The notes below the pieces were generated by a model. It was not told where the DNA came from. It saw nothing but the letters and a program-made list of their open reading frames with translations, and ran no database searches. From contig NW_027266272.1 in NCBI RefSeq assembly GCF_022045235.1, positions 13,268,001-13,332,000 on the forward strand: a DNA stretch of 64,000 nucleotides. Reading direction: 5' to 3'. The translations under genes were made by a program, and so were the position numbers. Source of the stretch: Haliotis cracherodii (lineage: Eukaryota). Shown in pieces: positions 1 through 64,000 of the stretch; position 1 is the first letter of the stretch; every line of letters begins with the position of its first letter.

Positions 1-810
1 ATACTATTGTTACTTACTTACTTACTTTGGAGATTTAACGTGCGCTTTCCGACTGATGCGTATTTCGCATAGTATTGTACAAATTACTGGATAAACTATA
101 AAAATGCATAGTTTTAACTGTATTCCCAGTACATCAATGTATATTTCTTAAAGATAAGTTGTGTATTCTACATATTTATATATACGAATTATACACGATG
201 TCATAAATTCACGTCATAAGATATTTGGGATTAACATTGATGAACAGTTTTTATTTACAAGTTTATTCTACTATGTTAAGCATTCAATGTCTATTCAAGA
301 TTTAACACAAGTATAAGAAAAGCATGTAAGTTATTAGGGGCGTCGGTGTGTAGAGTTCACCGCAATGTTCATGAAAAACGCTTATACTATTATATCCATA
401 ATTTCTAAAACCACATCAAAACTGACAACACGAATGATACTTGGCCCTATTCGCTAGCATGACTTAAGCATTAGGTTGGTTCATCAAGCAGTGTTTTACG
501 TGCAAGTGTCCCCACCGGAGTCGCGTCAATGTGCACAGTGACGGCGTGATCACGGCGCTATCGGCCTAGGCGTCCTGTAATTCTCACACCAGTACATCAA
601 ATCGTAAGTTTGTTCAAATATTGAATCTGGAGTGAAGTTGACTTTGCGTGTTTGACTGGTTTGCCCCAACATGGGAAGTTTTTCACTTGCTCTCTGATTT
701 ATATCAAAGTTCAAAGACAATGACGAAAGTCTAATCTATTACCGAGGCCGTTCGACACAGCATACATGTGTTTGTCTCAGAACAACATCCCCCCCCCCCC
801 TCCCCCCCCC

Positions 811-844
<34 letters not shown>

Positions 845-1229
845 CACACACACACACCCCAGACGAGTTCGTTCCCGACATGAAGACTGTATGATCCACC
901 AAACTGCAAACATTATTAGGCGTGTGCTTCCTAGCTTAATACCCCGATAGATGTTTTAAATGTTGATATTACGTTTAATATAGCTGTTGTTCAATATCAC
1001 AGCACTAAGGCTGCCGATAAAACACTGAACTTTCGTGAACCCCACAATCCGCAAACGTCAAGAATTATTTCCTAATTAAGAAATACAAATACTGACTTGC
1101 GAAAAGTCAAGACAAGAGTGATCCAACACGTAGATATCCCATCATCCTCTGCGTACCCTTCCATATAGGTCAGCCAGGGGTTGACATGATGACAGCCTAA
1201 AGTGATAGAGTACAGTCTATATCACAGGA

Positions 1230-1398
1230 GGGGCGGTCGGGTAGCCTAGTGGTTAAAGCGTTAGCTCGTCTCGCCGAAGACCCGGGGTTCGATTCCCGAC
1301 ATGGGTACAATGTGTGAAGCCCATTTCTGGTGTCCCCCCGCCGTGATATTGCTGGAATATTGCTAAAAGCGGCGTAAAACCACACTCACTCACTCACT
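1230..1398 (+). mobile_element. tRNA-derived SINE family 1 (about 165 bp)
   Basis: A box tagcctagtgg, B box ggttcgattcc, tail ccgtgatattgctggaatattgctaaaagcggcgtaaaac+(actc)n, imperfect TSD ctata..acaggag. Confidence 0.9.
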
Positions 1399-4300
1399 AT
1401 AATACAGGAGATATTAAACAATTAATAAACGTGTATGAGATAAAAGGCATTTGATAACAGGAAGCCTGATAGAAACAATATTTGAGAGTATTAACCTATG
1501 TGATGCAGGCATCCGATACGAAAAAGTATTCGAGATAGTATTACTATATGATAGTTTAAACGTATGTGATATAAAAAATGTTCGTTGATATCAAAGATAT
1601 ATGAATCGGTTTAAGCATGCTATATGCAAAAGATGTGTACGAATATAACATTGTTAAATGGTTAATGTTTAATGTCGGGCAAAAGAATGTTGCAGGGAAA
1701 AGAATGTGATATGGTTCTAGTATGTATAAAAAATAGACGAACAAAAGAAGAAATGTGGTATTAAAAGGCATATGATATGATAAAATATACATTCTGATGT
1801 ATGTTTGTGAAAAACTAATTATTATTGAAGGAAACAATCTTTATTATAATCTGCTAGTAATATCGTAACGCAGCTTGTGTCAATACCCACCAATCTATTT
1901 ATCTCTTTAACTCTGTTGGAGCATTTTCCTATGATAAATTCTCCTCTATATCAGTAACGGTCGAGCGGGTAAATACATTTAACAATTTACCCCTGTTGAC
2001 TCAGCTAATACTTTTCTTTGAAACACAATGTAAATCTTCAGCCGCACATTAAGGAGTAGTGTAATCTTAAAGGCAAACACAGGATTAATACCAGACATGC
2101 ATGTGTGATGTACACTACAGATTAATTGAGTGGGAATCAGTGGGATAGTTAAACCTTACGTGCTATGCTGGTGGCGATATAATTCGCCGTATAATCAGCG
2201 TTGCCGCAGCAGTATATACGACGTTCAACATTGTCCACGTTTGTTGATGCTCAGGTGCCCCAGTGTATAATTGTAAGACCCAGAGTGATATTAGTTGGTT
2301 CTCGTATCTTAACACTGTCATATATCAACACTGCATAATATTTTGTCTACGTCATACGTAAGCAAGCGTGTTCTGAGGGAAAGTCATATGCTAGAATTAC
2401 ATTTACAGAACAAGAAAACTTAACTTTGAAGCATCCTAATATTTCATAGGTGTAGCTTAGGATGAATGCAATCTGTCAAATTAAAGTGACTTAGTATTAA
2501 CCCTTAGCAGTTGGGTAAATCAAGTCACGTTAGGTCAAGTCACGTCATGCATGTGTGTGTGTAAAATCAGTGCAAAAAATACCTTTGACAAATCATGACA
2601 TGTATGTTAACATAAGTTCCCAAAATTACATCGTTTCTTTCACAATGCATAGATTTTATAGCTATTTGTTTTCAACTAAATGTGTTCTGTAGCAATTAAA
2701 CCGATTGTTCGTTATCTTCCGCAACTAATTCAGCGTCACCGTCACACAAACATGTCCACTTAGAATAATTCCTTCGCCTTGGCTCAATAAAACAGCTCCC
2801 CGCAGCGTTCCTTCAGGAAAACTCCACGCAGCACGTCTCCGCGATGTGTGTGAACCGCTTCCGTACCTGTTCACTGTGGGTCAGCTCAAACACAAACGAA
2901 AACGTCTCCTCACAACGCGTGTTAAGAAACGTTTTCCAAAATTACAGATTAGGTTTTTGTTCATACAATTAATACACATCCTGTATAAATTAAAAAAACT
3001 GAAGTGTCCGGGTTGTCATCATTTAAACCGCATATGGGAATTTTAAAAATCAGTTTTTAAAAATGTATTGTAATGCGGATTAGCGAACGTCTTATTCTTA
3101 GGTGTAATTTGATGTGGGAGGACTTTAAACCTCTAAATATTTAATTATGTCGGCTAAAATGCAGTGAGTGTGGACACTAGACGGGTTATTGACAATCTGG
3201 TATCAGATTTCGCTCCTTTACGCAGCCGTTCATCGACCACAAATGCTATAGCAAAGGGACGTAACTCTGCAAACAGATTAACAGCGCTCAAACATGTTCA
3301 AACGTGTTCATCTGGTATAAAGGAAAGTTAGAATGACTTACAATGCACATATGCAGCCTTCACTCGTCTTTAACTGATATCACTGTGTTAATATTCCAAA
3401 CGTTCTGAAGGGCAATTCCAAACTAAGTGGTGTTTTGGTTAATTGTGTTTGTTCTAACAAACATTAGGGGGATCATATCATTTGTCTGACACCGAGGGCC
3501 ATACAACTTGCGTTACTAGGGGCGTTTCACAAGCACAACTGTCAATTTGCCTCTTTAAAGGATTTGAATTTCAAAATATATGTAAAATATATTGACAAGA
3601 CTAATTGACTAATTGAAAACAGCCCTTAATCACTAATGGTAGGCTACTTGACTTCGTCAGCGCCAGAATGGCAGGAGAGTTTTCTGTCTGTGTGCTGTCA
3701 TACACGGACATCAAAACCAACACCCTACTCCCGCTACCTCTAAGCAACTAACCCTTCAATCGGGTATAGATCGAGTGTCTCGAACACAACAATCACAGAA
3801 AACGTCTTGAATAAATATACATAACTACTTTGTTCTTATTATACTACGAATTGATTACTGAGCAAAACCTCAAAGTTCCTTTGTGTGAGATTGGCTTTCA
3901 AAAACTAAATTAGCCGAAGCTACAAAAGCATTCGTTTGGCGATGACATATATTACCTTGGCGTCCAAGACACTCGGACAATGAAAGATGCAAACGTAAGA
4001 TCACGTAATTCCAGAAAAACAGACTCAGATTATAAGACTTAACCCAATGGTGTATGTAGCGAGCAGTTTAAAGAGGAAACAGTTAGATTGCAGAACACTA
4101 ACGAGCTCGTCAGACAGGGCAAGAAACACTGTGAGCAGTCCGCGATAAGCCTGACGCCATCTTGCGTAACGCCATCACACGCTTAACCAGCTCATTCTTC
4201 AGTCACGTGATGTTGCGCTATAGACTAGAGGTCATTGCCACCCCTTAAGGGGTAGAGAAATTTAGAGCCGTTGCTTGGTAATTTTGAAGTTCAAGCCGGG

Positions 4301-4614
4301 GATGTTCTGACAGAGATACAACGATTGGAAATATATGCTGAAAAATATACCCGACATGACTTGCAACTTCTAAAAGTCTAGATGCCAACTGTTCCGTATG
4401 GGGGCAATACAAGGTCACACTACCGTAGCATCTGCATGAACGCACCATGGGGATGTCAGGTCTTTGGAATTGTACCTCATACGCGTGACGCATTTATTGG
4501 AAAATACAAACTTAAGAACGCCTCAAGTCTTTGAATGGCATTTAGAAATGACCCACATAAGAAACTTTACTGTTCTTACAGGAACATGATATGTTCTCTG
4601 CTTCATAGCATTTA

Positions 4615-4695
4615 TTCATCTGATGAAGGAGTAAGTATGTTCTCCGAAACGTTGTGTTCCTCATAATAAAGAAGTTGACATAGATAAATTCTCCC
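4615..4695 (+). ncRNA. minimal hammerhead-ribozyme-like motif in a Penelope-like terminal repeat fragment
   Basis: CTGATGA-A-GGAG(loop)CTCC-GAAAC-GTT with palindromic AACGTT as stem III, followed by aataaagaagttg; stem I is weak. Confidence 0.55.
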
Positions 4696-5471
4696 TCTTT
4701 GAACGCACAATTGTACTGCAATGCAAGCCTGGTATGACCCATGCACTAGTGCTAATGTTTCCACGCCCCAAATCCTCTCTCCTCGTGACGAGCACAGCCC
4801 GACCTGGCCTACTTTGAGGGCAAGGCGACCCTCACTCACTGTGAAGGTGAATGTACAGGGATATCACGTGGTAGCCGCCATGATGTATACCCGTTACAGC
4901 ACGCGTGACCAAAACAAAACAATTCTTTTGGCAGTTGTGGCTTTCCATAACATTCGTGCTGAAATTGATATTATCTTGTTCGAAGTACGCACCGATCACC
5001 GTGTCCCTAATATATAACCCCCAACCCCATCCTCCCCTTCAACACCATCAACCATTGTTTTCTTTCATACTTTATTCAGTTTAGACCAAAGACCCAAATA
5101 CATACGATTAACAAAAAACATGCAACAGCACACTCGCTGGAACGAACTTTAACATGTATATCTTAAGAACTTCATATACATATGTTTTAAAACCACCCCA
5201 TCCCCTTTCATATAGATACACTCGTTTTGAATTTTTATTTTATTTTAATGAGATCAGTCTCGTAACATTGACGTTGTGTCATTCAGTGCTTACAAACTGA
5301 AAACGTCAAATGACTAAGGAAGCCGATTCAGAATAGAACCTTTTCATTAAGACGACATGGGGTATTTTTATTTTAAGCTCATTGATAGATGCAAATTTCG
5401 AACTCATTACAAAATCGTGACAAGACACAACAACTCCTAACAGGCGCATGTTCTGACGTCATCCACATTTC

Positions 5472-8400
5472 ATGTTTCGCGTTGGACAAAATCGCACCAT
5501 TACAAAGTCTCAGTCTTCAGACGAGTGTAGTGTCCAACTAGGTAAGATTTAATGTATGTCCCGTATCGTTCAAGCAGCACCTAGTGCATTACAATGTTAT
5601 TGATGTTGTGATTTGTAGTGCAGGTTCCATTCATTGCTAGACACCACGCTGTTGTTTCAATTCCGTGCATCAGTTGTCTGATTCGTCGATGATTCAACGT
5701 TGACTTTTTAACTTACTTATATCATACACAAAATGTAAATCTTTCGAGAATATGTTGTGTTTTCGAGTCAGTGTGATTATTTCGCAAGGGCTCTTGCCCT
5801 CCCATGTAACGCGTGTCTTATAATAATGTGACTCTCAGTGTAAAAATCAAGCCGTGCGTTTATGCAGCATGTCATATTCTTTCCCATCCAGTTTCTTGTT
5901 GGCATAGTGTTAAAGTACATTATTCCACTTAGTGTGATAGATTGTCTGTACATCAATACGGCCTTGTCTGTCTATGAGCATGGTATCAGATATTAGGTCG
6001 TTAACCCCGGAACATCTCAGAGAGGCTTAGTGTCGAATGTAAATGCATAATGTATACTCCCCGGTACGGGCGCAGTCAAAAGAAGTGGTGCATTTGGCCG
6101 ACATTCAGGATGTAGCCATTGACAGAGACCATTAAACGAAATTTAAAACAATTATTGCTCAACTTATAAAACTACATAAAATGGAAATTAAATGCACAAC
6201 AGTTATTTTAATTTGATATTTTCGAGTTAAGTATCACAGCATGACGTGGGAATCTGTCATTAAGTACGTCAATGCGTTCTTGGATACACTAGCTTGATAA
6301 AGGTTTTCCGAACTTCGGAGAATACAAATATTTCTTTACAGTTGACAACTATAAATCATTTGATTAATATACTTACAGTTAGAACTTAATGAGGTATGGT
6401 CGAAAACTGATAGTCATTGTGTTAAGAAGAATAAGGATACAGAGGTGATGAACTTGCAATGGCACCGCCCTTCAAGGGTTGAACCGAACAAAGTAGACAC
6501 GCATCACCACATAAGGGACAATCGTGGTCATTTCTGTATGCTTTAAAGGTGCGACAAACGTCGCCCTCAGCAGCAAAGCGTATAGCATGAAGTCATCGAA
6601 GTGAGACGATACACTGTTTTCTGCACTGTAAACGTTTGCAAACGGCTACACTGAAGAGTGAAAGGCGCTAAATTGTCACTGATGGGCATGATGACGTATC
6701 CTCGCGGGTCCGTCCCACCTGGGGTAGTATAGTCTGGGTAGGGAAGCCGAGCGGACGCCACTCCCAGAGCTGTCTCGCTTTCGTCCTATAGTGCTTGACT
6801 CAGTTAGCGGTAAGCGCACATTTTACTCCTTGTTTCTATGAAAACAAACTTGATTAGACGTGGATGGTAAATACAGCCAGATTTACTTAGTTACATCTCG
6901 ATTACAAGAACATGTCTGCTATAAATGATTATGTGGCAAGTAGTTTGAAACATATATAATCCACGATCTCTAATTCTAAACTACGCGATCGGAGATTGAA
7001 TAATCTAAATGGACAAAAACCTCAATTTAATACAACCACAGAATCATCGTTTAGTTTATGTATGAAATGTAACCGCTATGAAATAGAAAATGAATACCGT
7101 TGTTTGTTAATTTGACCTTTTTAAAAAAGTAGTAGAGCAAATTTAATTCCAAAATGTTGCAACCATCTGTTCCAAAGTCTATCAGTCTTCTATCTACCAG
7201 AAATGATTCTGTTATTAAAAACCTGTCCACGTATATAAAAAGACGTTTACCTATGTAAATATAAATGTAAAGAAGTATGAACGTTTGTAAGACAAACTGT
7301 GCATAATATATTATTCCTATAAATGAACTCAGGGTCATGTGGCCTTCATTCACGAACAAACTTCTTCTTCTTCTAAGTGGCAGATCGTGGGGTATAGTCA
7401 TGTTGTAGCTGTTTACGTTTTAGCAGAATAGACACGCAACGATTTCTGTATCAGCTTATATATCCTGTATTAAGTCTTCATAGTAGTGGTGAAATGCCGC
7501 TAGGATGGTAATGGATGCGCAAGTATGGCCATATTACTCGCTGCATTAGTCTGGGCTTTTTCTCTTCTTAATATTCCAAATTCGAAAATGAGCAGTTGGG
7601 TCGGGAGAGTACCAAATCGCATTTTCACATATCCATGTTGGGTTCTATTCAACGCGTGTTGACGGCTATCGTCATAAAGCGGTCCAATGTGAATATGTTT
7701 GTCAGGTTATAACGTTGATATCTAACAATGGGATATTATTACTCATGCCCTTGCTTTCAAACACGTGACGTCCGGAGGTTGCCAATTAATGCGTTGTGTC
7801 GCGATAGCAGCTGAGTATTGAGTTAAGTAACGTAAGACGATATCAGGAGGAAACGTGCACAAACGTCCTCCATCCTCGTGTCCTACCGGATATCGTGACT
7901 TTAACGTTATTGAATTGTTCTTTCAATGTCACAACCAAAGCGCAGTGCTATTGTTTTAATGTGGCCGTGTATCTAAACATATCTTTGTTGAAGTAAAGGC
8001 TAATGAGAGAAACACATACAATTATATATCTCTGTACTGCTGTTGTTAGCGAGTTGGGTATTTCACGGCGTGTCGTCTTAACGTCTTTTACGTTTGCAAA
8101 TTTGATTAAACTTGGTACACATGCATTCGAACCGGAATGTTTGGGAGCATGCGTTTCTACGAACAATTCAAGTAAGCTAAGGTATCTCCCTCAACCGCTT
8201 CCATGCACAGGTGTACTTAATTAGAGAGTAACAACTGGCTACCGGAAAACACCGTCATAAACTACCTTATCCTCAGCAAGATGGCCGCCATTCTGACGTA
8301 AATGATACAAAGGTGCAAAACTGTTTATGAGCTGAGTTATTTCTCTCCGATGAAACAAAAACTCCACATGGAGTAATAAACGAGTCTGTAGGAATCAATA

Positions 8401-11400
8401 TGTTATTTACAGAGCTAGCGATTGTTATTTTTTAATCCCCTGACTTGCGTAAGCGGTTTGCTCTCTGACTTACATTAAAGGGTATTTTCTTTTCTTTCTT
8501 TTTTTCTTTCGAGATAACGATGTACTCTGGCACATATATAACACGTGCAGGTTTGACCGCAGTTCAGCAGAACTTTATGGCAAGTAGTAGTAATAGGAAA
8601 AATAATTTAAGTGCAAATACGTAATATTGGTTAGAAGTTTTTAACTTCTGTGTTAATAAAATGTATAATTTCAAACTTTTTCATTACAGTATGAGTAATT
8701 GAGCAGACGGACTTTAGTCAGAATGGGAACCGAAAACAAAGATGTCGCAGAGAAACGAGATTCGGCAGTGGGCAAGGTTAAAGGGCCAGGAGGCAAAGGT
8801 AGGTCTCTTCCACACAGACGTGTCTGAGTTCGAGCCCCTATCAATATAACAATGTCGGGTTCGAAAGCCATCCCAATATTATTTCGTAACCATTTTCTTG
8901 ATCACTTAATTACAATCGAAATATGAAACTAGTTTTTCAAGGGTCATTGTCACCTTGTCATTATTTATTTACTTTGTGAAAAAAATGAAAAAGTTATCAA
9001 CGTTAATGTTGTATTAATGAGAATATTTTCCCATGTCTGTATAGTCCATCTTTATATAAAATCACAGGGAAAAGTACCTCGCTTACGCCTGAAGCGAATC
9101 ATTAACACATAAAACACAAAATGCGTACGCCATCTTGACGCGCGCATGGCCCCCAGATGGCGCTGTAGTTTCGCCTGAAGCATGTCACACATCCTTAACG
9201 ACCTCTTTCTCCAAATAGTATCATTGTTGTCACTATTATCAGCTGGCAAAGCTCCCAGTTCAATATCTTACTCTTCTATCGCCTGTAACATTCAGAGAAG
9301 TTTCCGTTAACGACCACTGAACTTTGACATCTGTTTGACCTTGAAGACCGTTGACACCGTAAGGGAGATGGTCGCCTTTAAAGACAAATCCATTAAACTA
9401 CGGTTATAACGAACTCAAAGGAAACACTACTGTTTGTTCGTTATAACTGTTCCTTGTAAGCACATATACAGCATATTAACAGCTAATGGCCGGGACCAAA
9501 AAATAGTTCCTTATATCCGTCAGTTCGTTATAAGCGTGTTCGTTATAACCGTTTACTGTATACCTAGCACAGTAATAATTACGTAAACTCAGAGTGACAG
9601 ATACGTCCTGTGTAAATAGGGATGTTTGCATAAAATACGTCATTAATATACTAGTATGCGATATACGTTATCTGATGACGTCAGGCGGTCGGGTAGCCTA
9701 GTGGTTAAAGCGTTCGCTCGTCACGCCGAAGACCCGGGTTCGATTCCCGACATTGGTACAATGTGTGAAGCCCATTTCTGGTGTCTCCCGCCGTGATATT
9801 GCTGGAATATTGCTAAAAGCGGCGTAAAACCATACTCACTCACTCACTCTGATGACGTCGAGCCAATGATCGCTATTTGTTTCAGTGTTCAAGAGGAGTA
9901 CGTCGATGTATCTCAACGTCGTAGCCCCACACAAGCCTATCCGGCCCAGCATCGTGGAAGAAGATGAGGAAGATATCATGCGTAAGTGTACAATACAATT
10001 TCGGCCACACTCAGCAGCAATATGTGAGCGATTGAGCAAGGATCACCGCCGTTTGAACAGTATTTCAGTTATATAGTGGCGTTTCATCTTAGTGTAGAAG
10101 CCTAAAGCAGGTTCTGATTACCACTTTGATGAAACCAAGGGAATGGGTCGATTTTGACAGACCGTGAATTATCGGGGTTGACCTGAGATTCGAACCTACG
10201 ACTGGCGAGACCTATGACCATGGGACCATTGAACCACCATTTACCCCATTTACTTGGTATTCCATGATGTCAGGCGTACCTGGTGGTATCATAGGTATGT
10301 TATCGCGCTACCTCCGTATATTGCCCCGTAAACATATCTACTAATTATCTACATGTTCTATGTAAACAGACCCGTCAAGATCCGGGTAGAATGGGTCTTC
10401 AGCAACCCATGCTTGCCGTAAAAGGTTACTATGCTTGTCGTAAGAGGCGACTAACAGGATCGGGTGGTCAGGCTCGCTGACTTGGTTGATGCATGTCATC
10501 GTGTACCAATTTCGTGGAACGATGCTGATGATGTCAATCACTGGATTGTCTAACCGGACTCGATTATTAACAGACCGCCGTCATATAGCTTGACTATTGT
10601 TGAGTGCGGCGGTAAACAACAAACAAACAAACATATGTAAACACGAGCAACAGAGATTGATGTTTAGCGTTTTCCAATATTCAGCCGACGGTTCCAAGTT
10701 CACTCTGTACGGGGACGATGACTACGTTCCGTCCGAGCGTATCCAGGGCCTCCTCAACAGCGTCACCGACATCAAACATCGCGCACACAAAGTCTTTTCC
10801 GAGATGGACGTGCTCAAGAAGCGGGGAGAGGACTTTGAGTGGAGAGAAGTCGCCAGGTGAGACCAAAATCAGTGACTAGCCAAGCCAACTAAGGAGTGTC
10901 ACAGAAAATGTCGTAAGCATAAATGGTGCAGAACCTTTTAATCGATTCGGTTAATGTGAGACTTCTTGTTCTCTTGTAGCCGAGACTTTGATGAGTCCTG
11001 ACTTTAAAGCTCCGCAGAAGTACGCTAGTTTTCCATGCTACCTTGTCCAGTCTTGTAACCATGGTTACTGTTTCAGATGGGTCAAGTACGAGGAGAAAAT
11101 GGAGGAGGGAGGAGAACGCTGGTCCAAGCCTCACGTGGCGTCCCTGTCCATGCACCATCTTGTTGAAACTAGGAGGCAGCTGATGGACGGTGTCATGCAC
11201 CTCGATACAGAGGCCTACTCCATCTCCCAAGTCGTTGGTACGTCATCACGTTACTCCGCATCACAAACGCTGAACTAATCTAGACAATGGCAGCATCCAT
11301 GTGTCTGTAGAAACTGTCGATAGCAACATATTACAGTAGGCTATCACAGATTCAAGCGGGACTGGGCTCTGAGCAAATGCAGTTTGATTCAAATGAAGAC

Positions 11401-14400
11401 ATCTTTTTAGTCAGTGATTGTCCTTGTATAATAACAGGGCGGTTAAGCATTAACATGATTACACAAGCACGACAACGCCTAGACATAGATACGGGCACCG
11501 ATTGTGGAGTTTAGTCCCTCTTCAACAATGTGTCAGTTTAGTGGCCATGGTTCTGTACGTTGAATTTTGAAAGCTGTGTTAAACTTACTCACTTAGTCAT
11601 AAAGACACACACTAAACTACTAGCACACGTCGCTTCTCTTAGCAATAGTTCCTGATGTCCTTTCTTTCAATCCATTCCAGAGAAGTTCCTTGACGAGTGG
11701 ATAAAACTAGGTCAGCTTGACCCTCTTCTCCGCCAACACGTGCGCACATTACTGTTAAAGCACCATCGCCACGGCGCGGAGAAGGGAGAGAAGAAGAAGG
11801 GGAAGGGCGATATGAACCGAACAGCATCAACCAACAGTAAGTCAAACACGTAACTGACACTACTAGACTATGACAGTTAACTCGTGGCTGTGTAACATGA
11901 AGTCAAAACTCTTTAAGCCGATACATACCCTGTGTAACATCCGGGCAGTATCGGAGCGTTGGGGTAGCCTAGTCGTAAAGCGTTTCCCTCGTCACGCTGA
12001 ATACCCGGATTTGGTTCCACACATGGGTACAATATGTGAAGCCTATATCTGGTCTCCTTTGCCGTGATATTGGTGGAATGTTGCTAAAAGCGGCGAACAT
12101 CCATACTCACTCATATCTACGACTGGTGTCTCAAGCAATTGTAGATTTCGGGTAAGAATTGGTCCCTAGCAACTTAAGAAAGTCTGACGAGGCGACCAAA
12201 TGGATCGGTTGGACATGGTTGATAACATGTTCCATACCCCGACAGCGTGGATCGGTGCTCACAATATCGATGACTGATTTTTACAGGCCGCCGTCAGATA
12301 TCTGTAAAACTTCAGAGTGCGGCGTCAAGCAAGAAACTGATAAAACTCGCTGTAATTCGTATTACTTCTTGACCTTTAAGCTTAACTGGCTTTACTCTTT
12401 TGTCCAGGTTTCAGCCAGCTGACCCACGTGAGCAGCCAGGTGAGCCTCAACCACAACCTCAGCCATACCAGCCTGGAGTCCTTGGACAGCGACTTGGCGG
12501 GCAACTACACCAAGAAACAGAACGAGCGTATCCTTCGGAAAATCCCGAAGGGTGCCGAAGTTGCCAATATCATGATCGGGGCCGTGGATGAGCTACCGAG
12601 CGCCCTCTGTGGCTTCATGCGACTCAACGACGGCCGTTGCCTTGGCGACATCTCGGAAGTGAACCTGCCTACGAGATTTGTGTTCCTTCTGGTAGGACCG
12701 CCCAAGTTCATCGCCGACTACATGGAAAGTGGCCGCTGCCTCGGCACCATGATGGTGGACGACGTGAGTAACCACCGCTGCATACTTGACTTCTTCTGGA
12801 CTGGACTCGGTTATACGACCTTCATTGTATAGCGTTCTGATATGTCCCGAATCTTGACTCCTAAAATAAGAAACAATACTGCCATCGATAAAGTTTCTCA
12901 CGCTCTCTAAAACTCAGGAAAGTAAATGGGCGCCAGGCAAGGTAACAACAAGTACCATAGTTTAATGTTTTTTGATATGATGCGTTCTACCACTAGACCA
13001 CGGAGGCGGTCCACGAAAGTAAATAGAGGAATGTCATATGCTACCCGATTTGCCTTCAGAGCCTCTGATAAATGATGCCTAATGTCATTTTAGTTCCTAT
13101 ATCCTATAAGGGGCGATCTGGTAGCCTAGTGGTTAAAGCATTCGATCGTCACGCCGAAAAACCGGGTTCGAAGCCCTTTTTTGGTGTCCCCCTCCGTGAT
13201 ATTGCTGGAAAATTGCTAAAAGCGGCGTAAAACCATACTCACTCACTCACTATATCCTATACTGATACACGTTGGTACTTAATGTGTGTGAAAGGTTTTA
13301 ATGAATCGCTCCTTGTTATTCAGATCTTCCGGGAGGTGGCGTACAAGTGCAGGAACAAAGATGACTTGGTGGCAGGAATCGACGAGTTTCTGGAGCAGGT
13401 GACTGTGCTGCCCCCTGGCGAGTGGGACCCAAAGATCAGAATTGAGCCCCCCGATGCGGTTCCCAACCAACAGTTCCGTAAAACACCCTCCTCGGCGGAC
13501 TTCTTCGAGGGCGACATGGTCCCCGTCCTGGGCGGGGAAGATGACGAAGATGAAGGTCACGCTGACCCTGACCTCACCCTGAGTTGCAGGTGGGTTTTTT
13601 CATTACTGTTTTTTTTCTTTTGTGTTGCAATCTGATAACAACGGCGGGAACAAAACATTATGTATCACACCAACACTTATTCACAACGTCATCCGAGTGA
13701 CAACATCCTCTTCTTCCTTCCAGGCCTTTCCTCGGGCTTATCCGTGACATCCGCAGGAAAGTCCCGTTCTACATGAGTGACTTTAAGGACGCCATCCACA
13801 TCCAATGTATCGCCTCTTTCATCTACATCTTCCTCGCCACCCTCACCCCAAACGTAACCTTCGGTGGAATGTTAGGAAAATCCACCAACCAATACATGGT
13901 ACGTCCCAAGCTTTAATCATCCAGACAACTTCGGGGGCGGCGGGGTAGCCTAGTGGTTAAAGTGTTCGCTCGTCCGGGTTCGATTACCCACATTGGTAAA
14001 ATGTGTGAAGCCTATTTCTGGTGTCCACCGCCGTGATATTGCTGGAATATTGCTAAAAGCTGCGTAAAACCAACTCACTCACTCATTTACCAACCTCGGG
14101 GATTCCAGCTAAACATATGGGTCCCCAGACACCTTTCCTTGCAGTGAGTTGCGACTAAATGGTCGCCCGCGGATATCACAATATGTTTGGCCGTTTGACT
14201 TCAAGTTAATGGGGTTTGATATGTATGCCTTGTTGACCACTGAGGCTCCATTAAAGAAGAATTCCAACTTAGATGTCTTGAAGAAACCTAGATGCCCTAC
14301 ATTTGGAAGCAATTGTTGTATAATGTTGTATTTTGTAGTTATTTTCTTTGTTGATACTAACCAAACTCTTCATTTTCCAGGGTGTCATGGAGTGTATCTT

Positions 14401-17400
14401 CGCTGCGGCTGTGACGGGAATAGCATTTGCGTTATTCGCAGGTCAACCCCTAAACATCCTTGGCAGTACTGGACCGATGTTGGTGCTTGAGAAGATTATA
14501 TATGACATCTGCAAGTAAGTAAAAACTGCACCAAATATAGGACATCGAGCAATGTTTACAACTGATATAAATATCTTATATCCTGATGTAATAATAATTA
14601 CTATCTGCAAAATTTTCAACAATTGTAAGAAATGACTGAAACGTGATCTGACCTTCACCTTGCACTTCGTTACCTTCAGGGATCAAGAATGGGACTTCCT
14701 GCCGTTCCGTGCGTGGATTGGTATCTGGACCGCCGGATTCCTTCTTCTGATTGTCATGTGGGATCTGAGCGCTCTCGTCAAGTACATCACTCGTTTCACC
14801 GAAGAAAGTTTCGCCTGTCTTATAGCGCTCATATTCATATACGAGGCGTTCGTCAAACTAGCGGAGATAGGGTCTGAAGAAGCCCCTGTCGAGCTCCACC
14901 CCTCCGGAAACTTCACCCCCCGTGTGTGTCACTGTACCCTCCCCGACACCATCACCACCATGGCTCCCATGCACGACTCCCTCAACCACACCCTCGGCGC
15001 CTCCCTCAACCACACTCTCGGTAACATGACCACTACAATGGCCAGCGTCATGAACAACACTATGGATATGAGCACCCACGGAATGGAACACGAGAACATG
15101 ACCCATCTATCCAAGGAAGAGTGCACGGCGATGTTCGGAACGTGGCACTGTGTCGGTCCCGTCCCTGACGCCTTCATGTTCTCCATCATCCTTTACTTCG
15201 GCACCTTCGGCATCGCCATCTTCTGTGTCACTTTCAAGACCTTCCCCTGCTTCCCGACCTTCGTAAGTATAGCTTGTAAACACAGTCCGATCAACAAGTA
15301 ATACCAATAGTAGTACTATTCCCGAAACAGTCTGGGGGGGGGGGGGGGGGGGGGGGGGGACTCAACCCCAGCATGTTCGCCACTCTAATATTACATGGAC
15401 TTTCGTTCATATGTATCGAGGGCACCCCAATTCACTGTGCAGAGTTGCGTCCCTTGGGCACACCAGAAACCTATGATTGTGGGTTCGAATCCCGGTTCGG
15501 CCCGATTATGTTTCTGGTTTGTCAGCACCATACCCGTGCTCGTGGGTTTCACCGAAGTGGTAAATGTCTGAGACATGCATCACTTGCGGCTTTCCTCCCA
15601 CATGAAGCTGACACGCCGTGATATGACTGGAATACTGTTAAAAGCAGCGTTAAACCCAACTCACTCACTCACCTTTACAGTCTCTATCCCAACGTAATGT
15701 CAATATTTCTTCTCGTTTTCAAAATGGTGTCTTCTCCGACGTCCGTGCGCTCCAGCAATGCTGATTGGTTGTTCTGTTAACAGGTGCGCCAGATTATCAG
15801 CGACTTCGGTGTACTCATCGCCATTGTGTTGATGGTTGTGGTCGATTACCTGCTCGGACTTCCCACACCCAAACTGACCGTGCCAGAGGAGTTCAAGGTA
15901 CATTCCAACTCTCGTCTAATACACTGTGTATTTTATTTAACAAAATCCCCGGACACCGTCTCTTTTTCTATGCAGTCACCATTGGTCATGAATACATTTC
16001 GTGAAGAACTTGGTGGTACACATCCCATTAAACCTTATCATTGACATGAACACATTTTAACTTGTACCTGTTTCTGTGTAGCCCACCCGCTCGGACCGAG
16101 GCTGGTTCATCAACCCTGTCTCTGAGAAGAACCCTTGGTGGTTGGCTCTGGCTGCCGGTCTCCCCGCCATCATTGGCACCATCCTCATCTTCATGGATCA
16201 GCAGATCACCGCTGTCATTGTCAACAGGAAGGAAAACCTCCTCAAGGTCAGTAACGTTCGAACATGACCTTGCAATATTCCGTGCCGACCGTATGTCGAC
16301 CACGTGTCAATTGGCATTGCTTTTCTCACATCAAAACCTTCCATATTTTCTTCAACATCAGAACAAAACATATATATAGCCTGATAAGAACATGCATCTT
16401 ACTACTTAGATCCCTCTGCTTATAAACCCTCATTTTAAACAAACTGACCTCAGCCATACATCATCTCTGATCACACATCTATTTGTCACCGATTCCCTCC
16501 CCAATTTGCAGAAGGGCAAGGGCTATCATCTCGACCTGTTCGTGCTGTGTATCCTGGTCGCTGCCCACTCTCTGCTGGGACTCCCCTGGTACGTCGCCGC
16601 CACTGTGTCCGCCATTGCCCACATCCAGAGTCTCAGGAAGGAGTCGGAATCCACAGCCCCCGGAGACAAACCCGCTTTCCTGGGTGTTAGGTAACTACCC
16701 TTGTGTGACTCAACCCCCAACATCTACCACTGGAAAACCAACCCAGTACATCATTTTCTTAAACTTAACCTTGTAACTGATAAACAAGATCAAATATGTC
16801 CATTTGTAATCCTCGTTCCGCCGGGTACCCTTTTTACAACCTGTATGAAATATATAACCTAACAATGACAGTGAATCCCATTCGATTAGTTTAAGGTTAA
16901 CCATGTCTTTGTATACAGTACTGTTATGGTCATAACAAGTACCGTAATGTAACGGTACATGTTCACCTCAGAAAAGTATAGCCCCGTTAATCCGGCTTCC
17001 TTTAATCGCAGTGATAAATGTTAAGAAATTCAGTACGTACAAAAATGGGCATTCACGATTCTGGCGACCCGTCTGGATAAACGGGTTCATATTATATTCA
17101 TATGTGTAATTACAAGGGAAAATCTATCATTGCGCCTAGCAACTTTATTTGTTGACAACGGGCAGGGCAGTCCACGTGTCAGGGCATACTAACATCGTGA
17201 CATATATATTTGGTTACTGTTTAGGTTTTGAGATCAAAGTTACGTTGCTATGTGATATATACAGTCATAAATTACAAGCAGACACCGTACCCGCTTCTAC
17301 TTCATTATAAACACTCCCACACTGTGCTTTTCCGTCAAGACGGCAAACACACCAGATAACGCCTCGTGCACGTGATTAAAGACCAAAGTTATAAACCGTC

Positions 17401-20400
17401 ATCGTGTTAGACATTAATAAACCGGCCATGTTGATGCAGGTCGTAAATCACGAAAGATGAAATGAACACCTTTTGATGGATGTCATGATGAAACAGACAC
17501 CTGTTTAACATACATTTCATATCTCGCCAGTCTAGCATATACATACAACCTTATTAACATCAGATGTCACCATGCACTACTGTAAAAGTGTACACCGGAC
17601 AATTATCATCGCTTTATCTCATAAACACTGAAGGCTCGCTAACCAAGTAAATACGTATGGTAATAAAAAGTATTTGTGGAGAGTTTCAATTCGTCTCGAC
17701 TAAAGTTCAAAGAAATTCAATGTGTTTGTTATCGACAGGTGATAGCCTCGGGCGTTGGTACTACTTAAATCGATAATATATCTACATCAGTAGGTCATTC
17801 TCATCAACGTCTTCTGTTTGTTTTGCAGAGAACAAAGAGTCACCGCTCTTCTTGTAGGAATCCTCAGTGGTCTGGCTGTGCTCATCACAAATGTCCTGAA
17901 GGTAAATTGACAATGTCTCTTCATGAATATCCTGGATTAATACGTCAACGAATCTGATATAAAGTTCCCCATCGGAATAGGTGATATTTCCGGAATTATG
18001 CTAAAAGCAGCGTAAAACCATACTCACTCGCGATAGGTTACTGGTGTTTTGTTCATCTATCTCTTTGAAGGCAGAACATACAACAGCAACGTTGGTTTCT
18101 TTTGTGCCCTAACTACTGTTTGTTTGTTTGTTTGTTTGTTTGTTGTTTAACGCCGCACTCAGCAATATTCAAGCTATATGACGGCGGTCTGTAAATAATC
18201 GAGTCTTGACCAGACACAGACTTTGTAGGATTTGTAAAACTGATTGTACTGAAGATGAATATCACTTTTTATGTGTATGTCCAGTGTATGAAGATTTAAG
18301 AGCAAAATATCTAAATAACTATTTCTACCGCAGCCCAAACGGTAACAAATTTTGTAAATTAATGACTTGTGATTGTACAGAAACTATTAGAAATCTATCA
18401 ATGTTCATTTATCATGCCATGAAACTAAGAAAATGTATGAATTTGTAACATGCCCCACACATTGTACTATAGGCCTTTGGCCTCATAAGTACCATGAATA
18501 AAGATTGATTGATTGACCAGACAATCCAGTGATTGACATCATCAGCATCGATCCACGTAATCTGGATACGATGACATGCATCAACCAAGTCAGCGAGCCT
18601 GACCACCCGATCCCGTTAGTCGCCTCTTATACGACAAGCAGCCTTATCCACTAACTATTTGACTAGTATTTGTCTGTCTTGTTACTCACGGTGTCGTTGT
18701 GTTACAGGTCATTCCTATGCCTGTGCTATATGGTGTCTTCTTCTACATGGGATTCTCGGCCCTCAAGGGAATGCAGGTAAGACTCAGACCCTCTCAGACA
18801 CCTTTCATCCGAGCACACTAACCGTCCGGCTACCCATGTCATACAGCAAAATGTCTATCTATATGTATATAGAGAACCGTCTATGTTGTCTAGATACATC
18901 TATTTATATCGTTGTGTATCTCACAGTGTTCTGGGGAGTTCTTTAGCCACACCAGGATCCGATGACCATGAGTTCGAATCCCATAATTGCCCATTGTGTC
19001 ATCCGCCGTGATATTGCTTTAAAATATTGCTGGTGTAAAACAATATTCACTCAGTCCTCATTAAACATTATAACTGACATTATATTTGTTCCGACCAGAT
19101 GATAATCAATCATTCACAAATCAAGTTTTAGTTTGTCGACATGTATAGCCTGTCTCTCTGGTTATATATCACATGTATGTTTTCTGTTACAGTTTATCGA
19201 CCGGTTGCTCCTGTTCTTCATGCCCAGCAAGTATCAGCCCGATTACCCCTACCTACGTCACGTCCGTCTCTGGCGCGTACACATCTTCACCTTCGTCCAG
19301 ATCCTCTGCTTGGTGGCTCTGTGGGTCGTAAAGAGCATCAAGAGCATCTCCATCGGCTTCCCCCTCCTGGTACGTCATCATCTACGACACAACAGTGACA
19401 TCTGCGTTGCAGTGTACCCAATATTACTGCACAAACTAAACGTTGTCACCGTTGTCCAGTGGACCCAGTCGCAGTATATTACTGTGCAGAGTTGTGCCCC
19501 TTAGTCGAGCTAGGTCCTGGGTTCGAATCCCAATTTCGATTCAATGCTTGGTCCTTCACATCCGTGGTCTTCGGTTTACCAAACTTGTAAACTCTACAAC
19601 CTCCAACACAGGATAACCTGCCGCCCTCATCCGGGATATAATTTGTAGTTCTGTTCATACCCGCCCAAATCACCATCGTTATTTAAGACTGGTCTTCACA
19701 AACCAAGACGATCGATTTCTTTGTTTGTTTGTTTTTTAACGCCTCACTCAGCAATAATCCAGCTATATGACGGCGGTCTGTGTAAATAATCGAGACAATC
19801 CAGTGATTGACATCATTAGCATCGATCCACGCAATACGATGACATGCATCAACCAAGTCAGCGAGCCTGACCACCCGATCCCTCGTCGCCTCTAACAACA
19901 AGCATAGTCGCCTTTTACGGCAAGCATGGGTTGCTGGAGGCCAATTCTACCCGGATCTTCACGACATTGATGCTTAGAAGACATATGTATTGGATATAAG
20001 TATTCAAAAAAACGAACTGTGTCACGTGCTTCAATGTGTATGTAAATGATTTGCAAATGAATATGAACTTACATTAAACAACACGACCATTAATCAACAA
20101 TGTAACTTTCGTCGACAGGTTGTGTTCACCGGCGTAGTCAGGAAGATCTTAGACTGTGTGTTCAGCCAATATGAGCTGAAGTACCTGGACGACCTCCTCC
20201 CCAACTCAAAGAAAGACAAGGTCAAGGACTCCGAGAAGGTAAGGAGACAATCTCCGACTGTACATTTTAACAAGGAGCAGGAATTGGAATAGTTTAAACA
20301 TTTAAAAAAAAACCAGACCGGTTTCGTAACAAGGTTGGTCGTGTCATCGAGTTACCATCAAAATAAATATAATACTTTGAGGTAAATGTGTAAATATTCA

Positions 20401-20703
20401 ACTAATACATGCGCGATGTTATGTAGCACACGAACGCAAGTGACAAATGTGTGTTTCTGTCGTAAATGTATGTCTCAATACCCGACTAATCCATGTGGTA
20501 AATTCAGGCTCTTGTTTTAGAATGAAAAGTCGGAACCAGCTTTCAAAAACATTAACGGAAACGGCCTTGACAAACACAACATCGTTGGCTCGGACGAGAA
20601 GAAACATGCCTTCTACATCAGCAACGAAAGCCACGACTACGACAACGCTTATAAAAGAAAAGGGGAGGGCATCCGTAACAACGCCTTCGACACCAAACTG
20701 TGA
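5472..20703 (+). CDS. SLC4-family Na+-coupled bicarbonate transporter (NBC/NDCBE-like), multi-exon, about 1082 aa
   Basis: GT-AG exons with consistent phases: 5472-5541 (putative first exon, lower confidence), 9886-9981, 10685-10856, 11077-11237, 11681-11836, 12408-12763, 13324-13589, 13724-13898, 14381-14514, 14680-15262, 15784-15897, 16082-16246, 16512-16690, 17829-17901, 18708-18776, 19193-19369, 20119-20238, 20521-20703. Total 3249 nt, divisible by 3. SLC4 motifs: [83 protein letters not shown] (Na-coupled subgroup), [32 protein letters not shown]. Four-Cys extracellular loop 3. Exact vertebrate orthologue not assignable. Confidence 0.95.
9398..9560. mobile_element. Tc1/pogo-like MITE fragment
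   Basis: Repeated and inverted gttcgttataac motifs, ending actgta. Confidence 0.6.
9684..9848 (+). mobile_element. SINE family 1, full length
   Basis: Near-identical to the 1230 copy; TSD tctgatgacgtc at 9671 and 9848. Confidence 0.92.
10369..10632 (+). mobile_element. SINE-like family 2 (non-tRNA head, about 260 bp, (aaac)n tail)
   Basis: gacccgt.aagatcc...tgcttgtcgtaagaggcgactaa...gagtgcggcg.taaacaac(aaac)n; TSD tatgtaaaca; more than 12 copies or fragments in the window. Confidence 0.88.
11958..12113 (+). mobile_element. SINE family 1, diverged
   Basis: Colinear similarity to the family consensus. Confidence 0.8.
13109..13250 (+). mobile_element. SINE family 1, internally deleted
   Basis: Consensus match; TSD ctatatcctata. 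Confidence 0.88.
13933..14085 (+). mobile_element. SINE family 1
   Basis: Consensus match in an SLC4 intron. Confidence 0.85.
15421..15672 (+). mobile_element. tRNA-derived SINE family 3 (about 285 bp), 5'-truncated
   Basis: B box gggttcgaatccc, body ggctttc(c)tcccac, shared tail plus (actc)n. Confidence 0.85.
18117..18640 (-). mobile_element. SINE family 2 interrupted by a LINE fragment
   Basis: Reverse-complement consensus split at ttgaccagaca. Confidence 0.85.
18217..18512 (+). mobile_element. 5'-truncated non-LTR retrotransposon 3' end (RTE-X/CR1-group-like)
   Basis: C-terminal zinc-knuckle-like RLCRICK...[23 protein letters not shown]+(gatt)n tail, TSD ttgaccagaca at 18206 and 18513; clade tentative. 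Confidence 0.85.
19721..19963 (-). mobile_element. SINE family 2
   Basis: Reverse-complement consensus match. Confidence 0.85.
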
Positions 20704-21668
20704 TTCACTTCAACAACCAAAGCTATATAAATACAGCATTGTGACTACGCATGCGCGACCTCCCTTTCCGGGTACCTGTTTACCGACTGGTGTTCATTCG
20801 GTAGTTCGCGGTACTTTCCGACATCTCAGTTCATGCAACTCGGAAAATCAGCTGATCAGTTGATAATGGTATTTGGAAATTGCGGAATGAATATGATTTG
20901 GCATAATTGGGCAGAACTCTTGTGATGTTTATATTTTTTGGAAGACAATCTCATAACCCTTGTATATATACACATCTTCCAGCGCGTAAAACGCAATAAG
21001 TTAATCAACAAGATACCAGTTTTTACACGCAACAACGAATATGCCAGCAGGTCAGTTTATGTTAATATTATGTTTCAAATGTTTACTGCTATGATACACA
21101 AGTATATATAGCACGCTGTTGTCTATTTTTATACATCCTAGCTAGATCTACTTTTGTACATAAACACTCTTATCTTGAGCTCTAGCATACTTCAACTAGA
21201 GCCCTACCCTACTTAAGCTAAAGCAACGGGCTGTGGTGACAATCTGGTTATCCAATGCAATGCATATGCAGTTCACAACTTTAACAAAAATTATATTTTA
21301 AAAAAGTTGGGATAAAGGATATTTTGTATTGTTTGTATTACATTTTTGGCAAGATCCAAAAATATTTTTGGAAATGTAACATACGTGGGTTAGCAAAGAC
21401 GGAGCACCACCGCGGCTCCGAGTCTTTCAGTGTAATTCTGGAGCAAGGCGGTGTGTGAAGAGGATGGAAATTCTTCAATTGTATGGGTGTAGAAATAGCC
21501 TTGCTGTATTGAGTGAGGTTGGATCTGGACTTACAATGACTTACATTTCAGGTTTCTGCGGGTATATGAAAATCAGTTGTATATTTTTTTAAGTTGAAAC
21601 TTTTCTGAATGATTACACGAGATTTTATAATTTAAATTGTAAATACTTGTTACTTGCATTTATTCAGG

Positions 21669-21674
21669 AATAAA
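21669..21674 (+). promoter_or_regulatory. candidate polyadenylation signal of the SLC4 gene
   Basis: AATAAA about 970 nt after the stop codon, followed by a T-rich tract. Confidence 0.45.
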
Positions 21675-21734
21675 TGAATTTTTTTTGCAATTATTTTTTG
21701 TTTTTTAATTCTTCAAATCTTACACAGTAAAGAT

Positions 21735-21952
21735 TGTTTCTTGTCTAACGCCGCACTCAGCAATATTCCAGCTGTATGACAGCGGTCTGGACCAGACAAT
21801 CCAGTGATTGACATCATGAGCATCGATCTACACAATTGGGATACGATGACATGCATCAACCAAGTCAGCAAGCCTGACCATCCGATCCCGTTAGGCGCCC
21901 CTTACAAGCATGTGTTGCTGAAGACCAATTTTAAATCGGATCTTCTAAGGGT
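21735..21952 (-). mobile_element. SINE family 2
   Basis: Reverse-complement consensus match. Confidence 0.8.
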
Positions 21953-22280
21953 GGCACACATGTCACGTGACCTGCGACGTGCTCACATTCATTGTTAGAG
22001 CTCATCAGCTGACAACTTTAGACTATGAATGAGCAACATAACACTGATTACGGCACACTCATAACATATACAATAACACTAACTAAGGCACACTCATGAT
22101 ATGTAAAATAACACTGACTAAGGCACACTGGTTCCCGTTCATAAACTGATAGAGGGTCACAGATGGCATAGTGGTCTAAGGCGACGCATTTCACATTATG
22201 ATCCGATCATCACTGTACAACTGACATAGTTAAATGCCGGGTAAGACTAGGAACGATGGTTTAACTACTCGTAGCTTAAC

Positions 22281-22442
22281 GAGTAAGTGAGTATGGTTTT
22301 ACGCCGCTTTTAGCAATATTCCAGCAATATCACGCAGGGGACAACAGAAATGAGCTTCACATAATGTACCCATGTGGGAAATAGAACCCGGGTCTTCGGC
22401 GTGATGAATATCGCTTTATCCACTGGGCTACCCTACTGCCCT
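22281..22442 (-). mobile_element. SINE family 1
   Basis: Reverse-complement consensus match. Confidence 0.85.
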
Positions 22443-23179
22443 CGTTGCAAAACAACCTACATGTAGGTTCACTGAGGTGTAAAGAGACGCCCCTTAATGG
22501 CAATATGTTATGAGGAGTCATGAAGTATTTCAAGGCGAACATAACGTCATTATGTGTTAGCATGACTGATGATGTATTATTGAAAGTTAGCTGTGCTTAT
22601 GCACCACTATTTATTGCCTACGTGGTGAAGATACGAGTGGTAAGATACTAAATCCGTACGTCACACGTGTGTCGTACAAGGTTGACTTCGTGTTATTTGT
22701 TTTGATTGGATAACCGTGACCTGTGACACCGGAACTACTTTTTTAATTCATAAAATCGCGAGAAGGAATCTCATGAAAGCGAGAGGCGTTTACAAACACT
22801 TTATTAAACCACACAAGCTAGACACACGCAGGTAAATTCGCTTTGCATTCTGTATTAGTTATACATAGAGCTACTACAGACATTATGTAATCGAGCTAAA
22901 TGGTATATGTCGTCGCATTCGATCAGTCAGATACCAAAGAAAGTCTACCCGTTTCGTAAAATTTGTATCTAACGAGAATGAGTGCAGAATCCTCTATATA
23001 TCTAATGCCAACTTCTTCTTTTTTGTGTGTGGGGGCTGGGGCTGGGCTGGGGCGGGGGTGGGGTTTGGGGGGGTGGGGGGTGGGGGTGGGGTTTGTGCCC
23101 ATTTTTACCATCGTGTGGCTTTGGTCACGGAACGAATGTATACTGTCTTCAGTCATTTGTGACTTGGTATCCTGATTGT

Positions 23180-24135
23180 CATTGTTGGTTGTGACTCCTG
23201 AGTATAATCCTTGGTTGTGACTCCTGAGTATAATCCTTGGCTGTCACTCATGATTATCATTCTTGATTATGACTCATGATTATAATCCTTGGTTGTGACT
23301 CCTGAGTATAATCCTTGGCTCTCACTCCTGATTATCATTCTTGGATATTACTCCTCATTATAGTGAGTGAGTTAGGTTTAACGCCGCTTTAAACAGTATT
23401 CCAGTTATATCACGGCGTGTCAGCTTAATGTGGGAGGAAAGCCCGAAGTGATGCAGGTCTCAGACGTTTACCACTTCGGTGAAACCCACGAGCACGGGTA
23501 TGGTGCTGACAAACCTAGAAACATAATCGGGGCGAACCGGGATTCGAACCCACAATCATAGGTTTCTGGCGTGTCCAAGGGACGTAACTCTACACAGCGA
23601 ATCGCGGCGCCTTAGACGACTGGGCCACCCGTGCCCCACTCCTCATTATAATCCTTTGTTGTGATTCCTGAGTATAATCCTTGGCTGTCACTCATGATTA
23701 TCATTCTTGGATATTACTCCTCATTATAATCCTTTGTTGTGACTCCTGAGTATAATCCTTGGCTGTCATTCGTGATTATCATTCTTGGATATTACTCCTC
23801 ATTATAATCCTTTGTTGTGACTCCTGATTCTCATTCTTGGAAATGACTTCTGATTAACCCTTATTGCCATTCTTGGATATGAGTCATGATTATCATTCTT
23901 GGTTCTGACTTCTGATTATAATTCTTATTGCCATTCTTGGATATTACTCCTCATTATGATCCTTGGTTGTGACGCCTTATTGTCATTCTTGGTTATACCT
24001 CTTGATCATTAGCCTTGATTATTACTCCTGATTATAATCCTTGGTTATACTTCCTGGTTACAATCTTTGTCTATGGCTCCTGATTATAATCTTTGATTGT
24101 GACTCCTGATTATAATCCTTGGTTATGAATATCAT
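23180..24135. repeat. about 24-bp minisatellite (tgactcctgattataatccttggt)
   Basis: Degenerate tandem copies interrupted by a SINE. Confidence 0.9.
23363..23637 (-). mobile_element. SINE family 3, full length, inserted in a minisatellite
   Basis: TSD actcctcattata; tRNA-Leu-like head gtggcccagtcgtctaaggcgc. Confidence 0.9.
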
Positions 24136-24730
24136 GATAATAATCATTGACAGGGTGGCACTGTCATCTACGCGATTTGGGCCTCTTATTCATGCCAGGC
24201 ACCTGTTATAGTGTGTTCGAATCCCGATTCACCCTGATTGGTTTGTCAGCACCACGTCCGTGCTTGTTGATGTCATCAAAGTGGTAAGCGCCTAAGACCT
24301 GCGTCATTTCGGGTTTTACTTTAACATCAAGCTGACACGCCATGATATGATATTCCACGACTGGATTACTGTTCAAAGCCGTGTCACATTCAACTTACTC
24401 ACTTCTTTTACCCGAAAAGAAGACTAACACGCTGAGTGAGATGGTGTTTATGTTTCTTATTTATGTGAACATTTTAAATGCACCTAATACACACCCGAAA
24501 GCATGCTCAAAGCGTTGCGTTGTTATCCCGGTCAGTGGATGAACTCCCTGGGGAGTATACATTCCAAACTGCATGTGAGGCACTAGAACAGTGACATTAC
24601 CATCTCATTCTACCGGGTACCCCATTCACTGCTGGGTGAACAAAGGCATATTTTAAACAAAGTCATTCTACTACTGATAATACGAGACGATCAACCTACC
24701 TAGCTATGTACCCAAAGAGATACGCAACAC

Positions 24731-25005
24731 GGGGGCACGGGTGGCCCAGTTGTCTAAGGCGCCGCGATTCTCCGTGCAGGGGTGCGTCCCTTGGGTACGC
24801 CATAAACCTATGATTGTGGGTTCGAATCCCGGTTCGCCCCGATTATGTTTCTAGGTTTGTCAGCACCATACACGTGCACGTCTGAGACCTGCATCACTTC
24901 TGGCTTTCCTCCCACATTAAGCTGACACGCCGTGATATGACTGGAATACTGTTAAAAGCGGCGATAAACACTCACTCACTCACCCACCCACCCATTCACT
25001 CACTC
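24731..25005 (+). mobile_element. SINE family 3 running into the assembly gap
   Basis: Consensus match. Confidence 0.88.
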
Positions 25006-25137
25006 NNNNNNNNNNNNNNNNNNNNNNNNNNNNNNNNNNNNNNNNNNNNNNNNNNNNNNNNNNNNNNNNNNNNNNNNNNNNNNNNNNNNNNNNNNNNNNN
25101 NNNNNNNNNNNNNNNNNNNNNNNNNNNNNNNNNNNNN
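25006..25137. other. assembly gap (132 N)
   Basis: Run of n. Confidence 1.
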
Positions 25138-26276
25138 GGCAAAGGAAAGTTTACTCAACACCCAGTTTTGATGGTGGCTTAAAATAAAAAAGCAAGAAAA
25201 GGTTATTTGGTGCTGTATTTCATCCGGATACCACAGTTATATTTTGGACCTTAAGTTTGCTGTGTTTCCGTGACTGTTTTCAGCCAATTAAAGTTTTGAT
25301 AACGTTGTATTTTTTGGCCAAATCCAATTTTCAAGTGTGTCCTTTCTTTTACCCGTCAGTCTAGTCTCTAGATGTGATTGAAATGCTTTTATCCTCATTC
25401 ACTGACCCCCTTCAGAAGTCGAGTGAGATTGATATTTTTATAGGAAAACCACAGCTGCAGCTGCAGCTGATAATGGAAACAAAAGTTCATTTGATTTATG
25501 TATCACTTTAATTCGAGCAATGAAGCCAGATTTCACATTCCGATAAGGCGTATCGCCAAACGACGCGTGAGATAGCTCCGCTAGCTACCCATAGTCACGA
25601 ACCGTGACGTCTAAACTGCTGCGCAGTACTTAGGGAAACAGTATCTCCGCCGCATCAGTGTACCCGAGGATAACTGTGACCCTGGCATGTTGTTAATGTC
25701 CGTGCCTGAACCCACGCTTGGAGTTCAGGGAAGGTGACTTTACCCTGTGATGGCTGACATTGACATTGCCCTGATCTGAAGGTGCCCGCCGATTTACTGG
25801 AGCGGTGCGAGCGGAAAGGCCATGGGTAGCGTCGATAGGAAATTCCTTCGTACAAATATGCTGTAAAACATGACAGGATGTTTCATTGTTAACAGGGCAG
25901 GTTGGGTGGCCTGGTGGTTAGGACATCTGGGTCTGGGTTCGATTCGCCACATGGGTACAATGTATGAGTGAGTGAGTGAGTGAGTTGGGTTTAACGCCGC
26001 TTTTAACAGTATTCCAGTTATATCACGGCGTGTCAGCTTAATGTGGGAGGAAAGCCCGAAGTACAATGTATGAAGATATGTTAGAAGCTGATACAGAAAG
26101 GTTTTTGCAACGATATGTGATGATGGCTGAAACCTGGATTCACCACTGCCAGCCAAACAACAATCTGTTAGTTCTTGATCACAACTCGTTTCTCAAGTGT
26201 GTCCATTTTACAAAATGTAATGCCACAGAACCAGCATTCAATTAATCCATTGACTCAATATACCTCTATTACATCA

Positions 26277-26615
26277 GGGGCAGTCGGACAGCCTCGTGGT
26301 TAAAGCGTTTGCTCGTCACGCCGAAAACCCGTGTCGGGAATCGAACCCGCGTCTTCGGCGTGACGAGCGAACGCTTTAACCACTAGGCTATCCTACCGCC
26401 CCTGTGAAATGTGAGTAGGACAGACTCACAGACCAGGTGACAACTGGGATCATACCTCCATGTCAGAAGGGGCGGTCGGGTAGCCTAGTGGTTAAAGTGT
26501 TCACTCGTCACGCCCAAGACCCGGGTTCGATTCCCGACATGGGTACATTGTGTGAAGTCCATTTCTGGTATATTGATAGCAGTGGCCTAAAAGCATACTC
26601 ACTCACTCACTCACT
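26277..26615. mobile_element. composite of SINE family 1 pieces (+ head, - head, spacer, + copy)
   Basis: Inverted head pair at 26277-26402, then a + copy from 26469; outer TSD ctat(t/g)acatca. Confidence 0.8.
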
Positions 26616-28179
26616 ATGACATCACGTAATGTCACAGTTTCCCTATGACGCAAATCCTTTTAAATGAGGCCGTCGTATGTACCATATTGACACCTGCTTG
26701 ACACAATAACACAATAGCAACCCACCTTGTGTCAACCCGATCACCATATTCAAGACAACGGAATACGATGACACAATCACAGTCAGGTCTCATATAGTAA
26801 CAAAGATAAGCTTCGTAGAACCTACACTGTCCAGAATGAAAAAAGGGAACGATTTGGCTGCGATAAAAATATCATATTTGATAGTGACCGACTGATGCCG
26901 CCTAGAACACCAGTCACCACTGCAACAGATTTGAGGGGTAATATTTTGTGACTTTCCTAACTATGCAGGCTGCATATTTTCGTATAAACGCTTTCTCTGT
27001 CTACAAGTCATGATCACATTCTAATGCTCTATAAGCGGCTTGTTGCTATATCCTCCGGAGGAAATACATGACGAGAACCCTCACAGAAAACTCCGATCAT
27101 TCGATCAACTTGTCTCATTGCACTGCCTCAGCCTGGGTCTGTTCACTTTTTGAAGTATATCATAGTCCGTTTGCTGCAGATAAAATGCAAAATAAATATA
27201 TACTCAACAATTCGTCTGAAATGGCATGAAAGTTATTTATCTGTCCATTTACGCGTCACCTTAATTTCAGGCATTATGATGAAGGCTAGAAAAAGTTGTT
27301 TAACAAACTCTCATGTTGGAGCTTTTTGCCTGTTGTTACAAGGGGGTAACATTTAACAATTCATTGACTATTTGATTGTAGGCTAGCAAACATAATGTTT
27401 CCCGAATTATGTGCTAGAACACCCCTCCACCACCACTACCATCACCCCCAATAATCAGTGTTCAAAATACAAAATTTGTTCTTTCAAGAGTGGTCGAATG
27501 CTGACTCAGATATAGGGAATTCACCAGCTCATCCAACCTATATAACTGAACAAAGCAATACTTATGGTCAACTCTCGAAACATTACAAACCTACGTATAC
27601 AAACATTTAGCTAACGACATTTATCTCACCTGAACCCATCCTCGAGTATCCAGGGTAATTTTTCGCCGTTCAGTTACCATAAATACCCCGAACTTGATGT
27701 AACCATGTTCATCTCTCAGTAATAGCTTCTCAAAGAATATCACTCACACCTGAGTGGCTTTTCTTATCGTCGTATTATTCGGATGGGAGTCTAAACGAAG
27801 CTACAGTGGTACATCTTTATATTCATCCCGTTTACTTAATTCAGCAAAATCGTTCAACCTTTTCTTGTATTACGCATCACGTGATCCAAATAAGGTTATA
27901 TTCTTGAAGCAATACTTATACTTATAAGCAATAATGAAGTAATATGGATTGTGAAGTAATATACCTATTGCAAAACTGTTTTCTTTATCTGTACAGCTCA
28001 GGAAAAGGGGCCACGTCTGAGGCCTCGCAATTCACTGTGCAGGCGTGTCACAATTGTAGGTTCGAAACCCAGATTCGCCCCTGCTCGTTTCACCAAAGCG
28101 GTTATCGTTAAGGCCTGCATCAGTTCGGGCTGTAGTGCCCCCAAAAGCTGACATGCCGTGATATAATAGAAATACTGTT

Positions 28180-28453
28180 CACCCTTCAAGATCCGGGGTA
28201 GAATAGGTCTTCAGCAACTTATGCTTGCCGTAACAGGCGGCTATGCTTGTCCTAAGAGGCGACTAACGGGATCGGGTGGTCAGGCTAGATGATTTGATTG
28301 ATGCATGTCATCGTATCCCCATTGCGTAGATCGAGTCTCATGATATTTACAGACTACCACTACCACTACTACTACTACCACTACTACTACTACTACTACT
28401 ACATATAGCTTGAATATTGCTGAGTGCGGCGTTAAACAACAAACAAACAAAAC
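28180..28453 (+). mobile_element. SINE family 2 nested in the tail of an old family 3 copy (about 28010-28490), with an internal (CTA)n tract
   Basis: TSD agaaatactgtt at 28168 and 28454. Confidence 0.88.
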
Positions 28454-29111
28454 AGAAATACTGTTGAAATCGGCATCAAATTAAACTCATTCGGAACTTA
28501 GGCCTACATTTGATTTATAAGAAAATTAATTACATTAATTAGCACTTGCAGTGCAGAGCGTTCTCTGGTAGCAGATTGTCGTTTCCCTCACAAATCTAAA
28601 CAAATTCGGATTATGTCTTAAGGACCACAGAGATGCTGATAAGCGCATCGACCTTACAATTTGGGGGATCAGCTCCGCGGTTTAGTGGATAGAGCAGAAG
28701 GTTCTATCCCCGGCGCGTCATACCAAAATATATTCAAAGATGGTACTTGTTATTACCCTGCCTGCCAGTCCATCAAAATTGAACGCAGGACTTTTCGGCG
28801 ACGCCTCGTACATCAACATTCTCTTAATAGATTATCACTGCAGAGAAAGAATAACGTCGCTGTCTGGATTATCATTCTATAACATTCGTGTGTGGTCTAT
28901 TTCATGTGTGTTTTTCTTTTAAAATACTCGTTAGATCAATTTTCGATGTGTTATCTTAACATACTGTCTAGACTTTCTATGTGGGCATTATCATTGTTTA
29001 TAAACCTCTAGTGATGTCGCCCATATGTTCTCTCATCGGGTAAATCTCATATACGGCGATGTCACAATAACCCCGGAACTTTATAATTATATATAGTTCC
29101 GGCGATATTGT

Positions 29112-29201
29112 AACAATGTGTCAAACCTATTTCTGGTGTCCCCCGCCGTGATATTGCTGGAATATTGCTAAAAGCGGCGTTAAACCATACTCACTCACTC
29201 A
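29112..29201 (+). mobile_element. SINE family 1, 3' half
   Basis: Matches the tail half of the consensus. Confidence 0.8.
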
Positions 29202-30100
29202 TATTTCAGTGAATGGAACTTGCAACCTTATGAGCGAACCACGTGGCTACAGAGGCCACACTGATTTTACAAATCTCTACACGTATGCCGGCATGGAAAT
29301 TATTTTACGTCCGTTTCCTAAGGTTCGAGGAACGTGTATTTGAATCGTTATGTTTTTCATGAATGTTGTTTCAGATTTTGGTTAAGGTTAGAAAGTACGG
29401 TAAAATACTTCACCTCGGATTTTTTATGAGATTATACCCTTATGTTGCACATTACGTACGTGTCTGAACATTCTTCATGTTTTTTTATCATTGTGTAACA
29501 AACGTGTTTGAACAATCTTTCTGTGGGTTATTATTGTATTAAATAACTGTTGCATTTTCATGGGTTCATTGTATTATATACTTGTTGAAAGCTAAATCTA
29601 CCATGACACTGAAGAATGCTCGATTGTCAAAATAACACTAACATCAGGAACCTAATTCCAATAGATATCTAAAAATTACAAAAAATACACAAAAACCTTG
29701 CTCATGAAAACATCGATGTATCGATCCAAATAACATTGCCTGCCGAGTACCCAGTAGAATTGTATTTCTTCAACATCAGGACAACAGCTTATCAAACACC
29801 ATGACATCTATTTCAGAACGCACACAAGTATTAAAACATTCTAACCACTGTGTCAGAGCACAACAATCATCGGTCACAAAAGTCCGCAGTCTCGTGAAAA
29901 GATGTCTCAACTTCAGCTAAATACGGCGGTGTTCAGCCATATTTTAGGATGTTTCCGTTGGCGATGAGGTTGTGCCAGCATGCTAACATCCACCAGTAAC
30001 TCATCGTGTACACCGTTGACATAGTTACAGATCGAGGTTGTTCTCTGGGTTTATGCAACTTAGCACTGCAACTGTAACTCTTTTATCAGCCATGGAACCT

Positions 30101-30374
30101 GAGTGAGTGAGTGAGTGAGTTGGGTTTAACGCCGCTTTTAACAGTATTCTAGTTATATCACGGCGTGTCAGCTTAATGTGGGAGGAAAGCCCGAAGTGAT
30201 GCAGGTCTCAGACTTTAACCACTTCGGTGAAACCCACGAGCACGGGTATGGTGCTGACAAACCTAGAAACACTAACAAGAATGTATGTAAGTAATGACGT
30301 TGACGTTGAGTGTGTATGTTTGTCTCTCTGCACAGCGAACCGCGACGCCTTAGACGACATAGCCACCCGTGCCC
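30101..30374 (-). mobile_element. SINE family 3 with altered middle
   Basis: Reverse-complement match of head and tail. Confidence 0.8.
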
Positions 30375-30639
30375 TCCTCTATGACTGAAATCAATAGTCA
30401 TTATGCTGTTGGTTGGCGTCTATTGAGCACATCTATAGGGTATGATCGTGGACGTTTTGTGTATTGATGACACTGTACATGTGTTCAGTTAACACTGCCC
30501 ATAGTAATACTGATATGTATAAGACATATTTGCAGCCTGTATTGGTTACTTGCAGTAGTCACGACATGTTGGCTACCTGGAAACGGGCTCGCCTGTTCAA
30601 CGCATTTGTCTTTTCCTGTCAGTTGTTTGGATGTACGTA

Positions 30640-30902
30640 GTTGTTTTGTATGTTTGATGTTTAACACCGCAGTCAGCAATATTACAGCTATGGGAAGGCG
30701 GTCTGTAAATAATCGAGTTTGGACCAAAGAATCCAGTGAATGACATCATGAGCATCGATCCACGAAATTAGGATACAATGACATGCATGAACCAAGTCAG
30801 CGAGCCTGACCACCCGATCCCGTTAGTCGCCTGTTACGACAAGCATAGTAGCCTTTTAGGGCAAGGATGAAGACCTATTCTATCACGGATCTTTACGGGC
30901 CG
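30640..30902 (-). mobile_element. SINE family 2
   Basis: Reverse-complement match; absent from the paralogous flank at about 36990-37030. Confidence 0.85.
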
Positions 30903-31157
30903 TACGCAGTTGTCATGTGAGGCAGGCAGACAAAACGATTCGTGAGAATGAAACCAATAACACGTCATCTTTTCCTGACACTCCTTTAGTAGACACAGAA
31001 AATGCATGTAACCCATCACATCCTGAAATTTGAATATGGCACAACTTAATTAATAAGCACAACAGTGAATCGTGAGAACAAGAAAAAAAGCTTCTAAATA
31101 CTGGGAAGAAATAGTTCTTTTTTAATGTACAGTAATATGTTATCCGGTTTCTCTCAG

Positions 31158-31354
31158 CTAAACATAAAATACGAGTTGAGAGGCTGCTGCCATGGTCACA
31201 AACACGACAAACAGAATCGTGTCTAGTCTGTCAGCAAATTCATCTTTCTTGATGGTACTGTTTCCAAATCTGTGACCTTAACCTTCTGACGGAAGTGACA
31301 AAGCAGCGCCGCCTGTCGGTGGTGAGTGTTCATGACAAGGAGTGTTGCGAGCAG
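31158..31354 (-). pseudogene. 3' remnant (end of M3, M4, stop) of a third Cys-loop receptor copy (copy C)
   Basis: Aligns to about 37231-37455 of copy A with a 25-nt frameshifting deletion in the M3-M4 loop. The upstream CDS is missing and unrelated AT-rich DNA lies in its place. Flanks are homologous to those of copy A. Confidence 0.9.
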
Positions 31355-32502
31355 TGATGGCCAGAATGATAAGCTAAACACAAAATCACTGATACGAATG
31401 TGACCAAAAAGAAATAAAGTCGGGGCTCAGCGATTCTACAACATTAATAATTCTCTCTGTGATTTTGCCTTCAGGTTAACATTAAAATAATCTACAATTA
31501 AATACAAGTTGAAGTCCAAAATCTTACAGGTTTAAATCTAAAATCGCGTTGGACGAGGGACAAGCTGTTTTATGTATGACTTTTTAAAAAAAAACCCAGG
31601 TATTCATCAAGCAAGGAAATGTGGATGAAAAGACATTTGAAATTTGTGTAAAAGTCACACTTTGTAAAAAAAGTTATCAATGTTATTATAATACCCAGTG
31701 AATAAAAAAACTGCTGTCTCGAAATAGTACTTAATAATTATTCTTATTTCCCGTCAATGCATCCTTTAAATCCCCTGTCTTCCTGTATTTTGAAAAGGTA
31801 GTCATAATATCTTTCCTTATAGCAGCAAAACGAAAATGATGAAGGACATATTGGAGATTTTGCGAAAAGTCCCCCAAAATAGATGACGGTCATGCATTTA
31901 CGTGTTATGTTATAAGGACATATTATTAGTGTTTATTTTAATTTTCATAATAATTATGTCACTAAATCTGGAACCAACTTTAGGAATGTATTTATCCGTA
32001 TTCCAATATCTTAATAAGATATGAGTTGGTATTTCTCTAGTTGCAATATCCAACTTTTAATTTCTAAATCACGACAGTGTCAAAGCATACAAATTATATA
32101 TGCCATTATTCTAGTAATCGTTTCCATCAAATAATTGGGTCCTTTTTTAAAACTGTGCAAGGTGCGATGGAGGGAGGTACAAATTGTGTGTCGTAACCGG
32201 TTCCACTAATGGTATGCGCCGCAAGCTATACACGTTTGAAGGCAACTGTAGACAGGAGTCGAGTTAAGAATATTCGTACCTGCACCGTTGAAGATTTCGA
32301 TTGCAGCACGGATCGCTATATTAGATCCAAGCCGTCTCACAATGGCACTTGTGTTGGTTTGTGCAAGTGGTAAAGGACAATTGTATGGTGATTGTAAAGT
32401 TGACTGTAGGCGCCTAAGATCGATTTGTACTAAGATTGTTCTACGCAAGTAGGCCCAGGTCAGTTAACATGCCCAATGCCGTTGTTTTGTCATACGAGGG
32501 TA

Positions 32503-32745
32503 TTGTTTGTTTGTTTGTTTAACGCCACACTCAGCAATACTCCAGCTATATGACGACAGTCTGAAAATAAACGAATCTGGACCAGGCAATCCAGTGAATG
32601 ATATCACGGGTATCCATCTACGCAATTGAGATCGATAACAAGCATCAACCAAGTCTGCGAGCCTGGCCACCAGATCCCGTTAGTCGCCTCCTACGACAAG
32701 CATAGTCGCCTCTTACGGCAAGCATGGTTGCTGAAGACCTATTCA
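32503..32745 (-). mobile_element. SINE family 2
   Basis: Reverse-complement consensus match. Confidence 0.85.
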
Positions 32746-33283
32746 CCTATTCACGTGTCCATTTACGGGCATTGAATGAACCATCAATGAGGCGATGATT
32801 TCCGTCAATGAATAGCCACGTGAGCCTGTTATTGGTTTTTGGTGTAGCGACCGATGGACAAAACTGTAATCACACGAGTGATAATGTCTATTGTGTATCC
32901 ACCATTAGAGAATGTTTGCTGGCGATTTCTGATCAATTTACTTTTCGGGAACATAATTACAGGGTTTGTCAACATGAAGTGTCCGCATTCTATGTGCTTT
33001 GTGAGAGTAAATCCAGTTTATACATTTGAATAGATGATGTTTGAATAACATGTTTCAATTATTATTTTTATCAAAACGTACTGGAGTCATGAATCACAGG
33101 AGGACCATTATAGTGCCTTTTCTACAAACAATGGATTAAGCAGGAGCATTGTTCTGAGTAGGCAACACGTGGCAGGAACGTGAGTGTAGTTGACGTCAGT
33201 TACACGTGCAGCAGAAAATGTGATATAATTACACTATGGCGTATGCCTAATGGTAACGTCAGCCACACATGCCATGTGAAATG

Positions 33284-33535
33284 TGAGTGAGTGAGTGGGT
33301 ATGGTTTTACGCCGCTTTTAGCGATATTCCAGCAATATCACGACGGCGGACACCAGAAATTGGCTTCACACATTGTACCCATGTCGGAAATCGAACCCGG
33401 GTCTTCGGCGTGACGAGCGAACACTTTAACCACTGGGCCACCCGACCGTTTCTGGTGTCCCCCGCCGTGATATTGCTGAAATATTGCTAAAAGCGGCGTA
33501 AAACCATACATACTCACTCACTCACTCACTCACTC
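33284..33535. mobile_element. inverted pair of SINE family 1 (- near-full copy fused to + 3' half)
   Basis: (gagt)n start, reverse-complement consensus to about 33447, then forward tail to (actc)n. Confidence 0.85.
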
Positions 33536-34076
33536 CATGTCAGAATGATGAGATCTAAATGGTCTACGTCGTCTTTATAAAATAGTGTGTAACCCGCTGG
33601 AGGGAAATACATTTCTCATGAGGGAAATAAATATATTTTACCCCGCAATGCAGGCTGCACGTGGATTTCTGAGAGGCAGATTAAATCCCCTTTTCCCCGC
33701 TTCCAAACAAAGGTTCGCACGCTTTTTCCGAGTCTATGGAAGCCACGTGACATAGCACAAGCCGCAGCTCAATTGAACAGCTGTTTTCTATCAATTTCAA
33801 ATTTGTGTTAATTATTTTCCAATGTCACATTGAAACATGTCGGTAAGACCGGCTCGTGGTTTAAAACCGCATTAAACCCTATGTACCCCGAGTGATCCTG
33901 CTTCACCCTATAGTGTACGGAGAGGTAACAACAGCTTCACTTACTATGGGTCCAGACTAGATGATAAGGTGATCTTCACAGACCAAGTGTCGTGTGTGTA
34001 TTGTTACGAATCGATTCCCAAATTAAAACAACATGTTAACCCAGAAATCTGAGCTTAAATATAGAATACAAAACGA

Positions 34077-34194
34077 GCTCCCGTGTAATACAAATTTTAT
34101 GAAACGAGTGAATAGTTGTGGTATCTGACGAGCGAAAGCGAGTCAGATACCACAACTATTCACTCGTTTCATAAAATTGGTTTTACACGGGAGC
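34077..34194. repeat. long near-perfect palindrome
   Basis: Arms of about 53 bp (37 bp perfect) around the loop gagcgaaagcga. Confidence 0.95.
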
Positions 34195-34383
34195 GAGTTT
34201 AGTATTTTATTTATTACTGGCCATTTATAACGTTTTTAGAATTATACTATTGAGTGTGAATAGGCTGACACATACATGATCCACGGTATAATCCAACTGA
34301 GTTTAACACAGTAATACTTCAAATACGTCAAAAGTTGAAACGTATGAATTTAATACCACCCAACGGTCCACCTTTAGAATTCA

Positions 34384-34496
34384 GGCGTCCGTTCCACAAA
34401 CATATCGTAGCGTTAAGGTTATCGCAACTCATATACTTTAACTTAGACCAACGACTGTCGTCGCGCTACCGCACGATCGCCTTGTGGAACGGGGCC
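34384..34496. mobile_element. short MITE
   Basis: Inverted termini ccgttccacaa / ttgtggaacgg. Confidence 0.6.
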
Positions 34497-34877
34497 TTGC
34501 ACCTCAAAGTTTACAATCACGTCACAATACCCGATGACGTAGTTTGTGGAATTTTGTTGCAAGATCCATCGGCGAAACAATGCCATGTGACGTCAGCCTA
34601 GCAACAAGGTTTCTGGGGTCACCGTGTGTGCATAAGCTCCTCCCAGTGATCTATCATCTCCACACACAATGTCGTTGTATACGCCTAGGGATATTGAGAG
34701 CTCTCAATATTTGTTCGTGAAACGTGTTCCGAGAGTACATAAGCACGCGTTTTGGAATTACACAATGTGTAATAAAGCTGTATGTTTATTAAACGGGTGA
34801 TCTCTTCACGGGCAAGTAATAAACTAGGTTTACAAATCAACACAGCAGCTACAATTGCAGGACACAATAGAGTGGTA

Positions 34878-35143
34878 TGAGGGGCGTCAATAAGTTTTGC
34901 AACTTCAATATAAGTCCAAGTCGCAGAATATCTTTTGCACTTTTATTTTTCAATATAATCTCCATTCACCTCAATAAAATTATTCCATTTGTCCTTCAAG
35001 CTTTTAAACAACTTTTACAGGAAATAGTCACTTGGGGCTAAGTCTGGGCTGTACAGTTAAATCACCGACCCTACAGCCCAGTGACTATATTCTGCGACTT
35101 GGACTTATATTGAAGTTGCAAAGCTTATTTAACACCCCCCTCG
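34878..35143 (-). mobile_element. internally deleted mariner element (MITE)
   Basis: TIRs of about 50 bp (t/c)gagggg...gcaacttcaatataagtccaagtcgcagaatat, TA flanks; the - strand encodes YSPDLAPSDYFL and KW..FIEVNGDYIEK*. Confidence 0.92.
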
Positions 35144-36315
35144 TAGTACAATTTTAAATGGCAGTAAAATTGTGTTAATTCGTAAAATATTACGATAACA
35201 GTAAGTGAAATATCAAAATATTGAAAAACAGAATCCATGTCCCTTATGGGCCACCGTACTTGAACATCACAGAATATTCCACGTGTTTCTTTAACCCTTA
35301 ACATCCATCCATGCTATTTCAGAAGATTAGTGATAATTCGAGCATCTTAATACTAGTATACATGCTATTTCAGAAGATTAGTGATAACTCGAGCATCTAA
35401 ATACAATAACTGCCTCAACACTGCTTATATTAAATAGGACTACATTCCTAACAACTAATCATTATTCAAATACAATGCAATGAATCTCAACAGAAACAAT
35501 GTAATGCAGTTACAATCATTGTTTAATAATAAATAACACTGCCATATAACAGTATGTATTTGATGGCAAAAAAGCTTCACAGATCAATATATATTTGCAT
35601 TGTAGGGGCTGAACAGGCCACGTGATTTGCGTATTTCTGCTAGCTTTAACGGGACACGTGACTTGAGCGTTGCTGTCAGAACCGGTCCTATTCCTGGTCC
35701 AATCAAGGAGGAAGGGACACAACAAGCTTTTAACAATGTAACACACCTACAGTTCAGAATGAGGGATTCACTATTGCTTAACGTACATCATCAATATTGC
35801 TGCTGTTCTAAACCAAGGGACAGAAGTCCATCTATGTCTAAAATCAATAGTCATTATGCTGTTGAATGACGTCTCTTATACACACTTTGTTGTTGGTACT
35901 AACAGCGTGTGACCGTGGACGTTTTACTAACAAATGGTCAAACAGAACACGTGTTAACACAAAACTGCTCGTATCAATACTGACATGTATATAAGGGCGA
36001 AACCGCATTATCGGTGGTTCGAGAAGGGAGCTATTTCCAGGCTTATATCGCTATGATTAGATTGATGTGTTATACTGGAATAAGTAGAATGAGTGGTATT
36101 GCCTCTGTAATTTGATTTAAAGTAGATCTATGTTTCTTGCTTTGTAGCTATTTTTGCAAAACTGGTGTGGTCAGCTATGATAACGTTATTCAAACTTCAA
36201 AGACTTTGTGTGCCTTTCATGGAATTAACGTCACACTAAATAATTTATAAAGATATTTCCCATCAATATGACAAAATGAGAATAATATATAATGTCACAT
36301 ACCCATGCAAAGTCA

Positions 36316-36670
36316 TGACAAATGTGAGCCCACTACCCTAAATGACTTAGTCAACCCAATGAAGCCCAGCGATTTACAAATGTGGGCCCACCTGTTTCGA
36401 TCACTATAAGACGGAAACAATGTGGGCCCACATTTTAGAAATGGCTATAAGTAAGGCAGGCTAATGAAGCTTAGCGATTTATAAATGTGGTCCCTCCTGT
36501 TGTAATCACTATGACGGAAGAACGTCTGCCCACATTTAGGAATTGATTATCAGAACTCATTAAACAACCTATCGAAGCTAGGCGAAATACAAATGTGGGC
36601 CCACTTGTTTCGATCACCATATATGACGGGGAAAATGTGGGCCCACATTTTAGACAATGGTTATCAGCAC
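36316..36670. repeat. degenerate tandem repeat with aaatgtgggcccac core
   Basis: Motif recurs about 7 times in roughly three larger units. Confidence 0.7.
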
Positions 36671-37230
36671 TAAACCAATCTAAGAAGACGTACGGATGGA
36701 AACATACATATAAAATGCATTCCAACATTTAATTAAGAATACGTTTTACCTTAGGGATAAGCTGGGCATTAAATAGCTGGACCAACAACGAACAGCGTGA
36801 CTGACACCATTTCTCGCAAATACGAAACAACGGAGATTGCTCCCGTTTGAAATTAGAGTGACCTCCCTTCCCCAATATGAACCTCTGATATTACGGTTTC
36901 GCGTATATAAGACATAATTTCAGCCTGTTGGCTACCTGAAAATGGATACACTGTTGAGCTGTTTAGATCATTTGTCTTTTACCGTCAATTGATTGAATGA
37001 ATATATTATGTGAGCCAGTTGATAAGAGAGATTCGACATAATGAAACCAATAACACGCCATCTTTAGTGACACTCCTTTAGTAGACACAGAAAATGCAAG
37101 TGACCAATCGCATCCTTAAACGCGAATATGGCACATCTAAATTAATAAGCACAACAGTGAATCGTGAGAACAAGAAGATTACTAATTGTTTAGCAAATAG
37201 TTCAATTTGGTGTAATCCGGTTTCTCTCAG

Positions 37231-38376
37231 CTAAACATAAAATACGAGTATAGAGGCTGCTGCCATGGTCACAAACATGACAAACAGAATCTTGTCTAGT
37301 CTGTTAGCAGCTTCATCTTTCTGGATGCCACTGAGTTCATTCCAAGCACTGGGTTTATTGTCCAAATCTGTAACCTTGACCTTCTTACTGAAGCGGCAAA
37401 GCAACGCCCCCTGTCGGTGGTGAGTGTTTATGACCAGGAGAGTGGCGAGCAGAGCCAGGGCGCTCTGTGACAGAAGCAGAACCAGATAGATGGTGAGGCG
37501 GGAGGCATTGCCGGACTTGGGGATAGCGTCATTGATGTAGTTGAGGAACACTGCTCCAGACACGAAGATGGAGACGAGGAAGGAGATCTTTTCCCCCGAG
37601 GCCGCGGGCAGCAGGAATACACAGGCGTTGAGGAAGGAGAGAAGACACATTGGAAAGATGACGCTTAGGGTGTAGAAGATGCTGTGACGCCGGAGTCGGA
37701 ACTTGACATCAATATAAGGTAAAGCGTCGTAGAATGCATGAAAGTGCTTCTCGTGGAATGTAGTGTTGACCAACTCCCACTCACTGCTGCCAGTGAAATA
37801 TGCAGAGAAAATATCACTAAGGCCTTGACTACGCAAATAAAGTCTTGAGTCTAATAAGCCGAGAAATGACATGTGACACTCCTGTTCATCATATGGATAC
37901 CTTGTCACATCTAAATTGCAAATTGTCTCAAATTCATCAATTATAAACATCAATGTCGTTCCAGTAGAACGTACATTGATAGGCATACTTGCGGTTAAGG
38001 AGGAAATCTTGTTACCCACAGCGTTTGGAATTATAAAGTTTGGAGTCCATATCTCTTCAGACTTAAAGGCAAGGCTTTCGACACCGTTGGTGTTGTTCCA
38101 CGTCAGCCATGGATCCTTCCAAGACATAGTCAGAGAGCCACTGAGACGAAATATCTGACTGGCTTCTTCCACAGCTACAACAGCTATGGGGGCGAAGGAC
38201 AATGATACATTGACGCGGTTGCCCGTCCCATAGGGCGACACCGTGGTGGAGTAGTTGTACAGGAGATCCTGCTTCAGTTGCTGCTGTCGCCGTCTCTCAG
38301 GGTCCGCTTCACCATGGCAACAGCTCAACAAACTAATACAACATACAATCCAAGCCGTATCTTTAAGATTGCCCAT
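37231..38376 (-). CDS. divergent nAChR-like Cys-loop ligand-gated cation channel subunit, single coding exon (copy A), 381 aa
   Basis: Signal peptide, WKDPWLTW, IWTP, Cys-loop CNLDVTRYPYDEQEC, SSEW, LRR, four TM helices, SGEKIS at the M2 start. No vicinal CC in loop C. A splice acceptor (ttttatag) lies 9 nt upstream of the ATG, suggesting a 5'UTR intron only. Confidence 0.95.
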   Translation of the reverse strand: MGNLKDTAWIVCCISLLSCCHGEADPERRRQQQLKQDLLYNYSTTVSPYGTGNRVNVSLSFAPIAVVAVEEASQIFRLSGSLTMSWKDPWLTWNNTNGVESLAFKSEEIWTPNFIIPNAVGNKISSLTASMPINVRSTGTTLMFIIDEFETICNLDVTRYPYDEQECHMSFLGLLDSRLYLRSQGLSDIFSAYFTGSSEWELVNTTFHEKHFHAFYDALPYIDVKFRLRRHSIFYTLSVIFPMCLLSFLNACVFLLPAASGEKISFLVSIFVSGAVFLNYINDAIPKSGNASRLTIYLVLLLSQSALALLATLLVINTHHRQGALLCRFSKKVKVTDLDNKPSAWNELSGIQKDEAANRLDKILFVMFVTMAAASILVFYV

Positions 38377-38477
38377 GTCTTACGTCTATAAAATAATCAA
38401 AGGTGATATTAATTTTGTCTGTACAGAACCACACTAGCAACACACCGTGAGAACACGAAGTACGCACACTTGATAAT

Positions 38478-38788
38478 CAGGGGAAGATCCTGTTTCTGAT
38501 GAACATGAAGTCTGTACTGTCAATGTACAGGGAAAGATCCCGTTTCTGGTGAACACGAAGACTGTACTGTCAATGTACAGGGAGAGATCCTGTTTCTGGT
38601 GAACACGAAGACTGTACTGTCAATGCACAGGGAGAGATCCTGTTTCTGATGAACACGAAGTCCGTACTGCCAATGTCCAGGGAAAGATCCTGTTTCTGAT
38701 GAACACGAAGTCCGTACTGCCAATGTACAGGGAGAGATCCTGTTTCTGATGAACACGAAGTCCGTACTGCCAATGTCCAGGGAGAGAT
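38478..38788. repeat. 50-bp minisatellite, about 6 copies, just upstream of receptor copy A
   Basis: caatgtacagggagagatcctgtttctg(a/g)tgaacacgaag.c.gtactg(t/c). Confidence 0.95.
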
Positions 38789-39518
38789 GCTGTCGTCTAG
38801 CCACACACCAGGAGTGCTGCAATGCCTAATGTCGTCGTTTTTTTCATACGCGGGTATTAAATAAAAGCTGCAGGGGACAATGAGTTTCGTCAATGAATTG
38901 CCACGTGCGCCTTTTATTTGCCTTGATCTGTAGAGAACAATGGACAAAACAGGAGCCAACACGGGCGACAATGACTATTGTTTATTCGCCATTAGAGAAA
39001 GTTTACTGGCGATGTATTGGGCATCAATTGTTTTACGGACACATAATTACAGATTGTTTTCAACAGGAAGCATTCACATTCTAGAAGCACTATGACAACA
39101 AAACGGTTCCTTTAGTCAAATAATAATTTGAATAGAAGATGTTTAAATAAAATGTTAATAGTTAATGTTTTTTAGTGTAGAAGTACTAAAGACGTTCATC
39201 ATCAGAGGAGTTTGGTTAGAACCTTTCGGGTACATTTTACCGTGTTATACAAACGATGGAATTGGCAAACATCATTGTTCGGAGTTATACAGCACGTGTA
39301 GGCGTCACGTTGGCAGCAATGTGAGGCTATTTGATGTCAGTTACCACGTGCAGCAGAGTGGAATATGTGATATAATTACACTATGGCGTGTCAGCTTATG
39401 TTGGACGAAAGCCCCAAGGACGCATGTCCTCAACGTTTATCACTTACGTAAATTCACGCGCTCGGGTATGAACTACCCCCGAGGATCGAGTGGTCAGGCT
39501 CGGCGACGTGGCTGAAAG

Positions 39519-39764
39519 CTTTGTTTGTTTGTTTGTTTGTTGGGTTGTTTTACGCCGCACTCAGCAATATGACGGCGGTCTGTAAATAATCGAGTTTGGA
39601 CCAGACAATCCAGTGATTAACATCATGAGCATCGATTGGGATTGGGATTGATGACAGCGAGCCTAACCACCCGAAACCCGTTTGTCACCTCTTACAACAT
39701 ACAGTCGCCTTTTACGGCAAGCATGGGTTGCTGGGGACCTACTCTACCCCGGAACTAACGGGCC
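39519..39764 (-). mobile_element. SINE family 2
   Basis: Reverse-complement consensus match. Confidence 0.85.
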
Positions 39765-39872
39765 TGAAAGCTTGGTATTGTATCCCGACGGCGAGGATCG
39801 TTGATCACACTGTCAGTGAGCTTTTTAGTCTGTTCCAGAACCGATTAGTTACAAGTCATCGTCGTAGAGCTG

Positions 39873-39985
39873 AAACATCAACAACAACAAAGTGCAACAT
39901 CAACAACAACAAAGTGCAACATCAACAACAACAAAGTGCAACAACAACAACACCAACAAAGAGAAACAAACAACATCAACAAAGA
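39873..39985. repeat. (CAA)-rich short tandem repeat
   Basis: aacatcaacaacaacaaagtgc x3. Confidence 0.85.
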
Positions 39986-40620
39986 AGACACGTCACGTAT
40001 CACTCAAATGTCTACACTGTCTAGTTTTACACTGGATATGTAGTTGCTAAGTATTAAGCGATATGATATTTTGAAATATTTTAAACAAACTGATGAAAAA
40101 TTCCTTGTCCTTTCAATAAGCAAATTTGTTTGTATCATATTTTTACGTAAAGGAACATCAGTGCTTAACGTACCAGTATGATAAACTGATTAATTTCCAT
40201 TCAGCTAAACCGTTCAAATATTCAGTTAAAACCTTGTGTTGTTGCTATTATAAAACTATATCGTAATTGGTGTATTATAGGGCGTTTGGTCACATTAGAC
40301 GGAATTAACAAATATTATGCACGTGAAACTGATGCAACTATAGGTCATTATGTAAATTATAGAGAAATAATATATCAGCCATGACACTCGAATATATGGG
40401 TTCTTGAAGTGGAATCAACGAGCCCCGATTCTCATAATGTCTCCATAATCTGATGTCGGTATTTCACTTTTGTGTATTTTTGGAAAGGTTTTTATCGGGT
40501 CATATATTTAAACTTTATGCTTTAATTAAAAAAGAATATGAGAGACTGTTCATTGATTTTAGGGTTAGATTAATGCCCCTTCGCCTCAAATGCCTATGGC
40601 ATTCTTTCATGACACATGTC

Positions 40621-40871
40621 GACCCGTGAAGATCCGGGGTAGAATAGGTCTTCAGCAATCTATTCATGCCGTAAAAGGTGACTAACGGGATCGGGTGGTC
40701 AGGCTGGTTGACTTGGTTGATGCATGTCATCGTATCCCAATTGCGTGGATCGATGCTCATGATGTCAATAACTGGATTGTCTGGTTCAGACTCGATTATT
40801 TACAGAATGCCGTCATATAGCTGTAATACTGCTGAGTGCGGCGTTAAACAACAAACAAACAAACAAACAAA
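40621..40871 (+). mobile_element. SINE family 2, full length, single-hairpin variant
   Basis: TSD tcatgacac(a/g)tgtc. Confidence 0.9.
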
Positions 40872-41368
40872 TCATGACACGTGTCGCTCTCAGTGAAAAG
40901 TGTAGATATATCAGTAACGCACCTAAACCTTTCCCTGACAACGACAGCTGTATCGGCCAAAACACCTACGCTTACAACAAAGAAACCATGGCAACGAGTC
41001 CGGAATTATACATAACGAGTACGCATATTGGCTTATCATATGTAACTCCATCTTGCTAAAACGTGGTAGAAATGAAAGGGATTCAAGTATTAAACAGACA
41101 CTGTTCTCTAGCGGTAGAGGTTTTGTAAGTCTACATCGTTCTGCTTGTAAAGCAAACACGTTTTTGTGTTAAGTGATCGCGTGATCGACGTGTGCTATTA
41201 GAGAGAGTAGTTAATAAACGATACGCTCAAGTCATATATAATTTCTCTGCACAGGCCTGAGGCGTGGAACCTTTTGCCAATAACTCCGGAGTTTGCATTA
41301 CAATGTATTCAACTGAAGTAATTTCGCGTGTCACGTACTAGTCTGCACAGTTGTACGAAAGCCTCACG

Positions 41369-41543
41369 TTGCCACTTTTGGTAGCATAGTTGTTGTTTTT
41401 CAATTTCGATTCCTTTTTCTTCATTTCGATTATTTTCATGGCATTCAAAGTTTGAAAAATCGAAAGTTCGAAAAATTACACAAATAATTGAAGTAACGAG
41501 ATATTTCGATGTAAAAAAATATAATTATGCTACCAAAGTGGCA
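41369..41543. mobile_element. small inverted-repeat element
   Basis: tgccactt(t)tggtagcata / tatgctaccaaagtggca. Confidence 0.55.
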
Positions 41544-41903
41544 CCATTATTGTTTGGGTGCAGTAGCAAACAGGTGCTTCACCTGTGTCATCGACATGGT
41601 ATGTATGGAACTTATCATGCATTATTACCTGTGTATGGATGAGTGAGTGAGTTGGGCTTAACGTCGGACTGAACAGTATTCTAGTTATATCACGACGTGT
41701 CAGCTTCATGTAAAGGAAAACCCCGAAGTGGTGCAGGTCTCAGACATTTACCGATTTGTTTAAATATGGAAACAAACTGCGAACAGTAGGATCGTTGTAA
41801 CAATTTATACATATCAAGAAGAAGTTTAACTTCGGGATTGCCCTTAGATAGTAGTTAAAGAACAGAGGATCAAATGATTTTACTTCTGTAACAGTTCTTT
41901 TTA

Positions 41904-44900
41904 TCTATACCCACTGACAACACAATCTTCTCCACTGTGTGACATGTGGTTCTATACCTAATGACAACACTATCTTCTCCACTGACTGTGTGACATGTGG
42001 TTCTGTACCCACTGACAACACTATCTTCTCCACTGATTGATTGACGTGAGGTTCTATACCTAATGACAACACTATCTTCTGCACTGACTTTGTGACGTGT
42101 GGTTCTATACCCACTGACAACACTATCTACTGCACTGACTGTGTGACGTGTGGTTCTATACCCACTGACAACACTATCTTCTCCACTATGTGACATGTGG
42201 TTCTATACCCACTGACAACACTATTTTCTCCACTGACTGTGTGACGTGAGGTTCTATACCCACTGACAACACTATCTACTGCACTGACTGTGTGACGTGT
42301 GGTTCTATACCCACTGACAACACTATCTACTGCACTGACTGTGTGACATGTGGTTCTATACCCACTGACAACACTATCTACTGCACTGACTGTGTGACGT
42401 GTGGTTCTATACCCACTGACAACACTATCTTCTCCACTGACTGTGTGACGCGAGGTTCTATACCCAATGATAACACTATCTACTGCACTGACTGTGTGAC
42501 GTGTGGTTCTATACCCACTGACAACACTATATTCTCCACTGATTGTGTGACGTGTGGTTCTATACCCCCTGACAACACTATCTTCTCCACTGACTGTGTG
42601 ACGTGTGGTTCTATACCCACTGACAACACTATCTACTGCACTGACTGTGTGACGTGTGGTTCTATACCCACTGATAACACTATATTCTCCACTGATTGTG
42701 TGACGTGTGGTTCTATACCCACTGACAACACTATCTTCTCCACTGACTGTGTGACATGTGGTTCTATACCCACTGACAACACTATCTACTGCACTGACTG
42801 TGTGACGTGTGGTTCTATACCCACTGACAACACTATCTACTGCACTGACTATGTGACGTGAGGTTCTATACCCACTGACAACACTATCTTCCCCACTGAC
42901 TGTGTGAGGTGTGGTTCTATACCCACTGACAACACTATCTTCTGCACTGACTGTGTGACGTGTGGTTCTATACCCACTGACAAAACTATCTTCTCCACTA
43001 TGTGACGTGTGGTTCTATACCCACTGACAACACTATCTTCTCCACTGACTGTGCGAGGTGTGGTTCTATACCCACTGACAACACTATCTTCAGCACTGAC
43101 TGTGTGACGTGAGGTTCTATACCCACTCACAACACTATCTTCTCCACTGACTGTGTGACGTGTGGTTCTATACCCACTGACAACACTATCTTCTCCACTG
43201 ACTGTGTGACGTGTGGTTCTATACCCACTGACAACACTATCTACTGCACTGACTGTGTGACGTGTGGTTCTATACCCACTGACAACACTATCTACTGCAC
43301 TGACTGTGTGACGTGAGGTTCTATACCCACTGACAACACTATCTTCTCCACTGACTGTGTGACATGTGGTTCTATACCCACTGACAACACTATCTACTGC
43401 ACTGACTGTGTGACGTGTGGTTCTATACCCACTGACAACACTATCTTCTCCACTGACTGTGTGACGCGAGGTTCTATACCCACTGACAACACTATCTACT
43501 GCACTGACTGTGTGACGTGTGGTTCTATACCCACTGACAACACTATATTCTCCACTGATTGTGTGACGTGTGGTTCTATACCCACTGACAACACTATCTT
43601 CTCCACTGACTGTGTGACGTGTGGTTCTATACCCACTGACAACACTATCTACTGCACTGACTGTGTGACGTGTGGTTCTATACCCACTGACAACACTATC
43701 TACTGCACTGACTGTGTGACGTGTGGTTCTATACCCACTGACAAAACTATCTTCTCCACTATGTGACGTGTGGTTCTATACCCACTGACAACACTATCTT
43801 CTCCACTGACTGTGCGAGGTGTGGTTCTATACCCACTGACAACACTATCTTCTCCACTGACTGTGTGACGTGTGGTAATATACCCACTGACAACACTATC
43901 TTCTGCACTGATTGTGTGACGTGTGGTTCTATACCCACTGACAAAACTATCTTCTCCACTATGTGACGTGTGGTTCTATACCCACTGACAACACTATCTT
44001 CTCCACTGACTGTGCGAGGTGTGGTTCTATACCCACTGACAACACTATCTTCTCCACTGATTGTGTGACGTGAGGTTCTATACCCACTGACAACACTATA
44101 TTCTCCACTATGTGACATGTGGTTCTATACCCACTGACAACACTATCTACTGCACTGACTGTGTGACGTGTGGTTCTATACCATCTCACAACACTATCTT
44201 CTCCACTGACTGTGTGAGGTGTGGTTCTATACCCACTGACAACACTATCTTCTCCACTGATTGTGTGACGTGTGGTTCTATACCCACTGACAACACTATC
44301 TACTGCACTGACTGTGTGACGTGTGGTTCTATACCCACTGACAACACTATCTACTGCACTGACTGTGTGACGTGTGGTTCTATACCCACTGACAACACTA
44401 TCTTCAGCACTGACTGTGTGACATGAGGTTCTATACCCACTCACAACACTATCTTCTGCACTGACTGTGTGACGTGTGGTTCTATACCAACTGACAACAC
44501 TATCTTCTCCACTGATTGTGTGACGTGAGGTTCTATACCCACTGACAACACTATATTCTCCACTATGTGACATGTGGTTCTATACCCACTGACAACACTA
44601 TCTACTGCACTGACTGTGTGACGTGTGGTTCTATACCATCTCACAACACTATCTTCTCCACTGACTGTGTGAGGTGTGGTTCTATACCCACTGACAACAC
44701 TATCTTCTCCACTGATTGTGTGACGTGAGGTTCTATACCCACTGACAACACTATATTCTCCACTGACTGTGTGACGTGTGGTTCTATACCCCCTGACAAC
44801 ACTATCTTCTCCACTGACTGTGTGACGTGTGGTTCTATACCCACTGACAACACTATCTTCTCCACTGATTGTGTGACGTGTGGTTCTATACCCACTGACA

Positions 44901-45500
44901 ACACTATCTTCTCCACTGACTATGTGACATGTGGTTCTATACCCACTGACAACACTATCTACTGCACTGACTGTGTGACGTGTGGTTCTATACCATCTCA
45001 CAACACTATCTTCTCCACTGACTGTGTGACGTGTGGTTCTATACCCACTGACAACACTATCTTCTCCACTGATTGTGTGACGTGAGGTTCTATACCCACT
45101 GACAACACTATATTCTCCACTGACTGTGTGACGTGTGGTTCTATACCCACTGACAACACTATTTTCTCCACTGATTGTGTGAAGTGAGGTTCTATACCCA
45201 CTGACAACACTATCTTCTCCACTGACTGTGTGACGTGAAGTTCTATACCCACTGACAACACTGGGTATAGAACCTCACGATCTTCTCCACTGTGTGACAT
45301 GTGGTTCTGTACCAACTGAAAACACTATGTTCTCTTCTGACTGTGTGACGTGTGGTTCTATATCCAATGATAACACTATCTTCTGCACTGACTGTGTGAC
45401 GTAAGGTTCTATACCCACTAAAACGCTATCTTCTGCACTGACTGTGTGACGTGAGGTTCTATACCCACTGACAACACGATATTCTCCGCTGACCGTGTGA
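41904..45500. repeat. 51-bp satellite (about 70 copies, with 47-bp variants) between the two intact receptor genes
   Basis: gtgtgacgtgtggttctatacccactgacaacactatcttctccactgact. Confidence 0.98.
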
Positions 45501-45957
45501 ATATTGCTCTTTGGCTTATCGCAATACTTACTAATAAATCCATTCCTTGTGGCAAAAGAACAGGCAGTACAGAAAGTATTTACTACATTGCTTAAGTGTC
45601 AAAATGTCAAATTACAAATTGTGAATGTATAATGTGAAATGATATACTCAGTTGAAAATACTGACATTAGTGAATGGCCAGCAAGTCACAATACTACAAA
45701 AAACAACTTCTAGACATTCAATCAAACTGAGACGACATATCTTATACTGAATACATATACACTACACACGATCACACGTTGGTATTCAGAGTACTTGGAA
45801 CACGTGCAGCAATCGAGTTCAGACAGAAAAACAGTTTTAAAGCATACGTGGCTTTTAGTATCGTGTTCACAGTGGTCTTCGTCATAATATCGTATTGATG
45901 TAAGCATATTTTACAAAGTATTTACATCACATAAAGTACCAAAAGTTGTCATTTGGG

Positions 45958-46325
45958 CATTATTATTATTATCATTTACAGATTAACATAAAAAAATGCA
46001 GCAAAGAGGGTTTGGGTGATCCTGGCACAGACAGACTGGTTAGGCTCATCACCAGCTCAGGGCCCTTGCCCCTCTACAAGCATCCCAGACAGCGAATGTG
46101 ACTCCTCCCAGGAAGCGCTGCCTAAAGAAACCCACCAAGAACTTTTCGAAGAATGTGAAGACTCCCCAACACTGCAGCTTTCTGCATTAACCAGATTGTC
46201 AGAAGGGATGTATTCCTGGTAGCAAACCCGTGTTCTCTCCCAATGTCAATAAAATAATCGGGATGTTCCAAATCTAAGGCACTGAGAACAATGGGGAGTT
46301 GGGCAACTTGATAATCGAGATGCAA
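45958..46325 (-). mobile_element. 3' fragment of an RLE-type (R4/Dong-like) non-LTR retrotransposon
   Basis: PIVLSAL...MQKAAVLGSLHILRKVL* resembles the restriction-like endonuclease C-terminus; ends in (TAA)n. Confidence 0.7.
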
Positions 46326-46512
46326 GCGTTACATTTCGAAAGCGGGGTCTGCATATTTGCCATGTTTTTCCTGAATCTTGTCAATCACATTAGTGTCCAA
46401 AGGGACAAAAGATTCAGACATATTATTATTAAAATCTGGCCACCAGCCACTGTATAATGAAATGTTGAAAACAAAACGTTTATCACAATACCACAGTGAC
46501 TGGTATGTTATG

Positions 46513-47646
46513 CTATATACGAAACACAAGTATTGAGAGTGCGGCCATCAACACAAACAGGACAAACATAATTTTATCGAGTCTGTCTGCTGCTTCATCG
46601 TTCTTGATATCATCGCCTCTCTCCAATGGACTTGTGCTTTGAACTGCGATCTTCTTACGGAGGCGACAAAGCAACGCTCCCTGTCGGTGGTGAGTGTTTA
46701 TGACCAGGAGAGTGGCGAGCAGAGCCAGGGCGCTCTGTGACAGAAGCAGAACCAGATAGATGGTGAGGCGGGAGGCAATGCCGGACTTGGGGATAGCGTC
46801 ATTGATGTAGTTGAGGAACACTGCTTCGGACACGAAGATGGAGACGAGGAAGGAGACCTTCTCCCCCGAGGCCGCGGGCAGCAGGAATACACAGGCGTTG
46901 AGGAAGGAGAGAAGACACATTGGAAAGATGACGCTTAGGGTGTAGAAGATGCTGTGACGCCGTAGTCGGAATTCGAGATCAACGTACGGAATACGGTCAG
47001 CGACTCGTTTAACGCTAATGGTTTTGTTAACCAAATCCCATTCACTGCTACCAGTAAAGTATGTAGAAAAAATGTTGGTATATTCTTGATTTCCCAGTCC
47101 AAAATCTGAGGAGTTTAACAAACTGATAACAGTTATGCGACACACCTGTTCATCATAAGGATACCGTACCACATCCAAATTACAAATTGTCTCAAATTCA
47201 TTAATCATGAACATGATTGCCGTGCCAGAATGGTCAACGGAGATGGGCACACTTGCGGACAAAGAGGAAATCTTGCTACCTACACCGTTTGCAATCACGA
47301 TCTTCGGGGTCCATATCTCCTCAGGTTCAAATTCAAGCTTTTCGATATCATTGCTCCTGTCCCATGTCAACCAAGGATCCGTCCAAGACAAAGTCAGAGC
47401 GCCACTTAAGCGGAATATCTGATTGGCTTCTTCCACGGCTATCACAGCTATGACAGCGAATGACACAGAGACCATGACCCGACTTGCCGTTCCTTTGGGC
47501 GACACCGTGGTGGAGTAGTTGTACAGGAGATCCTGCTTCAGTCGTTGCTGTCGTCGTCTCTCAGGGTCCGCTTCACCATGGCAACATCTCAACAAAAACA
47601 CCACGGACAACATCAAAGCAGCATAGTTGAATAGAACACTCTGCAT
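46513..47646 (-). CDS. divergent nAChR-like Cys-loop ligand-gated cation channel subunit, single coding exon (copy B), about 377 aa
   Basis: Paralogue of copy A: Cys-loop CNLDVVRYPYDEQVC, SGEKVS, four TM helices. Start placed at ATG 47646 (MQSVLFNYAALMLSVVFLLRCCHG) because it gives a signal peptide aligned with copy A; the ORF track extends to 47736. Confidence 0.93.
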   Translation of the reverse strand: MQSVLFNYAALMLSVVFLLRCCHGEADPERRRQQRLKQDLLYNYSTTVSPKGTASRVMVSVSFAVIAVIAVEEANQIFRLSGALTLSWTDPWLTWDRSNDIEKLEFEPEEIWTPKIVIANGVGSKISSLSASVPISVDHSGTAIMFMINEFETICNLDVVRYPYDEQVCRITVISLLNSSDFGLGNQEYTNIFSTYFTGSSEWDLVNKTISVKRVADRIPYVDLEFRLRRHSIFYTLSVIFPMCLLSFLNACVFLLPAASGEKVSFLVSIFVSEAVFLNYINDAIPKSGIASRLTIYLVLLLSQSALALLATLLVINTHHRQGALLCRLRKKIAVQSTSPLERGDDIKNDEAADRLDKIMFVLFVLMAALSILVFRI

Positions 47647-49295
47647 GTTTTCCTCAAAATCGAAATCAGAATTTTTAAACAATAAGGGCGTGATATGTTG
47701 TGGATGATCCAGATTCAATCCCCTACATGAACGCAATGTGTAAGCGTATGATACGGGTACTTGTTTTACAGTTGTCTATTCTTCAAGGTTCGAGAGTCCT
47801 ATATGCAGCACATAACACAGGTGTCTATTGCCGATGTTGGCCACCACAGCGTCGGTATAGCCAGGCTGAGGTCTCCTTCCCAGCAATGGCGTCCACAGTG
47901 GAATGTAAATCTGCAATACACACAGTAGGGTGAGTCTTTTCTCAACCCAAAGACGGAGATACACACCAGAAGGACGTTCAGAGGGACCTTCAAAACAGTT
48001 CCATCAACAAAAGACGATATTCAGTCTCATGCCAAGTAACACCTTCAAGAGAAATTCGGTCTTAATCCAAGACCGAAGCCAACACCAGGAACACTTTCAG
48101 AAGAGATACTATGTCCCCAGCATTGACCGAGGTCACACCAGAAAAACATTCAGATTCTACCTGCAAGAGACCGTGGCTAACACAGGTTCTCCCAGTTGCT
48201 CCAGCGCTGTCATTACTTCTGTCATGTAAGAGCCGACCAATTGCTTTTAAACTATATATTACAACTAAATCAATGAATTAACATTGCTCAGTTTGTAAAT
48301 GACTGGTAATACCTCAACCGCCTATCTGCTAATGGACTTGATCTGTTTCTATCTGTTGTTTCCGTTGCTAACATACCGAACACTCCGTTATGTGCTCTAC
48401 AACCAACAACTATGAAGATATAATATTTCCACATAACTGAAGAGATTTTCAATTTTTTTAATTGATCTAACTTATTTGCACAATTGCATACTGTACAATA
48501 GAAACTCCGGACCATACAACTCGATACACTTATCCTATCTCTGCAAACGCTTGTTTCTGTCACAAATCTATTATAATACATACATAATCAACGCAATGGT
48601 GTCGTTGCTAATGGGAGGGATGGGCATATTGATTTTAAATTGTGAATAGACCTCAATTTAAGATGTTTCGTGATAAGTGTAGATACAAAACCTTAATGGC
48701 CTGCGTTGTCATATTTATTACCCTCACATACTTATACAATAGATCTTATTATCTGTCACTACACGTGTATTTACACTTGCTCTGATTATAGCGACATTTT
48801 TGACACCCTTCAACAGTCGATACGTTAATTTAACACTGGCTCTCAATGTCTACAGCGTTGTGTGCTTCCAGTCGACACAGCAGAAAGCAATACAATATAA
48901 TGGATGGGCAAATATTTTAATGCTAGTATCGGATTAAAATGATAATGAATTTCTTTTAAAAAAACGATCGGAACAGATAATGTTCACTGTTTCAGGCTTG
49001 ATCTATAAGAGCACTTGGGACGGCTACATCCAAGACAGTGTTTGTTGTGTGATTGAAGCTGTTGGTTATTTCAACGATACAAACACGATGGAGGGAACGT
49101 GGCTTTCCAGCAGGGAATGGGTACCCGATATGTGAGATGGATTCAAAAACCCTCTAGCGCCAGTAGGCAGCTTGCTTGTATACTCATCAGGGAGTTGAGA
49201 ATGATAACTGCAATGCAAACCACTGGTTGGGAAACAAAAAAATCGCATTTGAGCAGATAGTATTACCTGGATACCTGCAGTATAAAAGTGTATAC

Positions 49296-49296
49296 A

Positions 49297-49334
<38 letters not shown>

Positions 49335-49399
49335 AAACCATACGTAAAGCATAGTGTACAGAGGCGGAAACATATAGCTACTTTGACCAGGGACCATAA

Positions 49400-49448
<49 letters not shown>
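49296..49448. repeat. (GAT)n and (CT)n microsatellites
   Basis: Direct reading. Confidence 0.95.
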
Positions 49449-49454
<6 letters not shown>

Positions 49455-49489
49455 AAACGTTTTCATGTTATGATCCAGGATCTAAGTTT

Positions 49490-50101
49490 CCAGAGACAAG
49501 GCTGGACCCCAGGGCGAATGCTATTGGCAAAATGTATTATTCTCTTCATAAGAAACAAATGTATTCAATATGTATCTCTTTATTACATGGTGGGGATAAT
49601 ATCAGCTTGCTTGTTATGGTCAAAGTTCTAACTCAGCCCTCCATTTCTCCAAATTGAATCTCCACCATTGGAGAATGTTTCCAACCAAAGGTTGATATAT
49701 GTCTCATAGTTCCAGAGAAGAAGTCGTTCAAAGCAATATCGCCAAAATACCCCTATTTTGCTCCACCCCTTGGGGGGTGATCAGCCCTTCCATTAGTACA
49801 ACTGTAAATTGTTGATATCTATTTCTTAGTTCCAGAGAAGAAGTCGTTCAAAGCAATATAGCCAAATTACCCCAATTTGGCCCTGCCCCTCAGCCCATTG
49901 GGGGTCAGCCACACCATTTGTACAATTTTGAATCCCCACCACCTATGGATGCTTCCAGTCAAATTTCGTTAATTTCCGATTGGTGGTTCAGAAGAAGAAG
50001 TCGTTTGAATATATTGTTAACGGACGGACGACAGACAGATGACGGACGCCATGGTATGGCATAAACTCACCTTGGTCCTTCGGACCCGGTGAGCTCAAAA
50101 A
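49490..50101 (+). mobile_element. non-autonomous Helitron/Helentron-like interspersed element
   Basis: Internal repeats gaagaagtcgtt, (ggac)n microsatellite, 3' hairpin ctcacc...ggtgag followed by an A-run. Confidence 0.6.
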
Positions 50102-51545
50102 GGAGTCAAACTCAAGTCTAGAATGATCTGGCAAGTCTAGATTGCCTCAGCCGTAGGAAGACTTATTCTGGGCTCCATTTGGATTATTTTTTTAATTTTT
50201 GTAGAAACATATTTTTAAATAAGATAACTTTATTTCTGGAACTAAATATCTGTCTATGGTTAAGATTACAACCTGTGTCATCTGGCTGGTGGAAAATTGC
50301 TGACTGCAGTGTAAAACAATATCAACACCAACTTCCTTACAATGACAGGGAAGTCACAGTTTGGCTGAACAATAAAAACATACACAAATTGTTTTTTCTC
50401 TCATTTATTCAGTTAGAAAAATATAGCGTCAAAATCAGAGTGTTCATAATGCACAGTGCATATCACATTCAATACCATCCTATATATAGCAACCATCATC
50501 ATCAATATGTTAAAAATAAACATTGATACAGATTTCACATACATCTGAGTTAAAAATGTGGATGATTGGAGTGGAAAGGATACTTCTTTTGATGAAAAAT
50601 TCAGCTTATGTAATAAGGGAATTAAAAATACTGTAAACAAGCTTACAACATGTAGGTGTGACTAGATTATCTAAACAGTTGTATACTTACACCGAAACAG
50701 CCTTATGGATGGTGTTATTAACTGCCGGTGTCAGCAGGTGTAATGACTCGTTTTGTTTGTTTGTTGTTTAATGCAGCACTCAGCACTATTCCAGCAATAT
50801 GACAGCGCCTGTAAATAATCGAATCTGGACCAGACAATCCAGTGATTTATGTCATGAATCTATACTGAAATGTCGCCTTTACAGTGCATGAAGACGTTGG
50901 AATCCACACATCATCTCCACATACACTGTAGCGGTTCCCAGTAGTGAATTGATTGCATACGATTATCTGTCCTCGACTGCTGCCACATTAATCACAGATT
51001 TCTTTGACCAACAGAGACTGTCAAGCATTCACAGCTCACTGGACGGCCAGCACCCCCTCCACCCCTGCTGTTGATAATGACTCATGGTTAATGCCGATCC
51101 ACAGGTCCAGTTGTCAGGTTTGTTTAGCATCTTCCCATGATCATAAAAAGAGATGGTGTTTATTTTCAAACTGTTTGTGCTGGGATGTCATGGTAAGGAA
51201 CATGTACACCCTATTCTAGACATGGTTAACGCCATATACTGGACTCTTCCAAGTCTGTCTGGCATGTAAGATTTCTCTGAGAATGTTTTAAACATAAAGT
51301 GTAGTTACATCTCCCTCCTTGCAGCTGTCTGTGTGGTCAGACTTTTGAGAAACCCTGTGTGGCATTAAAATGGAGATTCTTTGAATCAGATAGATACAGC
51401 CTTCAAAATTCATGCTTGTCCACTAGCCCGAGACCACTAAATTGTCCTGAGGACAAGTAAAAATCCAATGATGGCAGTCCTCACTTACTACCATAGACGC
51501 ATTTGACCAGTTCTCAATGCTTCAATTTGCTACAGAGGGAACTTT

Positions 51546-51836
51546 GAGTGAGTGAGTGAGTGAGTGAGTTGTGTTTAATGCCGCTTTTAACAGTATTCCA
51601 GTTATATCGCCGCGCGTCAGCTTAATGTGGGAGGAAAGCCCGAAGTGATGCAGGTCTCAGACGTTTACCACTTTGCTGAAACCCACGAGCACCAGTATGG
51701 TGCTGACAAACCTAGAAATATAATTGGGGCGAACCGGGATTCAAACCTACAATCATAGGTTTTTGGCATGCCCAAGGGACGCAACTCTGCACAGCAAATT
51801 GTGGTGCCTTAGACGACTGGGCCACCCGTGCACCCC
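51546..51836 (-). mobile_element. SINE family 3 nested in a TIR element (about 51396-51963)
   Basis: Consensus match; outer imperfect inverted repeats tacagccttcaaaattcat / atgaatttctacggctgta. Confidence 0.85.
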
Positions 51837-52183
51837 CGTCTTGAACTGAATAAATGTTTTGTGTCTGACTCAAGCAGGACTAGTTACAAACACAGAGGAC
51901 TAGTGAAATAAGGCTTACATAGTCATCTGGAACATGAAAACAAAATGAATTTCTACGGCTGTAGATAAGGTGAATGAGGCGAGCAGTGGTGTTTATAAGT
52001 GCATGGCATGATAGAAAAGATTAAACAGAATTGCACAAGTCGAACCATATACTTGTTCTGTGTAAATAGTAGATCAAAGGTAAGACACCTAAAACTCTTT
52101 TACATAAAATCAAATCAATGACATGATTTATGAAATGAACATATCTAAAATCCTTTTGTAAACCTTCTGAGCACAATTAGGTA

Positions 52184-52721
52184 CATCTTCCCCAGGCAAG
52201 GGAGTTAACTGACTATGAAAGTCCAGTTTCCACCCTTGCCGTACTAGGCTGTATGTATGGATGTTTATTTGGGCTGGAATTATGAGTCAGATGAGTCAAT
52301 TATGCATAGACCAATCAAAATCGCCTACCAAATCAACGTCAGGTTTGTAACTGTGGTGCAGGTTTTGGTGGATTGCTGTATTTGCAAAGCATCTGTATGG
52401 TCAACTCTGCATCAACAGATATTTTCCTGATAATTTTATGTTTTTAATCAAGGTGCTGAAGAGATTTGATGCACTTCGCAAGGTAGGACACATTTTATTA
52501 CAATATAGATCTTAATCATTGGTCAGATCTTTTTGCTGGAAGCAAATGCAAGTGATATGAGAGGTGGAATCTGATTGGTCATAGGAGGGACACAGAAGGG
52601 ACATCACTCATACTAGCCAATGGTGATGGTGGTACTAGCGAGCCCAGTAATTCCAGCCTAGTCCGGCAAGGGTGGAAACTGAACTTTTATAGTCAGTTAA
52701 CTCCCTTGCTTCGGGAAGATG
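52184..52721. mobile_element. MITE with about 68-bp TIRs downstream of the TMEM19 stop
   Basis: catcttccc...ctaggctg / cagcctag...gggaagatg; 9-bp TSD aattaggt(a/g). Confidence 0.88.
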
Positions 52722-52845
52722 AATTAGGTGTACCAAGATGTATATTGCGATCATGTGACTTTCAAGGTCAATCTTAGGTCACATATTCAGAAAGATCCTA
52801 ATCGCTTTTGTTTCAATGATTGCTGTTGGGTGATGATATATCACG

Positions 52846-55800
52846 TCATGTGACATGCAGCCACAGTTGCCAGGCAATGTAAGGGGAGATAATTCCCGTG
52901 AGGAGTGAAGAAAGGAGGTTGACGCCATGGTTGTCGAGGACTGCGTAGCCGCTAATGTGTTCCACATGGGGCCCCGGGTGTTCCACGATACAAGCACGCC
53001 GCCGGTCGTACCCTGGGGGAGTAAGAGTACAATATAGCTCTGTTTACTTCTACATGTATATAATGTTACACCGCATGTGTATAATCAGGAAACAAGTATA
53101 GCCTGATCAATCATGCAATATTTAGAATTCGTCACATTTTCAGAGCTTGTTCATGCGATTTTATTTGTTTGTTTTTCAACCCAGCAATATTCCATCCATA
53201 TGACTGTGGCCTGTAAACAATCAAATCTGGACCAGACAATCCTGTAGGGCTGAAACAATTCACCGAAACCTACAATATCATTGATACTTAGGTACACACG
53301 ATACTTGATTCTTCAGTTTGTAACATAGGGATACACTATAAATAGAACAGAAACCAAAAGAGTTACCTCCCATAATGGCAGAAGTAGCATGGAGCCACAG
53401 TAAGCATGTCAGATTAAGGGAACGTGGTGGCTGAGGATGCGCCAACTAACTGATACATTCAGTAACCATCTCTTCATTTAAAACTGTTTTAAATTTGTTC
53501 TTGTGGTGTTCTTTGTTAAAGTTTTTTACAATCCAGTGATTGACATTATGAGCAATCATCCACGCCATCACCGAGTCTGATCACCCGATCCACTAAGTTG
53601 CCTAATACTACTGGCATAGAACCCGGGATTATGAACAAAGAAAGGTTAACTGGGAGAATACACATAGTCCCTGAAACAAGGTCCCTGAAACATGGTCCCT
53701 GACACATGGTCCCCGAAACATGATCCCCAAAACATGGTCCCCGAAACACGATCCCTGAAACACAGTCCGTGAAACATGGTCCCTGAAACAGGTTCCCTGA
53801 AACAGGGTCCCTAAAACATGGTCCCTGAAACATGATCCCTAAAACATGGTCCCTGAAACAGGGTTACTAAAACAGGGTCCCTGAAACATGATCCCTGAAA
53901 CAGGGTCCCTGACACAGGGTCCCTGACACAGGGTCCCTGAAACATGATCCCTAAAACATGGTCCCTGAAACGTGATCCCTAAAACATGGTCCCTGAAACA
54001 GGGTCACTAAAACATGGTCCCTGAAACAGGGTCACTAAAACATGGTCCCTGAAACATAGTCTTATTATGGGCATAGAGTGGCGATACATCTGTACATGTT
54101 TTGGACTGATTCATGTTAGGCATCTCATAATTCCTGATGATATTTTTCTTCTCCCAACATCCCCGGACCCCAGGTATTGATATTTTACCTGAGAACTGAA
54201 GCAGAGCACCCAGGTAGGAGTCTATGATGGACCCCACGAAGCCTGCGGAGGTGGCGAGGAGGAGGATGGGCCACTGGGGGGGACTGTCACTCAAGGACAG
54301 CTCGGTAGTACACAGCAGCAAGGCCACATAGTAGGCTGCTCCAACAATAAACCCTCCGAAAATGCTGCTCACGGTTCCAGTAAATGTCACACCGCCATTA
54401 GTGCCTGCAACACAAATCAATATAACAAACATCACAAGGACTGATAGTGTAAATCATGAAATTAATTAAGGAAAAGATTTAAGGAAAAGATATATGGATG
54501 AACATCTTCCTTATTACAATTAGGAGCGATGTTTCAGTGTAGGTTCTAACACTGTTATAGATCAAGTATACTTATTACAATTAGGAGCGATGTTTCAGTG
54601 TAGGTTCTAACACTGTTATAGATCAGGTATACTTGTTAGAACCAACACTGAACATCACTCTTCATTGTAATAAAGAAGTTGTTCATCCATATGTCTTAAC
54701 CTTACCTAGTATTGAAACTTCTAAATGTCTCTCAAAGAAATTACATCAAATTACTGCTTTCATTAAAAAAGTAAAGCATTATTATCATGATTATCCGGAC
54801 ATATTGCTGTTTGTTGTCAAGTTAGGTTCAGTGGACATGCCGGACATAATTGCATAAACAACAAGGCTCCAAGTAAACAAAGCAGTTGAGTTCTGGACTT
54901 AGTGCTTCTCACCAAGCATTGTGTCAGGTGTGGTTAGTTCAACACAAGTTCATGCAGCAGTTATGTCAGTTTAACACAAGTTGATGAGGTAGTTATGTCA
55001 GTTTAACACAAGTTGATGAGGTAGTTATGTCAGTTTAACACAAGTTAATGAGGCAGTTATGTCAGTTTAACACAAGTTCATGAGGCAGTTATGTCAGTTT
55101 AACACAAGTTGATGAGGTAGTAATGTCAGTTTAACACATGTTAATGAGGCAGTTATGTCAGTTTAACACAAGTTAATGAGGCAATAATTCAGTTTAACAC
55201 AATTTGATGAGGCAGTTATGTCAGTTTAACACAAGTTGATGAGGCAGTTATGTTAGTTTAACACAAGTTGATGAGGCAGTTATGTCAGTTTAACACAAGT
55301 TGATGAGGTACTTATGTCAGTTTACCACAAGTTGATGAGGCAGTTATGTCAGTTTAACACATGTTAATGAGGCAGTTATGTCAGTTTAACACACAGTTCA
55401 TGGGGCAGTTATGTCAGTTTAACACAAGTTAAGGAGGCAGTTATGTCAGTTCAACACAAGTTGATGAGGCAGTTATGTCAGTTTAACACAAGTTAATGAG
55501 GCAGTTATGTCTATTCCAACACAAGTTGATGAGGCAGTTATGTCTGTTCCAACACAAGTTGATGAGGCAGTTATGTCGGTTGCAAAACATATAGGACAGT
55601 ATCTTGGTCCTTGGCAACCATATCAGATAATCTCAAATTACAAGGAAAACACTGTTCACCATGTCACCCAGGTGAATCGATCACCATGCTCAAGTACATG
55701 ACAACACTTGGACCCATGCACAATCATTTGTTTGTTGACCTGACTTATCTCATTTGATTAAACAGCTTACTTTGAATTTCCTATTCTTGATGTTTCTCAA

Positions 55801-58800
55801 GTTAGATCACACTTGGAGATATCACTTCAGCGGCAAAAGGCATTCAGTATTATTCTTTGTTTGTTTGTTTGTTGTTTAACATCATACTCGACAATATTCC
55901 AGCTACAAGATTGGGGTCTGTACATAATCAAGTCTGGACCAAACAATCTAGTGATTGATATCATGAGCATCCATCCGCACAATAGGGATAGGAGGTCATG
56001 CATCAACCACGAGACTGACCACCAGATCCCGTTAGTTGCCATTTATGACATGCATAGTAACCTCTTACGGCACGCATGGATCTTCACGGTTACAGTATTA
56101 TTCTATCGAATTGCTATGACCCTTTACGTTATCATGGAATTCTAAGTCTACAGTCTTAAAGTTGTCCTTCGCTGAATACGGTACCCAAACTATCAAAAAG
56201 CAGCTTAATTTTGAAACACTCTGCAAGACTGAAAATCTGAAATCACAATGGACACATGTCTTCTAAAGCCTCCTGTAACCATGGAAACCATATGTCCTTA
56301 CCACTTACCTCTTGGCACCCTCTGGAAGTTGGTCACAAGCCATGGTTTTGAATGACCAAACACTGTTCCGACCTCAGAAGCAAATGTGTCCCCACAGCAA
56401 CAAGCCAGCGATCCTAGTACACTGGCAGCCCACCACGTCGAGGAGTACCTTCTAGAGAAGTCAAACGTCTTCTCCGCACAGCCAACCTCGAGCAGGTACA
56501 GGATAGCAAACACTGAGGCTACACCACCGTTACACATAACCTGCAGCCAGTTCCGCTGACCACCTGTAACACATGACACATGTCTCAACACAGGACACTT
56601 ATCTCAAAAAAGGGACATATGTCTCAACACAGGACACTTATCTCAAAACAGAACATATGTCTCTACACAGGACACTTGTCTCAATGTCTCAACACAGGAC
56701 ACTTGTCTCAATGTCTCAACACAGAACACTTGTCTCAATGTCTCAACACAGGACACTTATCTCAATACAAGACACTTGTCTCAACACAGGACACTTATCT
56801 CAACACAGGACACTTATCTCAACACAGGACACTTGCCTCAACACAGGACACTTATCTCAATACAGGACACTTATCTCAATACAGGACATATGTCTCAATA
56901 CAGGACACTTATCTTAAGACAGGACACTTATCTCAACACAGGACATATGTCTCAATACAGGACACTTATCTTAAGACAAGACACTTATCTAAACACAGGA
57001 CACTTGCCTCAACACAGGACACTGGTCTCAATGTCTCAATACAGGACACTTATCTCAAGACAGGACATTATCTCAAGACAGGACACTTGTCTCAACACAG
57101 AACATATGTCTCAACACAGGACACTTATCTCAAAACAGAACATATGTCTCAACACAGGACACTTGTCTCAGTGTCTCAACACAGGACACTTGTCTCAATG
57201 TCTTAACACAGGACACTTGTCTCAATGTTTCAACACTTGTCTCAATACAGGACACTTGTCTCAATGTCTTAACACAGGACACTTGCCTCAATGTCTCAAT
57301 ACAGGACACTTGTCTCAATGTCTCAACACAGGACACCTGTCTCAATGTCTTAACACAGGACACTTGTCTCAATGTCTCAATACAGGACACTTGTCTCAAT
57401 GTCTCAACACAGGACACTTGTCTCAATGTCTCAACACAGGACACTTGTCTCAATGTCTCAATACAGTACACTTGTCTCAATGTCTCAACACAGGACACTT
57501 GTCTCAATGTCTTAACACAGGACACTTGTCTCAATGTCTCAACACTTGTCTCAATACAGGACACTTGTCTCAATGTCTTAACACAGGACACTTGCCTCAA
57601 TGTCTCAATACAGGACACTTGTCTCAATGTCTCAACACAGGACACTTGTCTCAATGTCTTAACACAGGACACTTGTCTCAATGTCTCAACACAGGACACT
57701 TGTCTCAATGTCTCAACACAGGACACTTGTCTCAATGTCTCAACACTTGTCTCAATACAGGACACTTGTCTCAATGTCTTAACACAGGACACTTGTCTCA
57801 ATGTCTCAACACAGGACACTTGTCTCAATGTCTCAATACAGTACACTTGTCTCAATGTCTCAACACAGGACACTTGTCTCAATGTCTTAACACAGGACAC
57901 TTGTCTCAATGTCTCAACACTTGTCTCAATACAGGACACTTGTCTCAATGTCTTAACACAGGACACTTGCCTCAATGTCTCAATACAGGACACTTGTCTC
58001 AATGTCTCAACACAGGACACTTGTCTCAATGTCTTAACACAGGACACTTGTCTCAATGTCTCAACACAGGACACTTGTCTCAATGTCTCAACACAGGACA
58101 CTTGTCTCAATGTCTCAACACTTGTCTCAATACAGGACACTTGTCTCAATGTCTTAACACAGGACACTTGCCTCAATGTCTCAATACAGGACACTTGTCT
58201 CAATGTCTCAACACAGGACACTTGTCTCAATGTCTTAACACAGGACACTTGTCTCAATGTCTCAATACAGGACACTTGTCTCAATGTCTCAACACAGGAC
58301 ACTTGTCTCAATGTCTCAACACAGGACACTTGTCTCAATGTCTCAATACAGTACACTTGTCTCAATGTCTCAACACAGGACACTTGTCTCAATGTCTTAA
58401 CACAGGACACTTGTCTCAATGTCTCAACACTTGTCTCAATACAGGACACTTGTCTCAATGTCTTAACACAGGACACTTGCCTCAATGTCTCAATACAGGA
58501 CACTTGTCTCAATGTCTCAACACAGGACACTTGTCTCAATGTCTTAACACAGGACACTTGTCTCAATGTCTCAATACAGGACACTTGTCTCAATGTCTCA
58601 ACACAGGACACATGTCTCAATGTCTCAACACAGGACACTTGTCTCAATGTCTCCATACAGGACACTTGTCTCAATGTCTCAACACAGGACACTTGTCTCA
58701 ATGTCTCAACACAGGACACATGTCTCAATGTCTCAACACAGGACACTTGTCTCAACACAGGACACTTGTCTCAATGACACAACACAGGACACTTGTCTCA

Positions 58801-60060
58801 ATGACTCAACACAGGACACTTGTCTCAATGACTCAACACAGAACACTTGTCTCAACACAGTACACTTGTCTCAATGACTCAACACAGGACACTTGTCTCA
58901 ATGTCTCAACACAGTACACTTGTCTCAATGTCTCATACACGTCATACCTTCCTTGTAATCTTCCTCAAATTTCTTTTTCTGGTGAGCTCGGAGTTTGGTA
59001 ACCTTTGACCCTGCCAGGAAGAAAACCAGCAGGGCAGAGAAGAAACACAGACTGCTGAGTGTCAGGATGAATCCAACTAACAACCCTGGAATTACAGAGG
59101 TTACCAGGGTAACAGGTAACCAAACATGGAATACATTGAGGGGTAGCTGAAAAGTTCCGAGTCAAACTATGATGGACAGCTTTGATGGCGTTGGTTGCTG
59201 AATATTTTTCAACATAATCCCCTCCAAGGTCCACACACTTTTGCCACAGATGCTGGAATGTCTTCCCAGTTAGGCGCAAAACTTTTCAGCCCCCCTCGTA
59301 TTAATTTCTTTAAAATGATTCTATAGACTAAGGCTAAAAAAAATAATAGTCTTGGTTCTCAGGTACCGCCCGCATCATCATAGAGAGTGACACGTTTTGG
59401 TTTTTTTTCTATGTAAAAAACTCCAAAACAACAAAATCCTTAAATATTCCAAGTCAAACGGTAGTCAAATACCGTATTCCAGTATTTTACTCATCAACGA
59501 ATACATTCTTGTAGGGAGGCCCTTTCCCAAATTGATTGTACACAACTGTTTATTTGGTTACATATTAGTTTGAACAATCCCTCACAAAAAAAAACACACC
59601 GTCCCCCCACACTATATTTTCAAAAGCCATTGCCTGAGAACCAGTTCTTTTACTTTTTGAAGCCTAATGTTGCAGTCTTTAAACATTTGTGTGTTCCAAG
59701 AAAGGGACAGTACCTGCCACAGCACCGGACACATCCAGGCTCCTCTTCCTCAGCCCATACAGTGCAATGAGAACCGGAGCAATGGCTGCCACTAACCACC
59801 TCCAGGGGGCTGGGGCCGCATAGTCTGTAACCATGGTAACAGTTAGGTAGCAGGGACCACTAAGGGGTGAGGGGGAGTACTTGGGACCATTTCACTTTTA
59901 CATTCTACATTTAAAGGTTTCAACCATAATACATTGCTCTACAGAGTCAAATATGGAACAATACCAGCAAATAGGATTTCATAAGTGCTGTGCAAGATTT
60001 CATAGTTTATTCAAAAACATTTCATTTGAAGACTTATTTTTTTTCTTTTGATAATTTGTA

Positions 60061-60104
<44 letters not shown>

Positions 60105-61914
60105 CATTACTGTTGGTGTTGTTTCTTTTGATAATTTGTACATATTATTATTAATATTATTATTAATATTATTGTTGTTGTTATCATTGTTGCTGTTGTT
60201 GTTATTGTTATTATTGTTGTTATTATTATTAACAACTTTTAGAAAATTAATTAAATGGAAGCCACAAAAACCATGATGAGTTCTTTGAATTTTTTTTTGA
60301 AAGTTAGCAAGTCATGTACATGTACTTTACACACAGCTTATCTTTATTCATGAATCAACAGTCCCAGTCCCAGGTGGCCCAGTCGTCTAAGGCACAGCGA
60401 TTCGCTGTGCAGAGTTGCGTCCCTTGGGCGTCCCAGAAACCTATGATAGTGGGTTCGAGTCCTGGTTGCCCCGGTTATGTTTCTAGGTTTGTCGGCACCA
60501 TACCCGTGCTCGTGGGTTTCACCAAAGTGGTAAACATCTGAGGCCTGCATTACTTCGGGCTTTCCTCCCACATTAAGCTGACATGCCGCGCTATAACTGT
60601 AATACTGTTAAAAGTGGTGTGAAACCCAACTCACTCACTCACTCTTGAATCAACACCTGCCTCTTTACATACAGACAGCCTAAGATATGATACCTTGTGT
60701 TAATCATGGTAATAGAGTCCTAGAACCGTCAGTTGGTTAAGTGTATAGTAACAGTACACTGGACAGGCAAATTTAGGCTGAAGGGGTCATTGTCGGCACA
60801 AGTACTACAGATATTGACCCCAGGTATGTTTTCTACACATACAGAAATGCACGATCTCCAAAATCAGAATGTCATATATTTCAAATGATGATGCACCACA
60901 AGCTAAGCGAATCGGCAATTTCCCATTGCACTGAGTAAGTACATAAGTTGATGTAAGCTCATGTTTAGCACGTTTAAACATGTCTCCCCACTGTGCACTC
61001 CCCTTCCGGACCTTGTCTGCTTGTAAGAGATAGTAAAGCGGATGAACCAGTGTTTAGAGATTTGGAATGAATTTCCCATAATACTGTTTGTTTGTTTGCT
61101 TAACGCTGCACCCAGCAATACTCCAGGTATATGACGGCGGTCCGTAAATAATCAAGTCTGGACCAGACAGTAGAGTGATTGACATCACGAGCATCGATTT
61201 TTGCAAATTGGATCAACCAAGTCAGCGAGCCTGACCACCCGATCCCGTTAGTCGCCTCTTATGACAAACATGGGTTGCCGAAGACCTATTTTAACCTGGA
61301 TCATCACAGGTCACAGAAAACTGCGAACATCAGTGACTGGCAGTGGTGTTGGTGCGTAATGAATGGTGTCTACTTTACAAATACTACATGGAACATGGCA
61401 GATTTTGTTCAGTTCCTAGAACGAAACTGTCATCCTGTTGTATGAGATGCATTCCAGTGTACAATATACAAAAAACATCATACACAGTGATTACATGACA
61501 TACTTTGATATGCTGCGATGCACATCATTACATCCTGTATGCACTCGTAATCTGGCGAACCGACACTCAGGCGTACTCGTGCCGACAACGACTCCTTAAG
61601 CCAACTTTAGGTATTGTTTGAATGCGTCTTCTGTCCTTTCTGTTATATTGTGTAGTTGGAAATGGATGAGCACATTTTCGAATGGTTCAGTACGTCTGTG
61701 TACATTACAACTATAAATTAAAACGAGCGTTAGTTCTGCATGAACTATACCTAGGCCCAGCTGAGGCCTACGGGGTGACATGGCATGAACTCCGATTGAA
61801 CTCGATAAATAACAAAATCAACCAACCTCTGTTGATTGTCTGATAAAACAGACTGATTAACCAAAACATTAGGCTAGCGGGAATAACAACAGCCAGTGAT
61901 AACGACAGGAACAT
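52846..61914 (-). CDS. TMEM19: transmembrane protein 19 (DUF92 family), 6 coding exons, about 324 aa
   Basis: Exons 61827-61914, 59714-59824, 58948-59085, 56309-56563, 54189-54404, 52846-53012; all introns phase 1 and GT-AG; total 975 nt. Motifs PWRWL, GLRKRSLD.SGA, YKEGGQRNWLQVMCNGG, CCCGDTFASEVG, VPRGTNGGVT, GSIIDSYLGA.LQFSG, LDNHGVNLLSS. Confidence 0.93.
53665..54057. repeat. 14-bp minisatellite (gtccctgaaacatg) in TMEM19 intron 5
   Basis: About 28 copies. Confidence 0.95.
54492..54692. mobile_element. Penelope-like terminal-repeat remnant (two direct copies plus one inverted copy)
   Basis: Direct duplication of about 62 bp followed by its reverse complement ending aataaagaagttgttcatccatat, the same tail as at 4665; degenerate hammerhead-like core. 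Confidence 0.55.
54935..55580. repeat. 32-bp minisatellite in TMEM19 intron 4
   Basis: gcagttatgtcagtttaacacaagttgatgag, about 20 copies. Confidence 0.95.
55856..56090 (-). mobile_element. SINE family 2, diverged
   Basis: Reverse-complement match in a TMEM19 intron. Confidence 0.75.
56575..58935. repeat. 19/27-bp satellite filling TMEM19 intron 3
   Basis: gtctcaacacaggacactt(gtctcaat) with higher-order structure. Confidence 0.98.
59137..59298 (-). mobile_element. mariner-derived MITE in TMEM19 intron 2
   Basis: TIR gaggg..gctgaaaagtt; encodes transposase C-terminus WQKCVDLGGDYVEK. Confidence 0.85.
60059..60232. repeat. (ATT)n/(GTT)n microsatellite
   Basis: Direct reading. Confidence 0.9.
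60372..60645 (+). mobile_element. SINE family 3
   Basis: Consensus match in TMEM19 intron 1. Confidence 0.88.
61085..61312 (-). mobile_element. SINE family 2
   Basis: Reverse-complement match in TMEM19 intron 1. Confidence 0.85.
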
Positions 61915-61939
61915 GACATTATACTTCTCAAGTCAACCA

Positions 61940-62228
61940 TCAACAACATAAGTCAGCCATCTTTACAAGGTCATAGGTCAAGCCCTATATAACCAAAATA
62001 AAGTTATATAGACACAATTAAACTATTAAAACACATCTTTTTAAAAAAAGAATATCAAAGATCATACTTAATTATATAAAATTATTTGGTTAATTTCTGT
62101 AAAACAAAGCTTGAACTAAATATGTATGCTGCAAGCGAAATGGAGGAGTCACATGACGATCTATTTTTAGCAAGTCATGTGATTAGTGTCACATGAATGC
62201 TGGAGGATACAAGCTGAACAGCAGCAAG
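61940..62228. promoter_or_regulatory. putative bidirectional promoter, plus candidate first exon (about 62193-62228, +) of a divergent gene
   Basis: YY1-like AAGATGGCTG on - at 61954-61963; three TCACATGA/TCATGTGA E-boxes at 62148, 62174 and 62188; strong donor AAG|GTAAGG at 62228/62229. Confidence 0.45.
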
Positions 62229-64000
62229 GTAAGGACGCTCTAAAGCATCACCCCGTGCGGTAACAATAGATAACGCTCATTTCAGGGGTGCATGTAAACC
62301 TGCGAGCCCTCTGATAGGGTAAATAATAATCTTGTCTAGCGTCAAGCTGATTATAAAACCAGACAACCGCGTTTCAGCACTCAGACATTTCGAATTAGGG
62401 CAAAACGTTTTGGCCAACTAATCTTAGTGGGCTTGAGTTTCTTAAGACATTTTCATAGATATGTTTCCATTGTGCATTTGGAAAAAGTACTTATGATAAT
62501 TGTATATATATTCTCTCAATTTCACGTATTTTCATTATCACATGATATTCAGGGTAATTTTTCTCCGGGTATCCCCCAAGAACACCAGGTGTATTTGTTT
62601 ACGCAGAAACACTTCCTTATTTCACGTCTAGTTTCGTTTCAAAAGGATTAGGAGATTAGCAACAGATTAATTCACACAAGGTTACATAACTTAAAATTTC
62701 AGGTTATTCAGTGTGATGTTTTTTTATTGTTTCTTTTATTCAGAATATCTGTACTTTAATTTCCTCATTGGAATACCTAACGTAGATGATTTTATTGGGT
62801 TTTTTATTTACACTGAACAAGTGATGCGGACTGGACTAAGTTGATAATTCCTGGAATTCTCGATGTATACATTTCTGTGAATTGTCATGCCACCAAGCAA
62901 TATCATGTTACTATATATGTATTACCAATATAAAACCATGTGACCTTAGTAACTGCCGATCCCACACACGCCACAGGAAGTTGAGTGGGTCTAGACTCAA
63001 CCCAACATGACCATGGTGATTAATACAACTTTAGCTGTTCTTGGAAAATGGCTGTTGGCAGATACGTGTATCGGGAAATAAAGCACTTGGGAGGCGCTTG
63101 GCTCGGGCCAAGGGGCATGCAGTTCTTGTTTCAAATATTTTGGTCTTAGCAACTTTAAGAAATGAAGTTCACTTTGTGTAAGTTTATTGGGGTATGAACC
63201 ATCATAGAGGGCCTAACTGTATGAAGGTCTGAGCTTGCGACTCTCACAAAGTGAAAGTCAATTCTTATAATTTTCATATCACTCTTTTATACCTTCAATA
63301 TGCAGTGATATAGACAGTTCTATTTTGTATGCTTGTCTTCATGTTTAAGCATGCCACTTTTTTACAAAATTGGTATTCCGAATGTTTAACACACCCCCCC
63401 CCCACCAACAGCAATACTTAAGCACAATTTGTTGACACATGAGTAGTACAAAACCGTACGTAAAGTTCAAAAAGATATAACCATGATAACAAGCATATTT
63501 TTTTGTAAGTGTCAACTTGCCAAATTTGCAGATAAAACATTGAGATATATCTTTAGTTGAGGAGAGGTTGCTACTCTTTTCTGCTAATGTAGTAACATAT
63601 AATGCATGTTTGAATCCTAGCAATCAAAGTTAGTGAAAATTTAGACTGCAAAATATCACATTGAAAATTCACGTTTTGCGTCCATTGCAGTGGCTAAAAT
63701 ATCAAATACGTAATGGAAAGATGAATGTACTTAAAGTCATGTCAAGACAGTACAACTGCAAAATGCAAAAGTATACATATGACCTTCTTTTCGTCCTGTA
63801 AGTAATAAGCTTGTCTAAAAAATATGACCCCTGATTGTGACAAGGGCCAGTTGTCAGTCTAGATACGGATCAATTCGATACATTGACAGTTTAGATGTGC
63901 ATTTCTTCATTTTGTTCACTAGTATGGATCTTTTTGAGGATATTCATGTACTATCATGCACTATCAAACTCTCTGACATTTCTCAGTGTATACTAAAACG

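What the first reader, a model, noticed from the sequence alone, without database searches (positions are those of the whole stretch)
31158..47646. Tandem cluster of intronless nAChR-derived channels lacking the acetylcholine site: candidate chemotactile-like sensory receptor family
Seen: two intact single-coding-exon Cys-loop subunits and one decayed copy, in the same orientation within about 16 kb. Aligned by eye to alpha7 nAChR, loop A Tyr becomes Pro (A) or Ala (B), loop B Trp becomes Leu in both, and loop D Trp becomes Ser or Ala. Loop C lacks the vicinal Cys-Cys, differs in length between copies and clearly keeps only the distal PY tyrosine. The M3-M4 loop is only about 40 aa and the GEK cation filter is retained. 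Established: cephalopod chemotactile receptors are intronless, tandemly arrayed, nAChR-derived cation channels lacking the ACh cage, and expansions of nAChR-like genes are reported in other molluscs. Inference: these are orphan non-ACh receptors undergoing birth and death, plausibly contact chemoreceptors in a lineage that may not be cephalopod.
Basis: partly seen in the sequence, partly recalled or inferred. Interest (0 to 1): 0.88.

Follow-up and report, generated by a model that had tools for sequence, protein, structure and literature searches.

The report
Abalone orphan nicotinic-like channel gene pair
Two intact intron-free genes and one broken copy in the black abalone genome encode nicotinic-receptor-like ion channel subunits that have lost the acetylcholine-binding residues, but they are a small locus within an already described mollusc-wide expansion of over 100 such genes, and a taste-by-touch role remains untested.

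Summary
Window 37231-38376(-) (A, 381 aa) and 46513-47646(-) (B, 377 aa) are complete single-ORF Cys-loop subunits. They keep the Cys-loop, four TM helices and the SGEK cation filter. They lack the loop D Trp, loop A Tyr, loop B Trp and the loop C Cys-Cys. The third copy is only a frameshifted 74-codon 3' remnant, its first ~307 codons replaced by a dispersed repeat.

The genome is Haliotis cracherodii. It holds at least 104 intact intronless paralogues in 36 loci. None has the Trp-Tyr-Trp triad or a vicinal Cys pair, so the loss is the norm here. A, B and a third gene 2.9 Mb away form a Haliotis-specific subfamily with H. asinina orthologues. All 13 clusters with a named member among the 20 nearest checked are gastropod. 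Octopus CRT1 scores below alpha7, and against A also below 5-HT3A.

New here: the M1-M3 block is homogenised by gene conversion while the ligand-binding domain diverges under purifying selection.

The tissue of expression is unknown and the chemosensory role is untested. Intronless tandem expansions with unconserved ACh sites were published in 2019, and the chemosensor idea in a 2026 preprint. This scan noted a similar array elsewhere in this genome (s1-820425), with the same verdict. It is a new member of a known kind.

The parts
37231..38376 (-). Gene A: complete single-ORF nAChR-like Cys-loop subunit, 381 aa (signal peptide, LBD, M1-M4, short M3-M4 linker)
   Evidence: ORF. Pfam PF02931 and PF02932. 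AlphaFold2 model with pLDDT 90.9 and pTM 0.81, full pLGIC fold. Best structural matches are alpha7 and muscle nAChR.
46513..47646 (-). Gene B: complete single-ORF paralogue, 377 aa from the ATG (open frame continues to a TTG at 47736)
   Evidence: ORF. Pfam. 70% aa and 80% nt identity to A, with the homology confined to the CDS.
37411..37701 (-). M1-M3 block of A (residues 226-322), homogenised with B and with the third paralogue
   Evidence: A and B differ at 6/291 nt here, against 151/594 in the LBD. Four-fold sites differ at 2/57 against 25/54 (Fisher 7e-8). No such deficit is seen against distant paralogues. Residues in the block are shared by the paralogues of one species and differ between species.
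46681..46971 (-). M1-M3 block of B (residues 226-322), the counterpart of the conversion tract
31161..31357 (-). Pseudogene fragment: remnants of codons 308-343 and 349-381 in two frames (one frameshift near 31250-31259)
   Evidence: tblastn. About 77% nt identity to the 3' end of A.
30915..31160 (-). 3' flank of the pseudogene, collinear with the 3' flank of A (37008-37230)
   Evidence: blastn
31360..32460 (.). About 1.1 kb dispersed repeat occupying the place where codons 1-307 of the pseudogene should lie
   Evidence: No similarity to A or B. About 40 long matches at 72-81% identity across the genome, 78 rows in all, a lower bound.
32766..33242 (-). 5' flank of the pseudogene, collinear with the upstream flank of A (38851-39389)
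   Evidence: blastn at 71-83% identity
38481..38793 (.). 50-bp x 6.3 tandem repeat about 105 bp upstream of the ATG of A
   Evidence: TRF
41904..45262 (.). 51-bp x 66 minisatellite filling much of the A-B intergenic space. It produces the long spurious ORFs there.
   Evidence: TRF; ORF list

Best explanation
A and B are functional genes for subunits of pentameric, cation-selective Cys-loop channels of nicotinic ancestry. Their orthosteric pocket has been rebuilt so that it cannot bind acetylcholine in the canonical way.

They belong to a small Haliotis-specific subfamily: A, B and a third gene 2.9 Mb away. That subfamily is nested in a gastropod radiation of at least 104 intact intronless orphan nAChR-like genes in this genome. 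This is the known lophotrochozoan expansion by retroposition and tandem duplication.

Within the subfamily the pore-forming M1-M3 block is kept nearly identical by gene conversion. The extracellular domain, and loops B, F and C most of all, diverges under purifying selection. Inferred mechanism: a common channel core carrying different ligand-binding domains, gated by one or more non-acetylcholine ligands, as homomers or as mixed pentamers of these paralogues.

The third copy is a later duplicate of the A locus. It was killed when a dispersed repeat replaced most of its coding sequence.

Shown here: gene integrity, fold, loss of the ACh residues, family context, selection, gene conversion, and the anatomy of the pseudogene. 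Inferred: channel function, cation selectivity, a non-ACh ligand, and co-assembly. Where the genes act (sensory epithelium, neurons or elsewhere) is unresolved.
For: Integrity and fold:
- Intact ORFs with both Pfam domains.
- A confident full pLGIC model (pLDDT 90.9), closest to alpha7 and muscle nAChR structures.
- Cys-loop, -1' Glu (SGEK) and 20' Asp kept.

Loss of the ACh site:
- W55, Y93, W149 and the vicinal Cys pair are all replaced.

Selection and orthology:
- Whole-gene dN/dS for A-B is 0.19/0.43. In the LBD, windows over codons 41-220 give ratios of about 0.14-0.40.
- Intact or partial orthologues of A and B exist in H. asinina. The 7-row subfamily clade has SH-aLRT 100.

Family context:
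- 0 of 104 intact intronless paralogues have the triad or a Cys-Cys pair, and 99 of 104 keep the -1' Glu.
- The 108 matches fall in 36 loci. The two largest arrays hold 16 and 13 matches.

Gene conversion:
- Four-fold sites differ at 2/57 in M1-M3 against 25/54 in the LBD (p = 7e-8).
- The deficit is also seen with the paralogue 2.9 Mb away, but not with distant paralogues.
- RRHS and NTHH occur in all three H. cracherodii paralogues. RRLS or QRLS and NIHH occur in all three H. asinina ones.

Expression:
- Contigs from two RNA-like runs of related species cover the CDS of A but not most unique intergenic bins (X2 also has low-depth contigs in two of them).

Literature:
- Intronless tandem nAChR expansions with unconserved ACh sites (PMC6896357).
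- Divergent clades with altered binding residues (PMC13174522).
Against: - There is no functional or tissue data.
- The RNA status of the runs is a guess, and a run labelled as the same species showed no contig on the gene.
- The 9' pore residue is Val, not Leu. This is as in the vertebrate accessory subunits alpha5 and beta3 (fish alpha5 rows), so an accessory role is possible.
- Related orphan receptors such as Alpo4 have resisted every attempt at activation (PMC10338036). The channels might need partners or chaperones, or might not be ligand-gated in the usual sense.
- Pairwise dN/dS is crude, and no site-level test of selection was possible.
Confidence: 0.62

Rival explanations
1. A and B are peripheral contact or distance chemoreceptors, analogous to cephalopod chemotactile receptors. 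They would be expressed in tentacles, epipodium, osphradium or larval sensory cells and gated by environmental, possibly hydrophobic, molecules.
For: - They share the CR syndrome: intronless, tandem, ACh residues lost, short intracellular loop, cation filter kept.
- The pocket residues are now Pro, Leu, Ala, Leu and Ser in place of aromatics, so the pocket is more aliphatic.
- Pairing a variable LBD with a constant pore fits a sensor family.
- A preprint explicitly proposes such divergent gastropod clades as ionotropic chemosensors (PMC13174522).
Against: - No tissue information.
- The syndrome is shared by all 104 intact intronless paralogues in this genome. In bivalves such genes are expressed in embryos, gonad and immune or stress responses (PMC6896357), so the syndrome does not predict a sensory role.
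- The subfamily has only three genes with old, stable orthologues, not a rapidly expanding repertoire.
- LBD dN/dS is about 0.14-0.40, with no sign of positive selection.
- No specific similarity to CRT1.
Confidence: 0.2
2. A and B are accessory (structural, fifth-position type) subunits. They would co-assemble with canonical ACh-binding abalone nAChR subunits and tune conductance, desensitisation or trafficking without binding a ligand themselves.
For: - The 9' residue is Val, as in vertebrate alpha5. The fish alpha5 rows P0014 and P0016 show V at that column.
- RefSeq names some subfamily members 'alpha-5-like'.
- Neither face of the ACh site is present.
Against: - Vertebrate alpha5 keeps W55, Y93 and W149, whereas A and B lose all three.
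- 44 of the 104 paralogues share 9' Val. That is too many, and their LBDs too variable, for a simple structural role.
- The gene-converted TMD is shared only within the subfamily, not with other clades. This points to partners inside the subfamily.
Confidence: 0.12
3. A and B are neutrally drifting retrocopies or duplicates, not yet disabled and without function.
For: - One neighbouring copy is already dead.
- More intron-poor than intron-rich molluscan nAChR genes show no or low expression (PMC6896357).
- A run labelled as the same species shows no contig on the gene.
Against: - Both ORFs are intact although synonymous divergence is 0.43 overall and up to more than 1 in the LBD.
- dN/dS is well below 1 outside the intracellular loop.
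- Orthologues are retained in H. asinina.
- All structural hallmarks are conserved, and the fold is predicted with high confidence.
- RNA-like contigs of related species cover the CDS.
Confidence: 0.05

Closest known systems
Lophotrochozoan/molluscan expansion of intronless, tandemly arrayed nAChR genes (BMC Genomics 2019, PMC6896357)
   Same: - Single-exon genes in same-strand tandem arrays.
- Lineage-specific clades.
- LBD-plus-TM architecture.
- ACh principal-site residues mostly not conserved.
- Pseudogenised copies present.
   Different: - That study did not include abalone.
- Here the count is at least 104 intact copies in a vetigastropod. None of them has the canonical triad.
- Here the subfamily also shows a gene-converted M1-M3 block.
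Cephalopod chemotactile receptors CRT1 and CRB1 (van Giesen 2020; Allard 2023; Kang 2023; PDB 8EIS and 9E6B)
   Same: - nAChR-derived, intronless and tandem.
- ACh aromatic residues lost.
- Short protein of about 380-410 aa.
- Cation channel hallmarks kept.
   Different: - No specific sequence or structural affinity. CRT1 scores 76 and 92 bits, against 110-119 for alpha7, and is not among the Foldseek rows returned.
- Every named nearest relative is a gastropod.
- The published CR clade is predominantly cephalopod (PMC13174522).
- Sensory expression and hydrophobic-ligand gating are not shown here.
Alpo4, an orphan nAChR-like receptor of the annelid Alvinella pompejana (eLife 2023, PMC10338036; PDB 8BX5)
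   Same: - A lophotrochozoan orphan Cys-loop subunit from the same kind of expansion.
- No vicinal Cys pair.
- Not expected to respond to ACh.
   Different: Alpo4 keeps the aromatic residues (F103, W159, Y199, Y205, W65), whereas A and B have lost loops A, B and D aromatics. 8BX5 scores 89 bits against A.
Vertebrate accessory nAChR subunits alpha5 and beta3
   Same: Val at the 9' pore position. They contribute no ACh site of their own.
   Different: - alpha5 keeps W55, Y93 and W149.
- It has many introns and a long intracellular loop.
- It is a single conserved gene, not part of a large radiation.
Divergent and 'CR-like' molluscan nAChR clades of the MolluscaGenes preprint (PMC13174522)
   Same: Gastropod sequences with substitutions at ACh-coordinating residues, proposed as possible ionotropic chemosensors.
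   Different: The clade assignment of A and B in that scheme could not be determined here. That work is transcriptome-based and reports no gene conversion or locus anatomy.

Membership tests
Cys-loop pentameric ligand-gated ion channel, nAChR-like branch | N-terminal ligand-binding domain (PF02931) followed by the transmembrane domain (PF02932) | tested here: met
   Both domains are above the curated cut-offs in A and B.
Cys-loop pentameric ligand-gated ion channel, nAChR-like branch | Cys-loop: two Cys separated by 13 residues, with the (F/Y)P(F/Y)D core | tested here: met
   C153...C167 in A, with YPYD between them. Both Cys are conserved in all 104 paralogues.
Cys-loop pentameric ligand-gated ion channel, nAChR-like branch | Beta-sandwich ECD plus four TM helices | tested here: met
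   AlphaFold2 model with pLDDT 90.9 and helices at 233-255, 261-284, 293-333 and 351-380. Foldseek E about 1e-28 to alpha7.
Cys-loop pentameric ligand-gated ion channel, nAChR-like branch | Cation-selective M2: -1' Glu (GEK) and an acidic 20' residue | tested here: met
   SGEK with Glu262, and Asp at 20', in both A and B. Selectivity itself was not measured.
ACh-binding nAChR alpha subunit | Vicinal Cys-Cys at the tip of loop C | tested here: not met
   Ala-Leu in A and no Cys in B. 0 of 104 paralogues have it.
ACh-binding nAChR alpha subunit | Principal-face aromatics: loop A Tyr, loop B Trp, loop C Tyr pair | tested here: not met
   Y93 -> Pro/Ala and W149 -> Leu/Leu. Only the loop C Tyr residues are partly kept.
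non-alpha (complementary-face) nAChR subunit | Loop D Trp (W55 equivalent) | tested here: not met
   Ser81 in A and Ala83 in B.
Cephalopod chemotactile receptors (CRs) | Intronless coding sequence in tandem arrays | tested here: met
   Single ORFs on the same strand, with 2 intact copies and 1 fragment within 16.5 kb.
Cephalopod chemotactile receptors (CRs) | Loss of the ACh aromatic cage | tested here: met
   The feature is not diagnostic, because all 104 abalone paralogues share it.
Cephalopod chemotactile receptors (CRs) | Phylogenetic membership of the CR clade | tested here: inconclusive
   - No cephalopod sequence could be brought into a tree.
- The indirect evidence is negative. CRT1 scores below alpha7 against both genes, and below 5-HT3A against A.
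- CRT1 is not among the Foldseek rows returned.
- More than 150 cluster representatives score higher than CRT1 does.
- All 13 clusters with a named member, of the 20 checked, are gastropod.
Cephalopod chemotactile receptors (CRs) | Expression in peripheral sensory epithelium | not testable with these tools
   Only coded runs without tissue labels were available. Contigs show presence only.
Cephalopod chemotactile receptors (CRs) | Gating by poorly soluble or bitter molecules and not by ACh | not testable with these tools
   Needs electrophysiology.
Molluscan intronless tandem nAChR expansion (PMC6896357) | Intronless, tandemly duplicated, lineage-specific clades with divergent LBDs | tested here: met
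   - 108 matches in 36 loci.
- Species- and genus-level clades in the tree.
- Triad absent in 104 of 104.

The most novel reading that the evidence does not exclude
A, B and the paralogue 2.9 Mb away form mixed pentamers. They would share one gene-converted pore while presenting different ligand-binding domains. The three would serve as an abalone-specific ionotropic sensor for external cues such as food, conspecific or larval settlement signals. That would be an independent, non-cephalopod recruitment of nAChR descendants into chemosensation. From memory, as a lead only: the receptor for the coralline-alga settlement cues of abalone larvae has never been identified molecularly.
Probability: 0.15. 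Interest if true: 0.7.

Novelty: new member of a known kind. Interest (0 to 1): 0.3.

Why it matters
If these channels were shown to be sensory, they would extend the recruitment of neurotransmitter receptors as chemoreceptors from cephalopods to gastropods. They would also give abalone aquaculture and conservation a molecular handle on feeding or settlement cues. As it stands, the locus adds a vetigastropod example to a published mollusc-wide expansion. The most useful new detail is mechanistic. Within one small subfamily the pore block is kept identical by gene conversion while the ligand-binding domain diverges. This 'constant core, variable sensor' pattern can be looked for across the other 35 loci and in other molluscs.

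Tried and rejected
- **Phylogeny with cephalopod CRs.** I tried to fetch cephalopod sequences with a profile search of the word-indexed protein database. Only 15 hits came back and none was cephalopod. The exhaustive representative search returns only the top 150, and CRT1-level scores lie below that cut. PDB sequences cannot be imported as references. No tree with CRs was built, so the CR-clade question rests on score comparisons and the literature.
- **Tissue of expression.** The one run search and the one read-laying run gave only Logan contigs of coded runs without tissue labels. These show presence in RNA-like runs of related species, not level or tissue.
- **ESM Atlas look-alikes** returned only generic nAChR clusters.
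- **General synonymous-site constraint on M1-M3.** I considered this as an alternative to gene conversion and rejected it. Against distant paralogues the block is as saturated as the LBD.
- **Third copy as a whole decayed gene.** Rejected: the middle 1.1 kb is an unrelated dispersed repeat.
- **Complex prediction.** Not run, because a pass for paralogous pLGIC domains would not separate homomers from heteromers.

Full report
**What is there.** The window is G000:C9:13268001-13332000.

Two uninterrupted minus-strand ORFs carry both Cys-loop receptor domains, PF02931 at E about 1e-31 and PF02932 at E about 6e-12:
- A, 37231-38376, 381 aa.
- B, 46513-47646 from its ATG, 377 aa.

tblastn of A finds one further place only: residues 308-343 at 31357-31250 and residues 349-381 at 31259-31161, in different frames. 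A and B are 70% identical in protein and 80% in DNA, and their homology stops at the CDS borders.

| alpha7 position | A | B |
|---|---|---|
| loop D W55 | Ser81 | Ala83 |
| loop A Y93 | Pro117 | Ala119 |
| loop B W149 | Leu174 | Leu176 |
| loop C C190-C191 | Ala-Leu | no Cys; loop 3 residues shorter |
| distal Pro-Tyr | kept | kept |

One correction: A also has a Tyr (Y216) at the position aligned to alpha7 Y188. By the same alignment the loop E positions L109, Q117 and L119 become Asn, Leu and Phe in A. The Cys-loop, the SGEK motif (-1' Glu) and a 20' Asp are kept. The 9' pore residue is Val rather than Leu, as in fish alpha5 in the same alignment.

An AlphaFold2 model of A, built on a 102-sequence alignment, is confident (pLDDT 90.9, pTM 0.81). 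It shows the full fold with a short M3-M4 linker. Its best PDB matches are alpha7 and muscle nAChR chains.

**Context in the genome.** A six-frame search of the whole assembly with A scored 108 of 310 candidates. All 108 matched at E of 1e-31 or better, and nearly all were single open frames of 360-490 aa. I fetched them all.

- 104 have an intact frame of at least 330 aa.
- In a joint alignment none has the W55-Y93-W149 triad and none has a vicinal Cys pair in loop C.
- 99 keep the -1' Glu.
- The 9' residue is Leu in 56, Val in 44 and Met in 4.
- The 108 matches fall into 36 loci. The largest arrays hold 16 copies (C5, 35.60-35.79 Mb) and 13 copies (C56, 12.05-12.15 Mb).

The present locus, with two genes and a fragment, is therefore a minor one. 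Its 'lack of the ACh site' is the rule in this genome, not a peculiarity.

**Relatives.** In a maximum-likelihood tree (IQ-TREE quick, LG+G4, 124 rows, rooted on canonical W-Y-W subunits), seven rows form a clade with SH-aLRT 100:
- A and B;
- a third gene at C9:16238243-16239370, which RefSeq names 'alpha-2-like';
- three H. asinina proteins.

A groups with two H. asinina proteins. The position of B relative to the third is unresolved. This clade sits inside a 68-row clade whose rows mostly carry 9' Val (SH-aLRT 100). The A/B duplication therefore predates the split of these two abalone species. This is an old, stable three-gene subfamily, not a burst.

The exhaustive search of 1.84 billion cluster representatives found 8054 relatives. 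Every cluster with a named member among the 20 top clusters checked (13 of them) is a gastropod: Haliotis, Gigantopelta, Littorina, Bulinus, Babylonia, Lymnaea, Aplysia or Batillaria.

| PDB target (phmmer bits) | against A | against B |
|---|---|---|
| octopus CRT1 (8EIS vs A, 9E6B vs B) | 76 | 92 |
| alpha7 | 119 | 110 |
| 5-HT3A | 94 | 108 |

CRT1 is also not among the Foldseek rows returned (ranks 1-49). I could not bring cephalopod CR sequences into the session. CR-clade membership is therefore formally inconclusive, but every indirect indicator is negative.

**Selection and concerted evolution.** Pairwise Nei-Gojobori estimates for A-B are dN 0.19 and dS 0.43 overall. In 40-codon windows over codons 41-220 of the LBD, dN/dS is about 0.14-0.40. 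dN is highest in the windows covering loops B, F and C (codons 161-220). The intracellular linker windows give ratios of about 0.5-1.1.

The M1-M3 block (A residues 226-322, window 37411-37701; B at 46681-46971) behaves differently.

| Comparison | nt differences, M1-M3 | nt differences, LBD | four-fold sites differing, M1-M3 | four-fold sites differing, LBD | Fisher p |
|---|---|---|---|---|---|
| A vs B | 6/291 | 151/594 | 2/57 | 25/54 | 7e-8 |
| A vs third paralogue (2.9 Mb away) | 18/291 | 205/603 | 9/56 | 27/42 | 2e-6 |

Against more distant paralogues the four-fold sites of the block are as saturated (0.57-0.64) as those of the LBD. There is thus no general synonymous constraint on this block.

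At the protein level, all three H. cracherodii paralogues share RRHS before M1 and NTHH after M3. All three H. asinina proteins share RRLS or QRLS and NIHH, although the LBD groups them by orthology. Together these results are the signature of gene conversion confined to the pore block.

**The dead copy.** The flanks of the fragment are collinear with those of A: A 37008-37452 with 30915-31354, and A 38851-39389 with 32766-33242, at 71-83% identity. B aligns with the fragment only over the coding remnant. The fragment is therefore a younger segmental duplicate of the A locus. The roughly 1.1 kb between the two flanks, where codons 1-307 should be, has no similarity to A. It belongs to a dispersed repeat with about 40 long matches at 72-81% identity. 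This supports birth and death at the locus.

**Expression.** The run search found no holder on record as RNA. I laid four runs on 35500-41400.
- Two RNA-like runs (a guess by the tool) from other organism labels hold contigs about 95% identical to the window. These cover the CDS of A: X1 at 37302-37984 and 38001-38488, X2 at 37068-37860 and 38086-38354.
- X1 leaves the unique intergenic bins empty. X2 leaves most of them empty but has low-depth contigs at 35500-35815 and 39046-39242.
- A DNA-like run covers every bin.
- A run labelled as the same species has nothing on the gene.

This suggests that orthologues are transcribed at a low level in related abalone. It says nothing about tissue.

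**Comparison with what is known.** Massive, lineage-specific expansions of intronless, tandemly arrayed nAChR genes with unconserved ACh sites were described for molluscs and annelids in 2019 (PMC6896357). An annelid orphan of this kind, Alpo4, has been solved and remains without an agonist (PMC10338036).

A 2026 preprint resolves 15 molluscan nAChR clades. It places CRs as a predominantly cephalopod clade and finds a 'CR-like' clade that includes gastropods. It explicitly proposes divergent gastropod clades as candidate ionotropic chemosensors (PMC13174522). RefSeq already annotates members of this subfamily as nAChR-subunit-like. Another agent of this scan reached the same verdict on a similar array elsewhere in this genome (s1-820425).

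**Verdict.** The genes are new members of a known kind. The one finding that goes beyond the literature I could read is the sharply bounded gene-conversion tract over M1-M3 within a three-gene subfamily, one member of which lies 2.9 Mb away. Interest 0.3.

Noticed in passing
window 41904-45262 (and 45289-45500): A 51-bp minisatellite of about 66 copies (91% matches) fills much of the A-B intergenic space. It creates long spurious ORFs on both strands.
   Followed up: partly
window 38481-38793: A 50-bp x 6.3 tandem repeat (92% matches) lies only about 105 bp upstream of the start codon of A, in the presumed promoter or 5' UTR. RNA-like contigs of a related species reach into it (X1, 38632-38758).
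   Followed up: no
window 14660-15301 (+): This ORF matches the HCO3- transporter membrane domain (PF00955, E 1e-34, profile positions 104-267). It is probably one exon of an SLC4-type anion exchanger gene in the GC-richer stretch at 10-16 kb.
   Followed up: no
window 39520-39760 and 40620-40870, with copies at 10369-10633, 19716-19963, 21734-21965, 28181-28451, 30645-30902, 32503-32705, 55853-56057 and 61085-61312: A SINE-like repeat of about 240 bp occurs at least ten times in the window. Contig depth on it is enormous in every run laid. One copy sits inside the 5' flank of the pseudogene.
   Followed up: partly
window 31360-32460: A dispersed repeat of about 1 kb with about 40 long genome matches at 72-81% identity. 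Its first ~85 bp recur in inverted orientation next to many copies, which suggests a terminal inverted repeat (possibly a non-autonomous DNA element).
   Followed up: partly
window 56580-59001: Overlapping long ORFs on both strands (741 aa and 542 aa) with strong GC skew. They give only weak, fragmentary Pfam hits. This is most likely low-complexity repeat DNA rather than a gene.
   Followed up: partly
G000:C5:35603180-35791448 and G000:C56:12051533-12147818: The two largest arrays of intronless nAChR-like matches in this genome (16 and 13 matches). Many neighbours are nearly identical (tree end branches of 0.002-0.02), so these arrays are much younger and more dynamic than the locus studied here.
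   Followed up: partly
window 25006-25137: A run of 132 N (assembly gap or masked stretch). It was left untouched.
   Followed up: no

What the first reader, a model, noticed from the sequence alone, without database searches (positions are those of the whole stretch)
38233..38332. Second homogenised island at the mature N-terminus brackets the variable ligand-binding cassette
Seen: about 100 nt encoding CCHGEADPERRRQQ.LKQDLLYNYSTTVSP differs at only about 4 positions from 47497-47596, whereas the preceding signal peptides are barely alignable and the following beta-sandwich is divergent. The variable region therefore sits between two near-identical blocks. Inference: these blocks could act as homology arms for swapping whole ligand-binding domains among paralogues.
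Basis: partly seen in the sequence, partly recalled or inferred. Interest (0 to 1): 0.7.

Follow-up and report, generated by a model that had tools for sequence, protein, structure and literature searches.

The report
Gene-conversion patch in abalone receptor pair
Two old neighbouring abalone receptor-channel genes share a near-identical 100-base patch at their front end, likely because short pieces are copied between them; we found no sign that this patch is used to swap whole ligand-binding domains, although the matching membrane patch likely does create hybrid genes elsewhere in the family.

Summary
In detail: 38233-38332 and 47497-47596 differ at 4 of 100 bases. They lie in two intronless nicotinic-receptor-like channel genes, A and B. 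Synonymous divergence A-B is 0.09 in this island and 0.04 in M1-M3, against 0.91 in the ligand-binding domain and 0.71 in the tail. Young paralogue pairs show no such regional difference, so constraint does not explain it; interlocus gene conversion does. One event is visible: B orthologues in other abalones and a contig from a run with the same species label read CCCCE/YCCCE, while the window's B reads A's CCHGE.

The swap-arm idea is not supported. The N-terminal island is peculiar to this pair (1 of 189 testable pairs). A and B domains stay with their own signal peptide and tail across species. None of 83 genes (4,280 triplets) shows a swapped domain or a breakpoint at the N-terminus. The membrane island is common in the family (33 of 189 pairs), and three genes are single-breakpoint chimeras in or at its end, placed as unequal crossover predicts.

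This is a known process (opsins, protocadherins) that my searches did not find described for molluscan nicotinic-like arrays.

The parts
37231..38376 (-). Gene A: intronless Cys-loop (nicotinic-receptor-like) channel subunit, 381 aa
   Evidence: ORF; Pfam Neur_chan_LBD aa 32-231 and Neur_chan_memb aa 239-322 over cut-off
38233..38332 (-). N-terminal island in A: end of the signal peptide, the N-terminal helix and the loop after it (aa ~16-48)
   Evidence: 4/100 differences from B; dS 0.094 over aa 17-48; aligned to the alpha7 N-terminal helix
38311..38376 (-). Predicted signal peptide of A (aa 1-22; cleavage after C-H-G inferred)
   Evidence: Inference from hydrophobic run and alignment to Torpedo alpha precursor 4aq5; no predictor run
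37702..38232 (-). Divergent ligand-binding beta-sandwich of A (aa 49-225), not homogenised
   Evidence: dS 0.906, dN 0.255 against B
37393..37701 (-). Membrane island in A (M1-M3, aa 226-328)
   Evidence: 97.7% nt identity to B, 92% to gene C 3 Mb away; dS 0.040 over aa 226-322
46513..47646 (-). Gene B: intronless paralogue, 377 aa
   Evidence: ORF; Pfam
47497..47596 (-). N-terminal island in B
47577..47580 (-). Minimum extent of a recent A-to-B conversion tract (codons for H-G in place of C-C); probably includes 47571; bounded by B-specific letters at 47554 and 47587
   Evidence: B of runs X5 and X7 carry other letters at these four adjacent bases; H. rufescens B1, B2 and H. asinina B read C-C here
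46663..46971 (-). Membrane island in B
   Evidence: codon alignment
30937..31354 (-). Remnant D: 3' end only of a further A-like gene (end of M3, tail, 3' flank), frameshifted
   Evidence: blastn 78% over 443 nt; tblastn in two frames

Best explanation
The island is likely the scar of repeated short gene-conversion events between two old tandem paralogues, confined to the stretches where they stayed alike. Shown: A and B are intronless nicotinic-like channel genes whose split predates the separation from H. asinina; synonymous sites are nearly identical in two patches (N-terminal helix, M1-M3) and near saturation elsewhere; one four-base A-type tract sits in the window's B. Inferred: protein-level constraint on the helix and pore kept enough identity for ectopic strand invasion; each conversion renewed that identity; the ligand-binding sandwich, signal peptide and tail drifted or were driven below the identity at which conversion is frequent, and tracts entering the pocket were probably purged. 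The islands therefore homogenise shared parts and leave the binding domain in place. They do not exchange it. When such an event in the membrane island resolves as a crossover, it likely yields a duplication with a hybrid gene, as seen three times in other clusters.
For: dS by region A-B: signal 0.77, N-island 0.094, domain 0.906, M1-M3 0.040, tail 0.713. Control: in 27 young pairs pooled pS is even across regions (0.071, 0.071, 0.056, 0.091). Paralogue closer than orthologue: over aa 19-48 the window's B is 96% identical to A but 90% and 86% to its H. rufescens orthologues, while in the domain it is 60% to A and 90-93% to its orthologues. Four adjacent bases of B match A in the window but are ancestral in runs X5 and X7. 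In M1-M3 the three H. asinina paralogues share L231 and I318 where all eight genes of the other two species have H and T. The A orthologue in run X12 differs from window A at 12 listed sites within 37393-37701, more than the 7 between A and B. At 37597 window A and B share a synonymous letter that gene C and the contigs of X7, X12, X13 lack. Chimera L029 lies in a 6.3-kb tandem duplication with 6 mismatches whose two ends fall in the M2-M3 region. Conversion needs high identity, can use short identical stretches, and leaves peaks of divergence at selected sites (PMC3924818 passages; PMC3924837 section 3.2).
Against: The island is only 100 nt, under the ~200 nt minimal efficient segment quoted for yeast, so the rate should be low. 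Selection against converting the domain is inferred: dN/dS in the domain is 0.45 over young pairs and 0.28 for A-B, so a plain divergence barrier fits as well. High GC3 in the islands (0.62-0.74 against 0.42) does not single out GC-biased conversion: M1-M3 GC3 exceeds the domain's in 97 of 104 genes, including 8 of 9 isolated ones (p 0.30), and polarised counts are small (6:2 against 9:5). The window's A-type tract in B was seen only in this assembly, so an assembly error is not excluded. The runs are collapsed contigs, not phased reads.
Confidence: 0.85

Rival explanations
1. The two islands are homology arms through which whole ligand-binding domains are swapped between paralogues.
For: The geometry is real: near-identical blocks on both sides of a divergent domain. 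Recombination does occur in both blocks.
Against: Island in 1 of 189 testable pairs and absent from gene C (14/24 synonymous differences). 0 double switches in 4,280 triplets. Orthologues in two other species are not chimeric. Contigs bridging an island in X12 (2) and X13 (2) are A-type on both sides. Repeated swapping would erase the divergence that is observed (dS 0.9).
Confidence: 0.06
2. Selection favours the homogenisation: A and B would co-assemble in one pentamer, and conversion keeps their N-terminal helix and pore helices matched while the pockets differ.
For: The homogenised parts are those that form subunit contacts and the pore (established knowledge of Cys-loop receptors; alignment). 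The N-island is shared only by the adjacent pair.
Against: No expression or binding data. The most recent tract changes mainly signal-peptide residues, which looks neutral. Adjacency (9.3 kb) alone raises conversion rates. This reading adds to the best explanation and does not replace it.
Confidence: 0.2
3. Purifying selection on protein and on codon choice keeps these stretches alike without any exchange.
For: M1-M3 has the lowest pN/pS (0.19) and high GC3 throughout the family.
Against: Synonymous rates are even across regions in young pairs. Gene C shares 24/32 residues of the helix yet 14/24 of those codons differ. Orthologues diverge inside the islands. Four adjacent matching changes in B are not explained.
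Confidence: 0.05
4. Assembly or polishing error made the two copies look alike.
For: The four-base tract in B is not in X5, which carries the same species label as the best holder. The raw-read run gave no reads to check it.
Against: The island is also present in other species: A-B identity over aa 19-48 is 83-86% in H. rufescens against 59-60% in the domain, and run X7 has a collapsed 32-nt contig at double depth inside it. B-specific letters remain 7 and 23 nt from the tract. At most the error would account for the last few positions.
Confidence: 0.04

Closest known systems
Expanded intronless tandem nAChR-like genes of molluscs (Jiao et al. 2019, PMC6896357; passages read)
   Same: Intronless, tandem, Cys-loop with both Pfam domains; at least 108 matches in this genome.
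   Different: The word 'conversion' does not occur in that paper's main text; it attributes the arrays to retroposition and stepwise tandem duplication. Supplements not read.
Region-restricted gene conversion with peaks of divergence: primate red/green opsins (Fawcett and Innan 2011, PMC3924837; section 3.2 read)
   Same: Tandem paralogues; some regions closer between paralogues, others closer between orthologues.
   Different: In opsins the introns are homogenised and a small exon region is protected. Here there are no introns, the homogenised parts are coding, and they are the minority of the gene.
Protocadherin clusters (Noonan et al. 2004; cited in PMC3924837; not held; content recalled)
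   Same: Recalled: some ectodomain repeats homogenised with raised GC3, the specificity repeats divergent, all inside one large exon.
   Different: There the pattern is cluster-wide. Here the N-terminal island is restricted to one pair and only the membrane island is widespread.
Hybrid genes from unequal crossover (anti-Lepore globins, opsin hybrids, recalled; FCGR cluster PMC6563257, search listing only)
   Same: Hybrid gene placed between its parents, 5' from the downstream gene and 3' from the upstream gene (L029, L100, L026).
   Different: These are at other loci, not in the window; the A/B pair shows no such hybrid.
Cassette-exchange systems (chicken immunoglobulin conversion, trypanosome VSG, Neisseria pilin; recalled, with immunoglobulin mentioned)
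   Same: A variable region flanked by conserved blocks.
   Different: No donor archive, no family-wide flanking blocks, and no swapped product found.
Cephalopod chemotactile receptors and CR-like clade (PMC13174522; passages read)
   Same: Intronless nicotinic-derived genes with altered acetylcholine-binding residues.
   Different: Membership of that clade was not tested; no ligand data.

Membership tests
Cys-loop ligand-gated ion channel | Neur_chan_LBD plus Neur_chan_memb domains | tested here: met
   Both over cut-off for A and B
Cys-loop ligand-gated ion channel | C-x13-C loop | tested here: met
   C153-C167 in A, read from the translation
Canonical nAChR alpha subunit | Vicinal cysteines in loop C and aromatic box | tested here: not met
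   Against alpha7, A has D-A for C-C and lacks the loop A Tyr and the loop B and D Trp; it keeps both loop C Tyr. Loop labels recalled.
Molluscan intronless tandem nAChR-like genes | Single-exon coding sequence in a tandem array | tested here: met
   Unbroken ORFs 9.3 kb apart
Interlocus gene conversion (concerted evolution) | Regional loss of synonymous divergence not explained by rate | tested here: met
Interlocus gene conversion (concerted evolution) | Paralogues closer than orthologues in the tract, the reverse outside | tested here: met
Interlocus gene conversion (concerted evolution) | Tracts segregating within a species | tested here: inconclusive
   X5 differs from the window in B's tract, but contigs only, one run, assembly error not excluded
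GC-biased gene conversion | AT-to-GC excess specific to converted tracts | tested here: inconclusive
   GC3 high in islands but also in M1-M3 of isolated genes; small counts
Cassette-exchange system | Flanking homology blocks shared across the family | tested here: not met
   N-island in 1 of 189 pairs; 2 DNA matches
Cassette-exchange system | Products with a swapped variable region | tested here: not met
   0 of 4,280 triplets; none among 7 A/B orthologues
Cassette-exchange system | Rare or somatic swapped haplotypes in populations | not testable with these tools
   Needs phased long reads; the one raw-read run laid 0 reads
Cephalopod chemotactile receptor / CR-like clade | Phylogenetic placement and chemical gating | not tested
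   No tree with CR sequences was built

The most novel reading that the evidence does not exclude
Abalone nicotinic-like receptor arrays evolve as modular parts: conversion keeps the pore-coding block interchangeable, that block is the hub where crossovers grow the arrays and join sensor heads to new tails, and in the A/B pair a second island at the N-terminus lets a whole ligand-binding domain move between genes at low frequency.
Probability: 0.08. Interest if true: 0.7.

Novelty: new member of a known kind. Interest (0 to 1): 0.35.

Why it matters
It adds gene conversion and unequal crossover to the accepted retroposition-plus-duplication account of the large molluscan nicotinic-like receptor family. 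It means trees built on whole genes or on the membrane region will mis-date and mis-pair these paralogues. It also marks the unconverted sandwich as the place to look for ligand specificity. As a mechanism it is familiar from opsins and protocadherins, and the N-terminal island itself is a local feature of one gene pair.

Tried and rejected
Secondary structure as a cause: the island folds no better than shuffles (z 0.10). Shared flanks or a recent segmental duplication of A and B: similarity stops at the coding region. GC-biased conversion as proof: not discriminating. Raw-read test of haplotypes: run X18, about 1 in 100 of it read, laid 0 reads, no test. No RNA holder is on record, so nothing is said on expression. 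A search for shorter homologues of B found none at E<=1e-15 among 874 candidates, so the N-terminus of H. asinina A-type genes stays unseen. Four weak N-terminal switches in the first breakpoint scan (L059, L096, L108, L077) and two weak ones inside the domain (L047, L109) did not pass the region-based test; L087, L098 and L102 are mirror views of the L100 event. Neighbours of gene C: no further paralogue in about 10 kb each side. Literature: six searches listed no paper on conversion in molluscan nicotinic-like genes; most subscription journals are not covered. Noonan 2004 was not held. Earlier-findings look-ups near this place and by words returned nothing. No complex or structure was predicted.

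Full report
Setting. The window is G000:C9:13268001-13332000 in a 1.18-Gb genome. A close paralogue on a contig of the same length carries the NCBI label Haliotis cracherodii, so this is an abalone. The finding lies in gene A (37231-38376, minus strand, 381 aa); its partner lies in gene B (46513-47646, 377 aa). Both are single-exon Cys-loop channel subunits. Against human alpha7, A keeps the Cys-loop and the GEK motif before M2 but lacks the vicinal cysteines and three of the five box aromatics (residue roles recalled). It belongs to the intronless tandem nicotinic-like genes of molluscs described in PMC6896357 (passages).

Observation. The two 100-nt blocks differ at 4 positions. The codon alignment shows a divergent signal peptide, the island (aa 17-48), a divergent sandwich (49-225), a second island over M1-M3 (226-328) and a divergent tail. 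Synonymous divergence is 0.77, 0.094, 0.906, 0.040 and 0.713 in that order. Codon shuffles outside M1-M3 never reached so low a window (0 of 20,000; synonymous only, 153 of 20,000). The island codes for the last signal-peptide residues and the N-terminal helix, which is part of the extracellular domain. Similarity between A and B stops at the coding sequence, and both genes have counterparts in H. asinina, so the pair is old.

Constraint does not explain it. In 27 young sister pairs that I picked from the tree, pooled synonymous difference is even across regions (0.071, 0.071, 0.056, 0.091). Gene C, 3 Mb away, shares 24 of 32 island residues with A, yet 14 of those 24 codons differ; in M1-M3 only 13 of 92 differ. 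Orthologues do change inside the islands: the A contig of run X12 shows 12 listed differences from window A within the membrane island, against 7 between A and B (the table was cut, so 12 is a minimum).

Direct signs of conversion. H. rufescens has two A-type and two B-type genes. Its B genes read CCCCEP and H. asinina B reads YCCCEA, where the window's B reads CCHGEA like A. Over aa 19-48 the window's B is 96% identical to A and 86-90% to its own orthologues; in the sandwich the figures are 60% and 90-93%. At DNA level, four adjacent bases (47577-47580) are ancestral in the B contig of run X7 (another species) and in a loose end of run X5, which has the same species label as the best holder and whose A differs from the window's at 2 of 600 and 0 of about 300 bases. 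So this tract is recent and probably segregating; an assembly error is not excluded. One synonymous site (38296) points the other way, B to A: the A contigs of X7, X12 and X13 differ there while X7's B has the window's letter. A weaker hint: in X5 one contig at double depth (40 against about 19-22) matches A without a difference over 37526-37692, where window B differs at four sites; contig collapse could also produce this. In M1-M3, all three H. asinina paralogues share L231 and I318 against H and T in the eight genes of the other two species.

Test of the swap idea. The protein search gave 108 matches (a lower bound; 108 of 310 candidates scored). I fetched 107, leaving out one partial match; 3 had no open frame of 300 aa, leaving 104. 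Ninety-five fall in 20 clades that I drew from a FastTree tree, giving 295 pairs; 106 were set aside as too young (domain synonymous difference under 0.15). Of 189 tested, only A/B has an N-terminal island at p<0.001 (17 at p<0.05), whereas 33 have a membrane island (99 at p<0.05) (pairs are not independent, and power at the short N-terminus is low). A DNA search finds the island in A and B only. Among 83 genes in the 14 clades of three or more, 0 of 4,280 ordered triplets show a domain from one paralogue with signal and tail from another, and 0 show a switch at the 5' side only (signal-peptide columns align poorly in distant clades). A-type and B-type orthologues keep their type along the gene, and the four contigs of X12 and X13 that bridge an island are A-type on both sides.

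What does recombine. Three independent genes switch parent once, in or at the end of the membrane island: L029 (79 sites then 40, no exception), L100 and L026. Each sits between an upstream gene that matches its tail and a downstream gene that matches its front (places), the layout of an unequal crossover. For L029 the intervening 6.3 kb is duplicated with 6 mismatches and both ends fall in the M2-M3 region; for L100 the same layout is older. For L026 the intergenic duplication was not recovered, so it may be a long conversion instead. The L029 duplication is so young that an assembly artefact remains possible. So homogenised membrane DNA likely serves as a crossover site. It moves the whole front of a gene relative to the tail and needs no second arm.

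Mechanism. Shown: the regional pattern, the orthologue-paralogue reversal, one tract, three chimeras. Inferred: constraint on the helix and pore kept identity high enough for ectopic conversion, which then renewed itself; the other regions fell below the identity at which conversion is common (about 80%, with short identical stretches still usable; PMC3924818 passages). Whether selection also purges tracts in the pocket, as argued for opsins (PMC3924837 section 3.2), is open: domain dN/dS is below 1. GC3 is high in both islands but also in M1-M3 of 97 of 104 genes, isolated ones included, so it is not used as proof.

Novelty. Region-restricted conversion and hybrid genes are well known. Six literature searches listed no report for molluscan nicotinic-like arrays, and the main text of PMC6896357 does not use the word; I read no supplements. 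Earlier AI notes on this genome agree that such arrays have constant pores and variable pockets, and report a similar chimera layout in another family; these are leads, not support.

Verdict. Observation confirmed; interpretation partly supported; a gene-conversion scar, not a cassette arm. Interest 0.35.

Noticed in passing
G000:C2:31878349-31884755 (L112, L113; genes L035, L029, L030): Near-perfect 6.3-kb tandem duplication (6 mismatches) with both ends in M2-M3 coding DNA, producing hybrid gene L029. Very young, or an assembly artefact.
   Followed up: yes
G000:C56 ~12.115-12.129 Mb (L083, L100, L098) and C78 ~58.556-58.577 Mb (L020, L026, L025): Two more single-breakpoint hybrids placed between their parents.
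   Followed up: partly
L027, L034, L036, L042 (C56 ~25.6 Mb): Cluster in which M1-M3 is almost identical (1-3 synonymous differences of about 92) and the tail is 96-100% identical in protein, while domains differ strongly (26-34 of 69-89 in five of six pairs); domain GC3 only about 0.26.
   Followed up: partly
L003 (G000:C9:16238243-16239370): Gene C, about 3 Mb away and on the opposite strand, still shares the membrane island (dS 0.16-0.18 against over 1.5 in the domain), suggesting long-range or older conversion.
   Followed up: partly
window 37555-37557 (A aa 274, in M2): G in A and E in B and C in two species, but G in all three H. asinina paralogues: a pore-region difference that persists inside the homogenised island.
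   Followed up: no
window 30937-31354: 3' remnant of another A-like gene starting abruptly in M3; H. rufescens lists two A-type and two B-type genes, so copy number varies.
   Followed up: partly
L041, L044, L048 (C2 ~30.06 Mb): Young triplet with 12 nonsynonymous against 1 synonymous difference in the domain for L048/L044 (ratio 3.4), a hint of positive selection.
   Followed up: no
L004, L005 (C23 ~49.2 Mb): The opposite pattern at the N-terminal helix: 13 nonsynonymous against 2 synonymous differences.
   Followed up: no
window 41904-45500 and 38481-38793: A 51-nt satellite of about 70 copies between A and B, and a 50-nt repeat of 6 copies about 100 nt upstream of A's start codon.
   Followed up: no
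window 14756-15301 (+) and 54187-59098 (-): Exons of a bicarbonate-transporter gene (PF00955) and of a DUF92 gene (PF01940) flank the pair; whether the pair lies in an intron was not settled.
   Followed up: partly

What the first reader, a model, noticed from the sequence alone, without database searches (positions are those of the whole stretch)
37411..46970. Constant pore, variable sensor: gene conversion homogenises the M1-M3 block between receptor paralogues
Seen: 37411-37700 and 46681-46970 differ at only about 6 of 290 nt including synonymous sites (3 aa changes). The extracellular domains are only about 60% identical in protein, and the M3-M4 loop, M4 and 3' flanks have diverged. Pseudogene C shares flanks and M4 with A, so it is A's sister duplicate. 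Yet over a 44-nt stretch at the end of M3, A and B are identical while C differs at 5 sites. Inference: recurrent ectopic conversion keeps the assembly and pore module interchangeable while ligand-binding domains diversify, which would favour combinatorial heteropentamers.
Basis: partly seen in the sequence, partly recalled or inferred. Interest (0 to 1): 0.85.

Follow-up and report, generated by a model that had tools for sequence, protein, structure and literature searches.

The report
Pore-domain gene conversion between abalone receptor paralogues
Two neighbouring abalone ion-channel receptor genes, and a third copy 2.9 Mb away, keep an almost identical 300-base pore-forming segment by copying it between themselves while the rest of each gene diverges; this is a clear new example of a known evolutionary process, and other clusters of the family show it too.

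Summary
Gene A (37231-38376, minus) and gene B (46513-47646, minus) are intact, intronless nAChR-like Cys-loop receptor genes, apparently of Haliotis cracherodii. Between 37411-37700 and 46681-46970 they differ at 6 of 290 nt (3 aa).

- **Synonymous divergence:** dS is about 0.04-0.06 in M1-M3, 0.9 in the ECD and 0.7 in loop+M4 (0 of 20,000 permutations).
- **Artefact:** contigs from an independent run of the same species and from two related species reproduce the junctions.
- **Synonymous constraint:** young duplicates and unconverted clusters of the family have M1-M3 dS at or above ECD dS.
- **Recurrence:** a third paralogue, D, carries the same block (dS about 0.15-0.2 against 1.5-2.4 elsewhere). 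A second 100-nt A-B island lies at the mature N-terminus. Against H. asinina proteins, M1-M3 groups by species and the ECD by orthology. At least five other clusters show the same homogenisation, with the same pre-M1 boundary.

The best reading is recurrent, region-restricted ectopic gene conversion. The heteropentamer purpose is untested; tract ends bracketed by hypervariable, indel-bearing loops explain the boundaries equally well. Comparable cases are TLR1/TLR6 and the protocadherins. My searches found no such report for pentameric channels.

The parts
37231..38376 (-). Gene A: intact intronless nAChR-like Cys-loop receptor ORF, 381 aa
   Evidence: ORF list. Pfam Neur_chan_LBD 2.2e-31 and Neur_chan_memb 6.9e-12. 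Best solved relatives are nAChR alpha-7 and alpha-1, E about 1e-33.
46513..47646 (-). Gene B: intact intronless paralogue, 377 aa from the ATG at 47646. The open frame continues upstream to 47736.
   Evidence: It is 70% identical to A in protein.
37397..37692 (-). M1-M3 converted tract in A, from pre-M1 'RLRRHSIF' to post-M3 'THHRQGALLC'
   Evidence: 296 nt with 6 mismatches to B, against 28% elsewhere, LLR 59.6. dS 0.04-0.06. GC3 0.75 against 0.45 in the ECD.
46667..46962 (-). M1-M3 converted tract in B
   Evidence: It is the second of only three high-identity copies of the block in the 1.18-Gb genome: 100%, 97% and 93%, with the next best at 77%.
38233..38332 (-). Second homogenised island in A, covering the end of the signal peptide and the mature N-terminus (LLSCCHGEADPERRRQQQLKQDLLYNYSTTVSP)
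   Evidence: 100 nt with 4 mismatches to B, against 31% in the rest of the upstream part, LLR 20.9. dS is 0.10 A-B but 1.1-1.9 to D. GC3 is 0.63-0.70 in A and B against 0.43 in D.
47497..47596 (-). Second homogenised island in B
30937..31357 (-). Fragment C: a truncated pseudogene remnant covering the last third of M3, the loop with a 25-nt deletion, M4 and the 3' flank. Its flank marks it as a sister copy of A.
   Evidence: 78% identity to A 37030-37452 over 443 nt. Alignment A1. It keeps ATG (Met) where A and B share ATA (Ile).

Best explanation
Recurrent, region-restricted ectopic (non-allelic) gene conversion between paralogous intronless nAChR-like pentameric channel genes.

**Shown**
- A roughly 300-nt patch encoding pre-M1 through M3 is near-identical at synonymous sites in A and B, which lie 9.3 kb apart in the same orientation.
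- The same patch is shared at an older age with D, which lies 2.9 Mb away in the opposite orientation.
- The ECD, the M3-M4 loop, M4 and the flanks are old and divergent.
- A second 100-nt patch at the mature N-terminus is shared by A and B only.
- The same pore-block homogenisation recurs in other clusters of the family, and in H. asinina at protein level.

**Inferred**
- The patches arise when double-strand breaks are repaired with a paralogue as template. Tracts are short and non-reciprocal.
- Tract ends fall where the loop-C region and the M3-M4 loop have become too divergent and indel-ridden for heteroduplex extension.
- Purifying selection on the pore block keeps enough identity for the next exchange, so the process feeds itself. 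Diversification of the ligand-binding surface lets the rest escape concerted evolution.
- GC-biased conversion may contribute to the raised GC3 of the patches.
For: **Depth of the dS trough**
- A-B: M1-M3 0.04-0.06, ECD 0.90, loop+M4 0.64-0.71.
- A-D and B-D: M1-M3 0.15-0.21, ECD 1.5-2.4, loop+M4 1.2-1.3.
- Discrete boundaries in all three pairs, with maximum-likelihood segments of 296, 286 and 284 nt.
- 0 of 20,000 permutations reach the observed run.

**No intrinsic synonymous constraint on M1-M3**
- Against the outgroup paralogues pS is 0.705, compared with 0.712 in the ECD.
- Across 90 family genes, pairs with ECD dS below 0.3 have an M1-M3/ECD ratio of 1.1-2.0.
- Clusters C27, C12 at 68.6 Mb and C2 at 30.06 Mb show no trough.

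**Phylogenetic conflict with H. asinina proteins**
- The ECD rejects species clades (AU p 0.003 and 0.0009).
- M1-M3 rejects orthology clades (p 0.033 and 0.024).
- The three H. asinina copies group together at 92/90 support.

**Other support**
- C, D and the H. asinina proteins keep Met at a site where A and B share a derived Ile codon.
- Other clusters repeat the pattern with the same pre-M1 boundary: C56 at 25.6 Mb, C5 at 35.6 Mb, C3 at 35.1 Mb, C78, and C2 at 30.9 Mb against C2 at 31.9 Mb.
- GC3 is 0.71-0.75 in the block against 0.44 in the ECD. In the N-terminal island it is 0.63-0.70 in the converted A and B against 0.43 in the unconverted D.

**Real in independent data**
- Run X5, same species but another study, has contigs with 0-2 differences that cross both block boundaries in A's context.
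- Its loose ends match the contexts of B and D exactly.
- Word depth rises two- to four-fold inside the block.
- In related species C, a single 683-nt contig spans the whole block and both flanks.
Against: - The cross-species conflict rests on protein sequences and on only 2-3 informative M1-M3 residues. The clades were named after the trees had been seen.
- Within this lineage two M1-M3 events plus one N-terminal event are enough, so 'recurrent' is a minimum of a few events, not a measured rate.
- M1-M3 GC3 is also raised (0.64) in cluster C12 at 68.6 Mb, which shows no current homogenisation. Codon preference in hydrophobic segments may therefore explain part of the GC3 signal.
- The raw-read run gave only 2 reads, so the read-level check rests on Logan contigs rather than on spanning long reads.
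- Four A-specific differences cluster within 36 nt (37556-37591) and are not explained.
Confidence: 0.85

Rival explanations
1. One reading: the tract limits are set by selection for a common pore and assembly chassis. Subunits with different ligand-binding domains can then co-assemble into many heteropentamers, and conversion is maintained because it serves this.
For: - Tract boundaries coincide with the ECD/TMD junction in A-B, in A-D and B-D, and in several independent clusters.
- M1-M3 carries the pore and the inter-subunit transmembrane contacts (general knowledge of pentameric channels).
- dN/dS in the block is about 0.2.
- Cephalopod nAChR-derived chemotactile receptors form both homopentamers and heteropentamers (review PMC11526382).
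Against: - Nothing was tested here on expression, co-expression or assembly. RNA-labelled runs of the same species held none of the sampled words.
- The boundaries also coincide with the most divergent, indel-bearing segments, with nucleotide identity of 0.40-0.41 just upstream of M1 and indels in both loops. Those would limit homology-dependent exchange without any such selection.
- A second island lies in the ECD. In cluster C56 at 25.6 Mb the tract includes M4, which lies at the periphery of the channel (by general knowledge).
- Some clusters show no homogenisation at all.
Confidence: 0.2
2. A single, fortuitous recent conversion event between A and B, with no tendency to recur and no regional rule.
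For: The A-B M1-M3 tract alone needs only one event, about 2% divergence ago.
Against: - D carries the same tract with the same limits at an older age.
- A separate N-terminal island exists.
- H. asinina paralogues share species-specific M1-M3 residues.
- At least five other clusters show M1-M3-centred troughs.
Confidence: 0.07
3. No exchange at all: the block is conserved by purifying selection that extends to synonymous sites, through codon bias, mRNA structure or a local drop in mutation rate.
For: - M1-M3 is the most conserved protein segment of the family.
- It has raised GC3 in most clusters.
- Between clusters, the share of same-amino-acid codons that use different codons is somewhat lower in M1-M3 than in the ECD, about 0.5 against 0.6.
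Against: - Young duplicates have M1-M3 dS equal to or above ECD dS, with ratios of 1.1-2.0.
- Unconverted clusters have ratios of about 0.7-1.4.
- Distant pairs are saturated in both regions, pS 0.75 against 0.79.
- M1-M3 dS between A and the outgroup paralogues is 2.1.
- Constraint does not predict the tree conflict.
Confidence: 0.03
4. An assembly, collapse or polishing artefact copied one paralogue's block onto the other.
For: Near-identical 300-nt repeats can be mis-polished in some assemblies.
Against: - The copies still differ at 6 (A-B) and 13-15 (D) sites.
- Contigs from an independent run of the same species reproduce A's junctions. Their loose ends give the B and D contexts.
- Related species B and C show the same structure, including one contig that spans the whole block.
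Confidence: 0.02

Closest known systems
Regional gene conversion between mammalian TLR1 and TLR6 (Kruithof et al. 2007, PMC2077338)
   Same: - Tandem receptor paralogues.
- The N-terminal ligand-binding part follows orthology, while a defined downstream region that includes the transmembrane segment is more alike between paralogues than between orthologues.
- Conversion events are independent in each species, with almost identical tract limits.
   Different: - A different protein family: a single-pass LRR/TIR receptor rather than a pentameric channel.
- The TLR tract is about 300 amino acids; here it is about 100 amino acids (300 nt).
- Here one partner lies 2.9 Mb away in inverted orientation, and many clusters of a family of more than 100 genes are involved.
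Regional gene conversion in clustered protocadherins (Noonan et al. 2004, cited in Yu et al. 2007, PMC1852091)
   Same: - Large tandem arrays of neural or sensory surface receptors.
- The 3' part of each variable exon is homogenised among paralogues while the 5' ectodomains stay diverse.
- GC3 is raised in the converted regions.
- Converted regions must be left out of trees.
   Different: In protocadherins the homogenised part is membrane-proximal ectodomain and cytoplasmic sequence. Here it is the pore-forming M1-M3 helices of an ion channel, bounded on both sides by divergent sequence inside one exon.
Expanded intronless molluscan nAChR genes (Jiao et al. 2019, PMC6896357)
   Same: The same kind of genes: intronless nAChR-like genes in tandem arrays, highly diverse in sequence, in a mollusc.
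   Different: - That paper does not contain the terms 'gene conversion', 'recombination' or 'Haliotis'.
- It reads species-wise clustering of paralogues as expansion after speciation. The concerted evolution shown here is an alternative source of such clustering.
Cephalopod chemotactile receptors (octopus CRT1, PDB 8EIS; review PMC11526382)
   Same: nAChR-derived molluscan pentameric channels that have lost the acetylcholine site and diversify in the binding pocket; they are reported to form both homopentamers and heteropentamers. A and B also lack TrpB, TyrA, TrpD and the loop-C Cys-Cys in the alpha-7 alignment.
   Different: A is closer in sequence to vertebrate alpha-7 and alpha-1 (E about 1e-33) than to 8EIS (2e-20). 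This looks like a separate gastropod expansion. No ligand, tissue or conversion data link the two.

Membership tests
Pentameric ligand-gated (Cys-loop) ion channel, nAChR-like cationic branch | N-terminal ligand-binding domain followed by the channel transmembrane domain | tested here: met
   PF02931 at 2.2e-31 and 6.5e-32, and PF02932 at 6.9e-12 and 5.3e-12, in A and B respectively. nAChR alpha-7 and alpha-1 are the best solved relatives.
Pentameric ligand-gated (Cys-loop) ion channel, nAChR-like cationic branch | Cys-loop: two cysteines separated by 13 residues, with the conserved aromatic-Pro-aromatic-Asp core | tested here: met
   A has C-NLDVTRYPYDEQE-C and B has C-NLDVVRYPYDEQV-C (translations).
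Pentameric ligand-gated (Cys-loop) ion channel, nAChR-like cationic branch | M2 with the intermediate-ring Glu (-1') of cation-selective members | tested here: met
   SGEK precedes M2 and aligns to SGEK of alpha-7. Ion selectivity itself was not measured.
Acetylcholine-gated receptor in the strict sense | Aromatic box (TyrA, TrpB, TyrC, TrpD) and, for alpha subunits, the vicinal Cys-Cys of loop C | tested here: not met
   In the alpha-7 alignment TrpB aligns to Leu, TyrA to Pro and TrpD to Ser/Leu. The loop-C 'YECC' aligns to 'YDAL'. This is read from a pairwise sequence alignment, not from a structure.
Cephalopod chemotactile receptor family | Closest sequence relationship to octopus or squid CRs | tested here: not met
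   8EIS scores 2.1e-20, well below alpha-7 and alpha-1 at about 1e-33.
Region-restricted concerted evolution by ectopic gene conversion | Paralogue identity at synonymous sites inside a discrete tract far above that of both flanks | tested here: met
   dS is 0.04-0.06 in the tract against 0.90 and 0.64-0.71 in the flanks. The segment LLR is 59.6. 0 of 20,000 permutations reach the observed run.
Region-restricted concerted evolution by ectopic gene conversion | Tree of the tract conflicts with the tree of the flanks: paralogues group by species in the tract and by orthology outside it | tested here: met
   Protein trees and AU tests with three H. asinina homologues. Few sites are informative, the clades were named after the trees had been seen, and no orthologue DNA was available.
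Region-restricted concerted evolution by ectopic gene conversion | Not explained by local synonymous constraint or a low mutation rate | tested here: met
   Young pairs and unconverted clusters have an M1-M3/ECD dS ratio of about 1 or more. Distant pairs are saturated in both regions.
Region-restricted concerted evolution by ectopic gene conversion | Raised GC3 in converted tracts (GC-biased conversion) | tested here: inconclusive
   GC3 is 0.71-0.75 in the tract against 0.44 in the ECD. In the N-terminal island it is 0.63-0.70 in A and B against 0.43 in the unconverted D. However, M1-M3 GC3 is also raised in a cluster with no current homogenisation.
Region-restricted concerted evolution by ectopic gene conversion | The mosaic exists in independent sequence data | tested here: met
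   Logan contigs of an independent run of the same species and of two related species. The loose ends were identified as the B and D contexts.

The most novel reading that the evidence does not exclude
In abalone, and perhaps in molluscs generally, the massively expanded nAChR-derived receptors evolve as a shared pore chassis with private sensor domains. On this reading conversion tracts are held to the ECD/TMD junction by selection, not only by homology. Paralogues across distances of up to megabases would then remain able to co-assemble, giving a combinatorial repertoire of heteropentameric sensory channels. Part of the reported 'lineage-specific expansion' of these genes would be an artefact of this concerted evolution.
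Probability: 0.2. Interest if true: 0.7.

Novelty: new member of a known kind. Interest (0 to 1): 0.5.

Why it matters
- **Modularity.** It gives a natural demonstration that the ligand-binding and pore modules of a pentameric channel can have separate evolutionary histories inside a single exon. The junction lies where engineered ECD/TMD chimeras are usually joined (my own knowledge, not checked here).
- **Phylogeny.** Full-length trees of expanded molluscan nAChR-like genes will be pulled towards species-wise clustering by the homogenised pore block. Published inferences of expansion after speciation (PMC6896357) should be rechecked with ECD-only trees, as is done for protocadherins (PMC1852091).
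- **Experiments.** It names a small, well-defined trio (A, B, D) with near-identical pores and sensors 52-60% identical. That is a convenient set for asking whether such paralogues co-assemble and what their sensors detect.

Tried and rejected

No H. asinina DNA could be fetched, so the cross-species test is at protein level only.
- The only raw-read run (X21) yielded 2 reads at the sampled depth and says nothing.
- The RNA-labelled runs of the same species held none of the sampled words. Expression therefore remains open. The 683-nt contig in run X15 is only guessed to be RNA.

**Explanations rejected**
- Synonymous constraint, rejected on the family controls.
- Assembly artefact, rejected.
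- Hypermutation of the ECD as the real anomaly. M4, the loop and the flanks are as old as the ECD.
- Membership of the cephalopod chemotactile receptor family, not supported by sequence.

**Limits of individual lines of evidence**
- GC-biased conversion is supported only suggestively.

**Not run, or empty**
- Searches for gene conversion in Cys-loop, ligand-gated or chemotactile receptor papers found no report of this in the paralogous families examined here.

Full report
**What is there**

The finding covers two intact, intronless ORFs on the minus strand. A is 37231-38376 (381 aa). B is 46513-47646 (377 aa from its ATG). Both carry the Pfam ligand-binding and transmembrane domains of neurotransmitter-gated channels. 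Their best solved relatives are nAChR alpha-7 and alpha-1, at E about 1e-33.

The window is G000:C9:13268001-13332000 of a 1.18-Gb genome with at least 108 family matches, mostly in tandem arrays. The third-closest paralogue is D, at C9:16238243-16239370 on the plus strand (locus L003). It lies 2.9 Mb away in the opposite orientation. Its translation is identical to a protein that NCBI names from Haliotis cracherodii. I therefore take the organism to be that abalone; this is an inference.

In the alpha-7 alignment A lacks TrpB, TyrA, TrpD and the loop-C Cys-Cys. It keeps the SGEK motif before M2. It is thus an nAChR-derived, probably cationic, channel that is unlikely to bind acetylcholine. 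This agrees with earlier scan note s1-831972.

**Checking the observation**

- 37411-37700 and 46681-46970 differ at 6 of 290 nt, giving 3 amino-acid changes.
- The maximum-likelihood low-divergence segment is A 37397-37692 against B 46667-46962. It has 296 nt at 2.0% divergence, against 28.0% in the rest of the CDS.
- The ECD outside the N-terminal island is 60.3% identical in protein, and loop+M4 is 53%.
- dS is 0.063 in M1-M3 (0.041 with slightly narrower limits), 0.90 in the ECD and 0.64-0.71 in loop+M4.
- No permutation out of 20,000 reaches the observed run, whether all positions or only third positions are used.
- A-B nucleotide homology ends at the CDS; the flanks do not align.

D carries the same block with nearly the same limits.
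- A-D: 286 nt at 5.2% divergence, against 34.7% elsewhere.
- B-D: 284 nt at 4.6% divergence, against 38.9% elsewhere.
- D's M1-M3 dS to A and B is 0.15-0.21. ECD dS is 1.5-2.4 and loop+M4 dS is 1.2-1.3.

The block exists in exactly three high-identity copies in the genome: 100%, 97% and 93%. The next best match is 77%. There is also the 53-nt remnant in C.

A second island of 100 nt is shared by A and B but not by D. It lies at A 38233-38332 and B 47497-47596, with 4 mismatches. Its dS is 0.10 between A and B and 1.1-1.9 to D. I found it before seeing scan note s1-832067, which describes the same island.

At least two M1-M3 events of different age, plus one N-terminal event, are needed in this lineage.

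**Pseudogene C**

C (30937-31357, minus) aligns to A from the last third of M3 through M4 and about 250 nt of 3' flank. It has a 25-nt deletion in the loop. B's flank is unrelated. The count of 5 differences in 44 nt is correct.

Four of those differences are private to C. The informative one is the codon for the Ile/Met residue near the end of M3. C and D have ATG, and the three H. asinina proteins also have Met there, while A and B share ATA. This fits a transfer between A and B after C split from A. It is, however, a single site.

**Artefact check**

Contigs of four public runs were laid on 36900-38440.
- In X5 (same species label, a different study), contigs with 0-2 differences cross both block boundaries in A's context, at 37220-37447 and 37663-38262.
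- Word depth rises from about 19-24 in the flanks to 40-96 in the block.
- Loose ends at the boundaries match B (window 46621-46640) and D (L003 2488-2509 and 2153-2173) exactly.
- Related species B shows the same rise in depth. One of its block unitigs is identical to A over 114 nt, while its A-type ECD differs by 3.3%.
- In species C a single 683-nt contig spans the block and both flanks.

The mosaic is real. Its age is comparable to, or younger than, the split between these close species. The raw-read run gave only 2 reads.

**Constraint check**

I extracted 90 family genes from 21 chromosomal locations.
- Pairs with ECD dS below 0.3 have an M1-M3/ECD dS ratio of 1.1-2.0.
- Pairs in the far range are saturated in both regions, with pS 0.75 against 0.79.
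- Clusters C27, C12 at 68.6 Mb and C2 at 30.06 Mb, with ECD dS of 0.6-1.7, have M1-M3 dS of 0.8-1.2.

M1-M3 therefore has no intrinsic deficit of synonymous change. The trough appears only in particular paralogue sets, as exchange predicts and constraint does not.

**Cross-species test**

- In the ECD, H. asinina P0003 and P0006 fall with A, and P0004 falls with B and D.
- In M1-M3 the three H. asinina proteins form one group at 92/90 support. They share Leu for His in pre-M1 and Ile for Thr after M3.
- AU tests on the ECD reject the species clades (p 0.003 and 0.0009).
- AU tests on M1-M3 reject the orthology clades (p 0.033 and 0.024).

The caveats are that few sites are informative and that the clades were named after the trees had been seen.

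**Family-wide recurrence**

The same pattern appears in other clusters.

| Cluster | ECD dS | M1-M3 dS | Note |
|---|---|---|---|
| C56 at 25.6 Mb | 0.87 | 0.03 | 5 of 5 pairs |
| C5 at 35.6 Mb | – | – | 50 of 85 older pairs have a ratio below 0.33 |
| C3 at 35.1 Mb | 0.34 | 0.04 | – |
| C78 | 0.59 | 0.19 | – |
| C2 at 30.9 Mb against C2 at 31.9 Mb | about 1.0 | 0.22-0.33 | arrays 1 Mb apart |

In each case nucleotide identity jumps from about 0.3-0.7 to 0.97-1.0 at the same pre-M1 position. In most it falls again after M3. In C56 at 25.6 Mb it continues through M4. The older C5 pairs also show a trough at the N-terminal helix.

**GC3**

GC3 is 0.71-0.75 in the A, B and D block against 0.44 in their ECDs. 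In the N-terminal island it is 0.63-0.70 in A and B against 0.43 in the unconverted D. Across clusters the M1-M3 excess is largest in homogenised clusters. It is absent in C27 and in a singleton gene. One unconverted cluster also has a large excess. This is suggestive of GC-biased conversion but not decisive.

**Mechanism**

Shown:
- Short internal patches are near-identical at silent sites among otherwise old paralogues.
- Exchange happened at least twice here, and it also occurred in other clusters and in another species.

Inferred:
- The patches are products of homologous repair templated on a paralogue.
- Their ends lie where the loop-C region and the M3-M4 loop are too divergent, and carry indels, for heteroduplex extension. 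Identity just upstream of M1 is 0.40-0.41, with a 3-codon indel, and the M3-M4 loop has a 4-codon indel.
- Purifying selection on the pore block (dN/dS about 0.2) preserves the homology that allows the next event. Divergence of the binding surface lets the ECD escape.

It was not tested, and it is not required.

**Comparison with what is known**

The phenomenon matches regional gene conversion in TLR1/TLR6. There the ligand-binding part follows orthology, the downstream part including the transmembrane segment is homogenised independently in each species, and the tract limits are constant (PMC2077338). It also matches the clustered protocadherins, including the raised GC3 and the need to exclude converted regions from trees (PMC1852091).

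The main paper on molluscan nAChR expansion does not mention gene conversion, recombination or Haliotis (PMC6896357). Four literature searches found no report for Cys-loop channels or chemotactile receptors. I therefore file this as a new member of a known kind.

**Limits**

- No orthologue DNA was available.
- No spanning long reads were available.
- There is no evidence on expression or assembly.
- The N run at 25006-25137 was left untouched.

Noticed in passing
window 41904-45262 (continuing in degenerate form to 45500): A 3.4-kb minisatellite of about 66 copies of a 51-nt unit (91% matches) fills much of the 8.1-kb spacer between genes A and B. It creates long spurious ORFs on both strands. 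Whether it promotes breaks or exchange between the flanking genes is unknown.
   Followed up: partly
window 38481-38793: A 50-nt tandem repeat, 6.3 copies at 92% matches, lies about 100 nt upstream of gene A's start codon. It also gives spurious ORFs.
   Followed up: no
laid on window 38236-38312 (runs X5 and X10): Contigs of another individual of the same species and of related species B share the N-terminal island. Upstream they continue into a context reading roughly '...LLLRCCC', which is absent from the window and from the whole reference genome at up to 2 mismatches. This is either a further paralogue or a divergent B allele that is missing from the assembly. It resembles the 'CCCEADP' start of H. 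asinina P0004.
   Followed up: partly
window 37556-37591: Four of the five internal A-B differences in the block cluster within 36 nt, and at all four B equals D. This could be a small B-D exchange, or a patch that A retained or acquired. It includes the M2 11' Gly/Glu and 1' Ile/Val changes. Run X10 suggests that some of these sites vary among copies in the sister species.
   Followed up: partly
G000:C56:25597007-25617048 (L027, L092-L094): This cluster is the most extreme case in the family. The ECDs are at dS 0.9-1.4, with only 40-70% nucleotide identity. From pre-M1 to the stop codon the genes are 97-100% identical (dS 0.03), so the whole transmembrane half is shared.
   Followed up: partly
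G000:C2:30.94-30.95 Mb (L022, L023) against C2:31.87-31.89 Mb (L028-L030): Two arrays 1 Mb apart share an M1-M3-only patch, with dS 0.22-0.33 against about 1.0 in the ECD and saturation in loop+M4. This is a second example of long-range exchange, like D.
   Followed up: partly
window 40620-40870, 30645-30902, 10369-10633, 19716-19963, 21734-21965, 32503-32705 and others: A dispersed repeat of about 250 nt, SINE-like, occurs in many copies in both orientations at 72-92% identity. One copy lies next to pseudogene C. Scan note s1-832187 concerns this family.
   Followed up: no
window 25006-25137: A run of 132 N, either an assembly gap or masked sequence.
   Followed up: no
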